From: Thraustochytrium aureum
Lineage: Eukaryota
Direction of reading: 5' to 3'
Assembly (NCBI GenBank): GCA_012862495.1
Contig: BLSG01000404.1
Coordinates: 1-58,215 of the forward strand
Length of the DNA: 58,215 nucleotides
Shown: in pieces, positions 1-58,215 of the stretch
How positions within the stretch are numbered: position 1 is the first letter of the stretch
How the letters are laid out: each line of letters begins with the position of its first letter
The notes under the pieces: generated by a model
What the model was told of the DNA's origin: nothing
The model's database searches: none
What the model saw: the letters and a program-made list of their open reading frames with translations, nothing else
Translations under genes and position numbers: made by a program

Positions 1-153
1 CACAGCCAGCGGGGCTACCGCCCTTGGCCTGTCCTTCGTGTTGGTGGGGTGCGCGATGACTGCGTGCAATTGCAGGGTTGGGGGATGCCATTCCAAAGGC
101 GATGCGACGGATGCTCGTGCTCGGGCGACGGGGAGGGGAAGAGAAGAAGCTTA

Positions 154-3100
154 TTAGGTTCTATCGGCAAGGTCTTTCTCCCAGGCGGCCAACTGGGCCC
201 TGTTGTTCGCCCTCCAGTTCGTCACCGCCTTCTTGAACTGCGTTTCGTTTGGGAGGTCGCTTGGTCGCTCAAGCTCACTTCCGCTCGGACAAAACTCCTG
301 TTCCAGAGACGTCCAGACCTTCGAAGCCGTCGCTCCTTGAGGGTCTGCGCGTAGCTCAGCGAGCATGAACATCTTATACTTCTCTGCCATGTTGAGCCGC
401 GTGCCCTTCTGATTTGTCACTGACAACCTCGGCCGTGGCGTCTTGTAGACGACAACTTCGCCTTTGTCCGCACTCTGCTGCTTGAGGACGTGACTCCGCT
501 CTTTGGCTACGCGTCGTTGGATAGCGCCGACGAATTGGCTTGGTATGGAAGCAAACCTGTGCTGCACAGCTTCGAACACGGCCTTCGGCTTACTTTCTGG
601 GTGAGCTCGAGTGTACTCCTTGATGAAGTCGATGTACTCCTCTGGCACCAACTCACGAACCGCTTGAGCCTTTGCAACATAGTTTACAGGCTCACCACCA
701 GCTGCTGTCTTCCAACCAATAAGCCGCTGAAGCTCGTTGCGCACGTCAAGCTCGGTAGGCCAGTCCAGGCGGAACTTGAACTTCTCGTCACTAGTGAGCT
801 GCTCCAGCACCCAGGATTGGTGCTGCTTATCTGTGCCTTCCTCGGCAAAAATCTCGGCAATTCGAACTCTGTACTCTGGCTTGATCTGGGACCCAAGCAT
901 GCGGCCATGCTCGCGCCGACGTGCCCAGCCAGGCTTGAATCGGTCAACGCTCCCAGCCCAGGACTCTGCATCGTCGTACTCAACCTGATGACCTCGTCCA
1001 TCTCTGATGACGACCAATTCCTCTTCGAGGAGCTTTGGCACCAAGCGAACGGCTGAAGCAACCATATCTTTTCGAGGCGCGTACGTGACCTGGCCCCGCT
1101 GAGCACTTCGTGGCGGAAAGTACTCCCCGTCCGATTCCACTTCTTCGCTTTCATCGCCATCCTCAGTGCTCTCGTCAGAAAAGACGTCGGAGTCGACAAC
1201 GCTACTGAGGCCAAGGAGGCCAGCGAGACAATCATCGACAACCTCGAGCTCAGCGTCACAACTGATTCCAAACTGTGCTTCCTGAACCCTCATCTGTCGC
1301 CGTGCAATGTGTCGTAGCTCCCGGAGTCTGCTACTCCGCTCAACGACTGCACCAAACACAAATTTAGCACCCTTCGGGCTTGTACTGGACCGTGCACTTG
1401 TTGATTCATTGTGATCGGCAGTATCTGGCGCCTCGACGTCATTCGCGTTTCCTGCCCAGTCTTCTTCCCAGGCGAGATCCTCGTCAATTTCGGACACCGT
1501 TGCAGTCGAGACCTCCTGTTGCCTCAAGTCCACCACTAGGTTAGCGCCATCTCCGATCCCCGAAAAAAGCCAAGACTTCAACGTTACGGTTCGAACCCAG
1601 GTGAACGGGTCAACACTCTCCCGTTCACTTTCGGCTGTCGCCTCACCCAACTCGTACACAATCTCGTTTTGGCGGGGCAGTGCCTCGCGCAAGGATGCAA
1701 ACAAGCCCCCGTATTTCTTCTCGAAGCTGTCGTGCACTGTGCGATCAACTTTAACAAGCTGCGCAAAGCTGTTCTGCATTCCGTTTCTTGAGATGAGAGC
1801 CTGATATACCTCCAGCGGCCCGGTCGCGTTGTTCCCTTCCCCCACGAATTCGTCCACGTGACGCATGGCCATTGCAAAGTGGGCGTCGATAAGACCTTTG
1901 CCGTCGGCGGTTTCTGTATGCACGAACCGCTCGACTTTGATTCCCGTCGTGAGCCCAATCAGCGGGAGCGCAAGGATCAAGAACTTGTTGTGGTAGTAAT
2001 TGGCGTTGTCGCTCTGAATGGAGACGGACGCGATGCTCGGCATCTGAATGTGCAGGAACTTCAAGAAGGCCTCGACGAGGGCTGCAACAGCGGCCCCGTC
2101 CTGGAGATTGGTCCCTCGCAGGATCTGGTCCGCGTACACATGCTCCCGCTCAGCCACCTCCTTCTCACTGTCCCATGAGTAGAATACCACGAGCATCCCA
2201 TGCCATGATATCCCGCGCTTTCCGAAATGCTCGATGCTTTTCTGCCTGAAGTACTTCGGCTGGTATTTCATCTTGTAGTCCATGATGACAACGGCCTCAA
2301 CAGGGTCTACAGAACGGGTCTGCTCGCAACGAGCTTTCATTTCGTGCAGCAACGATCGGATCTTCTGTTGCTGGTTTGCGACGCGAACGCACTGACCCTG
2401 CCACAACCAAGCTTTGCGTTCGCATAGGTCGATTGCTTCAAGTACATGGCCCGAGTCCACCCAAGGTCGAGAAATTCGAGCCTTTTCGACGCAGGTGCGG
2501 AGTTCGTCGAAAAAGTACGGGACAAACTTGCACGGGTTGCAGTTCATGGCTACACGCTGACCAGACGTGTCCCCGACTGGGGGCTCCCCAAGGCCGTACT
2601 CAAGCCCGTGACAACACACGTCAGCGCGATCGTCAATGACGTGGTTTGGGAACTGGTTCTTCAGGAAGTTTGACGCAAGCTCGGCGAGCAAGCGAAGCCT
2701 ATCCCGATCCTTGGCAGCGACGAAATTGTCAATCATCCGCTCAACCGTCACGAAATTGTCACAAAGGAATGAACCAAACAAGTAGTTGACAGCAGTAAGC
2801 GCGCGTTTCTGCCCCTTGGTGATATGCTTGATGATTCGCAACGAACTAGCCTTGCTGATAGGCTTTGTTCGTACCGTGGTCCCATCGACATCTTCCATTC
2901 CATCGTTCGAGTCGTTGTCGCAGCCATCCTGAAGCTTCCACTGCTCATACGCTTCAAATATTCGAGTGGCATTCCGCTTGCGCGTCAGGCCTGGTAGCCT
3001 GACTTTCTCGATGCCATCCAGTGCAACGTCCCTTGCGCCCCAGGAGAGGATGTAAATGTTCGCCTCACTAAGAAAAAACATGACCGCCTGCTTGAGTGTA

Positions 3101-3858
3101 TCCATGTCATATCGCGCCAATGTGCGAGGCCTGGCGGGGAGAGTCTCCCCGCAAATGAGGGCAAACGCATCTTCTTTGGCTTTGGCAAACATTTCCCGTG
3201 AAAACCTCAGCGGGGGGCCCAGGCCATCGGCGATCTCGAGTAGCCTCTTGCGCTTGAAGGCCACTGTGAACAGTGCTCGCAGCAACCGGCGTTCAGTCGA
3301 GTTTTTCGGGAGCGAGTTGTGAATGCTAAGTGCTGCAGCTAAAAGCTTTTCTAGCTCCTTCGATTCGACAACGTCCGTTGTGAACGCCCTACTCGCTTCA
3401 GCGATCAGCGAGTCAGCGTCGTTCGGGGCCATAATCAGCCCAACAGAAGCAATAATGTGCTTGAGCGCGTTCACCATTCGCGCCCAGTGGTCCTTGCTCA
3501 AACTCGCCCTCAAGCTCGACGAGTTTCGTAGCGTTTGGCTTGGCATGTTTCGAAGCGTCCCGTGTGGAACTCCGAAAGCCGCAAAGAGTTGGCGCAGGGT
3601 CTTCACAACAACGACCTCATCCACCTCTTCAAGCAAACCCTCGTGTTCTGCGGGCTCTTCAAACGCCCCTTGTTCTGGGGCACACGATCGACGAGGCGTT
3701 ACTCGCGCAATTCTCTTATCCGTCGGTTTGGCCCAGCCTTTCGGCCTTCCGCGCTTGCCCGTGATTTCGGCATCCGGCTTGCAGTTTGAGCAGTGCTTCT
3801 CGCACTCACCTGGACACTTTGAGCACTGCGCGCGTTTGCACTTGCACGTCTTTGCCAT
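154..3858 (-). mobile_element. Intact ~1234-aa DDD transposase-like ORF, probably Sola3-type DNA transposon
   Basis: Uninterrupted ORF, first ATG at 3858. N-terminal Cys cluster (CKCKRAQCSKC..C..HC..C) and AT-hook (KRGRPKG). Core motifs IMDYKMK..FGKRGISWHG, IQSDNANYYH and ETADGKGLIDAHF supply three spaced Asp (codons 2278-2280, 2008-2010, 1885-1887). Family assignment is from recalled motifs. No TIRs visible (gap upstream, window edge downstream). Confidence 0.6.
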
Positions 3859-4266
3859 GCCTCTCGATTGCGCGCACGGCTCTCGTTCCACGCGTTTGTC
3901 AAGCGCAGACAGGACCTGCCACCCCGACCCCTCCAGCTCACCCGAACCACAGCCAACCAGGCCATGGTAGTGCGGCTATCGCANNNNNNNNNNNNNNNNN
4001 NNNNNNNNNNNNNNNNNNNNNNNNNNNNNNNNNNNNNNNNNNNNNNNNNNNNNNNNNNNNNNNNNNNNNNNNNNNNNNNNNNNNNNNNNNNNNNNNNNNN
4101 NNNNNNNNNNNNNNNNNNNNNNNNNNNNNNNNNNNNNNNNNNNNNNNNNNNNNNNNNNNNNNNNNNNNNNNNNNNNNNNNNNNNNNNNNNNNNNNNNNNN
4201 NNNNNNNNNNNNNNNNNNNNNNNNNNNNNNNNNNNNNNNNNNNNNNNNNNNNNNNNNNNNNNNNNN

Positions 4267-5209
4267 GCCCGCTCGCCTCGTTGCGGTGCAGTGCGAGGAG
4301 GTCTGCGACCAGCTTGCCCACGTCGAGGTATTCCGAGAACGCGGCCAGCAGCTTGGCCAGGCGGTCTTCGTCAGCGGCCGACCAGGTGTCCGCATTTTTC
4401 GCGCACGGCGCCTGCGCAGCTGCGCCGGGCGCAGGCGACGCGGCGACAAGTTGCGCCAGCTCTGGGAGGCAGCCATACATCGAGTACTCGGTGGCATACT
4501 GCTCAAAGTACGACCGAATCGACTCGAGGCACGTTGACAGCGCGTAAAACCCATCGAGCGAAAACCGGTTGAAGATGCCGCCGAGGACTGCCACGCCATG
4601 GTGCTCGAAGAAGACGCGGTTCAGATTGAAGCTGTCGATCGCGTTTCCAACCCCCTTGGGGCAGATCAGCACAACGGGAGCGCGCGCGGCCGCCGCCAGC
4701 TTTGCGTTTGAAAGTCCAACGATAGATCCCACCGCGGGAAACCCAACACCGTCAACGACCACGATGCGACGGCCGCGCCGTGCGGCAAGCTCGTCCACTG
4801 CGCGCTCGACATCGCGAACCATCTCTTCGCTACTCTTCGTCTCGCCTGCCAGGAACGCGCGGGTGAAGCCGCTCACGTAGACCACGGGTCCAATCGGCAC
4901 GCAGTCGATGCCCCGCTGCTCGCAGTACTTGGTCACGAGCTGCCGGGACTCGCACTGCGTGGCTGGTTTGATGTAGGCGACTTCGCTGGGGGCGTATCCG
5001 AGCTTTTCCACGAGGCTCGCTAGGATGCCCAGGCAGCACGAAGACTTGCCCACTTGCGACCTGTCTCCCGAGACGAACAACCGTGCTGCGAGCGCAGGGT
5101 CCTGGCCCGCGCCGTCGCCTTGGGCGTCGGGGCCATGGTCGGCACGAGTCCCATCGCCGCCGAGGGCAACCCTGGCGCACCACGCCGAGGCCGAATACAC
5201 GCGCTCCAT
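4267..5209 (-). CDS. BioD/dethiobiotin-synthase-like P-loop NTPase (AAA_26 / Pta N-terminal-like); 3' end hidden in gap 3984-4266
   Basis: ATG at 5209. LFVSGDRSQVGKS P-loop, AYIKP, VVVDGVG, GVGNAID and GGIFNRF are in the order expected for the BioD/CobB/Pta-N fold. Confidence 0.75.
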
Positions 5210-5235
5210 GCCGCAAGGCAAGCTAGTCAGGCTTT

Positions 5236-5292
5236 GCCAGCCAGCCTGCCCGCCAGCCAGCCTGCCAGCCTGCCAGCCAGCCTGCCTGCCTG
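5236..5292. repeat. Imperfect (GCCA/GCCT)n tetranucleotide microsatellite
   Basis: Direct reading: gccagccagcctgcccgccagccagcctgccagcctgccagccagcctgcctgcctg. Confidence 0.8.
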
Positions 5293-6234
5293 CGAGCTGG
5301 CCGGGTGCCTGGGCTCCCGCTTTGTCCTCCCCGCCGCGCAGCGAACAAGGCACGAGCACGCTCGAGTCAAAGTCATCCGAGTCCAGACCACCAAGTTCTG
5401 GCAGGAACGCCTGCCGCTCCCGTCATGGACCGCGCGGGGCGGCGCGGAACGCCGCTGCCGAGGGCGCTGTCGAGCGCGTCAAGAGCAGCCGCTCTGGGTT
5501 TCCAGGTCGCGCGGGCGAGGCGCCGGACGACCGGGGCCTCGTCCTGGACTGCGCAGAGCGGAAAGCGACCAACCAGAGCGCGAGTTGGTGCCTTGGGGTC
5601 AAACGACGACGCCAGTGCGACGGAGCCGAGCAGTCCGCGCAGGAATGCGATGCATTGGTTTTCGTGGGTGTGAGCGCGTAGTCCAGGCTGGTTTTTCGGA
5701 GTGCGGCTGGTTTTTCGGATTGCTTTGGTCTGGCGAGGTCGTCTTGGTTTTTGTTTGCGTTCCATGGGTTGAGTCGCACCTTTTTGGACATGTGTCAATA
5801 TCTGACTTTTGGCAAGGGTTGACGCGCCTCCAGCGTGCACGCGGGCGGCGCGGGCTCAAAACAAGACGCCGACGCTTGTCTCACTTGAAACATGTCTTGG
5901 CTGGCATGTTTGCTTTTCCAACGGAAGTCTGTGCCACGACCAGCAGTCTCGATTTGAGATCGGCAAAATCGCGCGCAACGCAGACAGCGCCCAAGGCAAG
6001 CAAGCAAGCAAGTACAGAAGCAGCTCGCCGTCAGGTCGACGTCAAAGCTACACCGTGTTCAGGCTCGAGCGCGGCCCGTGACAAAGCAAAACCCCAAGGA
6101 CGCGAAAGGATCGCACGATGGTCGCTGGACCTCAGAACTCTGACGCGGCGCCCCGTCCGTCCCAGCCCTCGGCAAGCCGCGCCGGCGTCTCCTCCGCTAG
6201 CACCGCGAACAGCCCCACCGGCAAGACTCTGATC

Positions 6235-7125
6235 ATGGCTCAAGGCCAGGTCGAGGTGGCGTGCGCGGCCGTCGCCGACGCCCGCGAGCTAGCCAAGCTC
6301 GAAGCGCACATCAACCCGGCCTACCGAGTCGGTGAGCGGGCCATCGCGGAGCGCATCCGCCTCGCCGGCGCGACAACGCTGGTGCTCCGCGCGAGTGGGG
6401 CAGTCGCCGGCGTTCTGTTTGCAGTCCGGTCTGACGTCAATGTCAGCTCCGTCCCTGGCGAGACGCCGTCCTACGCGAACTTTTACTCCGCCTTCTCGCC
6501 CGTTGGCAAGTTCGCCTATTGGCTTCACCTCATTGTTGCCCCGGAAAGCCGCCACCTGGTCAACGCGTTTCACGGCGCTGCAATTGACCATTTCCTGACC
6601 CAGCTCGGCTGCTCGAGCGTGCGCGCCATGACGCACCTCTCGGCACCGCCGACGGAGCTGGAGCGCGCTGCAGACGCCAAAGCAAAGGTCCATGCCGCGT
6701 CGGAGCACTGCGCGGCGGGGTCGAGATGGGACAAGAACCTGTTCCTGCATTCAAGCCGCGGTGCCAAGTTCTTGTGCGTGGTCCCAAGCTACAATCCGGA
6801 AGACCGGGCAAATGGAGGCTGCGCCATTGTCATGGAGTACACGCTCGCGTCCCGGGCAGAAATTGCGAACGGGGCCGCAACCGGCGCGACCACGTCTAGC
6901 GCTCGACTCGCGCCTGCGCGAATCCACGACCTGGTCCGCAATGCCGCTGGTGTTGACGAGGCAGTTGCGCTGGATCGCCACCGACCGTGGTTTGAGATGG
7001 GCTTGGACTCTGTCACCCTGATGGCCCTCCATCGCGCGCTTGAGGGGGAGATCGGGTCGGCTCTGGATGTCTCCTTCCTTTTTGGGGTCAACACCCTGGC
7101 CAAGCTCGACGCGGCCCTTGGGCCG
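6235..7125 (+). other. PKS loading module: GNAT-like decarboxylase plus ACP
   Basis: RAMTH...DKNLFLHSSRGAKFLCVVPSYNPEDRANGGCAIVMEY matches the CurA-type GNAT signature (Thr codon 6631, His codon 6748). ACP WFEMGLDSVTL, Ser at 7009. Confidence 0.85.
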
Positions 7126-10100
7126 CGCTATGGTGCGAACCCCACCGAGACGGAAACTGCGTCTGGCCTGGCGCAGCGCCAAGCAGGCCAACCCGAGCCT
7201 GTGGCGCCCCTGGCTATCTACGGTATCGGTCTACGCCTCCCCGGCACCGGCGAGAACGACATCGAGTCTTGCGAAGACCTTTGGGACGCTGTTGTAGCAC
7301 CCGTGGGGCAGTCGGAGCCAAAGGCCTTTCCCGCCAGCTCGCCAACCGGGAGCGAATCGACATGGAGACCTTCCGAGACCTCATCAGCCCAGAGCAGGCA
7401 AAGAGCATCCCGCTGGCGCAGCGCGTCGTGATGGAGACGACGTGTGCGGCTCTTGCTGACTGCCCGGAGGGCTTGATCGAGGAGACCGGGGGGCGCGTGG
7501 GTATCTTTGTGGGCTGTTGGGAACCTGCCGTCGGGCTGGACCCCGCCCGCAGTGGCGCGTCGGCCTCGGTGCATGCTGCCGCGGCCTGCTCCAACGCAAT
7601 TCTCGCCAACAGGCTTTCGTACCTGTTCGACTTTATCGGCCCGAGCCTGGTCATCGACACGGCCTGCTCGAGCTCCCTTGTTGCATTGGACGCTGCGCGC
7701 GCTGCTCTGCGCGAGGGCAAGTGCGCTGCGGCGATCGTAATCGGGGTCAATATCACCGACCCGCTTCGTTCGGACTTGCTCCGGACGGCGCACTTTTTGT
7801 CGCCGACCGGGGCGTGTCACACTTTCGATTCACGAGCGGACGGCTACGTGCGAGGCGAAGGCGGCGCCGCCATCGTTCTGGCGCCTCTGCGGGACGACAT
7901 TTCCCACCGCGCGCTATTGCTTGCTACCGCCGTGAACCAGGACGGTCGCACTGTCAACTTGCATGCCCCAAGCCCCGAGTCGCAAATGGAGCTTCTCGAC
8001 GCAGCATGCTCGGCAGCGCGCGTGGACCCTGTTGATGTTGCCTTTGTCGAGGCGCACGGGACGGGAACCCAACTGGGCGATCCCATCGAGGTCCGCGCTC
8101 TGCACCAAGTGCTCGGTGCGGCTCGCAAAGACGCTGATGAGCCTCTGTGGCTCTGCGCTTCGAAGGCCAGGTTTGGCCACACCGAGGGCGCAGCGGGCAT
8201 GGTTGGCATCGTCCATGCAGTGCTTGCTCTTCAAATGCGATTTCTCCCGCCGAATCCGTTCCTGCGAGAGCGAAACGGAGCCATCCCCTTCGAGGACTAC
8301 CGCGTCGCGCCAGTTGGCAGCAAGGGGGTTCCACTTGCTCCTCAAGGCAGGGTCGTCGCTGGCGTCTCATCGTTTGGGTTTGGAGGCACCAATGCCCACG
8401 TCCTGCTTGCTTCGCCTTCCGGCCAGGCAAGGGGGTTNNNNNNNNNNNNNNNNNNNNNNNNNNNNNNNNNNNNNNNNNNNNNNNNNNNNNNNNNNNNNNN
8501 NNNNNNNNNNNNNNNNNNNNNNNNNNNNNNNNNNNNNNNNNNNNNNNNNNNNNNNNNNNNNNNNNNNNNNNNNNNNNNNNNNNNNNNNNNNNNNNNNNNN
8601 NNNNNNNNNNNNNNNNNNNNNNNNNNNNNNNNNNNNNNNNNNNNNNNNNNNNNNNNNNNNNNNNNNNNNNNNNNNNNNNNNNNNNNNNNNNNNNNNNNNN
8701 NNNNNNNNNNNNNNNNNNNNNNNNNNNNNNNNNNNNNNNNNNNNNNNNNNNNNNNNNNNNNNNNNNNNNNNNNNNNNNNNNNNNNNNNNNNNNNNNNNNN
8801 NNNNNNNNNNNNNNNNNNNNNNNNNNNNNNNNNNNNNNNNNNNNNNNNNNNNNNNNNNNNNNNNNNNNNNNNNNNNNNNNNNNNNNNNNNNNNNNNNNNN
8901 NNNNNNNNNNNNNNNNNNNNNNNNNNNNNNNNNNNNNNNNNNNNNNNNNNNNNNNNNNNNNNNNNNNNNNNNNNNNNNNNNNNNNNNNNNNNNNNNNNNN
9001 NNNNNNNNNNNNNNNNNNNNNNNNTTGAGAGCTCAGCAAAGCCCAAGTTCGCGTGCTCCGCCCAGCGCCAGCGGCTGTCGCAAGGACCGGAGACGGTGGC
9101 CCGCTGGCTTTCCCGGTTCGGCCTGGCGCAGCTTATGTTGTTAGCGGTGGACTCGGAGGCATCGGGCAGAAGCTCGCAGTCGAGCTCACCGAACGTGGCG
9201 CAGGGCTCGTCGTACTCCTTGGCCGCTCGGAGCCTCCGCGCGAGCTGCCCACCTCGATTTGCCGTTTCGTGCAGTGCGACGTCAGTGACGCAAGCCAGCT
9301 ACGAGTCGCTCTCCAGGGCGTCCCGCAGAGCCCTGCCGGTGTCTTTCACTGCGCTGCATCGCTTGCAGACGCCACAGTGGCCAACTTGACTCCCGAAGCG
9401 TTCGCGCTGTCGTTTGGCGCCAAGGTCGCGGGAGCTGAAAACCTCATCGAGGCCTGCGCCGCGCAGGCTGACTTTGTCGTCCTCTTCTCGTCGGTCGTGG
9501 CAGGCTTTGGAGTTCCTGGTCAGGCAAACTACGCTGCTGCCAACGGCGCGCTGGATGACTTGGCTTGCGGGGTGGCGCAGCCTCCCCGTTCACAAACGTT
9601 TGGAGCCTTCGCTGGGGGCCCTGGGCCGGTGCTGGCATGGTTGGTGCAGGTGCGCAGCGCTGGTCTCGACTTGGCCTTCCCGCCCTCCGGCCAATACACG
9701 CAATGCAGGCACTTTTCAGCATTGTCAGGGACGATGAGGGCGATCGGGTGCTCACGATTGCCAACATCGAACCCAAGTCTGTGCGTGTCTCGCTGCCGCA
9801 TGTCGGAAACTACACAGCGCAGCTTGTAGCGAATTCAACGTCCGCAGCTGGAGAATGCGCGGCTCTCGTGCCTGGTGGAGAGCAGCTGGTGCGGAGCGTC
9901 GCTGTAGCTGTTGGGCTCTGCCGCACGGACGAGTCTCTCGAGATGGACGTAACGTGGCGTGAAGCTGGTCTCGATTCCCTTGGCATGATCGAGTTCCGCA
10001 ACCTAGTCCAAGATCGCTTGGCTGGCGTTGCCAAATTGCACGACACCATCCTCTTCGATTACACCTCGCCGCAAAAGCTTGCAGACTGGGTCGATAGCGT

Positions 10101-13100
10101 CGCGGTCGGGCCTGGCGATGGCACCGAAAAGAGGCGCGCGAGCAAGGCGCCTCGCAGTGTCTTGAACAATGGGACCCCGATTACTGGGGCTGCCTGTCGG
10201 CTTCCGGGCGGCGTCCGCTCGCCGTCAGACTACTGGCGGCTGTTGTGCTCTGGGGAGGATGCCATTGGCTCGATTCCCCTTGGCCGATTTGACGCAGAGG
10301 CGCTCATGTCCAGCAAGCCGTCTCCGGGAAAGCTGTACACTTCCCAGGCAGGCTTTATCGACGAGGTCGAGCACTTTGACTGCGCTTCGTTTGGAATCTC
10401 CCCTCAGGAAGCCACGTCAATGGACCCTCAGCAGCGCCTCGCACTGCAAGTGGCACGGGAAGCCCTGGCTTCAGCTGGCCTCGTTGGACGCGAAGCACGG
10501 ACGTCCAATGTTGGAGTCTATGTTGGCGTTATGACAAACGACTGGGCAAACGAGACCCGCGAGGCGTCCGGCGATCCGCTCTCTGCGTACTCTGCTGCGG
10601 GCCACATCCCGTGCGTGCTGGCAAACAGGATTTCGTACTGCCTGGGCCTAGATGGACCATCGATGAGCATCGACACGGCGTGCAGCTCGTCTCTCGTGGC
10701 CCTCGACGCCGCCTGCTCGGCACTTGACCGCGGCGATTGCGAAGCCGCAGTCGTGGTCGGAGTCAACCTGATATTGGGGCCACGGCTGTTTCTCGAGGAG
10801 TGCGCTGCCCGCATGCTCTCCCAACGCGGCCGCTGCGCAACCCTTTCAGAGGATGCAGACGGATACACTCGAGGCGAAGGCTGCGTCGCCTTCGTGGTTG
10901 AGCGAGCTCCGCCTCCGGGATGCACGCTTGCGAGGGTTCTGAGTTCCGCTGTAAACCAGGACGGCCGCAGCGCCAATTTGACGTCTCCAAGCGGCCTCGC
11001 ACAACAGGCTGTGGTGCGCACTGCGCTGGCGCGCGCGTCGATCTCGCCCGCTCGGGTCGATTTTCTCGAGACTCATGGCACGGGCACCCCTCTAGGTGAC
11101 CCGATTGAAGTCGGCGCGCTCGCGGCAGTGTTCGGCCAAGACGAGCAGCGCAGCGCTCCGCTCTACCTCGGGGCGTCAAAGTCTGTCATCGGCCACACAG
11201 AGGCGGCTGCGGGCCTGGCTTCCCTCCTGAAGGCGTTGCTTTGCCTCCACCATGGGCGTGTTCCCGCAAACCTGCATTGTGCCGCCGACAGAATCAACCC
11301 AAAGGTCCAGGCGCTCCTAGGGACGTCGCTCAGCCTCCCGACCGAGCCGGTGCAGCTCGTCTCGCGTGCCCCCGTTGCAGGCGTCTCCGCGTTTGGCTTT
11401 GGCGGCACAAATGCCCATGTCTTGATTGCGCTGGAGCCGAACTGCAGCCGCGCGCTTCTGGAGGAAAGCGAGCCGGAGCAGCGATCAGGGCGGGCTTCCC
11501 GGCTTCCGTGGGGCGCGGCATCTGGTTCCGTGTTTGAGGTGGACTGGGTGCCCTGCCCACGCCCTGGGAGTGAGAGGCCTTTCGATGGCCGCGTCTTGGA
11601 GGTCAACTCTGTCGCAAAGGTCCTGCAGCACCTGCACGCGGCTTCGCATGGGTCGGAGATCGCCTTTGTGACTCGCTCTGCGACTTGCGCCGACGAGCGT
11701 GCAATTTGGGGCCTCGTCCGCAGCGCGCGCCTAGAGAGGCCAGACCCTAAGCCTGCGCCTGTGGACGTCTCCGCCCTTGGTCGGGTTTCAAGCCTCGCGG
11801 CTCAGCCTACCGGAGGACGAGCCTGACGTCTCGCTCCGACCCAGCGGACCGCCCATGGTGCCTCGCCTGGTGCCGTCGCAGGCGCGGCTTGAACCTTTCG
11901 GGCTGCGCCTCCTAGACGCCGAGTCCGCGCGCATACTTATTACGGGCGGTTCTGGCGGCATCGCGACCAGCGTTGCGAGGNNNNNNNNNNNNNNNNNNNN
12001 NNNNNNNNNNNNNNNNNNNNNNNNNNNNNNNNNNNNNNNNNNNNNNNNNNNNNNNNNNNNNNNNNNNNNNNNNNNNNNNNNNNNNNNNNNNNNNNNNNNN
12101 NNNNNNNNNNNNNNNNNNNNNNNNNNNNNNNNNNNNNNNNNNNNNNNNNNNNNNNNNNNNNNNNNNNNNNNNNNNNNNNNNNNTGCGGCGCCACATGGCG
12201 GTCAAGGTGGGCGGCGCCAAAAACCTGTGGGAAATCGTCGCGCCGCGTTCCATCATCACATTTTCGTCTACATCAGCCATTTTGGGCATGAAGCGTGGAG
12301 CGGCCTATGCGGCGGCAAACGCAGCGTTGGACGCCATCGTGGAAGAATGGGCAGCTGAGCTCACTGCGGCCGGGGACGTGGGTCGCCACGCCATAAACAT
12401 CAGATGGGACATTTGGGCGGAGGCTGGGATGGCGCACGACCGCGCAATGGGCTCGAGCACACGCGGGCTTTCGACGCTCAGGGCTTGTCAGCTCCTGGTT
12501 GGGGTGATGTTAAACCCCACGCAAGTCCCCCGCTCAGTCGTTCTCGCTGATGCGGACTGGGGCCACGTACACCGTGCGACCGGTGCGCGCCTACTAGAGC
12601 GCTTTTCAAAGGGCCAGACGAGCGCGCCCTCGCGGGAGTCTGGCATGGGCTCGACCGGGTCTGGGCCGCTTGTTGGCCCGCTGAGCGCTGGTCGGGCGGA
12701 CGTGTTGGACTGGGTGCTCCGCGAAGCCGCTCGATTTCTCAGTGTCGCTGCCCCGCCGGACGAGCCAAGCAAGGGCGATGCGTTTGAGCTGCTCCCGGAG
12801 ACGCCGTGGAACCAGGCCGGCTTTGACTCACTGAGCATGACTGACTTTATTGCGCACGCCAACGGCGCTCTGAGGCTTGGAGAGGACCACGAACTCAGCG
12901 ACACGGCTATGTTTGACTTTCCAAGTCCGACGGCGCTGGCTGAGTTTCTAGCTTCCGAGTTGAAGGGGCTCGGCTACGAGCAGCGCGAGGCCACGGTGGG
13001 GCGGATGGCCGCAGAGGAGGCGCTCCCCGAGTCGCAGGCTCGGTTTGAGCTCGACATTGTCGGTATGGCGCTCCGGTTCCCCGGGTCTGTGCGCAATGTG

Positions 13101-16100
13101 ACCCCCGACGGGTTTTGGGACTTCCTCGTCCAGGGCGGGGACGCGATGCGCGAGCTGCCCGCCGATCGGTTCCCCGGCCTCGCGGAATCCAAAGGCGTCT
13201 ATGTGCAGCGAGCCGCCCTTCTGCACCCTGACGTATTCGACGATGCTACTCGCGCTTCGCACCTTGCAGCATCCGCGCGAGTGCCCTTTTCCGGGGCTGA
13301 GCTCGCCGGGGCTGATCCGCACCAGAAAATCGCTTTGCAAGTCGCCATTGAGGCCCTCGACGAGGCTCGCGCTGGCGGGGCCGACCTGTCCAAGGTCGGC
13401 GTCTTCGTTGGAGCGCAGAATCCGGAATTTACGGTGGCTCAGCAGGGCAAAGTTTCGACGTATACTGCAACTGGGACGGCGCTGTCCATTATCGCCAACC
13501 GCATCTCGTTTGCGCTCGACCTCCGTGGTCCATCGATGACAGTCGACACTGCTTGCTCCTCTTCGCTTGTTGCGCTTGACGCGGCTTCCAAGGCGATCAG
13601 GAACGGCGACTGCACCGCAGCTTTGGTTCTCTCGGTGGACTTGATGCTCTCGGTCCATCGGTTCGAAACAACCTGCGCAGCGCGTATGCTGAGCCCTCGC
13701 GGCAGGTGCGCAACCTTTTCCGCCGACGCAGACGGCTACGCGCGGGGCGAAGGCTGTGGAGCTATCGTAGTAGCTGCCTGTGCGGCAAGCCTCGCGCCCG
13801 CATACGCCACAGTGCGAAGTGTTGCCATCAACCAAGACGGACGCAGCGCCAACCTCACCTCCCCGCGCGGCCCCGCGCAAGAGGAGGTGATCCGAGAGGC
13901 CCTACGGCGCGCTGAGATTGACCAAGCAGCCATGGAGGATGTGGCGTTTGTAGAGTCGCACGGAACTGGAACAGCCCTTGGCGACCCGCAGGAGCTCACA
14001 GCGCTGGCCAACGTCTTCCAAGGCCGGAAGAACCCGCTCCTGGTCGGGGCGACCAAAACCAACGTTGGGCACCTGGAAGCGGCGGCCGGCATCGTGGGAC
14101 TCATCAAAGCTGCACTTTGCTTGTCCCGCCGCGAACTTCCGGGCAACCTCCACAACGACGCAGAGAACCCTCGGCTTGCGCGCCTGCGCTCCAAGTGCGT
14201 CATGGAATTCCCGCGCGGCAGGCCAACCGCGTTGCCCAGGTCGGGGATGATCTTTGCAGGCGTTTCCTCCTTCGGATTCGGAGGGACGAACGGACACGCC
14301 ATCCTCGGCTCGGTCGCCCCAGAGCGCGCTGCGGCCATGCGCAAGCTTGCCAGGCAAAGGCCAATGACGGGCCCGGGGCAAAAGACCTTGAATGTCGTTG
14401 GCGGCGGAGAGGGGCGATGGAAGATTGGCATTGAGGCAGAAGGACTCAGTGTTGTGCGCCAGCACAGGGTCGGCAACCTTGAGGTGGTGCCTGGGACTAC
14501 GTACATCGAGCTCATCGACGCACTCGTCAGCGCTGAGAGCGACTCGCCCGCTTTTCTGCTCACCGACCTCGACTTCCACGCGATGCTCTTCGTTGGAGAA
14601 ACTGCCGAGCGACTGGACCTGGCCGTCGTAGAGGTTGGCGAAGACGCGTCTCGTCTCGGAGGGCAGACGCCTCGAAATCCGCTCCGATGACAGCAAGAAG
14701 TGCTATGCTGCGCTGACGCTCGAAATCTTGGCGGAGCCTCGCGCTGAGGCACTCGACCTCGCCCGCATGCAAGCGCTCTGCACGGTTGAGCTCCCTGCCG
14801 GCCCAGAGCTGTACGCTTCGTGCGGGAACGCGTACGCAGGCCCCTTTCAAGGACTGACAGAGGCCCGAGCTAGCCCGGACGGCTCGTTGCTCCTTGGCTG
14901 CGTCAAGCTGAGCAGCGCGGTTTCGCAAACAATGCAACCGTCAGTGTGGCTCGACGTGGCCTCTCACGTTGCGCTTGCGGCACTTCCAGCGTCAATGCGG
15001 TCCCGCCCTGTCTTCGCGGCACGCGCCCATGGGTATTACTCTGCTCCACGGAGTGCCAAGCGACTTGAGTCGGACTGCCTCTGGACTGTCCTGGAGCGGC
15101 GCGGAGAGCGGGCCTTCAACATGCGCGTGTTTGCCGCAACCAGCGGGCAGTTGCTGGCCGAAGTGAGCGAGTTTGAGTTTGGCTTCTTCAACGCGCCGAA
15201 CGCCGCGCGACTGATCTACCGAGACGTGTGGGTGCCGCCTGGCGATGCCGCGCGGCCCGTCTCGCCAGGGTCGCGCGCTTTGCTTATCGACTCTGCGTCT
15301 GTCCCGGAGCTTCTTGGCGCTGTGCAGGATGTCGTACGGCATGGCACAAACGGCCGCCGTGTTCAAGTGTTGGCTCGCACTGCTGGCCAGGTCGGGCTTT
15401 GCCGCTCGCTTGCAACGGAGCACCCGGCGCTCGGAGTTCAATGCGTCGTGCCTGGGACTGGTCAAGCTGTCGACGGGGAGCTCGCCAAGGCGGCGGAGGC
15501 CGCACTTGCGATTCCGGAAGCCGAGGTCCGACTTGACCGCGACGGAATACGGGTGCGCCGCCTCGAACGGTGTAGCGAGAACGAGCACGGGCCGCGTGCG
15601 ATTCGTGTCATTCAAAACGGGACCTACGTGGTGTCTGGCGGCCTGGGCTCACTCGGACGCCTTGTCTGTGAGGAGCTCGTCGCGCGCGGCGCTGGTCGTG
15701 TCATCGTGCTGGGGCGGTCAGAGCCATCGCCATCGCAACCAGTTCCACACAGGTGCGAGTTCCTCATTTGTGACGTTTCTGACGAGACCGCCCTCACCAG
15801 AGCAATCGGGCCATTCTGTGGCGAGATTCGAGGCGTCGTCCACTGTGCCGGCGTGCTCCAAGACAAGACAATCCTGAATCTCTCGCGAGCGGACCTTGAC
15901 GCCGTGTTCGCCGCAAAGGTGCTCGGCGCGCGCAACTTGGACATGCTGGTGTTGCCCAAGCTGGACGCCTTCGTCCTGTTTTCNNNNNNNNNNNNNNNNN
16001 NNNNNNNNNNNNNNNNNNNNNNNNNNNNNNNNNNNNNNNNNNNNNNNNNNNNNNNNNNNNNNNNNNNNNNNNNNNNNNNNNNNNNNNNNNNNNNNNNNNN

Positions 16101-19100
16101 NNNNNNNNNNNNNNNNNNNNNNNNNNNNNNNNNNNNNNNNNNNNNNNNNNNNNNNNNNNNNNNNNNNNNNNNNNNNNNNNGCTTTCTGCCGTTGAAGGGA
16201 TCGAGGCGCTCTTCGCCGTCCCGGCGTCTGCCGGTCCCGTGGTCACAATCACGCACTTGGACGCGGAAGTCTGTTCTCGTCGGGGGGACCTCTACATGGC
16301 CAGGCTCGTCCAGCCTGCTGTAGCGAAGGCTGCGATCGAGGAAACGCCGCTGGTGTGTGCGGGACGGGCCAGGCCATGGCGGCCCGCCTAGGGTCTCCGG
16401 CAGCTTGGCTGCGTTTCGTTCTTGACGCAAGCGAAGAGGTCAACCCAGGCGCAGGAGTCGGGCAGAATGCCGCAAGCACGCCATGGCGCGAGGCCGGCCT
16501 CGATTCCTTGGGGATGGTGGAGCTTCGGAATATGCTGCAGCATGCGGCTGGCATCGAGCTGGAGGAGACGATCCTTTTTGACCACCCTACCCCGCAAGCT
16601 GTGGCAGACTGGCTCGCGGGCCAGGCGCCACCGATGCAAGTGGCCGCGGTGGACGCAGGTGCCGTCGATTCAGCTGCTTGCGGCTCCTTCGAAGCCGGGG
16701 GGTCGAGACCCGCTGCCGAAGAAGACGACGCGGTAGCTATTACAGGTGTTGCTTGCAGGCTCGGCGGCGGAATCGAGTCCCCAAGCGCCTTCTGGAACCT
16801 TTTGTGTAGCAGTCAGCACGTGATCCGGGAGGTCCCTCGGGATCGTTTCAAAGTCGACAACCTCTACGACGCAACGCCGGGGACTCCAGGCAAGGCGTAC
16901 ACATTCCAAGGCGCTTTCCTTGCCGATGTTGAGCTCTTCGACCACACTGCTTTTGGGGTGTCAGAGCAAGAGGCCATGCGCATGGACCCTCAGCAACGCC
17001 TCGCGCTCGAAGTTGCTGTCGAAGCGCTGGCGGGCGCCGGTCTCGTCGACCCAACGCGCCCAACGGCGGGGACGAGGGAGAACATCGGCGTCTTCGTCGG
17101 TGCCATGACTAGCGACTGGGCCGTGCTTGCTGCCACAACGAGCAGCAAAGACGGGCTAGGGCCCTTTGGCCCGCCTTCACCTTTCACGGCGACAGGGCAC
17201 GCGAGCGCTGTTATCGCAAACCGCATCTCATACGAGCTCGGGCTAAGCGGGCCGTCGCTGGCTGTCGACACTGCCTGCAGCTCTTCGTTGGTGGCACTTG
17301 ACATTGCCCTCGCAAGCTTGGAGCGCGGCGACTGCACGGCAGCCGTGGTGCTCGGGGTCAACCTCATCCTCTCGCCGCACCTCTACATTGAGGAGTGCGC
17401 CGCACGGATGCTCTCTCCAACCGGCCGCTGCCACACATTTTCGGCACAGGCGGATGGATACGTGCGCGGCGAAGGGTGCGTCGCATTCGTTTTGCAGCGG
17501 GTGGGCAGCATCGCCAACAACCTTTCCCGAGCCCCGCCTCTCGCTGTGGTCCGCGCGGTGGCCGTCAACCAGGACGGCCGCAGCGCGAACTTGACCTCCC
17601 CGAACGGGATTGCGCAGCGCCAAGTGATAGAGCGGGCCATTCAGCGCGCGCGCGCCTCGGTTGACGATGTCGACTACATTGAGACGCACGGGACCGGCAC
17701 CGCTCTGGGCGACCCCTTGGAGGTGGCGGCACTATCCAAGACCTTTGCTGCTCGGAATGCTTCGCGGATGCTCTGCCTTGGGGCAGCCAAGTCAGCCGTG
17801 GGCCACACTGAGGGCGCCGCCGGGGCCGTGGGACTCCTTAAGGCAGTGCTCTGTTTGCACCACGGCGTCGTGCCAGGAAACGCAAGCCTGCGCTGTGCAC
17901 CAGATCTTAGCCCCAAGGTCGCAAGCGTTGCTCTGCCTCAGATGGTCTTCCCGGGCCATGGCGACCAGTTCGAACTGCGCAAAGATGCGCTTGTCGGTGT
18001 TTCGTCGTTCGGTTTTGGAGGCACCAATGCTCACGCCATAGTCTCCCGCTGGCGGGGGGACGCGAGGGCGCCCAAGCCGACCCGGACCTCGGGGTACAAG
18101 GCCGTGTCCTTGGAGCAAGACGAGATTTGCGTGGGTCGACCCAGAGCACGTCTTGGCGCTACCCCGTTCTGATCTCGCGCAGCGCCTGCCAGTGCAGGTT
18201 TTCGGCCTGGGCCTCGAAAATGTTGGACCAGCTTGCCTCGCCGTTGACCGGCTGGCCTGGAATGCCCTGCGTGCTGGCGGGAGTTCGCTTCTCTCTGGAG
18301 TTGAGGTGCGGGATCTGTGGTCGCTGGACGCCCGCGGACTTTCAGAGCCGCACCATGGCGACGAGGCCCGTGCGGCTGTAGCCGAGGGTGGGAGCGCTGC
18401 CGCAGGCCTCGTTTCGGCGATTTGCCAGCTCGACCTGTTTGCTCCGCAGCCAGCAAGTCGCCAGCTCGATCCCGTCAACGGTCTGCTGCGCCCCATCGAA
18501 GAGCGCGGTGTAGGTTTCCTCGGCCGCGCGGGCGGCGCTGTCGTCGAATCCGTGTGGCGGCACCCTGAGGGCTCGTTGTTGATCCACTTTCCCGCGGGGG
18601 CTGCATCCGAGAGCTGCGTCGTTGATCCGCTTGCGTTCTGCATTGCAGTGCAGGCACTTGAGCTCGATTCACAAGTGGCTCAGTCCCTCGCGTCAAGCAA
18701 TACCCAGGAGCTCGTGGCTGTGGACCGCCTTGCCGTTCTAGCACGGCCGCGGGGCGCGAGATGCTCTTTCGCTGCGCTTGTTGAGCCCCGCGAGGGCCGG
18801 ATCTCCTTCGCAGACATCACTGGGGGTCGGTGCAAGGTCCTCGTCGTTCTGGACGGCGTTCGCTTTGGCGATGGCGCGAGGTTTGGCAACACGAGCGAGT
18901 TCAAGCGTGTGTGGCGCCCGTGCGGCTCGTTCCGAGTGAGCGAGCGTGGAGCGCTTCCAATTACCTGCGACGCTGACGAGCTCGCTCGCGCCGTGGTTCC
19001 AAGCCAGACACTTAATACTGGAAGGGACGCGGCGTTGCAAGCCAAGTGCTCGTCGGGCATCCGCGCTGTTCTCGCGCGGCTTGATGCCGACTTTCAGCCG

Positions 19101-22100
19101 GCCGAGCCGCACCTCGTTGCTGCCTTGGCACGATGGCGCGACGCGTACCAGGACGAGCCGCAAGACACCACAGCAACGGGGCACGGGCAATGGGATGGGC
19201 CAGAGTTCGAGTTTTTCGAGTTGTGCGAGCCCCACCTCGAGGACATCATTCGCGGCCGCGTCAAGGCGGTCGACGTCCTCTTCGCCAACCCGGCGCTCAC
19301 AACGCGGCTGTACCGCGACTCGGGCCCCTCAGAGCCCTGCAACGTTGCGCTTGCTCAGAGCGTGCGACATATCGCTTCCGAGATATTGTCTGCGCGGGGC
19401 CCGGGGGCGGTGGTCCGAATCCTCGAGCTCGGCGCGGGCACCGGGGGCACAACGATGCATGTGCTGCCTGCGCTTGGAGATCTCGCGCGCCAAGTCGAGT
19501 ATGCCTTTACTGACATCAGCGACTACTTTCTCCGTGCCGCAGCGAAACACTTTTCTGGTTCTGCGGCGGCGATGCAGTTCCTGCTCTTGGATATCGAGCA
19601 GGACGCCAAGGCGCAAGGATTCGGGGATTGCAGCGTCGACATTGTGATTGCCTCCAATATAATCCATGCGACGCAGAGCCTGCGCACTACACTCGGCAAC
19701 GTGCACCAGATCCTCGCCGAAGGGGGATACCTGTTGCTGAACGAGGCGACCGTTTCCACGGCGTTTCTAGACGGCACCTTTGCGCTCACTGACGGCTGGT
19801 GGAGGTACCTGGGCGTCGACGAGGCACGGCGATCGCGCTCAGGGCCGCGTCCTGGACCCTGCTTCCTGGGGCTCGGTGNNNNNNNNNNNNNNNNNNNNNN
19901 NNNNNNNNNNNNNNNNNNNNNNNNNNNNNNNNNNNNNNNNNNNNNNNNNNNNNNNNNNNNNNNNNNNNNNNNNNNNNNNNNNNNNNNNNNNNNNNNNNNN
20001 NNNNNNNNNNNNNNNNNNNNNNNNNNNNNNNNNNNNNNNNNNNNNNNNNNNNNNNNNNNNNNNNNNNNNNNNNNNNNNNNNTCTCCGTGTCGAGAATCGT
20101 GCATCGGGCCGCGCAAGGCCAGGTTGTCTTCGCCGCCCAGCGCCCCGTCCAGGAAGCCACTCTGGCAAAGAAGCCGGACGCGCCCTTTCTCACTCCTGCT
20201 GGGTGCCGGAGGCTGGAACACAGCCTCAGTCGTGCCGCTGCGCAAGGAACCAGCGTGCACATTCTCTCACGCGTTGCCCTGGAGGACGTGGCGACAGCGG
20301 AAGCCATTCAGCACGTTGCCTTTCGCGCCGCTAGCGCTTTCGTCAAGGGCCCAGATCACACGCTCGTTTTCGTGACTTGCTCGGACGAGTGCCCCGCGCA
20401 CGCCATGGCTTGGGGCATGGCCGCATCGATTCGGAACGAAACGCCAAAACGCGTGCTCTGTATTGATGTGGCCGCGCAGCTGGATGCGCAACAGGTCGAG
20501 GCACTCGTGCGCGCCGAGGTGGATGGCCTCGCAGAAGGCGACAGGGCAGAGTACCAGGTGCGCTTTGACCCGGCCGGGCGCCGGCTTGTGGCCAAGCTCG
20601 TCGCTTGCGATGCTGCACGACAGCTGAACGCTGTTTCTCGCCCGGGTCACAGTGGCGTGGTGGATCCTCGCGGCACGTATTTGATCACAGGCGGTCTTGG
20701 CGGGCTTGGCCTCGTGGCCGCCAGCCTGCTGCTTGAGTGCGGGGCGCGCAACCTCGTCCTCGCCTCCCGGTCTGGGACTCTCAGGCACGGCTTGGCATCC
20801 GAGGAGGTAGAGCGAGAGCTAGTCCAGGTGATTCGGTCGTGGCCTGGGGCGAATGTTCTGGAGGCTGCTTGCGATGTGTCTGACAGCGCAAGCATCAAAG
20901 CGCTCTTGGATCGGGTCGACGCAAGCATGCCTCCAGTTGTGGGAATAATCCACTCGGCAGGCCTCACGCACGACGCGCTCTTCAAGGAGCAAGAGTGGGA
21001 TTCGCACTTCGTGCCGCTCCTTGGTGCCAAGGCGCGCGCCGCCCTGCTCCTTCACAACGAGTCCGTTGAGCGGGGCTACGAGCTTTCCTCGTTTTGTGGC
21101 CTTTTCCTCTGCGGCTGGTACGTTCGGCTCGCCTGGCCAGGCCAACCACGCCGCGGCGAACGCGGTTCTTGACGCTCTGGTAGAGCTCCGCCGCTCCCGG
21201 GGGCTTTGCGGCGCCTCGATCGCCTGGGGCGGCTGGACGGGGGTCGGTGCGGCCGTCGACAAGGTGGGCGCGAGCTCGAAGATTGCGCAGCTCGGCATGG
21301 GTCTCGTACCTGTTGAAATGGGTCGGAGCGTTCTGCGAAAGGTCCTCGCGCACGATGTGGATGGCTGCTTTGTGGTGTCCCCCATCGCGTGGCCAGCATT
21401 TGTTCGGCAGCAAGCCGACCTCGATTTTGTGAGCCCGTGCGTCACCAACGGCGCTAGTTCGCGCGAGGGGGCTTCGGCAAGCGTGCTGCAAAAGGAGCCC
21501 GAAAGGGCCAACGTCCAGGATGTCGTTGACGCTGCGCAAGTGCCCGGCCCATCCGTATCGGGTTCCGATTCCGAGCTGATCAACTTGCATGTCGAGCTCG
21601 AGGCGCTCCTGGCGCGATGCGGTGTGGGATGCTTGGAGACAAGCTTCGTGGACCAAGGCCTCGACTCGCTCAGCTCAATCGAGATCATCGCACTCGTACG
21701 GGAGGAGTTTGGGACCAAGCTCACGCCAACGTTTTACTTGGACCTCGAGAACGGCCTCGCGCTTGCAGAGCACTTGCTCGCTTCGCAAGCCCAGACGCGA
21801 GTACCGCAAGGCAGCGCGCCCAGTCGGGCACTTGATGGTTCTGTCGCGGCCTCCCGCGCGCAAGCGAGCGGGGAGCCTCGCGCGGCAGGTCCGACGGACC
21901 TCGCCTCCTCGCCGTGGATCGAGCCGCCGCTCAAGCCGGCGATGCGGCTGTTCTGCTTTGCGTACGCTGGAGGGCACCCGAACGTGTTCCAGTGCTGGCT
22001 GCCGTTCGTGCCGTCCTCGATCCAAATCTGCCCGATCTCAATGCCGGGGTACGGCAAGCAGACCGACCGCCCATTCTGGAGCTCCGTGCCCGACTTGGCA

Positions 22101-22745
22101 GAGTCGATGTTCCGCTCGCTACCGACCGACGTCCCGTTCGCTCTGGTTGGCTCGTGTCTCGGCGCCATCGTCGCGTTCGAGGTTGCCAAGCGGCTGGGAA
22201 CGGCGGGCGGTCCCCTTCCCTCCCTGTTGTTCCCGATCGCATGCTGCGCGCCGCAAGACTACTCGGCGGCACTGCGACTGCTCTACAGCAACCGGCTCAA
22301 GGAGAACACCTTTTTCGTCCCTTCTGACGAGGAGCAAGCTGTCGAGCGTTTTGCCGATCTCAGCGAGGCGGAGCGCGAGTTCACTGTGAACGACTTGCGC
22401 AGCCTCGGGTTTTTCAAGGACGACGAGACGCTTGCCAATCTGAAGGCCAATCAGGCCTATTTTGAGCACGTCATGTCGCAGCTCGCTGGGCAAATGCAGC
22501 TTGCAGAGCGATACCAATTTGTCCAAGGCGCCCTTCCGGCGGGCATGCCGGTTGTGAGCGTCAGCGGCGCGATGGACGAGACGATTCCGGAGGGTTGGCC
22601 GAGGCGTTGGGGCGAGAGGGCAACCCAGGCTCAGCACAAGCACTTTGAGATCGAGGATGGAGGGCACTACCTTGTCCACACGCATCCCCGCGAGGTAACT
22701 GAGATCTTGCTTGATGCACTTTCTGGCGCTGCCAGGTCGACATAG
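6235..22745 (+). CDS. Giant AT-less modular type I polyketide synthase (~5500 aa; GNAT loading module, 4 extension modules, TE), frameshifted and gapped in this assembly
   Basis: ATG 6235, TAG 22743-22745. Consecutive + strand ORF pieces join inside domains. 4 KS (each DTACSSS, HGTGT, GH[TL]E), 5 ACP (GxDS), 4 KR, DH, C-MT, TE. No GHSxG acyltransferase is visible. Confidence 0.93.
7207..10100 (+). other. PKS module 1: KS-[gap 8438-9024]-KR-ACP
   Basis: KS IDTACSSS/EAHGTGT/GHTEGAAG/SFGFGGTNAH. KR SGGLGGIG, ASLAD (B-type-like Asp), GQANYAAAN. ACP AGLDSLGM, Ser at 9976. Confidence 0.88.
10174..12960 (+). other. PKS module 2: KS-KR-ACP
   Basis: KS MDPQQR/DTACSSS/ETHGTGT/GHTEAAAG. Structural KR part (FEVDW..IWGLVRSARLERP). 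KR TGGSGGIA..GAAYAAAN, with gap 11981-12183 inside. ACP AGFDSLSM, Ser at 12828. Confidence 0.9.
13045..16620 (+). other. PKS module 3: KS-DH-KR-ACP
   Basis: KS DTACSSS/ESHGTGT/GHLEAAAG. DH QHRVGNLEVVPG and PSVWLDVASH. KR SGGLGSLG, AGVLQD (B-type); its catalytic Tyr region falls in gap 15984-16180. ACP AGLDSLGM, Ser at 16505. No ER. Confidence 0.9.
16727..21785 (+). other. PKS module 4: KS-degenerate DH-C-methyltransferase-KR-ACP
   Basis: KS DTACSSS/ETHGTGT/GHTEGAAG. MT ILELGAGTGGTT, FTDIS, SNIIHAT, LLNE, GWW. KR TGGLGGLG..GQANHAAAN. ACP QGLDSLSS, Ser at 21666. The DH-sized segment (~18170-18870) lacks the catalytic His and Asp. Confidence 0.88.
21940..22745 (+). other. PKS terminal thioesterase (type-II/GrsT-like sequence, Cys at the nucleophile position)
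   Basis: RLFCFAYAGG, MPGYG, PFALVGSCLG (Cys codon 22155-22157), GAMD, GGHYL. Confidence 0.88.
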
Positions 22746-23302
22746 GGTTAGTGCGGCTGTTTCACATTTGAGGAGGGGGAGGCCTTGTATGAGGCCGTGT
22801 TGGGCCGTAAGCAGCGTACCACGCTGTGACGCCCCCAATCGGGTTTGGCAGCACTCTCAGCAGTGGTCCGCAACACGTGCACGCACGGCAATGGATGAAA
22901 TCAAATTTTATCTTTTGAGATTGATTCTCGATGATTGCAACGATGATTTGGCTGTTGGTGCTTTACCTACTCTTGCTAGTATACTCACTGTCAATCCTGA
23001 ATTCATTCAAGAAAAAGGGCTCCGCATGCACGGTAAGTACTCGAGTTGATTGAATTGGCGGGCTTCCGATTCTCACTCTCTGGCGTTCCACCATTGATGG
23101 CGGTTGGGAACGTGGTTCGTTTACCCGAGACCCGAGCAAAAATAATGCTTCAAGTAGGCCAATTGATTGAACGAGACCTTGACTACTTACACGCGCGCGC
23201 AAAATCGAATGGCGCGCTATCCAGGCAGCGTGCCAGACGCGCAAACGCTCGCGTTGCCTCGCCAAGGTCGTCCGCAACGAGCGAGACGCGCTTCCGCCAA
23301 AC

Positions 23303-24345
23303 TCAATCGGTTCCCTCCTTGACCTCTTCGGCACATGCGGTGTCGGCCAGCGCAGTGTCGGCACTCGCGGTGTTGGCCCCATCTTCCTTTGGCGCCATAG
23401 TTGCTAGGGTTTTGCGCATCCGCTGCAACGCCTGTATACCTGTTACGGCATTCTTGAACTTGCGCGTCGCATTGTACTCTTTCAAGCGCGTCAAGTTTCC
23501 GGTGAGGTCCGAGTTGGCATCGCTCGTGAGCCAAGGGTGCTTGAGCACTTCACTTATGGACGGCCGCTGCACCGGGTTTGTGACGAGCATAAAATCGATA
23601 AAGTCCTTGGCGTCCTTGGACACGTTGTCCCAGTATGGCGAGGGAAACTCGTACTTGCCACGCTTGATCTGGCGAAAGAGCTCCGCGTTGTTCGGGTGGT
23701 AGAACGGAGGAAACCCACAAAGTAAGATGTAGGCGATGACGCCAAAGCTCCAGACGTCGACCTTATAGTCGTATTTTTCCCCGTGGAGGATCTCCGGCGC
23801 GACGTATCCAGGTGTACCGCACGCAGTTTTCATGAAGGGCTCCTCCTTGCAAACCTTTGCAAGACCAAAGTCGGCCAGCTTGACGACCGAATCATCCGTG
23901 GTGTCGGCGTACAACAGGTTCTCTGGCTTGAGGTCGCGGTGGACGATGAAGTTCTTGTGGCAGTACTCGAGCGCTTCGGCGATCTTGGTGAGGTCGCGTC
24001 TGGCCATGGCCTCTTCGTAGTGCTCCTTTTCGACAATTCGGTCAAACATTTCGCCGCCAGTCATCAGCTCCATGACTAGGTACACGTTTTCTTCGACCGA
24101 TATGTTTCGTAGAGCTTGACGATGTTCGGATGGTTGAGATCGTGCAGGATCTGCATCTCCGTCTCGAGGGCATCAGCATCCTCGCTCTTCATCGTTGTCA
24201 AGTTCATGATCTTGACCGCTCTGACGACGCTCTTGTCGTCCTTTAGCGTGGCCACTTTGACTGTGGCAAAGCTCCCAGTCCCCAACGTCTTGGAAACCTT
24301 GTACTTCTTCGAGAACTCATCGGAGTTGAAGAAGAACGACGGCAT
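23303..24345 (-). CDS. CAMK-group Ser/Thr kinase (CaMKI-like); one indel at ~24087-24090
   Basis: LGTGSFATV, AVK, HRDLKPEN, DFG, CGTPGYVAPE, and a C-terminal LKEYNATRKFK regulatory helix. The two ORF pieces join if one A is added to an A run (SKKNVYLVME). Confidence 0.92.
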
Positions 24346-25343
24346 CACGCCTGCCTCGTCCGTCTGCCTGCGTCGTGCCGGCGCTCGCGCTGGCAACTTC
24401 GGCCCTTAGCTAACCCCACCGCTTTCTTGGCCGGCTCTCCGCGCCAAATACCCTTTCACACAGGCGCAGGCCGATCGATCGATCGATCGACCGACCGACC
24501 GTCTTCCACGCGCGCACGCAGGCACGAACGCACGTCTGCACGCCCGCACAGCTGCTCGCTCGCTACCCGCTCAGTTCACCGGCTGCGCAGCAATGGCTCG
24601 AGTAAGCGCTCTGCCTGCGAACCCACTTTGCTTGCTTGTAGTGCGCCTCGCCTTTTCCGTGCTCCTTGAAAGGCTGTAGAATCAGCACTGCGTGCATGCC
24701 TGGTTGTCCATCAAGTCAAGCAAGCCTGCTCACTGCCCTCTGGCCAAGCAGTCAGTTCCACCCCACTTGGTCGTTGGCAGACTCGCGCAAACTAAGGCGC
24801 TCGAGGCGAATCGATGGGTGAGAGGTGGTCGAGCCACCCACTGTCCTGCGAACAAGCTTTGCCTCCGCGCAAGACTCCGCGCTGGGACCTCGTGATGGAA
24901 GTGATCGCATTCCTCTCCGTTTCAATCAAGAACACTGGACAGAACAGCCTTTCAGGAAACAAAAGGAAACGACCAAACTCGATTGCAATGCCGCGCCTTC
25001 GCCGCGCCGCGCCAGTCCTCCTGGACCGGCCACACCACGCTCACCGAAGCCGCCGGCCGGCCCGCCCGCGGCCCTCCACAAAACCAGCACGAAATTCCAC
25101 TCCAAAGCGTCGTAGATCCGTTGACATCGAGGCGGACTTGGGCGGAATTACCGGCTGTTTTTTGAATTTCAAAATGGCCAATCGCGATTGAAAATACGTG
25201 GATCGGGAGTTTGGGGATTTTTACGACGCCACTGCGTTTGGTGCGTGATGCGCCTTCTCGGCTGGCTCCTGTGCGTTGAGGCCGACACCCGCCGCGGTCG
25301 CCATGCGGCGCAATGCGCAGGCGATGTGCTGGCTTCGCGAGCT

Positions 25344-25400
25344 TTGTTTGTTTGTTTGTTTGTTGTTTCTTTGTTTGCGAGCTTGCCTGCTTGCCTGCTT
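25344..25400. repeat. (TTTG)n / (GCTT-GCCT)n microsatellite
   Basis: tttgtttgtttgtttgtttgttg... followed by gcttgcctgcttgcctgctt. Confidence 0.7.
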
Positions 25401-25633
25401 GTATTGCAACTTGGCTGCCCCTGCTGAACCCGGGTTCAAGATTGCGAAAGGGTTGCCGATGTCGCAAGCCTCCTCGTCTGGCGAACGTGCAACGTGCCGC
25501 GCAGCTCAGTAGACACGTGCGATTGAACGAACAAGTTGCCTTTCGCTGTTGGAAAACGGACATCTACGCTCCATCTCGTTGCTGTTGCAGTGCCTCGAAT
25601 GTGGGCTGTGTCGCGGCGCGCGATGCCCGGACA

Positions 25634-27859
25634 ATGGTGAGTGCGTCTGCTGAAGCTGCGCTGCCTGCTGGCTGTGCAACTGAGACCTCGAGCGGAGGTC
25701 CACAGTCGACTCCACAATCCTGCGACGACGCGCGCAGCTGTTCTGACGCCAACCGCGATGGCGGAGCCGATGACAGGGCAGACTTGTGCTGGATCGTTTC
25801 CCGCGACGGCTCGCTGAAAGAGCGCGTCCCAATGGAGCAGCTTCGCGCGAGCGTTGTGTTTGAACGAATGTTTTCCAGCTGTTGCGTCGAAGGGCTCCAG
25901 AACTGCGCCGTCGTAGGGAATATGAGCGCGCACGTGCTTGGATTGGTCGTTGCCTTTCTCCGGGGCAAGCTAGACCCGTCCGATCTTCAGACGTACGCGC
26001 TGCATCTGTTGCTTGCGGCAGATTTCCTGGACATTGGGTCGTTGGTCCGCGATGCGACCACCGCTGCCGCGCGTCGCTTGGAAGACGTCAACTCCTACGG
26101 CCCGCTGCCGCCCCACTTGGTCGCGGCGCTCATTGCCAGGGCGCCAGCAAGCGGGCTGCTGGAGGCGGAGACGGCCACTTCGGACTGCGTGCCGCGAGCA
26201 GAGCTGGACGTTATGGTTCGGCAAGCCTGGGCGCGCTGTCCCACCCCGCGCAAGCTGGCTATGGAGGCCCGCTTGCAGCGCGACATTGCGCGGTTTTCTC
26301 CGCGCGGGAGCGTTGACCTTGCCGAGCGCCTCTCGCAGCTCGGCCCACACGTGGAGCGCCTGGCGATTCGTAACAAGCAGCTCGCCAACTCTGAGCAGCT
26401 CGAGCAAGTCGTGCAGGGGATCCCGGCGGTCGCCTCGCTTGATCTAGGCGGCAACGGCATGACTGGCGCAGCTGCAATGCGGCTCGCAAAGTGCCTCGGT
26501 TCACGGCGCATGCGGCTCACAGTCGCTGCGAAACAGCGAGCGGTTCCTGGCTGCGCCTCGCCGACGCGACCGGGGTATACCCGCCCTCACACAGTTTTGC
26601 AACGCAAGGTTCGTGCAGTGGAGGTGGACTTTGGCGAAACCGGGCTCACAGATGCCGGGCTCGTCAAAATCGCGGCCCTCCTTCGGCGGCCACCGAGCCC
26701 AAGCACAGCGTCGCCTGGACGCGGAAAGGTTGTCCTTTTAGAGCAGCTGTCCCTCCGAGGCAACCCAATCGGCGACGCTGGAACGCTGCACCTGCTCGAT
26801 GCGCTCGCTTCAAATGGGCTCACCATTACGAGCTTGAGTCTGGACCGGAACGATAAAATCTCGCCGGACGGCGCACTGGCGTTTGCCCGTGCCATCGCTG
26901 TCCCGGCTTGCAAAGTCCACACTTTGAGTATGCAAGCGGTCGGTTGCGATGTCGGAAGCATATTGCTCGCCCTGTTTGACTCGAACGAAGGACACGCCGC
27001 GGGAGGAGGATTCCGGTCCGTGGACTTGTCGCTAAACTTTTCCGCTCTCCCCTCCCGCGCCCTCTCACGTGCAGTGTTTGGGGACGCTGGCGGGGACCTG
27101 GTCAGGCTCGAGTTGAGTGGAAACGTCTTGCGCGAGGAGAGCATCGCGTGTCTAGCGGAGGCAGCTGGATTGCACAGCAGCGCGCTCGAGTTCCTTGGGC
27201 TCGGGAACGTTGGCCTGAGCGCAACCGGCGCACTGGCCCTCACACGGGCCCTTTCCAGCATGCCGCAACTGCGTCGCCTGGATGTCTCGAGAAACGGCCT
27301 CCCTTGCAAGGGCACCGCGTACTTTGCGGTTGCGCTGGCGAACCACCCTTCCCTAGAGAACTTGGACGTGTCTGGCAACGCGTTCGACGTTCTCGTTGCT
27401 GGCGCGTTTGGAGCAGCGCTTGCTCGCTCTCCGGCCCGAGTTCGCGACCTGCGGCTCGGAGTTCCCGGGTGGCAGCAGCAAGCTCGTACACAGGGGTGCG
27501 CAGCGCTTTGCCGCGGCTTGCTCGGGGTGGGAAGCGCAAAATTCCGGCTGTGCGTTCTTGACCTCAGCGGACAGGGGATCCGCAGCGCGGGGTGCGGCAT
27601 GCTCGCCAACGTTGTGGCTCGGGATGCAGTGGTCTCGTTGCACACTTTACTGCTCCGCGAGAACGACATTTGCGACGAAGGCGCCGAGGACCTGTCGAGA
27701 GCCGCGTATACGAAGCAAGACCGTCGGTATGTGGATGGCACCGTCTGCGGACCGCAGGGACGGTTTCTCCTCAACTTGGGCGGCAACCGGATTTCGCGGG
27801 CCTGCGCGTCGTCGCTTGACGCCGCTCTAGGGGCCATGGTCAAGCTTGTCCTGGCGTAG
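25634..27859 (+). CDS. BTB/POZ plus RNI-like leucine-rich-repeat protein
   Basis: BTB-like VFERMFSS..E..LLLAADFLDI. LRRs LEQLSLRGNPIGDAG, LRRLDVSRNGL, LENLDVSGN, LHTLLLRENDICDEGA. Start taken as the ATG at 25634. Confidence 0.8.
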   Translation: MVSASAEAALPAGCATETSSGGPQSTPQSCDDARSCSDANRDGGADDRADLCWIVSRDGSLKERVPMEQLRASVVFERMFSSCCVEGLQNCAVVGNMSAHVLGLVVAFLRGKLDPSDLQTYALHLLLAADFLDIGSLVRDATTAAARRLEDVNSYGPLPPHLVAALIARAPASGLLEAETATSDCVPRAELDVMVRQAWARCPTPRKLAMEARLQRDIARFSPRGSVDLAERLSQLGPHVERLAIRNKQLANSEQLEQVVQGIPAVASLDLGGNGMTGAAAMRLAKCLGSRRMRLTVAAKQRAVPGCASPTRPGYTRPHTVLQRKVRAVEVDFGETGLTDAGLVKIAALLRRPPSPSTASPGRGKVVLLEQLSLRGNPIGDAGTLHLLDALASNGLTITSLSLDRNDKISPDGALAFARAIAVPACKVHTLSMQAVGCDVGSILLALFDSNEGHAAGGGFRSVDLSLNFSALPSRALSRAVFGDAGGDLVRLELSGNVLREESIACLAEAAGLHSSALEFLGLGNVGLSATGALALTRALSSMPQLRRLDVSRNGLPCKGTAYFAVALANHPSLENLDVSGNAFDVLVAGAFGAALARSPARVRDLRLGVPGWQQQARTQGCAALCRGLLGVGSAKFRLCVLDLSGQGIRSAGCGMLANVVARDAVVSLHTLLLRENDICDEGAEDLSRAAYTKQDRRYVDGTVCGPQGRFLLNLGGNRISRACASSLDAALGAMVKLVLA

Positions 27860-28113
27860 CGATTTGGACTGCGCTCGAGTTGAGAGATTGCGTGGCGATG
27901 AGAACGCGCCCGCTTCAACCAAGATGGCGCCGCAGAGCGGGGGCGGAGTTGAGAAAAGGAAAATGTCTGCACTGCTCTCCTTCGCACGGTGATAGCTGCG
28001 AGCGCGTTTGCCCGCCGGCTTTTAAAGCTGGTGGCCCGGACTCGACTACGACCACGTTTTTACACCCTTTCTGACTGGTACAGCTAGCTCTAGAGGTACT
28101 CTGCGATGGTCAA

Positions 28114-28809
<696 letters not shown>

Positions 28810-30570
28810 TTAATTTCGCCGCCAGGCGCGCGCCGAGCCTTGGGCCGCGTCAGCACAACTCGGCCCTCGTCGTTCGCGCAAAGGCCGTGCTCGTGGGCCG
28901 CCTCTCCACGGGCAAGAAGCAAGCTGACTGGCTTGTCGTGACGGACACCGGGCTCAACACGGCAAGCCCCGCGCCAACTGTTGCGCCGATTCGGCGCTGT
29001 GCACGACCTCCAGAGCTGCTCCGCGAGCATTGGCAACTGCTGATCTGGGTGGAGCTCCGTTTGCATTACACCAGCAAGCATTCTGCATTGCAACTAGCGC
29101 CGAATTGGCCCTCAAATAATTACCTTCATAACAGAATCACATGTAAAGATAATAATTGAGGGAAATCTGACAGTTTCGAAACGGCAACTTCGCTCCCGCG
29201 ACGGCCGCGTCGCCGCATCATGAGCTTGTTGCCGAGGGCTCCGAGGAGCGCGGGCAATCCCTGCATGCCGACAGTGGCAGGCAGACTTGGTCGCCCTTTC
29301 GCCAAGGTCGCTCGCGTTGGTCGCTGGATTGTGGCTGCGGAGCCGCGAGACAACCAACGACGGCGAAGAAATTGGTCGTCCAGAACAGAGCACCAGCAAC
29401 ACCAGCAGGGGCCGAGCTGGGCGGCTTCTTTTCCAGGTCTCAAAAGGCGTCGATTTGACGCGCCTGCGAGAAGCACCACGCTGCCAGTGCTAGAGACTCG
29501 CAGAGCGGCTCNNNNNNNNNNNNNNNNNNNNNNNNNNNNNNNNNNNNNNNNNNNNNNNNNNNNNNNNNNNNNNNNNNNNNNNNNNNNNNNNNNNNNNNNN
29601 NNNNNNNNNNNNNNNNNNNNNNNNNNNNNNNNNNNNNNNNNNNNNNNNNNNNNNNNNNNNNNNNNNNNNNNNNNNNNNNNNNNNNNNNNNNNNNNNNNNN
29701 NNNNNNNNNNNNNNNNNNNNNNNNNNNNNNNNNNNNNNNNNNNNNNNNNNNNNNNNNNNNNNNNNNNNNNNNNNNNNNNNNNNNNNNNNNNNNNNNNNNN
29801 NNNNNNNNNNNNNNNNNNNNNNNNNNNNNNNNNNNNNNNNNNNNNNNNNNNNNNNNNNNNNNNNNNNNNNNNNNNNNNNNNNNNNNNNNNNNNNNNNNNN
29901 NNNNNNNNNNNNNNNNNNNNNNNNNNNNNNNNNNNNNNNNNNNNNNNNNNNNNNNNNNNNNNNNNNNNNNNNNNNNNNNNNNNNNNNNNNNNNNNNNNNN
30001 NNNNNNNNNNNNNNNNNNNNNNNNNNNNNNNNNNNNNNNNNNNNNNNNNNNNNNNNNNNNNNNNNNNNNCGAGCCGAGCAGCGCGCGAAGCAATCCGCTG
30101 ATTTTCCCGCGCGATGTCGCAGAGGAGGTGCCGGTGAGTTGTTGGTTGCTTTTCTTGCCGAACCTTGTCGCGCTGGATGCGCCCGATTGCATGAAGCGCG
30201 CTCTGCTGAGCTTGCTTGCCTCGTGCGTCGTTGCTGACAGGACTGGTGCGCAGACTGGGCCATCCAAGCAGCGTACTCTTGGCAAGAAGCACTCTCGGTG
30301 CGCCTGCATGTAGGCACTGGCTTCTGCGCCGAACCTGTCTGGCTCCCTTGCCGCGGAGGGCCGTGTAAGACTTAGCACAAATTTGTCACAAGAATCTTAG
30401 TTCCGCATTTGCACAAGGCAGCCAGCCGCTGCGGAGCGCGGGGCGCGGCTGGTGGCGTCAAGGTTGGGAGTGAAACTAGCTAGTCACTTGTGCGTAGGCA
30501 TACACTGCTGTATGGTCCTGATGGTGCACCCTCGGCGCGTTTGTTCATAAAGTGGAGTCCAACCGCGGCC

Positions 30571-32382
30571 TCAGCGCCCCTCGTTGTCTGTTTCTTGCGT
30601 CGGCTCGTCGTCGGGCCCGTCAGGCTCGTCCTCCGAACCGCTAGGAGCGGAGTGGTCCGCCATGGAGTGGAACTCCTCGAGCTTTGCCTCGATGGTCGGA
30701 GGCGGGTTTGGCACTTCCTCCATGATTTTGCTGAATAGCGCGCTCTTTGTCTCGCTTGCGCCACTCTGAGCGTCTTCGACGGCCTTCGTCACCCACTCGA
30801 TGGTGACCCGCCCTTCTTTGCGAACAAGCCTGGTCGAGGCCAACCGACGTATGCGCATCCTTGCGAGAGACAAGCGCGCAGGGGTTCCAGCGCGCGGAAG
30901 CTCATCCTTCAGCGACTGTGAGATCCTGCCGGACTCGAGCGCGTCCACGACGAGGTTCAAGAACCGCGCAACGCCCTTGGCTTCCTCGGCCAAGTCTCGC
31001 ACGCGTTTAAGGCGCCTCTCCGCCTCAAGAAGCGCCGTAAAAACCCAGCTCAGCTCGTCCCCGTCTTTGGCGTTTTCAGCCATCGCGTTCGCCCCTTTTG
31101 TGATCTCTTGCTTCGCTTGCGCCGGGTTGCTTGTGAGTAAATTCGTCGTATCTTTCAAGTTGGCCGTCGAATCGTCGATGTCGTTGATCCTTCTAGCGGC
31201 CGGGGTCGGCTGGCTGCGCCCTCCAAGGACACGATCAACAATGATCGGCACACGGCAACTGTTGCTGCGATTCGAGTCGCCGCGATCGGTCTCTACCACA
31301 ATGTCGAGGACGTGCACTCGCCGCTGCGCCCCAGACGGACTTCGCTCAAGCTTGCAGTGGACGCGAAACTCTTTTGTCTGGCCAAACTCCAGAAGGGGGA
31401 TGCTCCAAGCGCGTCTGGACTCTGAGACGGAGTCGTCCACCTCCTTGAACGAGCTCGTGCTCCGCTTGCTGAGGCAATTTTCGGGGAGCGACACGATGCT
31501 GGTCATGTCATCGGGGACAACTAGCTTGAAGAAGCTCTTGGCGACGATGGGCACGTTCATGCGGACGGGACTTTCGCGGAAGAGCTTTTTCTCGCTGGCG
31601 CCGTAGATTTCGCCTCCTGTGATCTCCTTCAGCCGTTCAAAAATCGCGCGGCCGTCATCCGAGACAAGCGGCACGTAGGCGAAGAAGACGTGTTCGATGA
31701 CATTCAAATGCTCAACGTCCCCGTCGATCCAGGAATTGATGGTCCTGCAAGCTAAGTCAGGCTCCTCGGTGATCCCGTCAGTTATGATGGCAACCGACGT
31801 GTCTGTAACGCGGCCGTTCCGGAATTCATTGCGGCACTGGTCGTCCAGTGCGCCGCCCTCGCTTGGCCCGCATGACGCTTCCACTTCAGCGCCGAAGTGC
31901 CTGTCGAGCAGCTCGAGCTCCTCAATGCCCTTGATCAAACCCTTGTGCAGATAGGTGGTGCTCTTCGTTTTAATACCGTCGACCTTCGCCTTGAGCTCCG
32001 GGACGCTCGCTTTGGTGACGGCCTGCAGGCTGAAGCACACGTCGGCCGAATGGCTAAACGTGACGACGCTCGTGTACCAGCTTGCATTCGTGTCTTTGGC
32101 CGCTGTGTCCAACCATTCACAGATTACCTTCTGCGCAATGGCGATCCTCTTCTCAGATCTCTTTTCACCAGTCTTGGTGTCGGTTTCCTCAAATTTCCAT
32201 TCCATGCTGCCGCTCACGTCCAGGATCCAAACCTGAAGACGTATCGCAGGTTTCTGGGGCTGTTTGTAGGCGCGTGCGGTGATTGTCACGACGGGGGTGA
32301 TCTCTTCTTCTAGGAACCCGCACTGGGAGACGCAGTCGACCCCGAGGTGGAACAGATCGTTGTCGCTCTCCATGTAGACCAT
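30571..32382 (-). CDS. vWA-domain protein with helical C-terminus (603 aa)
   Basis: MIDAS LDVSGSM, TTYLHKG, IITDG. A beta-rich middle region is followed by a coiled-coil-like segment and an acidic tail. Confidence 0.85.
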   Translation of the reverse strand: MVYMESDNDLFHLGVDCVSQCGFLEEEITPVVTITARAYKQPQKPAIRLQVWILDVSGSMEWKFEETDTKTGEKRSEKRIAIAQKVICEWLDTAAKDTNASWYTSVVTFSHSADVCFSLQAVTKASVPELKAKVDGIKTKSTTYLHKGLIKGIEELELLDRHFGAEVEASCGPSEGGALDDQCRNEFRNGRVTDTSVAIITDGITEEPDLACRTINSWIDGDVEHLNVIEHVFFAYVPLVSDDGRAIFERLKEITGGEIYGASEKKLFRESPVRMNVPIVAKSFFKLVVPDDMTSIVSLPENCLSKRSTSSFKEVDDSVSESRRAWSIPLLEFGQTKEFRVHCKLERSPSGAQRRVHVLDIVVETDRGDSNRSNSCRVPIIVDRVLGGRSQPTPAARRINDIDDSTANLKDTTNLLTSNPAQAKQEITKGANAMAENAKDGDELSWVFTALLEAERRLKRVRDLAEEAKGVARFLNLVVDALESGRISQSLKDELPRAGTPARLSLARMRIRRLASTRLVRKEGRVTIEWVTKAVEDAQSGASETKSALFSKIMEEVPNPPPTIEAKLEEFHSMADHSAPSGSEDEPDGPDDEPTQETDNEGR

Positions 32383-33698
32383 CTTTGGCCACGGCTTGCT
32401 CTGCTGGGTTCTCGCTCTCGCTCGAGGTTTGGGGTCTGCCCGATCGATCGGCTCATCGCCAAGCCCAGCAAACCTTGGCGAGTCACCCCGGGATGATGGA
32501 GCTCAGCGACAACGCAGGCCACTCACTCTCAAGGAGGAATTCGAAATCATCAAATCAGCCGCGATGGGCTCGCCTCTGCCGCCCGCTGGCGTGCCAAAAG
32601 AGCGCATCATCGAGGGGGCATCACGTTGACCAAACCCGACAGACTTGCACCATTCTGATGTGTCCAGTTGCGCCACTGGCAGCCGGGTTGCTCTGGTCCG
32701 TGTGGCGCATGCGGTGGGTTGTTCCAGGAGATCTGAATTCTGGTTCACCCGCACCCTGCCGCCAGATCGCTTTCGATCGGGCCAGCCTGATGATCAGATG
32801 ATACTCGACGGACCGGCGTGGAGTGACCAAGACTTGCGTTCGGCGAACGCGGATGGCCTTGGCTGGTGCCGGTACGTGCCGATGCCCTGCCGACGTGCTG
32901 GTTAGGGCTGATGAGTATGCGCACCGGTCGCCCGCTGACTCTTGATTGAGTACTTACACAAGTAAACGCGGAGAGTGGTTGAGTACTCCTTCCTTCTCTT
33001 TCAAGATCTTGAGAAAGTTGAATTGATTGAGTCGGTGCGTACCTCGCTCTCTGGACGGTGGAGCGCCGAGTACTCCCTCCACACTGGCATGAACGAACAT
33101 GCGGGCTGTGCGGCGCTGCACGTGCGGCGCGGCGGCCTCACACTGTCTGTCACCTGAGAACACAAATGGACAAAAAACAAAACACAGGACGACTCGGAGA
33201 AACACGTTGAGACCTCTTTGCAGCCATTGCCGGCAAGATCCAAGCGCGGTGCTCTCGCCGCTTGCAAAGTGGTCGCGCGTGCCAGTGCACGTCGCACTTT
33301 CACCGGACCGTCGGATCCTCCTTGGCGGCGCCCGACAGGGCAGGATCATCAATCGCAGTCACTCGTGAGTCGTGACTGGCTGACCGAGCTCTCGCCAGCG
33401 CCATGCGGTGAGTACCGTACTCCACTCCCGCGCCGCAGATGCGGCACAGAGTGCTGCCTGGCGGAGCGCAGGCCCGTCGCTTGTGAGAGTTTGCGAGTGT
33501 GCGGATGGATGGAGGCACAACGCGGCCGGTCCTCAACATGGCCAAGGCGGGCAAAGGCGTGCTCACGTCTACTCGGTGGCTGATGATGCTCAGGACGCTC
33601 CCAGATGCCGAACGACGTGGTGCTGCGCGAGCAGAGGAAGGAGGCGAGTCGAGCGACGAGAAGGTGGCCGAGTCGAGCGGGTCAGAGGCGGCTCCAAA

Positions 33699-35618
33699 AT
33701 GAGCAAGACCGCGCCCGTCGAGCTGGAGCTGGGACTGACGCGCTCCCAGCTCACCGCGGACAAGGCCGAGGAGGTCAAGGTGAGCGGCAAGATTCGCGTC
33801 ACGCCTGCCGGGGCCAGGTACACAGTCAAGGGCGTCGACTTTTGCGTGCTCCTCGACACGAGCGGCAGCATGGCGAACCCGCTCGACGGACAAGCGACGC
33901 GCATCTCGGGGATGTTGAAAGCCATCGACTCGTTGATCGAGGAGATGGACGCGAACGACCGGTTGTCGTTGATTGAGTTCAACACGTCTGCGTCCGTGTT
34001 CATCGAGTTCGCCCCGGCGACCGACGCGAACAAGCAGATGTGGAAAGCAAGGCTCAATGCTCCCGGCGCGTTCTCATGTTCGGGGCAAACGAACCTGGAG
34101 GCAGGGATGAAGCTGGCGCTCTCTGAAATTGAGAGCTTGCAGCGGCCGATGCCATTCCCAACCATCTTCCTTGCCTGCGACGGTGAAGTGAACTGCGGGC
34201 AGACTGACATGTTGGATCTTTCTCAAGAGCTGAACGAGGAAATGCAGAATTTTGTGGCGACCGGCATGGTCAAGGGGTTCAAAGTCGCGGCACTCGGCAT
34301 CGGGGATGATATCGACGCGGAGGCACTCCAGGAATTCCGCCTGGGTTTGCACGACTGCGACTTCGACATGGTCACCGAACTATACGGCACAGCTGACGAG
34401 GTTGGTGCGTCTGGCCTCGACATATCCCTGAAGTGGGGCAAAGCCAAGGCCACCATAGCTATCGACCCAGTCACCATCACGGTGTTCGCGGAGCCGGGGG
34501 TCCGTATTCACGCCAAATCGAGGAAAATGACGCCTGGGATGCGCGAGGACGACAAGTGCTCGTACCGTCCGACGGAAATTGTGGCAGGCGAAATCTACTC
34601 ATACCGCTTTGAGCGGTTCGACAAGACCTTGGCGTGCAAGTTTGTGATCCCGCTGCTCGTGGAGAGTGGCGCAGTCAACGACAGGCAGCCGCTGGTCAGA
34701 TTTGAGTACAGCGGCGGCCAACCAGCTCGAATGCCAGAACCGCTGGTTTTATACTGCAAGCGCACCGCCCACCCCCAGAAGACGGCGGCTGACTTTGAAA
34801 CCCACAACACCGCCCTGGCTGTTGAAACGCGATTCACCGTTGCCCGAATGATGGTGGAGGACTTCCACATCGCCTGGCAGGAAGTCTTGGAGAACGGTGA
34901 AGAGGACGAGGCAGTGCACGCCATCTTACTCGAAACAACTGCTGAGTCTGAGTTGCGCAAAATGCAAACCAAAGTGAGCGAGGCGGAGGGGCGGCTCGAG
35001 GGCAGGCGCCACAACAAGGATGAAGCGAAGGTGGAACTCGATGGAATCTCCATGCTTCTCGAGGAAGCGCTCGCACTCGCCAACAACACAGCGAAGGACA
35101 CCTTTCACGTTTGGATTCAAAAGCTCGAGGCCTTCATGGACAACGTTTCGCACTCGCTTCTAAACTACTCGGTTAACGTGTCCAACTACAAGCAAGCGGT
35201 TGCCCTAAACACCGCAGCCGCGAATTTCATCGCGCGTTTTATCATGGCGCTCGAGAGGGGAGAGCTTCCGATGAGCGAGGAGACAAAGGAAAAGCTGCTC
35301 AAGTACTACCGCGAAACACAACAAGAGATGAGCAAGATCAAGAAGGTCGTCAACGTCAAAGCCCTGGCTCAAAGGTATGACCCGGGAGGAAACCATTACA
35401 GGTCTGACTCGGATGATGCATCGGGGCAAAGCGGTCGGCGAAACGAAGCCCCTGCCAACAGGCCTACCTCGCTTTTGGCGAGAGCATCTCGCAGGATAAA
35501 GTCGGGGTTACGTTCGTCGGGTCGTCAAACATCATCCGCTTCTGGATATCCCGCGCGCGCGAGAATGGAGGACGACTCGTCGCAAGACGGCCACGACGAA
35601 GAGAGCGACGAAGCGTAG
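33699..35618 (+). CDS. vWA-domain protein with coiled-coil C-terminus (~639 aa)
   Basis: ATG 33699 in an AAA ATG context. MIDAS LDTSGSM, GQTNLEAG, LACDG. Long helical C-terminal half and an acidic tail. Confidence 0.87.
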   Translation: MSKTAPVELELGLTRSQLTADKAEEVKVSGKIRVTPAGARYTVKGVDFCVLLDTSGSMANPLDGQATRISGMLKAIDSLIEEMDANDRLSLIEFNTSASVFIEFAPATDANKQMWKARLNAPGAFSCSGQTNLEAGMKLALSEIESLQRPMPFPTIFLACDGEVNCGQTDMLDLSQELNEEMQNFVATGMVKGFKVAALGIGDDIDAEALQEFRLGLHDCDFDMVTELYGTADEVGASGLDISLKWGKAKATIAIDPVTITVFAEPGVRIHAKSRKMTPGMREDDKCSYRPTEIVAGEIYSYRFERFDKTLACKFVIPLLVESGAVNDRQPLVRFEYSGGQPARMPEPLVLYCKRTAHPQKTAADFETHNTALAVETRFTVARMMVEDFHIAWQEVLENGEEDEAVHAILLETTAESELRKMQTKVSEAEGRLEGRRHNKDEAKVELDGISMLLEEALALANNTAKDTFHVWIQKLEAFMDNVSHSLLNYSVNVSNYKQAVALNTAAANFIARFIMALERGELPMSEETKEKLLKYYRETQQEMSKIKKVVNVKALAQRYDPGGNHYRSDSDDASGQSGRRNEAPANRPTSLLARASRRIKSGLRSSGRQTSSASGYPARARMEDDSSQDGHDEESDEA

Positions 35619-36422
35619 AGCGGTCCTGCGCGGCGAACTTTTATCGTCGTGTTTGGCCTCAGTGGTCGGTCTGGAGTGAGAGCAGCCACATGAAGTGAAG
35701 TGAACATTGATTATTTTGTCAAACCAATGTTGTGGTCCCCCGTCTGCGGCTGCCTGTCGCAGTCCAAGCACCGTCGATCCAACTGCCTGTCGCAGACCAA
35801 AGCAACGCCAATCCAACTGGATCCGAGAAATCCTCCAGCCTTGCCCTCCGACTCGGGCCGCGAACGTCTCCTGCTACAGAAGACGATGACGACGACGACG
35901 GCTATTTCTCCTCGTCAACTCGCCGATAACGAACGACTCGGACAGACTGCTCCGCAGAGAGATGTACTTGAGTAGGTATGTAGGGCCGCGACAGATTGCG
36001 CGCGAGTCCGGCTTGACGATCACATCCGAGACCGAACCCCGGGCTGTCGAGCGACCTGATAGAGTTGAGGGCATGGCCGGCTGCGTACAAGGAGGATGAC
36101 CGCGCTGCTGGCAAGCGGCACTTGACAAAGTTGCGGGCGCGGAGAAGGAGGGATCAGTTTGGTTAGGGTCTGTGTTTTGGGTTTTGCGGGTTTTCGAGGC
36201 GCGCTTGTTCGAGTCGCGCAGAGTGCGTTTCTGGTCTGCCGTGAGCAACACGAATACTCCACCAACGGCCCGTTCCGCGCGGCTCGACTCCGATCTCGGC
36301 TGCGCTGGCGAGCGAGAGCGACCTAAGGTCGCGGAGACGGTGTGCTCCACGGCGCACGTGCGGACGTTGCGCTGGGCGGGGCCTGCCAGCTGAAACAGGG
36401 CGCCAGATGAAGAAGAAACTAA

Positions 36423-38039
36423 CTAGCGGATATCGGAGCCCCCGGGGAAGAGCAAGCTCGTGCCCAAGCGCGAGCCGTCCTTGTTCTTGGGGCCGGGGAA
36501 CACGTTCCAAAATCGAAGGGTCTCGTCGCCCGCACCAGTGCAAATCGTCTGGCCATCTGGGCTCATACTGAGGTACAGCACGCGGTAGGTGTGGCCAGTT
36601 AGTGTGGCAACCTTGCTCATGGTCGGGTACTTCCAGACGATGATCTGGTTGAGCGAGTAGCCGTGGGTGCTGACCACCTCGTTGACGTTTTTGGACCACA
36701 TGAGGCCGCAGACCTGGCTTCCCGTGTCAATACAGTTGAGCGGGGTGCCAGTTAGCGTGTTCCAAAAGCGGATGCAGCGGCACGCGGTCCCGCCGCCCGA
36801 GGCGAGCAGCCCATGCTGGTGCGGCGACCAAGCAATGGCCTTGACAGCAGCGGTGTGGTCTGTAAACCGGCTGACAGGGTTGGGGCTCTTGACGTTCCAA
36901 ATGAACAGCTTGTTGTCGTTCCCGCCACTTGCCAGCTGCGTGTCGTCAAAGCTCCACTTGAGGCCGCAAACCTCCTGCTTGTGGCCGACGAGCTTGGAGG
37001 TGTAGTAGTCGGGCACGCGCACGTCGCGCTGGAAGATGAGCCGGTCGCGCGACCCGGACGCCAGCACGTGGGCGTTCCAAGCCAGAGCGCCGACCCTCGC
37101 CGCGTGCCCGCCCATCATGCGGATCTTCTTGCACTTGGTGGCATCCCAGATCTGCACTTCGCCGTGGTTGGTGCCCACCGCGAGGTGCATGCCTCGCTGG
37201 GTCCAGGCCACGGACGTGACACAGTCGTCCGGGCCCAAGTCGCAGAGTTTGGTCACCTTGCTGGTGCAGGCGCTCCACAGATAGACGCACGACCCTAGGC
37301 CGACCGCGAGTACGTTCATGGAGCTCCAGTCCACGAGATTCAGGTAAAAGTCGTCCTGCAACTGCGGTGCGTCCAGCACCTTGAACGGCGTCTTGCTGAT
37401 CTTGCGTTTGGCCTTGCGCGGGCTGGAGAGGAGCCCGTGCGACGCTGTCCCGATTGGCGAGAGTGAGAAAGACTTTTTCAGGTCCAGTGCCGTTTGCCGC
37501 GGGGCCTTGAAGCGGAACAGGTTGCGTGCGGGGCTGGTCGTTGTAAACTTGCCGGGGCTGACGCCGTCGGGGACCCCGTCTTTGCCCTCGCCAGTGCCTG
37601 GCGACGTGCTTGCGGAGGCGCCGGTGGCGCCCGATTGGGACCGCGCGGGGGACGCGTCGCAGCCCAGGAGCTCGCTCCGGAGCAGCATAGAGTAGGTGGA
37701 GAATCCCTCCTTGCCGGCGTCCTGGCCAGCCGCAGAGCTGCTTGCGGCGCCGGCCGCCCCGCCGGCCCCAGTCGCCCCGGCCTGCTGGTTCTTTGAGGCG
37801 CTGCCAGGCGCGTCCTCGCCTAGTAAGGTGAACCCCGTCTCCAGCTGCGTCCCAGACCGGCTCGGGATGAACCTGTCGCTGTACACCGACCGCTCGCGCT
37901 TCGGGGTCCCTGTCGTGTTGGAGAGGAGGCTCTTGCGCCTGCCTGGCGACGGCCTGAACTGGTGCCCTGGGCTCTTGAGCCGTGCTTCATAGTTGCTGTC
38001 GAGCCCATGGGCCGGCGACGACGGCGGGCTGAACGCCAT
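36423..38039 (-). CDS. FZR1: APC/C co-activator Cdh1/fizzy-related
   Basis: C-box DRFIP, many SP/TP CDK sites, PFKVLDAPQLQDDFYLNLVDWS, WD40 repeats, C-terminal IR tail. Confidence 0.95.
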   Translation of the reverse strand: MAFSPPSSPAHGLDSNYEARLKSPGHQFRPSPGRRKSLLSNTTGTPKRERSVYSDRFIPSRSGTQLETGFTLLGEDAPGSASKNQQAGATGAGGAAGAASSSAAGQDAGKEGFSTYSMLLRSELLGCDASPARSQSGATGASASTSPGTGEGKDGVPDGVSPGKFTTTSPARNLFRFKAPRQTALDLKKSFSLSPIGTASHGLLSSPRKAKRKISKTPFKVLDAPQLQDDFYLNLVDWSSMNVLAVGLGSCVYLWSACTSKVTKLCDLGPDDCVTSVAWTQRGMHLAVGTNHGEVQIWDATKCKKIRMMGGHAARVGALAWNAHVLASGSRDRLIFQRDVRVPDYYTSKLVGHKQEVCGLKWSFDDTQLASGGNDNKLFIWNVKSPNPVSRFTDHTAAVKAIAWSPHQHGLLASGGGTACRCIRFWNTLTGTPLNCIDTGSQVCGLMWSKNVNEVVSTHGYSLNQIIVWKYPTMSKVATLTGHTYRVLYLSMSPDGQTICTGAGDETLRFWNVFPGPKNKDGSRLGTSLLFPGGSDIR

Positions 38040-38975
38040 GCGCCCAGCTTGGCGCGCGCCCTCGACCTCTACCGTCTCAGACCANNNNNNNNNNNNNNNN
38101 NNNNNNNNNNNNNNNNNNNNNNNNNNNNNNNNNNNNNNNNNNNNNNNNNNNNNNNNNNNNNNNNNNNNNNNNNNNNNNNNNNNNNNNNNNNNNNNNNNNN
38201 NNNNNNNNNNNNNNNNNNNNNNNNNNNNNNNNNNNNNNNNNNNNNNNNNNNNNNNNNNNNNNNNNNNNNNNNNNNNNNNNNNNNNNNNNNNNNNNNNNNN
38301 NNNNNNNNNNNNNNNNNNNNNNNNNNNNNNNNNNNNNNNNNNNNNNNNNNNNNNNNCTGGGTCGATGGAGCAGCTCGATGGCCGCGGGCGAGGAGCACGA
38401 CGGGCAGGCCCGCGCCGCTGGCGCTCCTGGCCCGGCCTAGCCTGAGCGAGCGGCCGGCCGAGCGTCCGCGAGGGACTGCGCGCCTTGGGGCGGAGCTGTT
38501 GAGGCTGTTGTGGGATGGAGCGGTGGAGGAGGTGTGGGATTGATGGGACCGCGTGGGGAGGTGCCGCGCGAGGGCGGAGTTGCACCGGCCTGCGACGCTG
38601 GTCTTCGCGGCAGGAGGCGCCGGGGCGGGTGGCGCTGCTGTCGGCTGCGCAGAACTCCTCGGCACTCGGGCGCTGCCCGGGGCGCGTGGAGGGATCGGCT
38701 GAATGGGAGTTACCGTTTCGGGCCGTCGACCTAACTGAAGGTTAGGGCCGCGCGCCAAGGCGTTTTGGCCGGGCTCTTGGGCCCGAGCGCGGGACTGGGT
38801 TACGGGATCAGTTTAGTCAACAGTGTTTTGGCTAGGCCCGCTAACTCGTGCGCCTGCGCGAGGTTGTGTCGCGGTTTGCGGCTCGACGGCTGGTCAAGCT
38901 TGGTCTCTCTCGAGCCCGCGAGACCAAGCCGCGCACCTCGCTGGGAACGCGCAGGGCCGACATTCTACCGAGTAG

Positions 38976-39668
38976 CTAGGTGATCATCGCGCCCCGCGCC
39001 GAGCCGCAGTCGGCGGCCTCCGGCTCGCGGTGCGCCATGTAGCTCAAAAACGTCGTCCAAAGCAAACTAGTCGCGATTGTGGGGAGCACGCGCAAATGCT
39101 GCGGCACAAACATAAAGTTGAGCAGGTTGGTCGGTACCCAGACGAGGCAACTCGTTCGAAGTATGGTTGGCGTGTCCTCCGTGAGCTTGCGCACAAGCTC
39201 GCGGCCGATCTGCCCCTGCGCCTCCGCCCAGGTGCGCGCCTTGTCCTTCGGCGCAAGCGCATTCTCCAGCACCTTGGTGTACACCACAAAGCACGCGTTG
39301 ATGGGGAGCACGACGACCACCTGGTTGATAGCTACTTTCAACGCTGCAGCGCGCAGCGATGATCCGGGGAACCTACGGTCAAGCGTGCGAAACCACACGA
39401 AGAACACCGGCGCGAAAACCAATCCATTCCAGCTCGCCGTTACCATATTGCGCCTCCAGTCGAAGCCAGCCGGCCCCCACAGTCCCTGGGCCCCCTCTAC
39501 TAGGTCCCCCTGCTGCCGCCGCGCGACCCTCGAGGCACGCTTCGTCACCTCGAGCCGCTGAGCGGATGCGTCACCAAGGCACATGACGGTCGCCGAGGTG
39601 GCCGCGCTTGTCAACAGAGGCCGGGCCACCATAGCGCCAGAGTAGGAGCGCCAGAGCCGGGCCGCCAT
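38976..39668 (-). CDS. Mpv17/PMP22 family membrane protein
   Basis: RPLLT..GDASAQ, FDWRR, WFRTLDRRFP, KVAINQ, VWVPTNLLNFMFVP..LWTTFLS. Confidence 0.9.
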   Translation of the reverse strand: MAARLWRSYSGAMVARPLLTSAATSATVMCLGDASAQRLEVTKRASRVARRQQGDLVEGAQGLWGPAGFDWRRNMVTASWNGLVFAPVFFVWFRTLDRRFPGSSLRAAALKVAINQVVVVLPINACFVVYTKVLENALAPKDKARTWAEAQGQIGRELVRKLTEDTPTILRTSCLVWVPTNLLNFMFVPQHLRVLPTIATSLLWTTFLSYMAHREPEAADCGSARGAMIT

Positions 39669-39895
39669 CGTGGCGCGGGAACCGCGCGGCGCGCACCGTT
39701 GCGTCGGCACAGACCAGGAAACGGCCTGCGTTCTGGGCCTGGCCGCATTCTATTCTGAAGGAGCGGTTGATTGAACAAAAACGACAAGGATCGGACGCAG
39801 GACGCGGCAACTCAAGTGGTCGAAGCGCCTGCCAGGCAGCTAGCTCGCTCCCGCTTGCGTCGGCGCGCAAGCCCGTTAGAAACAATTCCTCTCAA

Positions 39896-41151
39896 TTAGA
39901 TGTCCAGCTCCCCCTCTTCCTCCGCCTCCCCGTCCGCGGCCGCCTCAGCCGCCTCGTCAGCCGCCACGTCAGCGGCCTCGTCAGCCGCCTGGTCAGCGGC
40001 CTCGTCAGCGGCCTCGTCAGCCTCGTCGCGCTCCAGCGCAGAGTCAAGCACCGCGTCGCTCGCGTCTTCGTCCTCGTCCAGGTCCTCGTCCAAGTCCTCG
40101 ACCTCGTCCTCCTCGTCCTCCTCGAGAATCTGCTTTTCGAGCTCTTCCAGCTTGGGAATGGCCTTCTCGATGGCCTCCTGGTCGATGGCGGCCTGGTCGC
40201 TGAGCAGCTTGCCGTCGTACAGCTCGGAGAGAAAGTCCATCTGCTGCGCGTACAGCTCGTCGAACTCGGTCGGCTGCTGCGCGCACCAGTACCCGAACGC
40301 GACGAGCAGCACAAATCCGGCGGCGCGAAAGTAGATACTGGTGGCCAGGTCGTCCCCCTTGGAAAAGGAGAAAACCGGCCGAAACGAGTCCATTACGCCG
40401 AGGTCCTCGTCGAAAAAGTTGGGCAGGATCCAAACGTCAAACCCGATGCACCAAAACACGATAAAGACGATCAGCCGGATCGTGAAGAGCACAAACAGAA
40501 AGATCAGCAACGTCACAGAAAAGTACCAGATGCCGACCTTGGCAGTGGCCGGCCAGATCGGGAACAGGCACATCGCGGCGATTGCAAAGACAAGAACGCC
40601 AAGCATCACGTTACGCATCGTCTTGGAGCCTTCGTAGATCCATGTGTAGTATCCGTCGTCCGAAAAGGCCAACGTCCGAATGGGCCGAAGCTCGCGCTTC
40701 TTCTTGTCAGCGACCTCAGACGCGTGAATGAGGCCCATGCGCAACAGCGCCACGCCGACTAGCCGGGCCTCGTCCTCGCTGTTGCACTCGGGCTTGTTCT
40801 TGGCCCCCGCGGCCGCCGGCCCGAGCAGCACCTCCAACAGCTTGCGCCCCCGAAAGTAGTTGACGCGTTTGCTCAGCTGCAGCGCCTCGCGCAGCGGGAT
40901 ATTCGCGTGCAAAAACTTGGCATAGCGTTTCACCTGCTGCTCGTCCTGGAGCTTCTCGGCCAGCTCCGTGCAGGCCCCGCCCTTGGCAGTGACGCCCGTT
41001 GCAGCATNNNNNNNNNNNNNNNNNNNNNNNNNNNNNNNNNNNNNNNNNNNNNNNNNNNNNNNNNNNNNNNNNNNNNNNNNNNNNNNNNNNNNNNNNNNNN
41101 NNNNNNNNNNNNNNNNNNNNNNNNNNNNNNNNNNGCATCGCTGTCGCCCAT
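39896..41151 (-). CDS. SEC62: Translocation protein Sec62 (5' part crosses gap 41008-41134; start tentative)
   Basis: VNYFRG, YYTWIYEG, LFPIWP, RLIVF..VWILPNFFDE..VMDSFRP, two TM segments, acidic tail. Candidate ATG at 41151. Confidence 0.88.
39940..40030. repeat. 12-bp coding tandem repeat (ADEA)n in the Sec62 tail
   Basis: Repeated gcggcctcgtca / gccgcctcgtca units. Confidence 0.8.
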
Positions 41152-42009
41152 CGCGCCCTTTTTTGTGCGCGAAACCCCACTGGTTTTCGACCGCTTTCCA
41201 GCGTCGATCGCAACCTCTGCGGCCGCGCCCCTCGCACCAAAGACTTCTCCGCGCTGCTCTCCAATCGTGTTCTGCCGCGAAATCCTTCCGACTCTGCCCT
41301 GCCTGCCTGCTTGCCTGCCTGCTTCTCGAAGGCCAGCGTGGCGACACCGACCTGCGAGCCGCGCCAGAGCACGTCACTCTACCGTCTACATGACGAACTA
41401 CTATCGTCACTTGGTCGCTAACGTTACGCGTGTACTCGCGCGCGAGCGAACGCCGCAGCGCCGCACGTCAGTCCTCCGCCTCTGTGACGTGAATTGTACC
41501 GTCGCTTTTGCAAGCTTTTGGGCTGAGAATACAGCGTTGAACGCACGTCATTAGACCGACTATGTGACGTAAATACTCTCGTCATTCACGGTGTCCAGGT
41601 GACCCGCCATCGGTCGCGAAGCGGCGCACGGCTGTTTGCGCGTCACCGCTCCGTCTATTCGACGAAAGAGGCGAGTCACGAAGGCTCCAACAGTGACGTG
41701 AGGTGCAGGCAGCGTTTTGAATGTCGGAGGATGGATACGGCCAACCGCCCAGGCCGCAGACAACAGGAGAGCAACAGCTGCAGCGGCGGCAGCGGAGGCG
41801 GCGAAGCTGCGGGAGGGCTCTGTAGCTCGCTGCGGGAAGGCGTATTTGGAGACTGCGCTGGCGCCCCGCACGCGCGGCTTCCTTGCTCGGTGGCTTCCTC
41901 GCTTGGTGGCTTCGACGTGCTGCCCGTAGTTGGCCCGATCGCTTGAGGCCGTTCTGCTCGTTGGGGACCACGGCTCGCGCCCGGACCCCACGGACGAACG
42001 GGCGCGGCA

Positions 42010-43161
42010 ATGGCTGCTGTGGACACGAACCAGCCTGTGGTGATTGATAATGGCACAGGCGTGATTAAGGCAGGGTTTGCAGGCGGCGACACGCCAAAAG
42101 TCAAGTTTCCGAGCCTGGTTGGCAAGCCGAGGCACCTGCGCGTGATGCTGCAAACAAAGCTCGAGGGCGACACCTTCGTGGGGAAAACCGCGGAAGAGCA
42201 CCGAGGCGTGCTGAGCCTCTCGTACCCGATGGAGCACGGCGTGGTGACGAACTGGGAAAACATGGAGAAGATTTGGTCGCACGTTTACAGCGCAGAAAAC
42301 CTTGACATTTCGAGCGAGGAGCACCCCGTGCTGCTCACAGAGGCCCCACTCAACCCCAGGTCGCACCGCGAGCGCGCTGCGGAGGTGTTCTTTGAGACAT
42401 TTAACGCCCCCGCGCTGTTTGTGTCCCCGCAGGCGACGCTGAGTTTGTATGCTTCTGGAAGCACGACCGGCGTGGTGCTCGATTCTGGCGACGGCGTCAC
42501 GCACTGCGTGCCCGTTTATGAGGGCTTTACGATGCCCCACGCTATCACGCGCATGGATGTCGCCGGGCGCGACGTTACCGAGTACCTGATGCTGCTGCTC
42601 CGCAAGGCGGGCTATGCGTTCCACACGTCGGCGGAGCGCGAGGTAGTTAAGGCCATCAAGGAGCAGGCTTGCTACGTGGCGTTCAACCCCGCCAAGGAGG
42701 AGCGCCTTGAGCTCGAGCACCACAACGCGGCCCACACGTTCAAGCTGCCGGACGGCACTGCGATTGAGCTGGGCCCAGAGCGGTTTCGCGCCCCAGAGGT
42801 GCTCTTCAAGCCAAGCCTCATCGGTCTCGAGTACGCCGGCGCCCAGCACTGCATCGTCGACTCGATTTTCAAGGCCGACTTGGACATTCGCAAAGTGCTG
42901 CTGTCGCAAATCGTGCTGGCCGGTGGCTCGACCATGTTTCCCGGGTTTGGCGACCGCATGCTCAACGAGGTGCGCAAGGCCACGCCAAAGTCGACCGTCT
43001 CGGGGATGAAGATCCGGATTCGGGCCCCTCCCAATCGGGACCAGTTGACCTGGATTGGGGGCTCGATCCTCGCCTCGCTCGCGGCGTTCAAGTCAATGTG
43101 GGTGTCCAAGCAAGACTTTGAGGAGCATGGCGCATCGATTTTGCACGCTCGTAGCATCTGA
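42010..43161 (+). CDS. ACTR1: Centractin / actin-related protein 1 (dynactin filament)
   Basis: [60 protein letters not shown] are Arp1-type rather than actin. Confidence 0.92.
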
Positions 43162-43658
43162 ACTGAGCAGTGCGCGCTGGTCCTTGGGCGCCGCGGCCTG
43201 AGTAGTAGAAACCTATGCCCCAGAGCTCTTGCTCTTGCGCGAGCCAGGCAGCCATCCAGCGAGCCAGGCGGTGGCGAGCGAGGAGTCGCGCGTGCGTGGC
43301 CACGGAGTAGTTTGTTGGCTATGTCCAAGGAGAAAGGCAGAGAGAGCACTTGTGAAGTTCCGTCCATCGCAACCTGCATGCATGTCCGCCTGGCCGCCCG
43401 CCCGCCCGCCCGCCCGCCCGAGACCAGAGCGCGCGCCAGTCGGCTTGCAGAGCCTGACGTTCCAGCTCGAGCTCGCAAGNGAAATCGTGCTGCTCGGTGC
43501 TTCGAGGAGGGTTGGCGCGCCCAAGAGGGTGGAGCGAGGAGAGCCCCACTCGGAAACGGCCGTGTGCTGGTGGTGGTGGAGGACGCTTTGCTCGCTGGCC
43601 GCAGGTCCGAGACGCAGTGCGCCACTCTCCAAGTTGACACACGGGCGGCGGCGGCGCG

Positions 43659-44843
43659 ATGCTCGGGCGACGCGTGGTGGTGGGCATCTCGGGCGGCGTG
43701 GACTCGTCCGTGGCCGCCCTGCTTCTGAAACGCGCCAAGCAGTTCGAGCGCGTGGAAGGCGTGTTCATGCGGAATTGGGAGCCGGGTGACGAGTCCGGCG
43801 ACTCGTACACCTGCCCGGCGGCGCGGGACTTTGCGGACGCGCAGCGGGTCTGCGAGGAGATTGGGATACCGCTGCACCGAGCCGACTTTGTGAAAGAGTA
43901 CTGGAACAACGTCTTTGAGCCGTACCTGGAGCGGTTCAAGGGCGGCGGGACGCCCAACCCCGACGTGTTTTGCAACAAGGAAATCAAGTTCAAGTGCTTC
44001 AAGGCGTTCGTGCACGACGCGTTCGGGCCCGAGACCCACCTGGCGACCGGCCACTATGCCCGCGTGTCGCAGCGGCTGGACGACCCTGCGGCGCCCCCGC
44101 GGCTGCTTCGTGGCCTCGACCCTGACAAGGACCAGTCGTACTTTTTGTGCGCAGTCCCGGGCGAGGCGCTGCGAAACGTTCACTTCCCGGTAGGCGAGCT
44201 GCGCAAGTCGCGTGTGCGCGAAATCGCCCAGGAGGCTGGGCTGAGCACGGCAACCAAGAAGGACAGTGTGGGCATCTGCTTTATTGGGAAACGGCGATTC
44301 TCCGACTTTATTTCCGACTACATCGTCAACGAGCCCGGGCGCTTTGTTGACCTCTCGGGCCGCGACCTTGGCCCGCACGACGGCATGCACGCCTACACGC
44401 TTGGCCAGCGCGCAAACATTGGCGGTGCTGCCTCAAAGATGTTTGTCGCTGCCAAAGACGTAGAATCGGGAACGATCACAGTGGTCGCCGGCGCTGACAA
44501 CCCGGCGCTCCTCTCCTCTGCGCTTCGAGTGCAGGGCGCGCAGATGTTTTGGGTTGCGGGGAGTCCACCATACCACCTCCTCGACGGCGAGCGCAAGTTC
44601 CATTGCCTCTGCCGGGTGCGCTACAGGCAGCCGATGGTGGCTTGCACTGTGACGGTGCCCGAGGGGGCGGATGGCTTCGTCCACGTCGCTTTTGACCGTC
44701 CGCAAGTGGCCGTCACGCCGCAGCAGATTGCCGCATTCTTCGTTGGTGACGAGTGCCTTGGCGGGGGCATCATCGACTCGAGCGAGCCGGTTGAGCTCCA
44801 CGCTGGGCCTTCCGAGTCGGAGAAGCGCTATGCTCTCGCTTGA
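43659..44843 (+). CDS. mnmA: tRNA 2-thiouridylase MnmA/TRMU (organellar type)
   Basis: ISGGVDS, NPDVFCNKEIKF, ATGHYA, KDQSYFL, KKDSVGICFIG, TLGQR, RVRYRQ. Confidence 0.95.
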   Translation: MLGRRVVVGISGGVDSSVAALLLKRAKQFERVEGVFMRNWEPGDESGDSYTCPAARDFADAQRVCEEIGIPLHRADFVKEYWNNVFEPYLERFKGGGTPNPDVFCNKEIKFKCFKAFVHDAFGPETHLATGHYARVSQRLDDPAAPPRLLRGLDPDKDQSYFLCAVPGEALRNVHFPVGELRKSRVREIAQEAGLSTATKKDSVGICFIGKRRFSDFISDYIVNEPGRFVDLSGRDLGPHDGMHAYTLGQRANIGGAASKMFVAAKDVESGTITVVAGADNPALLSSALRVQGAQMFWVAGSPPYHLLDGERKFHCLCRVRYRQPMVACTVTVPEGADGFVHVAFDRPQVAVTPQQIAAFFVGDECLGGGIIDSSEPVELHAGPSESEKRYALA

Positions 44844-44900
44844 TGATCAGTCGTGCCCAGCTTCGTCGAGAACGGTGAGGCGAGTGCGGCTCTCGAGGCC

Positions 44901-45419
44901 CTAGCCAGAGCTTTGCGGAAGCGCATCGAGCGGGAGGTCCTCGGCCCGCCCCCCAGCGAGCGCTGGAGCACCCTGCCCGAGCAGCTGGGCCAGCTCCACA
45001 GCGCGCTTCCGCGACAAGGTGCTCGCCAGGTCCTGCAGCCTGCGCTCTAGAAACTCTGGGAAGGGAAGCCTTCGTAGGTCTCCGTGCGCTGTTTGGGCGT
45101 TGCAGAGAGCGACCTTGACGCTTGCGTTGGCCGCCGTGTGGAGGACGATGATCTCCGCGACGTCGCAAAGCTTGAGGAAGGAGGCTGTCTCGAGCTCGGT
45201 CAGGTCGTGTTGGGCTGCAAATGCGCGCACCACGCGTGGCACGGCGCCAGACGAGTTCTGCAAGCTGGGCTGCGAGGCGCATCGACGTAGGAGGCGGATC
45301 TCGTTGGCGCGGTGTGTTTTGCTGCTGCGAAAAAGGCTTGTCCAGAGTGATTCGGGCCGCCTCAGCTCTAGGTTGAGTCGCTCAGCCGTCGCAAGCGTTT
45401 GGCGTTGGATCGCGGCCAT
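44901..45419 (-). CDS. Hypothetical helical protein (172 aa)
   Basis: ATG-initiated ORF with protein-like composition, convergent with mnmA. No motif recognised. Confidence 0.45.
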   Translation of the reverse strand: MAAIQRQTLATAERLNLELRRPESLWTSLFRSSKTHRANEIRLLRRCASQPSLQNSSGAVPRVVRAFAAQHDLTELETASFLKLCDVAEIIVLHTAANASVKVALCNAQTAHGDLRRLPFPEFLERRLQDLASTLSRKRAVELAQLLGQGAPALAGGRAEDLPLDALPQSSG

Positions 45420-46346
45420 CGCGGTTCGCTTCTCGCTCGAGCTAGTACTGACGTTTAGAGTCGCTGGAGCCGTCGTTGGTATCGTTTGTGTTGGTGTGTT
45501 AGGCTGTGTTCTGGGTTTGCTTCCGGCGAGCGCGGCGAGCGATGCAGCGGCTGAGCTTTAAAGGATCCTGTTTCATGCAGGACGGAGCCTCATGTCTGGC
45601 CCTGCTTCCACGGTAAGCGCATACCCAGGGGCTACCAAGTCCAAGTGACAGCTGCTCGAGCTAGAGTACCTACTGGTACTGGGGTCGGGAATTCTGCTGT
45701 TCAGCGCTCGCATCGCCGTGCCAACAGCAAAGCTGCGAGCCTGCGAGCCAGATTTGAGCTCCCAAATTCAGCGACCGATCAGGCACCTGCGCTGTCATGC
45801 TCGAAGCGCAAACTACGCACGTTTTTCTCGTTGTCGAACGCGCCACAAACAAATCCATTGGCGAAAGTGCCAATCGGTCCTTGGCCGAGCCGTCGAAAGC
45901 AAGCCCCTCCGACATGCCAACCGCATTCGCGCCGGCGGCCGTTCACAGACCGCCAGGGCGCCTCCGCCCCCGACAATCCGCTCGACGACTGAACCGCACC
46001 GCCTTCCCTCCACTACCTTGCCCCAATCGCTCCAAACTGCCACTCNNNNNNNNNNNNNNNNNNNNNNNNNNNNNNNNNNNNNNNNNNNNNNNNNNNNNNN
46101 NNNNNNNNNNNNNNNNNNNNNNNNNNNNNNNNNNNNNNNNNNNNNNNNNNNNNNNNNNNNNNNNNNNNNNNNNNNNNNNNNNNNNNNNNNNNNNNNNNNN
46201 NNNNNNNNNNNNNNNNNNNNNNNNNCCCGGTTTACGAGCACAGTGGAGGGCTCGATGCGCGAGCGGACGAGGACGAGTTAGTTCAGGACGCGAGCGGCGG
46301 CAGGAGCGAAACCTGCTTGCCGCCGCCGCCGTCGGTGGCGACGAGG

Positions 46347-47004
46347 ATGGCGGATGCGCGCGAGGCGGTCTCCGGGGCGGTGGTCGTGGGGCCCGGCGCT
46401 GTGGTTTGCGCCGATGTGGAGTTCTCAGGCCCGTTTCAGATCACGGTCGGCAGCGGCTCCGTGCTCGGACCGCGATGCGCCATTCGCGCCGTGGGCGGCC
46501 CCGTGGACCTCGGCGAGGACAACGTGCTGGAGGAGATGGTGGTGATTGAGTAAGTCTGGGAAAGCGGAATGGCAGACAACGTGCTGCGGCGGGCTGGGGC
46601 TGACGGCGCCGCGAAGGAATCCGGCGAGGGGGCTTGGGCAGGAGGCGGAGGCGCCAGCCTTGGTCGTGGGCGACAGAAACCTCTTCCAGGTCGGGGCGTG
46701 TGTGCAGAGCGAGAGCGTTGGCAGCTCGAACGTGTTTGAGATCAAAAGCGTTGCTCGGCCGGGCAGCTCGGTCGGGTCCGGCTGTGTTGTCGGCGTGACG
46801 GTAGAACTGCAGTCGGGCGAGCACCTGGAGGACGGCAACGTCGCCTTTCGCTGCGACTTGCTCGAGCCGAGCGTGCAAAAGCGACCTGCACGCGGGCTCG
46901 CCGCGCAGCACGACGCTCAAACCGCGCGCTATCTCGAGATTCTGCGCGATCCTGAGAGCAAGTCGGCGCTCAGTAAATACCACAAGCTCCGCGCTGCAGC
47001 TTGA
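46347..47004 (+). CDS. DCTN6: Dynactin subunit p27 (left-handed beta-helix); exons 46347-46549 and 46617-47004
   Basis: AVVCADVEFSG..ITVGSGSVLGPRCAIRA..GPVDLGEDNVLEE..IEN..LVVGDRNLFQVG..VGSSNVFE. Splicing restores the frame. Confidence 0.88.
46550..46616 (+). other. 67-nt GT-AG spliceosomal intron
   Basis: GTAAGT donor, GCTGAC branch site, AAG acceptor. Removal joins the two DCTN6 frames. Confidence 0.85.
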
Positions 47005-47348
47005 TCTGAATTCTGCTGCGGTGCTCTCCCGAGGCTGCTTGGAGCATGCGATGCGCTGAGTGGGAGGAGGAACCGCGCCCGTGGAAGGGCCGTTGCCCGT
47101 CGATGGCACGCTCCAGCTAGCTAGAGAGAGACGCGTTTGCCACACCGAAACCGAAACCACGACCACGACCACACGAAGGGTCGGCCTGCACTGACCCTCA
47201 AGGCCCCTTGTTTCTCGAGCGAGCAAGTATCGTATAGTTGTTAACATCGAGTCTACTTACTCCACGTTGCCCAAGCCAGGAACGGCATTCCCTACTTGGA
47301 CCACACGCACTCGAGCTCGCAAGAACAGCGAGCGGGTCGAGTTGGTCT

Positions 47349-50300
47349 CTAGGTGGCCTGCCCGAGTGGCACCGCATACGGAGAACACTCAAGAGCCACA
47401 AATAAGCTGATCCCGTTCAGAAGCCACTGCAAGTTGACGGCCTGCGCCTTGCCAGCTGCGATCAGCGCGACGAGTTGACCGAACGCAGGGTCAATCGCAG
47501 CCCGCCCAGGGTCTTGGCAGATGGCGACAACGCGGTCGCAAGCCCCGGGCACAGTGCCAAGCTCGCCGAGGATCGCTGCACCACACCTCTGAACGAGATC
47601 GCGCACGTCCCTCTTTGGCATGTGCGGCGGCTCAAAGGTACCGCACAGGTATATGCCAAAGCCCTTGAGGAGGTCGCGGCCCTGCAACGGCAGACCGTCC
47701 CGGCGCGAGATTGCGAGCCGGGACTTGCGCGGGCCGCCGCGGCCGAGCGCAAGAGACTTGGCGTCGCCCTCCATCTCGTATTCGTCTTCCCGCAACCAGC
47801 GCTGCGCCCGCGCGCTGTCGCGGATCCAGCTGGCGTCGACAATCCATTTTCCACCAAGCAGAGCCCGGACATACTTGAGCGTGCGCGACTTGGCCACCAG
47901 CTGGCCCTCGGAACGTTTGTCGCGCGGGACAACGACGTGGGTCGCCAGATCCGCGTCGCTCGCCTCTACTGTCCCGCCAAGCGACACTATAAACTCTGTC
48001 AACTCGACCTTTTTGCGCTCTGGGTCCTTGCCAAAGTGGCCGGTCAGCAGGATCACCGGGGCTTCGACTTCGGTCCCTGGGCAGACGGACAGGAGGCTTG
48101 AGGCCGGGCTGCGCGAACCGATCCGACCGGCCGGCGTGCCAGCCGAGAAGCGCTTCTTCCGTGACGAACTCGGCACCTCGTCGCCCGCCCTGAGCTCGCC
48201 ATCCACTCCGCTTCGCTCCCCGGAGAGCCGCTTCTTTCGCGACGAGCGCGGAGCCTCATCGTCGTCCCCGCCTACCACGCCCGACGCGGTTTGCTCCCCA
48301 GATAGGCGCTTCGGTCGAACGGCCGGGACCTCCGTTTCGGCTCCGGCGCGCGCTCGCGCTGGCCGGGCAGGCAATGAGGCCGCCTTGCGGTTTGGGATTT
48401 GAACGTACTCAGAAGGGTCAAACATGTCGCGCGCTGGGGTCCTCCGCGCGGGCCGGCCAGTCTCGCGCAGTTTCTCTTCACAGTCGCCAGCGACCGGTGA
48501 CTTTAAGCCAGAGCCGAAAAACGCGCTCGAATTCAAGTTGACGCCAGGCATGATGTGGCGCCAAGACACCCGACGTTCGCGGCCGCCCGCGACTGGGTAT
48601 GTGACGTCGTACGTGTCGCCCTCATGGACTTTGACAATCTTTCCAGCTCCCCCGGGCTTGTTTGACCCGGGTTGCATGCGGCGGCTCACTGTCACCAGGT
48701 CGCCGACAGCGAACGTGCGCTTTTCCGTCAGCGGTGCGGCCGGCGAGGACCTTGATAGTGGTGTTGTTATTGAGCCCGCCCGTGTTGCCGCTGGTGAGCG
48801 TCGAGGGTTGGGCGGCGTGTCCTCGTCCTCGTTGCTTGCGTCCTCGTCCGAGGCGGGCTTCCGCTTCGGTGCGGGCTTCCGCTTCGGTGCTGGCTTCCGC
48901 TTGGGTGCACGCTTGGCCACCTGGGACTGTGGCTCCGCACTCCCATTGGGCATGGCCTGATCGGGTCGTGGGAGTGTCGCAAGCGTTTCGCGGTTGACGC
49001 TGGGGACGGAGGTGGCCATCGAGAAGCGACGCGAGGAGCTCGAGCCCGAGCCGCTTGATGACGCCCCCTCTCGAACACGGGCATGCTCTCGAGCCCCGCC
49101 TTCTCGCTCAATATCCTGGTCTCGCTTCCTGGACTTTGGGGAAGCTGTCGGTGACGAAGCGTTGCTGGCGGCCTGCTCTTCAGCGAGTGCGTCGCTTTCC
49201 CCGACGAAAAGCTTGCACGGCGGCGAATTGCTGAACTGGAACCTTGCCCTTTTCTTGGCCGACCCAGTCAACGCGAGCGAGCCCGGTTGGCGAAGCGCGG
49301 ACTTGCGCGTACCAGATTCAGAACCTCCAGGAGCTGAGCGCAAGGGGGTGCTGTCTTGGACGAGCGGTGCGCATGACGACGTCGCGGAGAGGACAAGCGT
49401 GCGAGGCGTCGTGCTGTCCGTTCGGCCAGAGTGCGGCGTGCGCATGACGGCGGCGAGGGGCGTGCGCAGCGTGCTCCCGCCGTGAGTTGAGCGCTCTCTG
49501 GAGACTGGCTCGACAAGCGCTGCAATCCCTTGCCGGTCGCTGTCAGCACTTGACGACAGAGCTCCCGAAGGGGCGCCAGGCGTGCCAACCGCGCTCACGG
49601 CAAACCTTGCGCCCCCATTCGCGTCCGCAGGCGTTTGCGCCGACCGTGGAGCCGTAACCCTGATGCCCGCGGAGCCGTCTTCCTCGTCCGAAGAATCCAT
49701 GAACGTCAGCATGTCGTTGATGCGGTTTTTCCGCTCTTTTCGGTAGGTTAGAATCTGCTCGCGCGACATCTCGTGCAAGTCGGTGACTTGGCGCGCTTTG
49801 GGGAACACCTGGTCGGGATCTCCGCCAAAGCCCGCCACGAGCTGCGACATCGAGTCGACTTGCGTCATGGCCCCCAAGCCATGCGCTGGGGCGGACACTG
49901 ACGCGGCGCTGGGCTGGTCCTCCTCGTCCTTGCGCGGCGGGCAGAGCTCGCGAAACGCATCTAGGAGTCGGCAAAGCTTGTCGTCGGCGCGCATCTCCCT
50001 TTTCTGCGCTCGCTGCGACGTCAGAGAGGCCTGCCTTGCCCGAGCCATGCAGCAAGCCCTCGCAACTTACCCGGCACGGCCGGCGGCACTGCGGGCAGTT
50101 CTCGCGGATGCTCAACGAAGTCATCAAGCAGCCGCGGCAGAACGTGTGGAGGCACTTTGTCGTGTGCGGGTTCCTTCGCAAGCACGCGCATGTACCGCAA
50201 CGTCAGCAGCGCGCCCTCCCGGCCAGCGCCCGCTCGCCCGCGCCCGCACTTACTGGAAAAACGACTGGCAGATCGAGCAAGTCAGCGTCTGCCCGAACTG

Positions 50301-50429
50301 GTACAGCGCCTTCACAAAGACGCCGACATCCTCGCTCTGCTCCCCAGCGCCCCTGAGCCCAGTGTAGTCCCTCACGAGGCGCTCCGGCGCGGGCGTCGCT
50401 GCGAGCCCTGAGGCCCCGGCCGGCGCCAT
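47349..50429 (-). CDS. RING plus tandem BRCT protein (BRCA1/BARD1-like), two short introns
   Basis: Spliced RING CSIC..CLHTFCRGC..CPQC. Introns 50253-50174 and 50070-~50004/50013, both GTAAGT..CTGAC..AG. Disordered middle region. BRCT pair LLTG..THVV..RTLKY..GKWIVDASW and VNLQWLL. Confidence 0.85.
48853..48910. repeat. 18-bp coding tandem repeat (PKRKPA)x3
   Basis: Three gcgggcttccgcttcggt-like units. Confidence 0.8.
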
Positions 50430-51811
50430 TTTCCACGCGCCAGCCGCAGCCCGCAGCTCCGGCGTGGCTGGCCAGGCAGAACCCCGAGCGGGCCACGCGA
50501 CAGGAGAGCAGACGGCCCTCTCCCGCGGCTCGCTCGCTCCTTCGCCCTTTCGCTCGCTCGCTCTTTCCGATGGCCCGCGACGCTCTGGCGCGCTTCGGCT
50601 CTGCTCACGTGCTCCGGCGACAGATTTTTTTTTTGAAAAACTTGGCCTCTTTGGACCGTGTCTGACAAGCGACTCGTGCAAATCACATTTATCATGCTCG
50701 CTTCTTGCTGGTTTCTTCCCTGGGCGCAGTGGCAGGCCGGGCGTGGGTGGGCTGCCACCGCCAGCTGGCCAGATAGACTCACGCCTTCTTTGCGCGAAAG
50801 CCGTGCCCGGGCTCGTTGGCTCAGCTGTTGTGTTGGGCGCAGATGATGAAGGGCAACCCCTGTCGATTGCAAGTTGCATCCTGCCCGCGCGTGCTGTTCA
50901 TCGAGAGAGCACAGCCTGGTCACATCAGAACCTTTGTTCATGAAGTGTTTGATAATCCATGTGGTTGGTGGTGTTACTCTANNNNNNNNNNNNNNNNNNN
51001 NNNNNNNNNNNNNNNNNNNNNNNNNNNNNNNNNNNNNNNNNNNNNNNNNNNNNNNNNNNNNNNNNNNNNNNNNNNNNNNNNNNNNNNNNNNNNNNNNNNN
51101 NNNNNNNNNNNNNNNNNNNNNNNNNNNNNNNNNNNNNNNNNNNNNNNNNNNNNNNNNNNNNNNNNNNNNNNNNNNNNNNNNNNNNNNNNNNNNNNNNNNN
51201 NNNNNNNNNNNNNNNNNNNNNNNNNNNNNNNNNNNNNNNNNNNNNNNNNNNNNNNNNNNNNNNNNNNNNNNNNNNNNNNNNNNNNNNNNNNNNNNNNNNN
51301 NNNNNNNNNNNNNNNNNNNNNNNNNNNNNNNNNNNNNNNNNNNNNNNNNNNNNNNNNNNNNNNNNNNNNNNNNNNNNNNNNNNNNNNNNNNNNNNNNNNN
51401 NNNNNNNNNNNNNNNNNNNNNNNNNNNNNNNNNNNNNNNNNNNNNNNNNNNNNNNNNNNNNNNNNNNNNNNNNNNNNNNNNNNNNNNNNNNNNNNNNNNN
51501 NNNNNNNNNNNNNNNNNNNNNNNNNNNNNNNNNNNNNNNNNNNNNNNNNNNNNNNNNNNNNNNNNNNNNNNNNNNNNNNNNNNNNNNNNNNNNNNNNNNN
51601 NNNNNNNNNNNNNNNNNNNNNNNNNNNNNNNNNNNNNNNNNNNNNNNNNNNNNNNNNNNNNNNNNNNNNNNNNNNNNNNNNNNNNNNNNNNNNNNNNNNN
51701 NNNNNNNNNNNNNNNNNNNNNNNNNNNNNNNNNNNNNNNNNNNNNNNNNNNNNNNNNNNNNNNNNNNNNNNNNNNNNNNNNNNNNNNNNNNNNNNNNNAA
51801 TCCCGCCGTCA

Positions 51812-51868
51812 TCCTCCTCCTCCTCCTGCTGCTGCAGCAGCCGCTGCTGCTGCTGCTGCTGCTGCTGA
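51812..51868. repeat. (CCT)n/(CTG)n trinucleotide microsatellite
   Basis: Direct reading next to gap 50982-51798. Confidence 0.8.
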
Positions 51869-52333
51869 TCCTCCTCGCCCTCGCTTGCGGCTGCCACGTC
51901 CTCCTTCATCGCGCGCCTTCGGTGGCGCTGGCGCTTCGCCGCCTTGCGCGCCTTCTTCCATCTCCTGCAAAACACTCGAGTCGCCGTCCTGGGCGCCCGC
52001 GCGTTGGCCTCCAGCCGGCACTGCCTTCATCCTGCACTGCAGCGGCGCTTCCGCGCAATGTCGTGAGCTCTTCCGCGGCGCACAAGCCCAAATTCAATCA
52101 CGGCCTCGGCGTCCACCAAGTCCACGTTCGTTCGTGTGCCCTGCTGTCTCTTGGAGCCACTGGAATAGAGCCGTTGAACCGATGCTCGTGGCAGTCCTCG
52201 CGAGGCTCGCCGACCTGGATGCCCAGGAGGCTTGCCCGCTGGCCTGCGCTGGCTGGCTGGCTGGCTGGCTGCGGCGTTTGGGATTGCGCGCGCTGTGGAG
52301 GCGGCCACGCGCGCGTTTTGGGTTTGGTGTGGG

Positions 52334-53539
52334 ATGGACAGGCTCTATGTCGAGGTGCTCGACAAGTTCGCCCTCGACGGTGGCGCTCGGCGAAACGCGC
52401 TGCTCCATGTGCACGAGGCAGATGGCGGCCGCGCGGAAGGGCCTGCGCGCAGGGAGAAAGGGCACGGGGGCGTGCGTGGCGTTGTGGAGGATGTGAGTGC
52501 GTGCGTGTCGAATCAGAGGGCGGAGCTCGAGGCAGACCTCGCGAAGGCGCAACGCAGGGCAGCGTCCGAGCTGCACGCGCGCACGCAAGCCTTGCAGCGC
52601 CGGGCCGAGCAGCTGGACGCCGAGGAAATAGAGCTGGCCCGCCAAGTGGACGGCCCGAAGTGCCGACAGCTCGCCGACGAGTACGCGTTGCTGCAGGGGC
52701 TGCTTCGGACGCAGCAAAAGGCGTCAAAGCCCCGCAGGCGACTGGCCGAGCTGCGGACCGAAATCTTTGAGCTGGAATGCCGCGTGGTGCGAGACTCGCG
52801 GAAGCTCGAGTCGTCCAAGGAGCACACGGTTAAAGAGCTTGAACGCGAGCGCGTGGCGCTTTCGCGCGGGATCATGCAGATGCGGACGCGGAAAGCCGAG
52901 CTCGAGGCGTCCATCCACGCCTACGTGCGCGAAAGCGCTGCCCTGAGGCTCGTCAACCTCGAGACGCGGCTATTAGCTGCAGTCTTTATCCAGGCCATCT
53001 TTCGCGGGTTCTGGGTGCGGCGGCGGCTCCAAGCGTTCCAGGCGGACCAGGCGACGCTGCAAGTGACAGCCAAGCTGCTGTGCCGCAAGCTCACGCTGCA
53101 CATCCCCCTGATCTCTTCGCTTTGGCTCTCCCGAGACCGGCTGCACGGCGCGCTTGAGCCAGAACTTGCTTGCCGGCACTGCTTCCAGGCCTTTGTCAGG
53201 CCTGTGTGGATCACGGCCGGCCCTCACAACGGCACGTCGTTCTGCGAGGGATGCGCCAAGGAGCTGCTTGCTGCGGGCCGCTCCTCCACAGGCAGCTCCG
53301 CAGGCAAGCACGAAGCGGTGGCCAAGAACCGCCTGGTGGCCACACTGCAAGACCGGCTCAAAGACAAACAAGCCTGCTACGAAAAGGTTTGCTGGGAGCT
53401 GGAGCAGGTCAAGACAGAATTGATCCTTCACGACGAGTTTCAAACGCTTCTCACGGCGGGCCTCACGTCCCGCCACTTGGTTGAGCGCATGGCCCTTACT
53501 AGTAAGCCACCAGCAGACGCTGCCTGCGCAGAGACCTAG
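52334..53539 (+). CDS. Coiled-coil protein with IQ motif and degenerate RING-like Cys pairs
   Basis: Long heptad region, AAVFIQAIFRGFWVRR, ELACRHC..FCEGC. ATG 52334. Confidence 0.7.
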   Translation: MDRLYVEVLDKFALDGGARRNALLHVHEADGGRAEGPARREKGHGGVRGVVEDVSACVSNQRAELEADLAKAQRRAASELHARTQALQRRAEQLDAEEIELARQVDGPKCRQLADEYALLQGLLRTQQKASKPRRRLAELRTEIFELECRVVRDSRKLESSKEHTVKELERERVALSRGIMQMRTRKAELEASIHAYVRESAALRLVNLETRLLAAVFIQAIFRGFWVRRRLQAFQADQATLQVTAKLLCRKLTLHIPLISSLWLSRDRLHGALEPELACRHCFQAFVRPVWITAGPHNGTSFCEGCAKELLAAGRSSTGSSAGKHEAVAKNRLVATLQDRLKDKQACYEKVCWELEQVKTELILHDEFQTLLTAGLTSRHLVERMALTSKPPADAACAET

Positions 53540-53625
53540 TCACCTGGGCGTTGGGGCGCCAAGTAGCCGCTGATTTCAGAATTGGTTTTTGTTGCATTCG
53601 GCACTTCTGCAAGTGGGCAGCTACT

Positions 53626-56600
53626 CTACTTTTTCGAGAGCAAGACAAGCGAAGTCATGCCCTTCAGCCACTCCTTTTGCTCCGCCCACACATGCCCCCG
53701 CGAAGTGAGGGCCTGGCGGACGTGGTTGGCTCCGGCAAAGTCGCCGTTCACAATCCCCGTGACAAGCTGCGAGATCTCCGCGAAGAGCGAGTCGGGCACA
53801 CCGCCTGTCATCAGCTTGTCCTTGAGGGCCTGCACAGACTTGTTGGCGTCCACCAGCTTGCGCTTGTCCATGGCTGTTGTGAGCCGTGCCTCGAGGCGTT
53901 GCATATGCTGCTCCAGTTGCTGCATCACCGGAGCCATCTGAGGAGGCATGACCCGAGGCACCTGCGGCTGAGCTTGCGGGGCCTGCTGCCCGACAGGCTG
54001 GGTTGGCTGAGGCGAGTTCGGGTTCCAGACGCCCTGCTGGACAGGCTGCTGCATACCCGGCGCGGCGGCAACTGCTTGAAAGGGCGCGGCCCCAGGCGCA
54101 AGATTGCCGTACTTTTGGCCAGCGACCGGGTTGCCCGCCGTTGAACCGAATCCGTCATTCTCCTTCACGTAAACGCCGCCGCTAGCATTTGACGTTGACA
54201 TGGGCCTCGCCTGCGGCACCGCCGGGGCCGGCTGCTGGTATGGCGCTGCTGGCGTCATTGGGGCCGGCTGCTGGTACGGCGCAGCCGGCGTCATTGGAGC
54301 AGGCTGCTGGTACTGCTGGGAGACCTGAGGCGCGGACGGGTACGTTTGAGGTGCAGGCTGATACTGAGCCTGCATGTGCGGCTGAGGTGCCGGCTGCATT
54401 GGAGCTAGGTTAGGGGACGGGGCGGTGTACGCTGCAACCCCGGGCTGGGCGAACGACGAGCTCGGCGGGTTCGGGGCGGCGTTGTACATCGGCTGCTGGG
54501 GCTGGCCAAAACCTTGACTAGAACCAAAGCTCTGCATACCAGGGCCGTTGGCAAAGCCCCCGTTTACCGCGTGCGTGGTGCTGTGGTCGTTGTACTGCTG
54601 ACCTTGGTCTTGCGCCTGGAGCTCCAAAGGCGTGTTGGACGGAGCTACGCCAATTTCGCGGACCTGGAAAGCGATGGGCCTCTGCGGGAAGAACGCAGCG
54701 AGGGCATACTCGGCGTTTTGGTGGGCGCCGTAGACGCGCTCAGGAGAGCTCGAGGGCGCGCTGGGCTTGCAGGTTGTGTGCGAGGTCGGCTTCCGAAAGG
54801 GGAAGAGGAACACCCTGCTCGTCAAAGGGCTGCTGGGCCGGCACTGTGTCGACGGTGGAGAGGTACTTTGCCGCATAATCGAGAAGACCCTGCGCCGCGA
54901 GCGCCTCGGCGTAGTTGACAAAGTGCTCCATTACGTTCGGGATGGCCATCATAGCCCCCGGGTCCGCCAGCGCGTACTGAAACACGCTCGTTTTTCGCAC
55001 GATGCTCTGCGACAGATGAACCAAGCCGCGGGCCCCAGTGGCCCCGGCGAGACCCTGCTTGACGAGGATCTCCACGGTCTTGTCGACGTTCTTTGCGCAA
55101 ATATAGCAGAGGCAAGCCGCGATGCTTGAGGCCTCGTCCGCCCCCTCCGACTCGAGGCGACCTGCGAGGACCTCGAACAGCCCGCTGACCTGCGCTGACT
55201 TGCCGTATTGCGACACGATCGCCAGGACCTCCTTCCACTTGTCGCCCGTGATGTCAGCGCGCTGCACAAACGTGTCGAGGTCGGTCTGGATCACGGCAGC
55301 CAGGATTGGCATGTAGGGCTTCTTGCTGTAAAAGCGGTCGAGGTAAGTGCGCAGCGTCTCGTCCCAGAGGTCGCTTCCTCCGCAAGAGGCCAGCAGCAGC
55401 GCATCGGCAAAACGGTTGTTCTCCATGCAGCAGTCTACGGCGACGGCAAAGTTGCCGATCAGCAGCGCCTTGTTCACCATGTCATCTACACCAGCGTCCT
55501 GCACCTCGACGTCCTCTAAGCAGACGTCGTTCAGGCTCCGCGCGACGGCAGCAACGGGATCAGCAGCGGGTGCGGCCGCCTCTTCCGGCTCGGCCTCCTG
55601 CGCCTCCGGCGCCGGTGTACCGCCCGTCTCAGACCCGTCGGTGGCGGCGTGGCCCGCGCCGTCCGAAGGTTCAACCTCTTGCGCCTCTTCGGTAGCAATC
55701 GGCTCGTCAAAGGCGCTCAGCGCTCCGCCGGTGCCGTTCAAGCCAAACATGTGCGCCGGGTCTGCGTTGGCAAATCCCGTCTGTGGCGCCGGGGGCTCCT
55801 GTTGCTGCTGCATCATCTGCTGTTCATGCATCACTTGATACTGGTGTTGCTCCTGTTGCTGCCGTTCCTGTTCCTGCTGGAGGCGCAACTGCTCTTCCTC
55901 TGCGGCCTTGGTAGCGCGCTTATCTACGGAGGCGACGAGAGCGGAGATTTGGCCCATGTCGAAGCCCAGCTGTTGAAGAATTTTGTCGCGGGCCGACGGC
56001 TCGAAAAGAATCTTCATGAAGCTCCAAGCCTCCCTTTCGGCCGCTGACGTAGCCGCCGCTGCACGATCGATGCAGAGCTGGATGAGGTTGGTCCAAACGG
56101 GCATGTCCCCTTGGCTCGGGTCGACTTGCTGCTGTTGCATCTGGACATCGGTGTTGTAAGCCTGCGCAAGTGACGCGTCAAAGTCGACACAGGCCTGCGC
56201 CAGCTCGCTGTCGTCCACAACCATCGACATGCGCACGACGCCAGAGCCGGGGCCGTGGGCGGCCGGCGCCGGCTGGCCCGCCGGTGGGGTGGGGCTAGCG
56301 CCAAAGTGGACAAAGTGGCCTCCAAACCCAAACGTGCCGCCACACTTGCGACGCGTCCAGGACGGCGCGCGCAGCGCATACGGCGGCTGGGCCGTGCGCG
56401 CTTTGGCGGTGCAGGTCACGCCACCGCCGCCAGANNNNNNNNNNNNNNNNNNNNNNNNNNNNNNNNNNNNNNNNNNNNNNNNNNNNNNNNNNNNNNNNNN
56501 NNNNNNNNNNNNNNNNNNNNNNNNNNNNNNNNNNNNNNNNNNNNNNNNNNNNNNNNNNNNNNNNNNNNNNNNNNNNNNNNNNNNNNNNNNNNNNNNNNNN

Positions 56601-57564
56601 NNNNNNNNNNNNNNNNNNNNNNNNNNNNNNNNNNNNNNNNNNNNNNNNNNNNNNNNNNNNNNNNNNNNNNNNNNNNNNNNNNNNNNNNNNNNNNNNNNNN
56701 NNNNNNNNNNNNNNNNNNNNNNNNNNNNNNNNNNNNNNNNNNNNNNNNNNNNNNNNNNNNNNNNNNNNNNNNNNNNNNNNNNNNNNNNNNNNNNNNNNNN
56801 NNNNNNNNNNNNNNNNNNNNNNNNNNNNNNNNNNNNNNNNNNNNNNNNNNNNNNNNNNNNNNNNNNNNNNNNNNNNNNNNNNNNNNNNNNNNNNNNNNNN
56901 NNNNNNNNNNNNNNNNNNNNNNNNNNNNNNNNNNNNNNNNNNNNNNNNNNNNNNNNNNNNNNNNNNNNNNNNNNNNNNNNNNNNNNNNNNNNNNNNNNNN
57001 NNNNNNNNNNNNNNNNNNNNNNNNNNNNNNNNNNNNNNNNNNNNNNNNNNNNNNNNNNNNNNNNNNNNNNNNNNNNCCCGGGCCGGCGGGGCTGTACACA
57101 TTGGGTTTTTCGGGAGCGTTCAGGTCGACGATGTAGACCTCGTTGTCGCTGGCCCCGGTCGCCATCAAGTTCTCGGTTCCAGGGTGAGGGTTGAACTGGA
57201 GGCTGTTCACCTTGCTCTTGTGCTTTTCGATCTTGGCCAGCGGCGTGGCCAGTTTCTTGGGGTCCCATACGTTGATGACTCCGTTCTGCATTCCTCCGGC
57301 AACAATGCCCATCCCGGACGGGCCCTTTGCCCCCCACGCGAGGCAGTTGAACCGCGTCGTGGTTTCCGTCTTGCTCAGCTGCCGCGGCTGCTGGTTGTCT
57401 TTGGTGAGGTCGAGCGAGTACACTTCCAGCTCGCCGCCGTAGTCGTCAAAGGTCTGTCCGCCAGCGCCATCCTTTGTCCCGAGTGCGATGATCGACCTGC
57501 CGGTCTTCACCGGGCACCACGCCGTGGTCGCTCCCTTGTCCGCAATTTCCTGCAGCACGGTCAT
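53626..57564 (-). CDS. SEC31: COPII coat protein Sec31 (gap 56435-57076; indel ~54742-54746)
   Basis: N-terminal WD40 (TTAWCP..IALGT..RFNCLAW..LQFNP), APSW..FGFGG, ACE1 ALLIGNF..DALLLA..GGSDLW, Pro/Gln-rich region, C-terminal helical domain KRKLVDA.. Confidence 0.93.
54226..54318. repeat. 36-bp coding tandem repeat (YQQPAPMTPAAP) in the Sec31 Pro-rich region
   Basis: About 2.5 copies in the translation. Confidence 0.75.
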
Positions 57565-57762
57565 TCTCCACCTGCGCCGGCCCCCGCTCGCGTCCCCAGC
57601 CTCCCGTGCTTCCCCGCTCGCCCCACTCGCCGCGCGGCGGCGGCGGCCTCGCCGTCCCTTCGTGCAACCGCCACAACCGGCCGTCAGAGCGCGCCTCGCA
57701 CGCGGGCGTCCGCTCTGCGCGCCCCAACAAAGCCCGCCTGCCTCTACCGCACCAGCCTCTCC

Positions 57763-57828
57763 CGCTGCTGCCTCTCCCGCTGCTGCTGCTGCTGCTGCTG
57801 CTCTGCTGCTGCTGCTCTGCTGCTCTGC
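57763..57828. repeat. (CTG)n microsatellite upstream of SEC31
   Basis: Direct reading. Confidence 0.8.
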
Positions 57829-58215
57829 GCGCCCGCCAGCCGATCGGGGTCTGCTGCATCGCTGCTCGCTCTCCGCAGCCGCACTTCCGGCCAGCTCACC
57901 CTCACAGCCGCTCCTTCCTCCTCGCGCAAATCCAAACCCAATCCGCAACTAAATGCGTAAAGAGTCGAGAGAATTGAGTAAAATCCACGCATCCGCCTGA
58001 GGACCAGACGCCGCGCCTCTCCACTGCGACAGCAGGCCACCGGGGAAACGTAGTTGTGTACCGCCCCTCACGGACTAACAGTATTAATTGGCCGAATTGA
58101 CCGACCGCTGTCCTACGTAATTTGGCCGCACCTATTTGTATTGGCCAGTTTCTGACCTCTCTGTGTCTGCTGCTAATCCTTGCTATGTCCGCTGTTTTCT
58201 TTCACCTTGGAGTCT

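Follow-up and report, generated by a model that had tools for sequence, protein, structure and literature searches.

The window, i.e., the whole 58,215-nucleotide stretch of Thraustochytrium aureum DNA analysed here, contains a polyketide synthase (PKS) gene at positions 6235–22745 of the forward (+) strand. The Pfam domain order is ACP, KS, KR, ACP, KS, KR, ACP, KS, DH, KR, ACP, KS, MT, KR, ACP, TE. That is, one gene encodes four KS...ACP modules without an integrated AT. Two orthologs were found. The first is on L001, a marine contig with 43% GC, where three modules of the PKS were read. The second, P0122, displays the whole domain order through to the TE; it is labelled a dinoflagellate protein, and its gene model is without most of KS2, KS3 and the TE end. 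The start at 6235 agrees with the ortholog start, and a second in-frame ATG lies upstream at 6118.

The domains, all on the + strand, are arranged as follows. A putative GNAT-like loading decarboxylase (6235–6870) is followed by the loading ACP (GLDS; 6919–7107). Module 1 includes KS1 (7200–8410), KR1 (9128–9620; B-type, LAD, with the catalytic Tyr) and ACP1 (9913–10092), and a mostly N run (8411–9127) lies between KS1 and KR1. The preliminary description had read this module as KS-KR-ACP. In both orthologs, module 1 carries a DH that has its catalytic His and Asp, and the KS-KR spacing is 408–414 aa, versus 51 called aa around a 587-N run in the window. Judging from the orthologs, module 1 is probably KS-DH-KR-ACP, with DH1 and the structural half of the KR concealed in the N run. 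Module 2 consists of KS2 (10180–11442), KR2 (11930–12425; catalytic Tyr present, domain split by an N run) and ACP2 (12789–12950); the B-type Asp of KR2 is missing in both orthologs. Module 3 consists of KS3 (13056–14345), DH3 (14385–15190; HxxGxxxxP His and Asp present), KR3 (15619–16180; B-type, LQD) and ACP3 (16469–16615). The catalytic Tyr region of KR3 falls inside an N run, and both orthologs have the Tyr. Module 4 begins with KS4 (16727–18049) and a degenerate DH (18061–18930), in which the catalytic His and Asp are absent and no DH-profile match is found. It continues with a C-methyltransferase (18939–19878), nearest the CurJ C-MT (E 2.8e-38) and with the His/Glu positions kept, KR4 (20672–21300) and ACP4 (21633–21776). 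A type-II-like thioesterase (21900–22745; stop codon 22743–22745) ends the protein.

Most of the catalytic inventory given in the preliminary description holds. A motif check confirms intact triads (DTACS/EtHGTG/GHxE) in all four KSs and the GxDS serine in five of five ACPs, and the DH preceding the MT is degenerate, as claimed. The synthase was also rightly called AT-less: no AT was found in a six-frame check of the window or in L001 or P0122, and no free-standing AT lies within the window or L001. An AT hidden in the module 1 N run is unlikely, because both orthologs span that region with a DH. With no AT, single ACPs, no ER and four modules, the PKS is neither a FAS, which would be one module with an ER, nor a Pfa-type PUFA synthase, which would combine a cis AT and tandem ACPs.

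The genomic setting is that of a eukaryotic chromosome. Downstream of the window PKS are CaMK, LRR and PDE6D genes, as had been noted at the outset, but the BTB domain then assigned to the LRR gene has no Pfam match. Outside the PKS, at 36423–44843, are genes for CDC20/Cdh1, Sec62, an actin-related protein and MnmA. On L001, this quartet is found immediately upstream of the PKS ortholog, at 55–76% identity. The L001 PKS runs for 3,500 codons without a stop once a single spliceosomal intron (55 nt, GT-AG, inside KS2) is removed. Third-position GC of the PKS is 0.69–0.75 versus 0.64–0.85 for the host in the window, and 0.39–0.40 versus 0.33–0.46 on L001. From the intron in the ortholog, the conserved linkage and the host-like codon GC, it follows that the PKS is a nuclear eukaryotic gene; no misjoin or contamination signal was seen at the window PKS. 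The gene is conserved across at least three divergent sequences and is likely inherited within thraustochytrid-type protists. A search by shared words for a full-length ortholog found none among 414 candidates of 3,010–5,000 aa, a weak result since the PKS is longer than those. Neither in the window nor on L001 is the PKS flanked by genes for tailoring, transport or resistance.

The call of an N-terminal GNAT-like domain is upheld by fold and sequence matches. The best five fold matches are of the CurA/GphF/SxtA type (E 3e-10 to 1e-8; model pLDDT 66), and the solved-structure matches are all bacterial. The sequence alignment shows that the Thr133/His172 dyad is kept, which is the catalytic pair of CurA-type decarboxylases (PMC3701320). 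Unlike the CurA/GphF/SxtA loading domains, the window GNAT has no upstream methyltransferase or lid domain, resides in a eukaryotic host and has Asn at the CurA Arg404 position, as do P0001 and P0122. The Arg404 equivalent is also missing from malonyl-CoA decarboxylases (PMC3701320), so the Asn is compatible with decarboxylation.

We propose, with a probability of roughly 0.55, that the locus encodes a nuclear, single-gene, four-module AT-less PKS, likely functional and likely inherited, whose predicted 2-methyl C10 unsaturated hydroxy chain would be released by a Cys TE, most likely with ring closure. The domains, active-site residues, sequence conservation and genomic context described above suggest the following scheme, whose enzymatic activity, expression, starter unit, stereochemistry and product are predictions. 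A separate acyltransferase would charge the five ACPs with malonyl. The GNAT, to judge by its fold and dyad, would decarboxylate malonyl-ACP to the acetyl starter. Module 1 (KS-DH-KR, the DH taken from the orthologs) would yield crotonyl, module 2 (KS-KR) would contribute a hydroxy unit and module 3 (KS-DH-KR) an alkene. Module 4 (KS-DH0-MT-KR) would extend the chain, methylate C2 and, if its KR is active, reduce C3. The colinear product would be 3,7-dihydroxy-2-methyl-deca-4,8-dienoyl, or a triene if DH3 acts twice. The chain would then move onto the TE cysteine. The likeliest single fate would be formation of a β-lactone through attack of the 3-hydroxyl, ahead of the free acid, transfer to an acceptor and a 16-membered diolide. 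Taken by itself, the β-lactone is a tentative assignment made by analogy.

The analogy is to the TE of ObiF, which forms the β-lactone of obafluorin. The window TE motif GSCLG (Cys at 22155–22157) aligns to the GHSMG of RedJ and RifR, and an Asp and a His fall at the RifR positions; the likeness to RifR is one of alignment, as a single-sequence fold model (pLDDT 36) was left unused. The Cys is conserved in P0122, and in the window its codon is covered by a public contig with zero differences. In ObiF, GXCXG together with a RifR-like Asp is linked to β-lactone release, assisted by the His preceding the Cys (PMC6668435). The window TE shares the GxCxG nucleophile and the RifR-like Asp. In contrast, ObiF terminates an NRPS, with His preceding its Cys, whereas the window TE ends a PKS, has Ser at that position (as does P0122), is only weakly similar to ObiF (E 0.0028) and stands closer to RedJ and RifR. 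The SulM thioesterase is a possible further parallel. The GxCxG of PMC10401856 belongs to SAT domains, not TEs.

The Cys TE might instead be a transacylase or hydrolase, giving a free acid, or passing the chain to CoA, to a lipid or to an amine, so that it ends up in a membrane or signal lipid. Type-II-like TEs hydrolyse by default, and the window TE is closest to free-standing type II thioesterases. The lack of tailoring, transport and resistance genes beside the PKS in either genome points the same way, and long conservation amid housekeeping genes fits a cellular role. Two considerations make this alternative unlikely: the conserved loss of the usual Ser calls for a reason, and a Ser-to-Cys change promotes cyclisation in ObiF and in the engineered Pik TE (PMC6668435, PMC7327777).

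Lactonisation as in ObiF requires a β-hydroxy substrate, and this depends on KR4. KR4 retains the NADPH motif, Lys, Ser and Asn, with His (21147–21149) in place of the catalytic Tyr, as in P0122. The B-type Asp position is not conserved, being THD in the window and RNA in P0122. Among unrelated modules, His occupies the Tyr position in two of three that bear an MT (one of the two also with DH and ER), versus none of 30 without an MT. His-type KRs are also seen in DH-MT-KR and DH-MT-ER-KR modules of bacteria, whose DH and ER act downstream and need the reduced product. From these sequence counts, the His-for-Tyr ketoreductase appears to track with in-line methyltransferases. KR fingerprints are less dependable outside actinobacteria (PMC11228615). 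The literature search found no evidence for an active His-type KR, and PMC10888640 and PMC11007384 are silent on such KRs. If KR4 of the same assembly line is non-reducing, the TE would free a 2-methyl-3-oxo acid, and decarboxylation would turn this into an ethyl ketone; alternatively, the keto chain would cyclise. The missing Tyr in both proteins, the unconserved B-type Asp and the existence of C-type KRs (PMC7327777) favour such a KR4, but the retained cofactor and remaining catalytic residues and the distribution of the His among MT modules speak against it. A non-reducing KR4 is doubtful. The Cys thioesterase, occurring naturally on a PKS, and the His ketoreductase are the most unusual features of the window PKS; the preliminary description mentions neither.

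The gene had been described as a complete start-to-release line. The domain order, from GNAT to TE, is complete, but no single open frame runs through it, as four N runs and eight frame-break sites in called sequence interrupt it. Reads were expected to settle such frameshifts, and they do so in part. Public contigs restore the frame at three of the eight sites through one-base differences at 14661 (DH3), 16341 (upstream of ACP3), and 18061, 18091 and 18108 (degenerate DH). At three further sites, including the one near 7330 in KS1, the spanning contigs show a single gap. At ~11750, upstream of KR2, and ~19850, in the C-MT, the displayed read tables show no correction. Frame breaks also lie near 9590 (KR1) and 21090 (KR4). 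The correcting contigs have a depth of 4–6 and differ from the window at 21 of 7,414 letters, and thus may be from another strain. Three runs presumed to be RNA contain pieces of the PKS as contigs and are not counted for or against expression. All listed indels fall in homopolymer runs, the adjoining kinase gene carries the same kind of one-base error (24086), and no stop codon occurs inside the 14 in-frame segments. Together with the contig corrections, these observations make the frame breaks look like assembly errors. Introns were considered as a source of the breaks and rejected: no strong GT donor lies across any of the eight sites, and the orthologs align through them.

It is improbable that the window copy has recently become a pseudogene while relatives keep the gene intact. 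In favour of such a loss, the eight sites fall within about 15 kb while the CDC20, Sec62, ARP and MnmA frames are unbroken, and the contigs that correct the PKS may represent another strain. Nevertheless, every catalytic residue is kept, nonsense codons are absent, the homopolymer indels recur in the neighbouring kinase, and coverage of the PKS is thin, as the four N runs mark.

A GNAT-ACP start without an AT is typical of pederin-type trans-AT clusters, and the preliminary description implied kinship to bacterial pederin/onnamide lines. The window PKS shares that loading arrangement, but its neighbours are eukaryotic housekeeping genes rather than AT and tailoring genes. In a FastTree of 232 KSs and a quick IQ-TREE of 57, the window KSs lie apart from the KSs of GNAT-primed AT-less proteins, a set presumed bacterial that includes no characterised pederin KS; KS2–KS4 of the window cluster together in both trees. 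An AU test with 36 KSs rejects a single clade with that set (p 0.031). The best bacterial KS identity is 42–48%. A KS similarity search yielded mostly two-KS fragments and serves here just to supply identities and sequences for the trees. Among bacterial genome contigs, none of 165 pattern matches was confirmed as a GNAT relative, at the sensitivity of the scan. A bacterial pederin-type cluster, whether placed in the scaffold by misassembly or acquired by recent transfer, is very improbable and largely refuted, the typical loading start and the bacterial GNAT structures being outweighed by these results and by the ortholog's intron and conserved eukaryotic neighbours.

The GNAT-primed start is also weakened as a bacterial hallmark by its presence in other protists. 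Chrysophyte PKSs rank among the closest relatives recovered for the GNAT and KS domains: those of Epipyxis (P0126, P0133) share the GNAT-ACP-KS start, and GNAT domains occur in Mallomonas and Dinobryon as well. These are uncharacterised database proteins, and P0133, which is long enough to tell, keeps a cis AT, unlike the window PKS. The algal trans-AT multimodular PKSs of chlorophytes and Emiliania, as tabulated in PMC4661987, resemble the window PKS in being giant single polypeptides with no AT and duplication-related modules. In the algal rows considered, a ligase or ACP stands at the start and most entries have no MT, in contrast to the GNAT start, in-line C-MT and Cys TE of the window PKS. 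A conserved protist PKS making a β-lactone by an in-line Cys TE, built inside the stramenopiles from a GNAT-primed cis-AT ancestor via AT loss and module duplication, is a speculative reading. If true, it would represent convergence on a pederin-type start and an ObiF-type finish, a self-contained PKS route to β-lactones, a reactive ring of the serine-hydrolase-inhibitor type, and, in these decomposer protists, a first route to a secondary metabolite. The literature search found no such case.

The architecture, at first taken as unrecognised, had been tabulated as a prediction. Table S2 of Shelest et al. 2015 (PMC4661987) lists an Aurantiochytrium limacinum protein, AliPKS2 (JGI 149118), as a noniterative trans-AT PKS with the order ACP-KS-KR-ACP-KS-KR-ACP-KS-KR-ACP-KS-MT-KR-ACP-TE; the main text does not include it. 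This layout is the window order with the GNAT and DH left uncalled, and a fragment, SagPKS1, is tabulated too; these two are the closest known systems. The comparison is of domain order alone, and the AliPKS2 entry records no GNAT, DH, His-KR or Cys-TE, unlike the window PKS. By this analogy, the window PKS is likely orthologous to AliPKS2. No labyrinthulomycete rows are present in the PMC10794256 supplements, and a motif search of the PMC5029157 supplements found no sequences. For most modular PKSs of eukaryotes, the product is unknown (PMC13749307). Searches found no characterised product for this architecture, in keeping with the earlier view of an orphan pathway. The window PKS is small (four modules, one gene) and complete, and predicts a C11 product, possibly a β-lactone. 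A. limacinum, which probably has a counterpart of the window PKS, is an industrial food-oil organism in which gene knockout is feasible.

By Pfam, the gene at 6235–22745 (+) encodes ACP, KS, KR, ACP, KS, KR, ACP, KS, DH, KR, ACP, KS, MT, KR, ACP, and TE, with Cys-His-His triads in four of four KSs and all five ACP serines kept. Residues 1–212, which have no Pfam match, resemble the GNAT-like domains of SxtA, GphF, and CurA by sequence (E 0.005–0.09) and by language-model features, and these folds are the top five Foldseek matches of the N-terminus (E 3e-10 to 1e-8; model pLDDT 66). The CurA Thr/His dyad is kept, and Asn occupies the Arg404 position; malonyl-CoA decarboxylases likewise lack Arg there (PMC3701320, excerpt), and malonyl-ACP decarboxylation by GNAT-like domains has been described (PMC10127204, excerpt). 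A profile made from retrieved proteins finds no AT in any frame, either in the window or in L001, the metagenome-contig locus of an orthologous PKS. The region preceding MT has neither the His nor the Asp of a DH and gives no match to a DH profile, and the nearest relative of MT is the CurJ C-methyltransferase. The preliminary description is borne out in part: domain order, triads, serines, GNAT, missing AT, and degenerate DH stand, but module 1 probably has a DH too.

The GNAT-domain profile picked out one locus, L001 (42.7% GC), from 212 metagenome-contig pattern matches. Its PKS runs for 3,500 codons without a stop once a single 55-nt GT-AG intron in KS2 is removed, in the order GNAT-ACP-KS-DH-KR-ACP-KS-KR-ACP-KS-DH-KR-ACP, at which the locus ends. 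Directly upstream, L001 has the genes for MnmA, an actin-related protein, Sec62, and CDC20/Cdh1; all four recur at 36.4–44.8 kb in the window, with 55–76% identity to the L001 copies. The genes are intron-poor, and in both places the third-position GC of the PKS tracks its own host. A Myb-domain gene (L001 6959–8170) adjoins the orthologous PKS on its upstream side; no counterpart was found in the window. Across 1.84 billion proteins, the profile found 157 matches, the best non-self one being CAK9072556.1 (P0122; 5,019 aa), labelled Durusdinium trenchii and encoded on a 57 kb contig. Its domain order is complete through TE, with a gene model that lacks most of KS2 and KS3. Because a labyrinthulomycete-virus relative is reported from a D. 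trenchii assembly (preprint 10.64898/2026.08.29.747986, excerpt), it is plausible that P0122 is thraustochytrid DNA sequenced along with D. trenchii. Both orthologs have a module 1 DH, with a KS-to-KR distance of 408–414 residues versus the 51 called in the window, and window KR1 carries the B-type Asp; thus, a window DH1 is probably hidden in an N run.

In the window, the PKS is interrupted by four N runs and eight frame-break sites. Contigs from public runs were placed on 5000–24500, and the differences come from the 12 of 26 indels listed. They include one-base differences at 14661 (two runs), 16341, 18061, 18091, and 18108, and their net effect restores the frame at three of the eight sites. 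Sites near 7330, 9590, and 21090 are spanned by listed contigs having exactly one gap somewhere along their length; for those near 11750 and 19850 the listed differences hold no correction, and the orthologs align across both. All eight single-base indels checked among those listed fall in homopolymer runs. One run of 203 Ns is bridged by just 16 letters, which makes the gap sizes unreliable. No in-frame PKS segment of the window contains a stop codon. The correcting contigs have depths of 4–6, and the best run, with 21 letters different in 7,414, may represent another strain or the source sample. At 22750–23300, where a misjoin had been suspected, a DNA run covers every bin at similar depth, and the records listed include neither a joint nor a bridging record. 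The PKS gene is real and probably functional. The neighbouring CaMK-like kinase gene (23303–24340, −) loses its frame to an error of the same kind, a single base at 24086; three runs correct it, and it serves as a gauge of indel frequency in the assembly.

Pederin and onnamide name the type of assembly line with which the gene had been compared, and the kinship this implied is not supported by the KS trees. Bacterial KSs reach at best 42–48% identity to those of the PKS (80 loci kept of at least 619). A FastTree of 232 KSs, left from 426 once near-copies were removed, puts the nine KSs of the family (window and orthologs) inside a group of 17 (support 0.99). Also in this group are cis-AT KSs from Epipyxis and Chrysoparadoxa, GNAT-ACP-KS proteins, and a Serratia PKS. 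In a quick IQ-TREE of 57 selected KSs, a branch (91, unstarred) sets the family off, and 18 GNAT-primed AT-less KSs are separate from it (99); joining the two is rejected by an AU test on 36 KSs under a simpler model (p 0.031). The KS tree is unrooted, with KS1 a long branch and characterised pederin and algal KSs left out. The KS trees rule out close kinship to the GNAT-primed AT-less set sampled and leave the donor unfixed. P0003, a Serratia entomophila cis-AT PKS, is placed with protist KSs in both trees.

Named sources among ten GNAT matches checked are Epipyxis, Mallomonas, Dinobryon, and Polykrikos, and one match protein has a cis AT. GNAT-primed PKSs appear to be scattered among protists, where they seem to have been little described. 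The cis-AT neighbours and GNAT matches fit the model of AT loss and module duplication in the accessible parts of Shelest et al. (PMC4661987). Six comparison proteins (P0126, P0133, P0135, P0137, P0145, P0204) are GNAT-ACP-KS(-AT) PKSs plus one PKS-NRPS, two being from the chrysophyte Epipyxis.

Table S2 of that survey, as accessible, predicts AliPKS2 of Aurantiochytrium limacinum to be noniterative and trans-AT, in the order ACP-KS-KR-ACP-KS-KR-ACP-KS-KR-ACP-KS-MT-KR-ACP-TE; SagPKS1 may be a piece of some larger PKS, and the accessible main text does not name AliPKS2. Since this order is that of the window PKS minus the GNAT and DH calls, the 2015 survey very likely already listed the family, judging from domain order. 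Together with the intron-poor genes, this match suggests a thraustochytrid host. Multidomain type I PKSs are expressed in thraustochytrids (PMC5029157, excerpt). In the literature searched, mostly outside subscription journals, no product, GNAT start, or Cys TE is described for such a gene, which the online catalogue of PMC10394414 (seen in part) or paper supplements could list. The window PKS is a eukaryotic AT-less modular PKS whose layout had already been tabulated; what goes unreported in the literature searched is its GNAT start, along with the Cys thioesterase and the His-type KR.

The preliminary description, whose interpretation is partly supported, did not notice the last two. When the TE is aligned with RedJ and RifR, both type II thioesterases, its GSCLG faces their GHSMG, so that its nucleophile is read as Cys; its Asp and His occupy the RifR positions. 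P0122 has the same Cys, Asp, and His arrangement, and the window Cys codon is unchanged in the covering public contig. The SulM thioesterase also carries Cys. ObiF combines GXCXG with a RifR-like Asp and closes a beta-lactone ring; its Ser mutant mainly hydrolyses (PMC6668435, excerpt); in Pik TE, Ser-to-Cys favours cyclisation (PMC7327777, excerpt). The PKS TE differs from ObiF in having Ser rather than His before the Cys, and it resembles ObiF1 weakly (E 0.0028).

KR4 of the window, like that of P0122, has His where the catalytic Tyr would be. A survey covered 132 KR domains, with the motif legible in 77 and a preceding KS within the record for 43. Outside the family, His-for-Tyr was found in two of three modules with an MT and in 0 of 30 without one (relatedness ignored), and one of the two is DH-MT-ER-KR. 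This recurrence, once beside DH and ER, suggests that KR4 is an active variant; in the literature searched, including the accessible part of PMC11228615, activity of a His-type KR is not demonstrated. Bacterial-type KRs with His for the catalytic Tyr occur in proteins P0208 and P0239 and locus L030, with an in-line C-methyltransferase where context is visible.

Beyond the domain inventory, we infer all of the mechanism. Colinear assembly, with malonyl loaded by a separate enzyme, would run from an acetyl starter through crotonyl, a hydroxy unit, and an alkene to a 2-methyl-3-hydroxy unit, placing 3,7-dihydroxy-2-methyl-deca-4,8-dienoyl on the TE Cys. Closure by the 7-hydroxyl would, by chemical reasoning, make a strained eight-membered ring with an alkene, and the options considered are therefore a beta-lactone, free acid, acyl transfer, or a diolide. 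We rank the beta-lactone first, tentatively, at about one chance in four; the accessible part of PMC11513958 knows four beta-lactone routes, an in-line PKS TE not among them. Were KR4 inactive, a keto acid or ketone would result.

Head-to-head with the PKS lies an AAA_26-domain gene (~4270–5209, −) resembling the N-terminus of phosphate acetyltransferase; it has no counterpart next to the orthologous PKS within the portion of L001 examined. An intronless ORF at 154–3858 (−) encodes 1,234 aa without a match in Pfam or NCBIfam, with GC (0.556) below that of its neighbours and acidic motifs that we take to be reminiscent of a DNA-transposon protein. Two VWA-domain genes lie in divergent orientation at 30571–35618.

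Follow-up and report, generated by a model that had tools for sequence, protein, structure and literature searches.

How does a giant modular polyketide synthase (PKS) release its chain when the thioesterase (TE) at its end carries a cysteine where a catalytic serine is expected? The question is raised by a gene in the 58,215-nucleotide window analysed here, the whole stretch taken from contig BLSG01000404.1 of Thraustochytrium aureum (assembly GCA_012862495.1). Thraustochytrids are cultured for omega-3 oils. In the literature we found no characterised natural Cys TE that ends a modular PKS, the characterised ones found being NRPS cyclases.

An AT-less modular PKS gene with a fused thioesterase

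The gene encodes an AT-less PKS with the domain order GNAT-ACP, KS-(DH in N gap)-KR-ACP, KS-KR-ACP, KS-DH-KR-ACP and KS-DH0-MT-KR(His)-ACP-TE(Cys); its principal features are collected in Table 1. We infer the DH of module 1, which would lie in an N gap, by analogy with the orthologue P0167 and with Mn4_04057. The loading domain is GNAT-like on weak matches, near full-length to the GphF GNAT (E 0.0075) and 7UCI (0.0073) and partial to the CurA GNAT (0.059). In the last module, a DH-like region lacking the catalytic His and Asp (about 18110-18920) precedes the methyltransferase. Neither an A nor a C domain was present among the ORFs scanned, and the terminal module is of the PKS type, KS-MT-KR-ACP.

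Table 1. Features of the PKS gene and its terminal thioesterase, with positions in the window
Feature	Position	Strand	Basis or remark
Whole AT-less modular PKS gene, ~5,540 codons, four modules	6118..22745	+	Pfam/ORF scans
GNAT-like loading domain and loading ACP	6250..7110	+	Weak GNAT matches; PP-binding
C-methyltransferase, module 4, SAM motif intact	19200..19760	+	
Terminal KR, catalytic part	20672..21330	+	NADPH motif, Lys and Ser intact
Terminal ACP, G-L-D-S-L, Ser 21666-21668	21633..21780	+	Pfam PP-binding
Terminal TE domain, type II (RifR/RedJ-like) alpha/beta-hydrolase fold	21900..22745	+	Pfam PF00975 E 3e-16, PDB sequence matches, fold searches
Nucleophile elbow G-S-C-L-G, GGC TCG TGT CTC GGC	22149..22163	+	Sequence, alignment, contig, model
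Extended lid, 88 residues	22251..22514	+	Median 56 in 32 Ser-type relatives
Triad Asp D226, S-G-A-M-D (GAMD)	22575..22577	+	Follows strand beta7 (position II), the type II TE arrangement
Triad His H256, G-G-H-Y-L	22665..22667	+	31/31 rows of alignment A1, 7/7 clade rows

By sequence comparison, the PKS is conserved in thraustochytrid-like protists, and the TE likewise follows KR-ACP as a fused domain in P0032, P0166, P0167 and P0168. The order PP-KS-DH-KR-PP:KS-KR-PP-KS-DH-KR-PP:KS-MT-KR-PP-TE given in 2018 for Mn4_04057, a thraustochytrid PKS-like gene (PMC6050695, Table 4), also matches that of T. aureum; this is a comparison of tabulated domain order only, and the part of the source that carries it makes no remark on a product, a GNAT or the TE active site.

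In this assembly, the PKS gene is interrupted by seven frameshift junctions and four N gaps. Since short-read contigs carry compensating indels at all seven of the junctions outside N gaps, the gene is likely intact, and the seven frameshifts seen here resemble errors of assembly. A one-base assembly indel falls within the terminal KR (at 21092). Introns were ruled out as an explanation for the shifts in frame, which show single-base indels and no joints. The TE is read in one frame with the ACP before it and the C-terminal portion of the KR (ORF 21021-22745), ending at a TAG stop codon (22743-22745). The neighbouring kinase gene is likewise frameshifted.

A type II fold with a Cys-His-Asp triad

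As judged from its sequence and a predicted structure, the terminal domain has the type II TE fold and a Cys-His-Asp triad, and it is joined to the PKS end. Its best sequence matches in the PDB were RedJ (3QMV, E 9e-16) and RifR (3FLA, 1e-10), and the fold search returned ClbQ (5UGZ, Z 26.9), RedJ (25.7), BorB (6VAP, 25.3) and YbtT (6BA8, 25.2), followed by ObiF1 (21.9) and SulM (21.6). With RedJ, RifR, ClbQ, BorB and YbtT it shares the fold, the N-terminal R-L-F-C-F-x-Y-A-G-G, an Asp after beta7 and a small residue at position I (A114 in the alignment). It differs from these stand-alone enzymes in having Cys for Ser and Ser for the His before the nucleophile (G-S-C-L-G for G-H-S-x-G), in a lid about 30 residues longer, and in being the terminal PKS domain in cis. 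The earlier note had seen here a normally stand-alone type II TE fused in cis; the type II likeness and the fusion hold, while the fusion is not in itself odd, as type II-like TEs with either Ser or Cys are common at the ends of bacterial PKSs.

The substitution of G-S-C-L-G for G-H-S-x-G, pointed out from the letters alone, was borne out at several levels. The Cys codon is TGT (22155-22157; C86 in the 281-aa TE query), and a contig of run X2, from a study separate from that of X1, covers 21929-22214 with no differences. An X1 contig, beginning at 22150 with only five bases before the codon, has no difference listed there, and the X3 and X4 pieces begin at 22158, past it. No RNA data set is recorded for the region, the RNA nature of X2 being a guess. 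The phmmer alignment places the Cys on the catalytic Ser of RedJ and RifR. In the AlphaFold model (pLDDT 89, pTM 0.89), a strand (80-85), a lone coil residue (86, the Cys) and a helix (87-101) form the nucleophile elbow, the position at which the modelling check proposed earlier looked for the Cys rather than the preceding Ser. The retention of the His in GGHYL and the candidate Asp in GAMD was confirmed by the rows that reach them. D226 is invariant in 31/31 rows of alignment A1 and preceded in the model by a strand (218-223), which puts it at position II as defined in PMC11298585; this placement of the triad rests on alignment and secondary structure. A second cysteine of the domain, Cys115, is conserved as well.

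A distinct long-lid clade of Cys thioesterases

Cys TEs as such are already known, amounting to ~2% of known TEs (PMC13288461); what is new is a distinct long-lid Cys-TE clade in protist-type PKSs. The Cys is invariant in all eight clade rows, and the Asp and His are kept in the seven that reach them, the P0167 row ending early, although end-to-end identity within the clade falls to 29%. The clade received an SH-aLRT of 98 in quick trees, as both of ours are: for the first, 11 of 99 rows were removed, one of them partial and ten weak type I, after 13 near-duplicate domains had been left out, and the second held 34 rows; ObiF1, SulM and MacB sequences are absent from both.

The lid sets the clade apart in length, at 82-88 residues versus 55-71 in bacterial Cys TEs. 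It is also the most conserved region, with 52% of its positions invariant among four close orthologues versus 26-50% for parts of the core, which suggests a specific substrate. Bacterial PKS-terminal TEs with G-H-C-x-G (often tandem TE-TE) and rhizobial ones with G-F-C-x-G resemble the protist clade in their type II fold, their Cys elbow and their position after KR-ACP, but they fall in a separate clade (SH-aLRT 97-99), have lids of 55-56 residues (71 in the rhizobial TEs) and are mostly cis-AT. The G-H-C-x-G TEs have His before the Cys, whereas the protist clade has S, A or T. Both Cys clades are starred and separate in the quick trees; joining them is nevertheless not rejected by the AU test (p 0.68), the constrained tree lying 5.7 lnL above the free tree. 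Bacterial stand-alone TEs with G-S-C-T-G (P0004, P0045) were rejected as closest kin, as they share the motif yet form a pair of their own in the trees.

Relation to the cysteine cyclases of NRPSs

The earlier note had likened the domain to the Cys TEs of ObiF and SulM. The TEs of ObiF1 (6N8E; beta-lactone) and SulM (8W2C/8W2D; beta-lactam) do share with it a Cys-His-Asp triad with Asp at position II, although this pairing is non-discriminating, position II being the type II default as well; in the tree of the SulM paper, both group with type II TEs (PMC11298585). Their similarity to the T. aureum TE is the weaker one (ObiF1 E 0.0028, SulM absent at E 0.01, Z as above), and their elbows read His-Cys and Gln-Cys-Asn, in contrast to Ser-Cys-Leu. 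Both are NRPS TEs with peptide substrates, served by a module that delivers a beta-hydroxy or beta-sulfamate amino acid, for which this PKS has no counterpart. Because the TE lies nearer RedJ, RifR and ClbQ and lacks the ObiF1 and SulM elbow motifs, the link is one of chemical analogy, with kinship not shown. In MacB-TE (macolacin), the Cys nucleophile is indispensable for ring closure (PMC13288461); by description, it differs as an NRPS macrolactam-forming enzyme whose Asp116 stands 27 residues past Cys89, compared with the far-downstream Asp in T. aureum.

Proposed release chemistry and its alternatives

We propose, with a probability of roughly 0.5, that the TE frees the chain by O-acyl transfer, with a hydroxyl in place of water as the acceptor, yielding a beta-lactone, an oligoester or an ester with an outside acceptor. 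By collinearity, the ACP would deliver roughly a 2-methyl-3,7-dihydroxy-deca-4,8-dienoyl chain, or, with an inactive His-bearing KR, its 3-oxo counterpart. Cys86 would take up the chain by transthioesterification and keep the reactive thioester under the long lid, whereupon His256 and Asp226 would promote attack by the hydroxyl. Among the individual products, an alpha-methyl-beta-lactone closed through the 3-hydroxyl ranks first, itself an unlikely outcome in absolute terms; an oligoester or diolide joined head to tail by way of the 3- or 7-hydroxyl is a somewhat longer shot, and so is transfer to an outside acceptor.

Precedent makes non-hydrolytic release plausible, as the three natural Cys TEs characterised in the literature consulted (ObiF1, SulM and MacB) all cyclise. 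ObiF1 C1146S yields the hydroxy acid only (PMC6668435), MacB C89S gives mainly hydrolysis and no ring (PMC13288461), and cyclisation is improved in PikTE S148C (PMC7327777). For intermolecular transacylation onto a hydroxyl, the O-acylating PKS TEs Cong-TE, Ela-TE and OocS TE-B offer a precedent in the part of PMC12979598 that bears on them; OocS TE-B is only a distant match to the T. aureum TE (Z 19.1), and Cong-TE and Ela-TE are likened by description and collinearity reasoning only. In ebelactone off-loading, 3-OH attack on the thioester forms the beta-lactone with no TE needed (PMC4979870). The passages on phenylnannolone that we consulted held no link to a Cys TE, and BurA and TabJ, which are Ser enzymes, were set aside as irrelevant. 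In the bacterial P0228, the Cys TE comes after a fully reducing DH-ER-KR module, so a Cys need not mean beta-hydroxy ring closure. Also against acyl transfer, the nearest relatives of solved structure are without exception type II TEs of the hydrolytic kind, and the characterised Cys-TE precedents are all NRPS domains.

Among the copies whose last module is visible (T. aureum, P0166, P0167, P0168, P0275), none showed an intact DH ahead of the terminal KR-ACP-TE, making the 3-hydroxyl the likeliest shared nucleophile. Its formation is uncertain, as the catalytic Tyr of the terminal KR (21147-21149) is replaced by His in all four close orthologues showing the site (the T. aureum sequence, P0032, P0166, P0167). 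His is rare there, occurring in 7 of 385 KR motifs scanned, three of the seven being these orthologues; P0168 has Tyr, and a review records that the KR Tyr is sometimes His. The case for a strained ring, which requires the 3-hydroxyl, is thus weaker than had been implied.

Ordinary hydrolysis, with the domain acting as a type II TE that has exchanged its Ser for Cys, is a serious contender, if short of even odds. It would give a free hydroxy acid or, should the His-bearing KR be inactive, as the loss of its Tyr allows, a beta-keto acid that would decarboxylate to an ethyl ketone; in engineered PKSs, a dead terminal KR leads by way of a beta-keto acid to a ketone (PMC7327777). The fold and best matches are those of type II hydrolases, and Ser-to-Cys changes in several separate TE groups of the quick trees fit a tolerated swap; yet a Cys fixed over so deep a clade is unexpected for a neutral swap, and the reverse change in ObiF1 and MacB turns cyclisation into hydrolysis.

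A domain that releases nothing, whether by editing or holding the chain or as a decayed TE in a broken gene, is improbable. The T. aureum gene copy is split by frameshifts, and expression of Mn4_04057, which shares its architecture, is weak (FPKM 3.5), but the contigs compensate the frameshifts, which the kinase gene has as well, the full triad and lid are conserved, and the scan of 34 ORFs turned up no further release domain. Least credible by far is an error in the Cys codon, which the independent contig also reads as TGT, or a nucleophilic role for the preceding Ser. That residue adjoins the Cys in five of the eight clade rows but is Ala in P0168 and Thr in P0246 and P0275; it aligns with the His of G-H-S and closes the strand in the model. 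Its variation beside an invariant Cys indicates that it is not the nucleophile, a candidate already refuted by the alignment.

Implications and wider surveys

The domain's 281 residues and predictable C10-C11 substrate put the release chemistry and the orphan product alike within direct experimental reach. If O-acyl transfer is correct, a Cys cyclase or transacylase native to a PKS would be of use in engineering, a purpose now served by PikTE S148C. A bolder and doubtful extension is that the long-lid clade constitutes a eukaryotic chain-joining transacylase, converting hydroxy-polyketides into oligo- or polyesters or placing them on wall or membrane acceptors; this would identify the products of the giant orphan PKSs in thraustochytrids, perhaps in other protists too. 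The comparison is with PHA synthases, in which a Cys lipase box likewise acts on 3-hydroxyacyl thioesters. At the C-terminus of the sister pair P0246/P0275 lies a hydrophobic helix, which would be expected of a membrane-anchored transferase.

Exact look-up of six T. aureum proteins from the window gave no matches, a short KR query had no plasmid match, and viral contigs held no relatives (0/67). In metagenome DNA, the single-TE query found none among 44 stretches; the alignment A2 query found 11 among 191, all distant, with Ser in the eight elbows read and three elbows unread. The profile search contained the P0032 KR, and most of its 150 rows are KR-driven. A pattern scan of GTDB, whose Ser code also let in Trp, Thr and Cys and which is no census of G-S-C TEs, returned 54 loci, mostly type I NRPS TEs with G-W-C and five without a TE profile match; L027 was the sole type II-like locus.

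A cysteine at the nucleophile elbow

The terminal thioesterase (TE) of the AT-less PKS carries G-S-C-L-G in place of G-H-S-x-G, as the earlier note had proposed from sequence. This reading is borne out by the TGT codon, by an ORF that holds the end of the ketoreductase (KR), the ACP and the TE in one frame with it, and by phmmer alignments to RedJ and RifR, whose catalytic Ser falls on C86 and whose His falls on S85. Among the four sequencing runs compared, a contig from X2, which belongs to a different study from X1 (possibly the source sample), runs across the codon and shows 0 differences within 21929-22214; the X1 contig begins 5 bases before the codon and shows no difference there, and the X3 and X4 contigs do not reach it. 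An AlphaFold model built from a 31-row alignment (pLDDT 89.2, pTM 0.89) predicts C86 as the single coil residue between strand 80-85 and helix 87-101, with strands 218-223 and 246-251 preceding D226 and H256, respectively; the elbow would thus be occupied by C86 rather than by the preceding Ser, which ends its strand.

Coordinates of features in the window
Feature	Position	Strand	Basis or remark
PKS gene ending in TE	6118-22745	+	about 5,540 codons
PKS domain order: GNAT-like-ACP, KS-[N gap]-KR-ACP, KS-KR-ACP, KS-DH-KR-ACP, KS-DH0-MT-KR-ACP-TE		+	domain searches; DH0, DH-like without catalytic His/Asp
Frameshift junctions outside N gaps (7)	7329; 9572/3; 11745-11785; 14661; 16341; 18061-18108; 21092	+	contig comparison
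GNAT-like domain	6250-6870
ORF with KR end, ACP and TE	21021-22745
Tyr-to-His codon of terminal KR	21147-21149	+	motif reading
G-S-C-L-G	22149-22163		reading of window
Cys codon TGT	22155-22157		reading of window
Triad candidates	C86; D226 (22575); H256 (22665)	+	numbering on window:21900-22742
C115	22242-22244
CaMK-like kinase	23303-24400	-
AAA_26-like gene	3938-5359	-
1,245-codon ORF	154-3891	-

Conservation across the clade

Our near-length search of 3,115 candidates returned 31 matches, of which 28 have Ser and 3 have Cys at the nucleophile position; P0001 (61% identity, GSCLG) is the single close orthologue among them. A longer-protein search gave 10 matches among 7,994 scored (6 Cys, 4 Ser), including P0032 (59%, KR-ACP-TE, GSCLG), and a profile search covering 1.84 billion representatives contributed P0166 and P0167 (both GSCLG), P0168 (GACLG in 5/5 cluster members), as well as P0246 and P0275, which are less closely related (GTCLG, in 3/3 members of the P0275 cluster). 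Across the window TE and these seven proteins, Cys is invariant (8/8), and the Asp and His that had been described as retained are present in all seven rows that extend to them. Since the preceding residue varies (Ser in 5, Thr in 2, Ala in 1) while Cys does not, S85 was ruled out as the nucleophile. The Cys-TE feature is real and conserved, and it is probably functional. A wider 99-row alignment holds 46 Ser, 44 Cys, 8 Asp and 1 Asn, which, being search-selected, give no frequency estimate. A second Cys, C115, follows strand beta6, is kept in the six closest clade rows and in the protein match P0004, and may lie near the active site.

A long-lid clade among type II thioesterases

Type II TEs come first in both sequence and fold searches, with phmmer E-values of 9e-16 for RedJ versus 0.0028 for ObiF1. 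By VIA Z-score, ClbQ (26.9; rmsd 2.6, 236 aligned), RedJ (25.7), BorB (25.3) and YbtT (25.2) rank above ObiF1 (21.9; 3.3, 235) and SulM (21.6), an order with which Foldseek agrees. Together with the in-frame KR-ACP, these matches uphold the suggestion of a type II-like TE fused in cis. Such fusions at PKS ends are common in bacteria, with Ser as nucleophile in Burkholderia plasmid PKSs (loci L066, L068), a G-F-C elbow in rhizobial ones (L067, L069) and G-H-C in many others, frequently as TE-TE tandems.

In the clade the lid spans 82-88 residues; 32 relatives of the Ser type have lids of 49-66 residues, with a median of 56. Invariant positions among four close orthologues make up 52% of the lid and 50, 41 and 26% of three core segments. 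Quick trees were built from 88 rows (8 of them long-lid) and from 34 rows (7 long-lid). Both place the long-lid rows in a single clade (SH-aLRT 98); the bacterial G-H-C group (97-99) and a stand-alone G-S-C-T-G pair (95-96) fall outside it. An AU test joining the clade to the G-H-C group gave p 0.68, the constrained tree being 5.7 lnL higher; the union is not rejected, so these alignments are compatible with either one or several Ser-to-Cys origins.

P0246 and P0275 look eukaryotic and algal; they are AT-less by Pfam, a hydrophobic helix follows their TE at the C-terminus, and the KS domains of P0275 are 31-37% identical to those of the window. In five bacterial PKSs (P0033, P0034, P0188, P0208, P0225) the C-terminus holds tandem TEs; the leading one has G-H-C-x-G, and in the trailing one Asp takes the nucleophile position, as G-H-D or G-A-D. 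In a Planctomycetota cluster (L027, 5010-13642), a stand-alone G-S-C-T-G type II TE adjoins a TubC_N-PCP protein; a C-A-PCP NRPS is also encoded there, as are a hydrolase and a class I tRNA synthetase of the Leu type. The Burkholderia clusters (L066, 14622-22360; L068, 14565-22297) comprise a carbamoyltransferase and three PKSs with a type II-like TE of the Ser kind at the end; an avidin-family gene comes next.

Architecture and integrity of the PKS

A domain scan detected no AT or ER within the window, and Cys-His-His is retained in all four KS domains. The PKS copy is split by frame changes. Short-read contigs carry indels at all seven junctions outside N gaps, their net size matching the frame change by arithmetic; three junctions are supported by more than one study and four by X1 only. 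Given these compensating indels and a frameshifted adjacent kinase, the gene is likely intact, as judged outside its four N gaps.

The GNAT-like loader matches GphF, 7UCI and CurA weakly (E 0.007-0.06). Aligned with CurA/GphF, it retains the His and Thr and has Y-N-P instead of Y-R-P (likewise in P0167) and T-H instead of T-R; its starter chemistry may differ. P0167 shares the domain order, and its module 1 contains a DH. Labelled Durusdinium trenchii (a dinoflagellate) at NCBI, it has a TE 66% identical to the window TE and internal truncations of KS2 and KS3; our guess is contamination of that assembly. The thraustochytrid gene Mn4_04057 is reported with the same domain order and an FPKM of 3.5 (PMC6050695, Table 4), and the accessible part of that paper gives no product for it.

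In the terminal KR, His replaces the catalytic Tyr in the window, P0032, P0166 and P0167 (4/4 close orthologues showing it), with the NADPH motif, Lys and Ser all kept in the window. His occurs here in 7 of 385 KR motifs scanned, and a review mentions it as an occasional substitute (PMC7327777). P0168 has Tyr and a different tail (KS-DH-ACP-KS-KR-ACP-TE). Whether this KR is active would decide the product.

Predicted substrate and release chemistry

By collinearity, with the starter unit and DH1 assumed, the TE would receive a C10 chain bearing an 8-ene, 7-OH, 4-ene and 2-methyl, with C3 as hydroxyl or ketone. PHA synthases offer an analogy for a Cys nucleophile acting on 3-hydroxyacyl thioesters, and 7-hydroxy-enoyl chains form 16-membered diolides. 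We favor, at a probability of about 0.5, a Cys-thioester relay that would end in O-acyl transfer, on the precedent of ObiF1 C1146S, reported to yield a hydroxy acid as its only product (PMC6668435), MacB-TE, which cyclises without hydrolysis and forms no ring as C89S (PMC13288461), and PikTE S148C, which shows a higher kcat/Km and cyclised an unnatural epimer (PMC7327777). This reading divides into three outcomes, each unlikely when taken singly: an ebelactone-like beta-lactone through the 3-OH (precedent in PMC4979870), the likeliest of the three; an oligoester or diolide, slightly less likely, for which TE-catalysed transacylation offers precedents (PMC12979598); and transfer to an outside acceptor, about as likely as the second.

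The comparison with ObiF and SulM, on which the earlier note drew, should not be over-read, because Asp at position II is described as the default for type II TEs (PMC11298585), the ObiF1/SulM elbow motifs are absent from the window TE, and P0228, a bacterial Cys-TE, comes after a DH-ER-KR module. Hydrolytic release of the chain is kept as a somewhat less probable rival to O-acyl transfer, and a non-releasing role of the domain as a decidedly improbable one.

Cys TEs are already a known kind of enzyme. Our literature search, with most subscription papers outside its reach, found no report of a modular PKS that ends in a characterised natural Cys-TE, no remark on the TE domain described here and no match for the motif GHCLG; Aurantiochytrium and Aplanochytrium KS domains are included in PMC4661987. 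The novelty lies in a separate Cys clade with a long lid, found at the end of an orphan protist PKS whose small substrate can be predicted.

Host and neighboring genes

Thraustochytrids are in industrial use. The window is eukaryotic with few introns, encoding an actin-related protein, a Fizzy-related protein, Sec62, Sec16 and a kinase. The best full-length matches of the Fizzy-related protein are 72-80% identical, the first organism-named one being Hondaea fermentalgiana (72%); other named stramenopiles reach no more than 69% where 77-97% of the query is covered and 74% where coverage is 68%, and one insect-named row has higher bits, with 52% identity over 65% of the query. We infer a thraustochytrid-like host from these similarities. 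The CaMK-like kinase is split by a one-base frameshift, which fits indel errors in the assembly. Divergent from the PKS start lies an AAA_26 gene resembling a phosphate-acetyltransferase N-terminus, and the 1,245-codon ORF has no Pfam or NCBIfam match; its N-terminus is rich in Cys, and its acidic motif pattern gives the impression of a DNA transposon protein.
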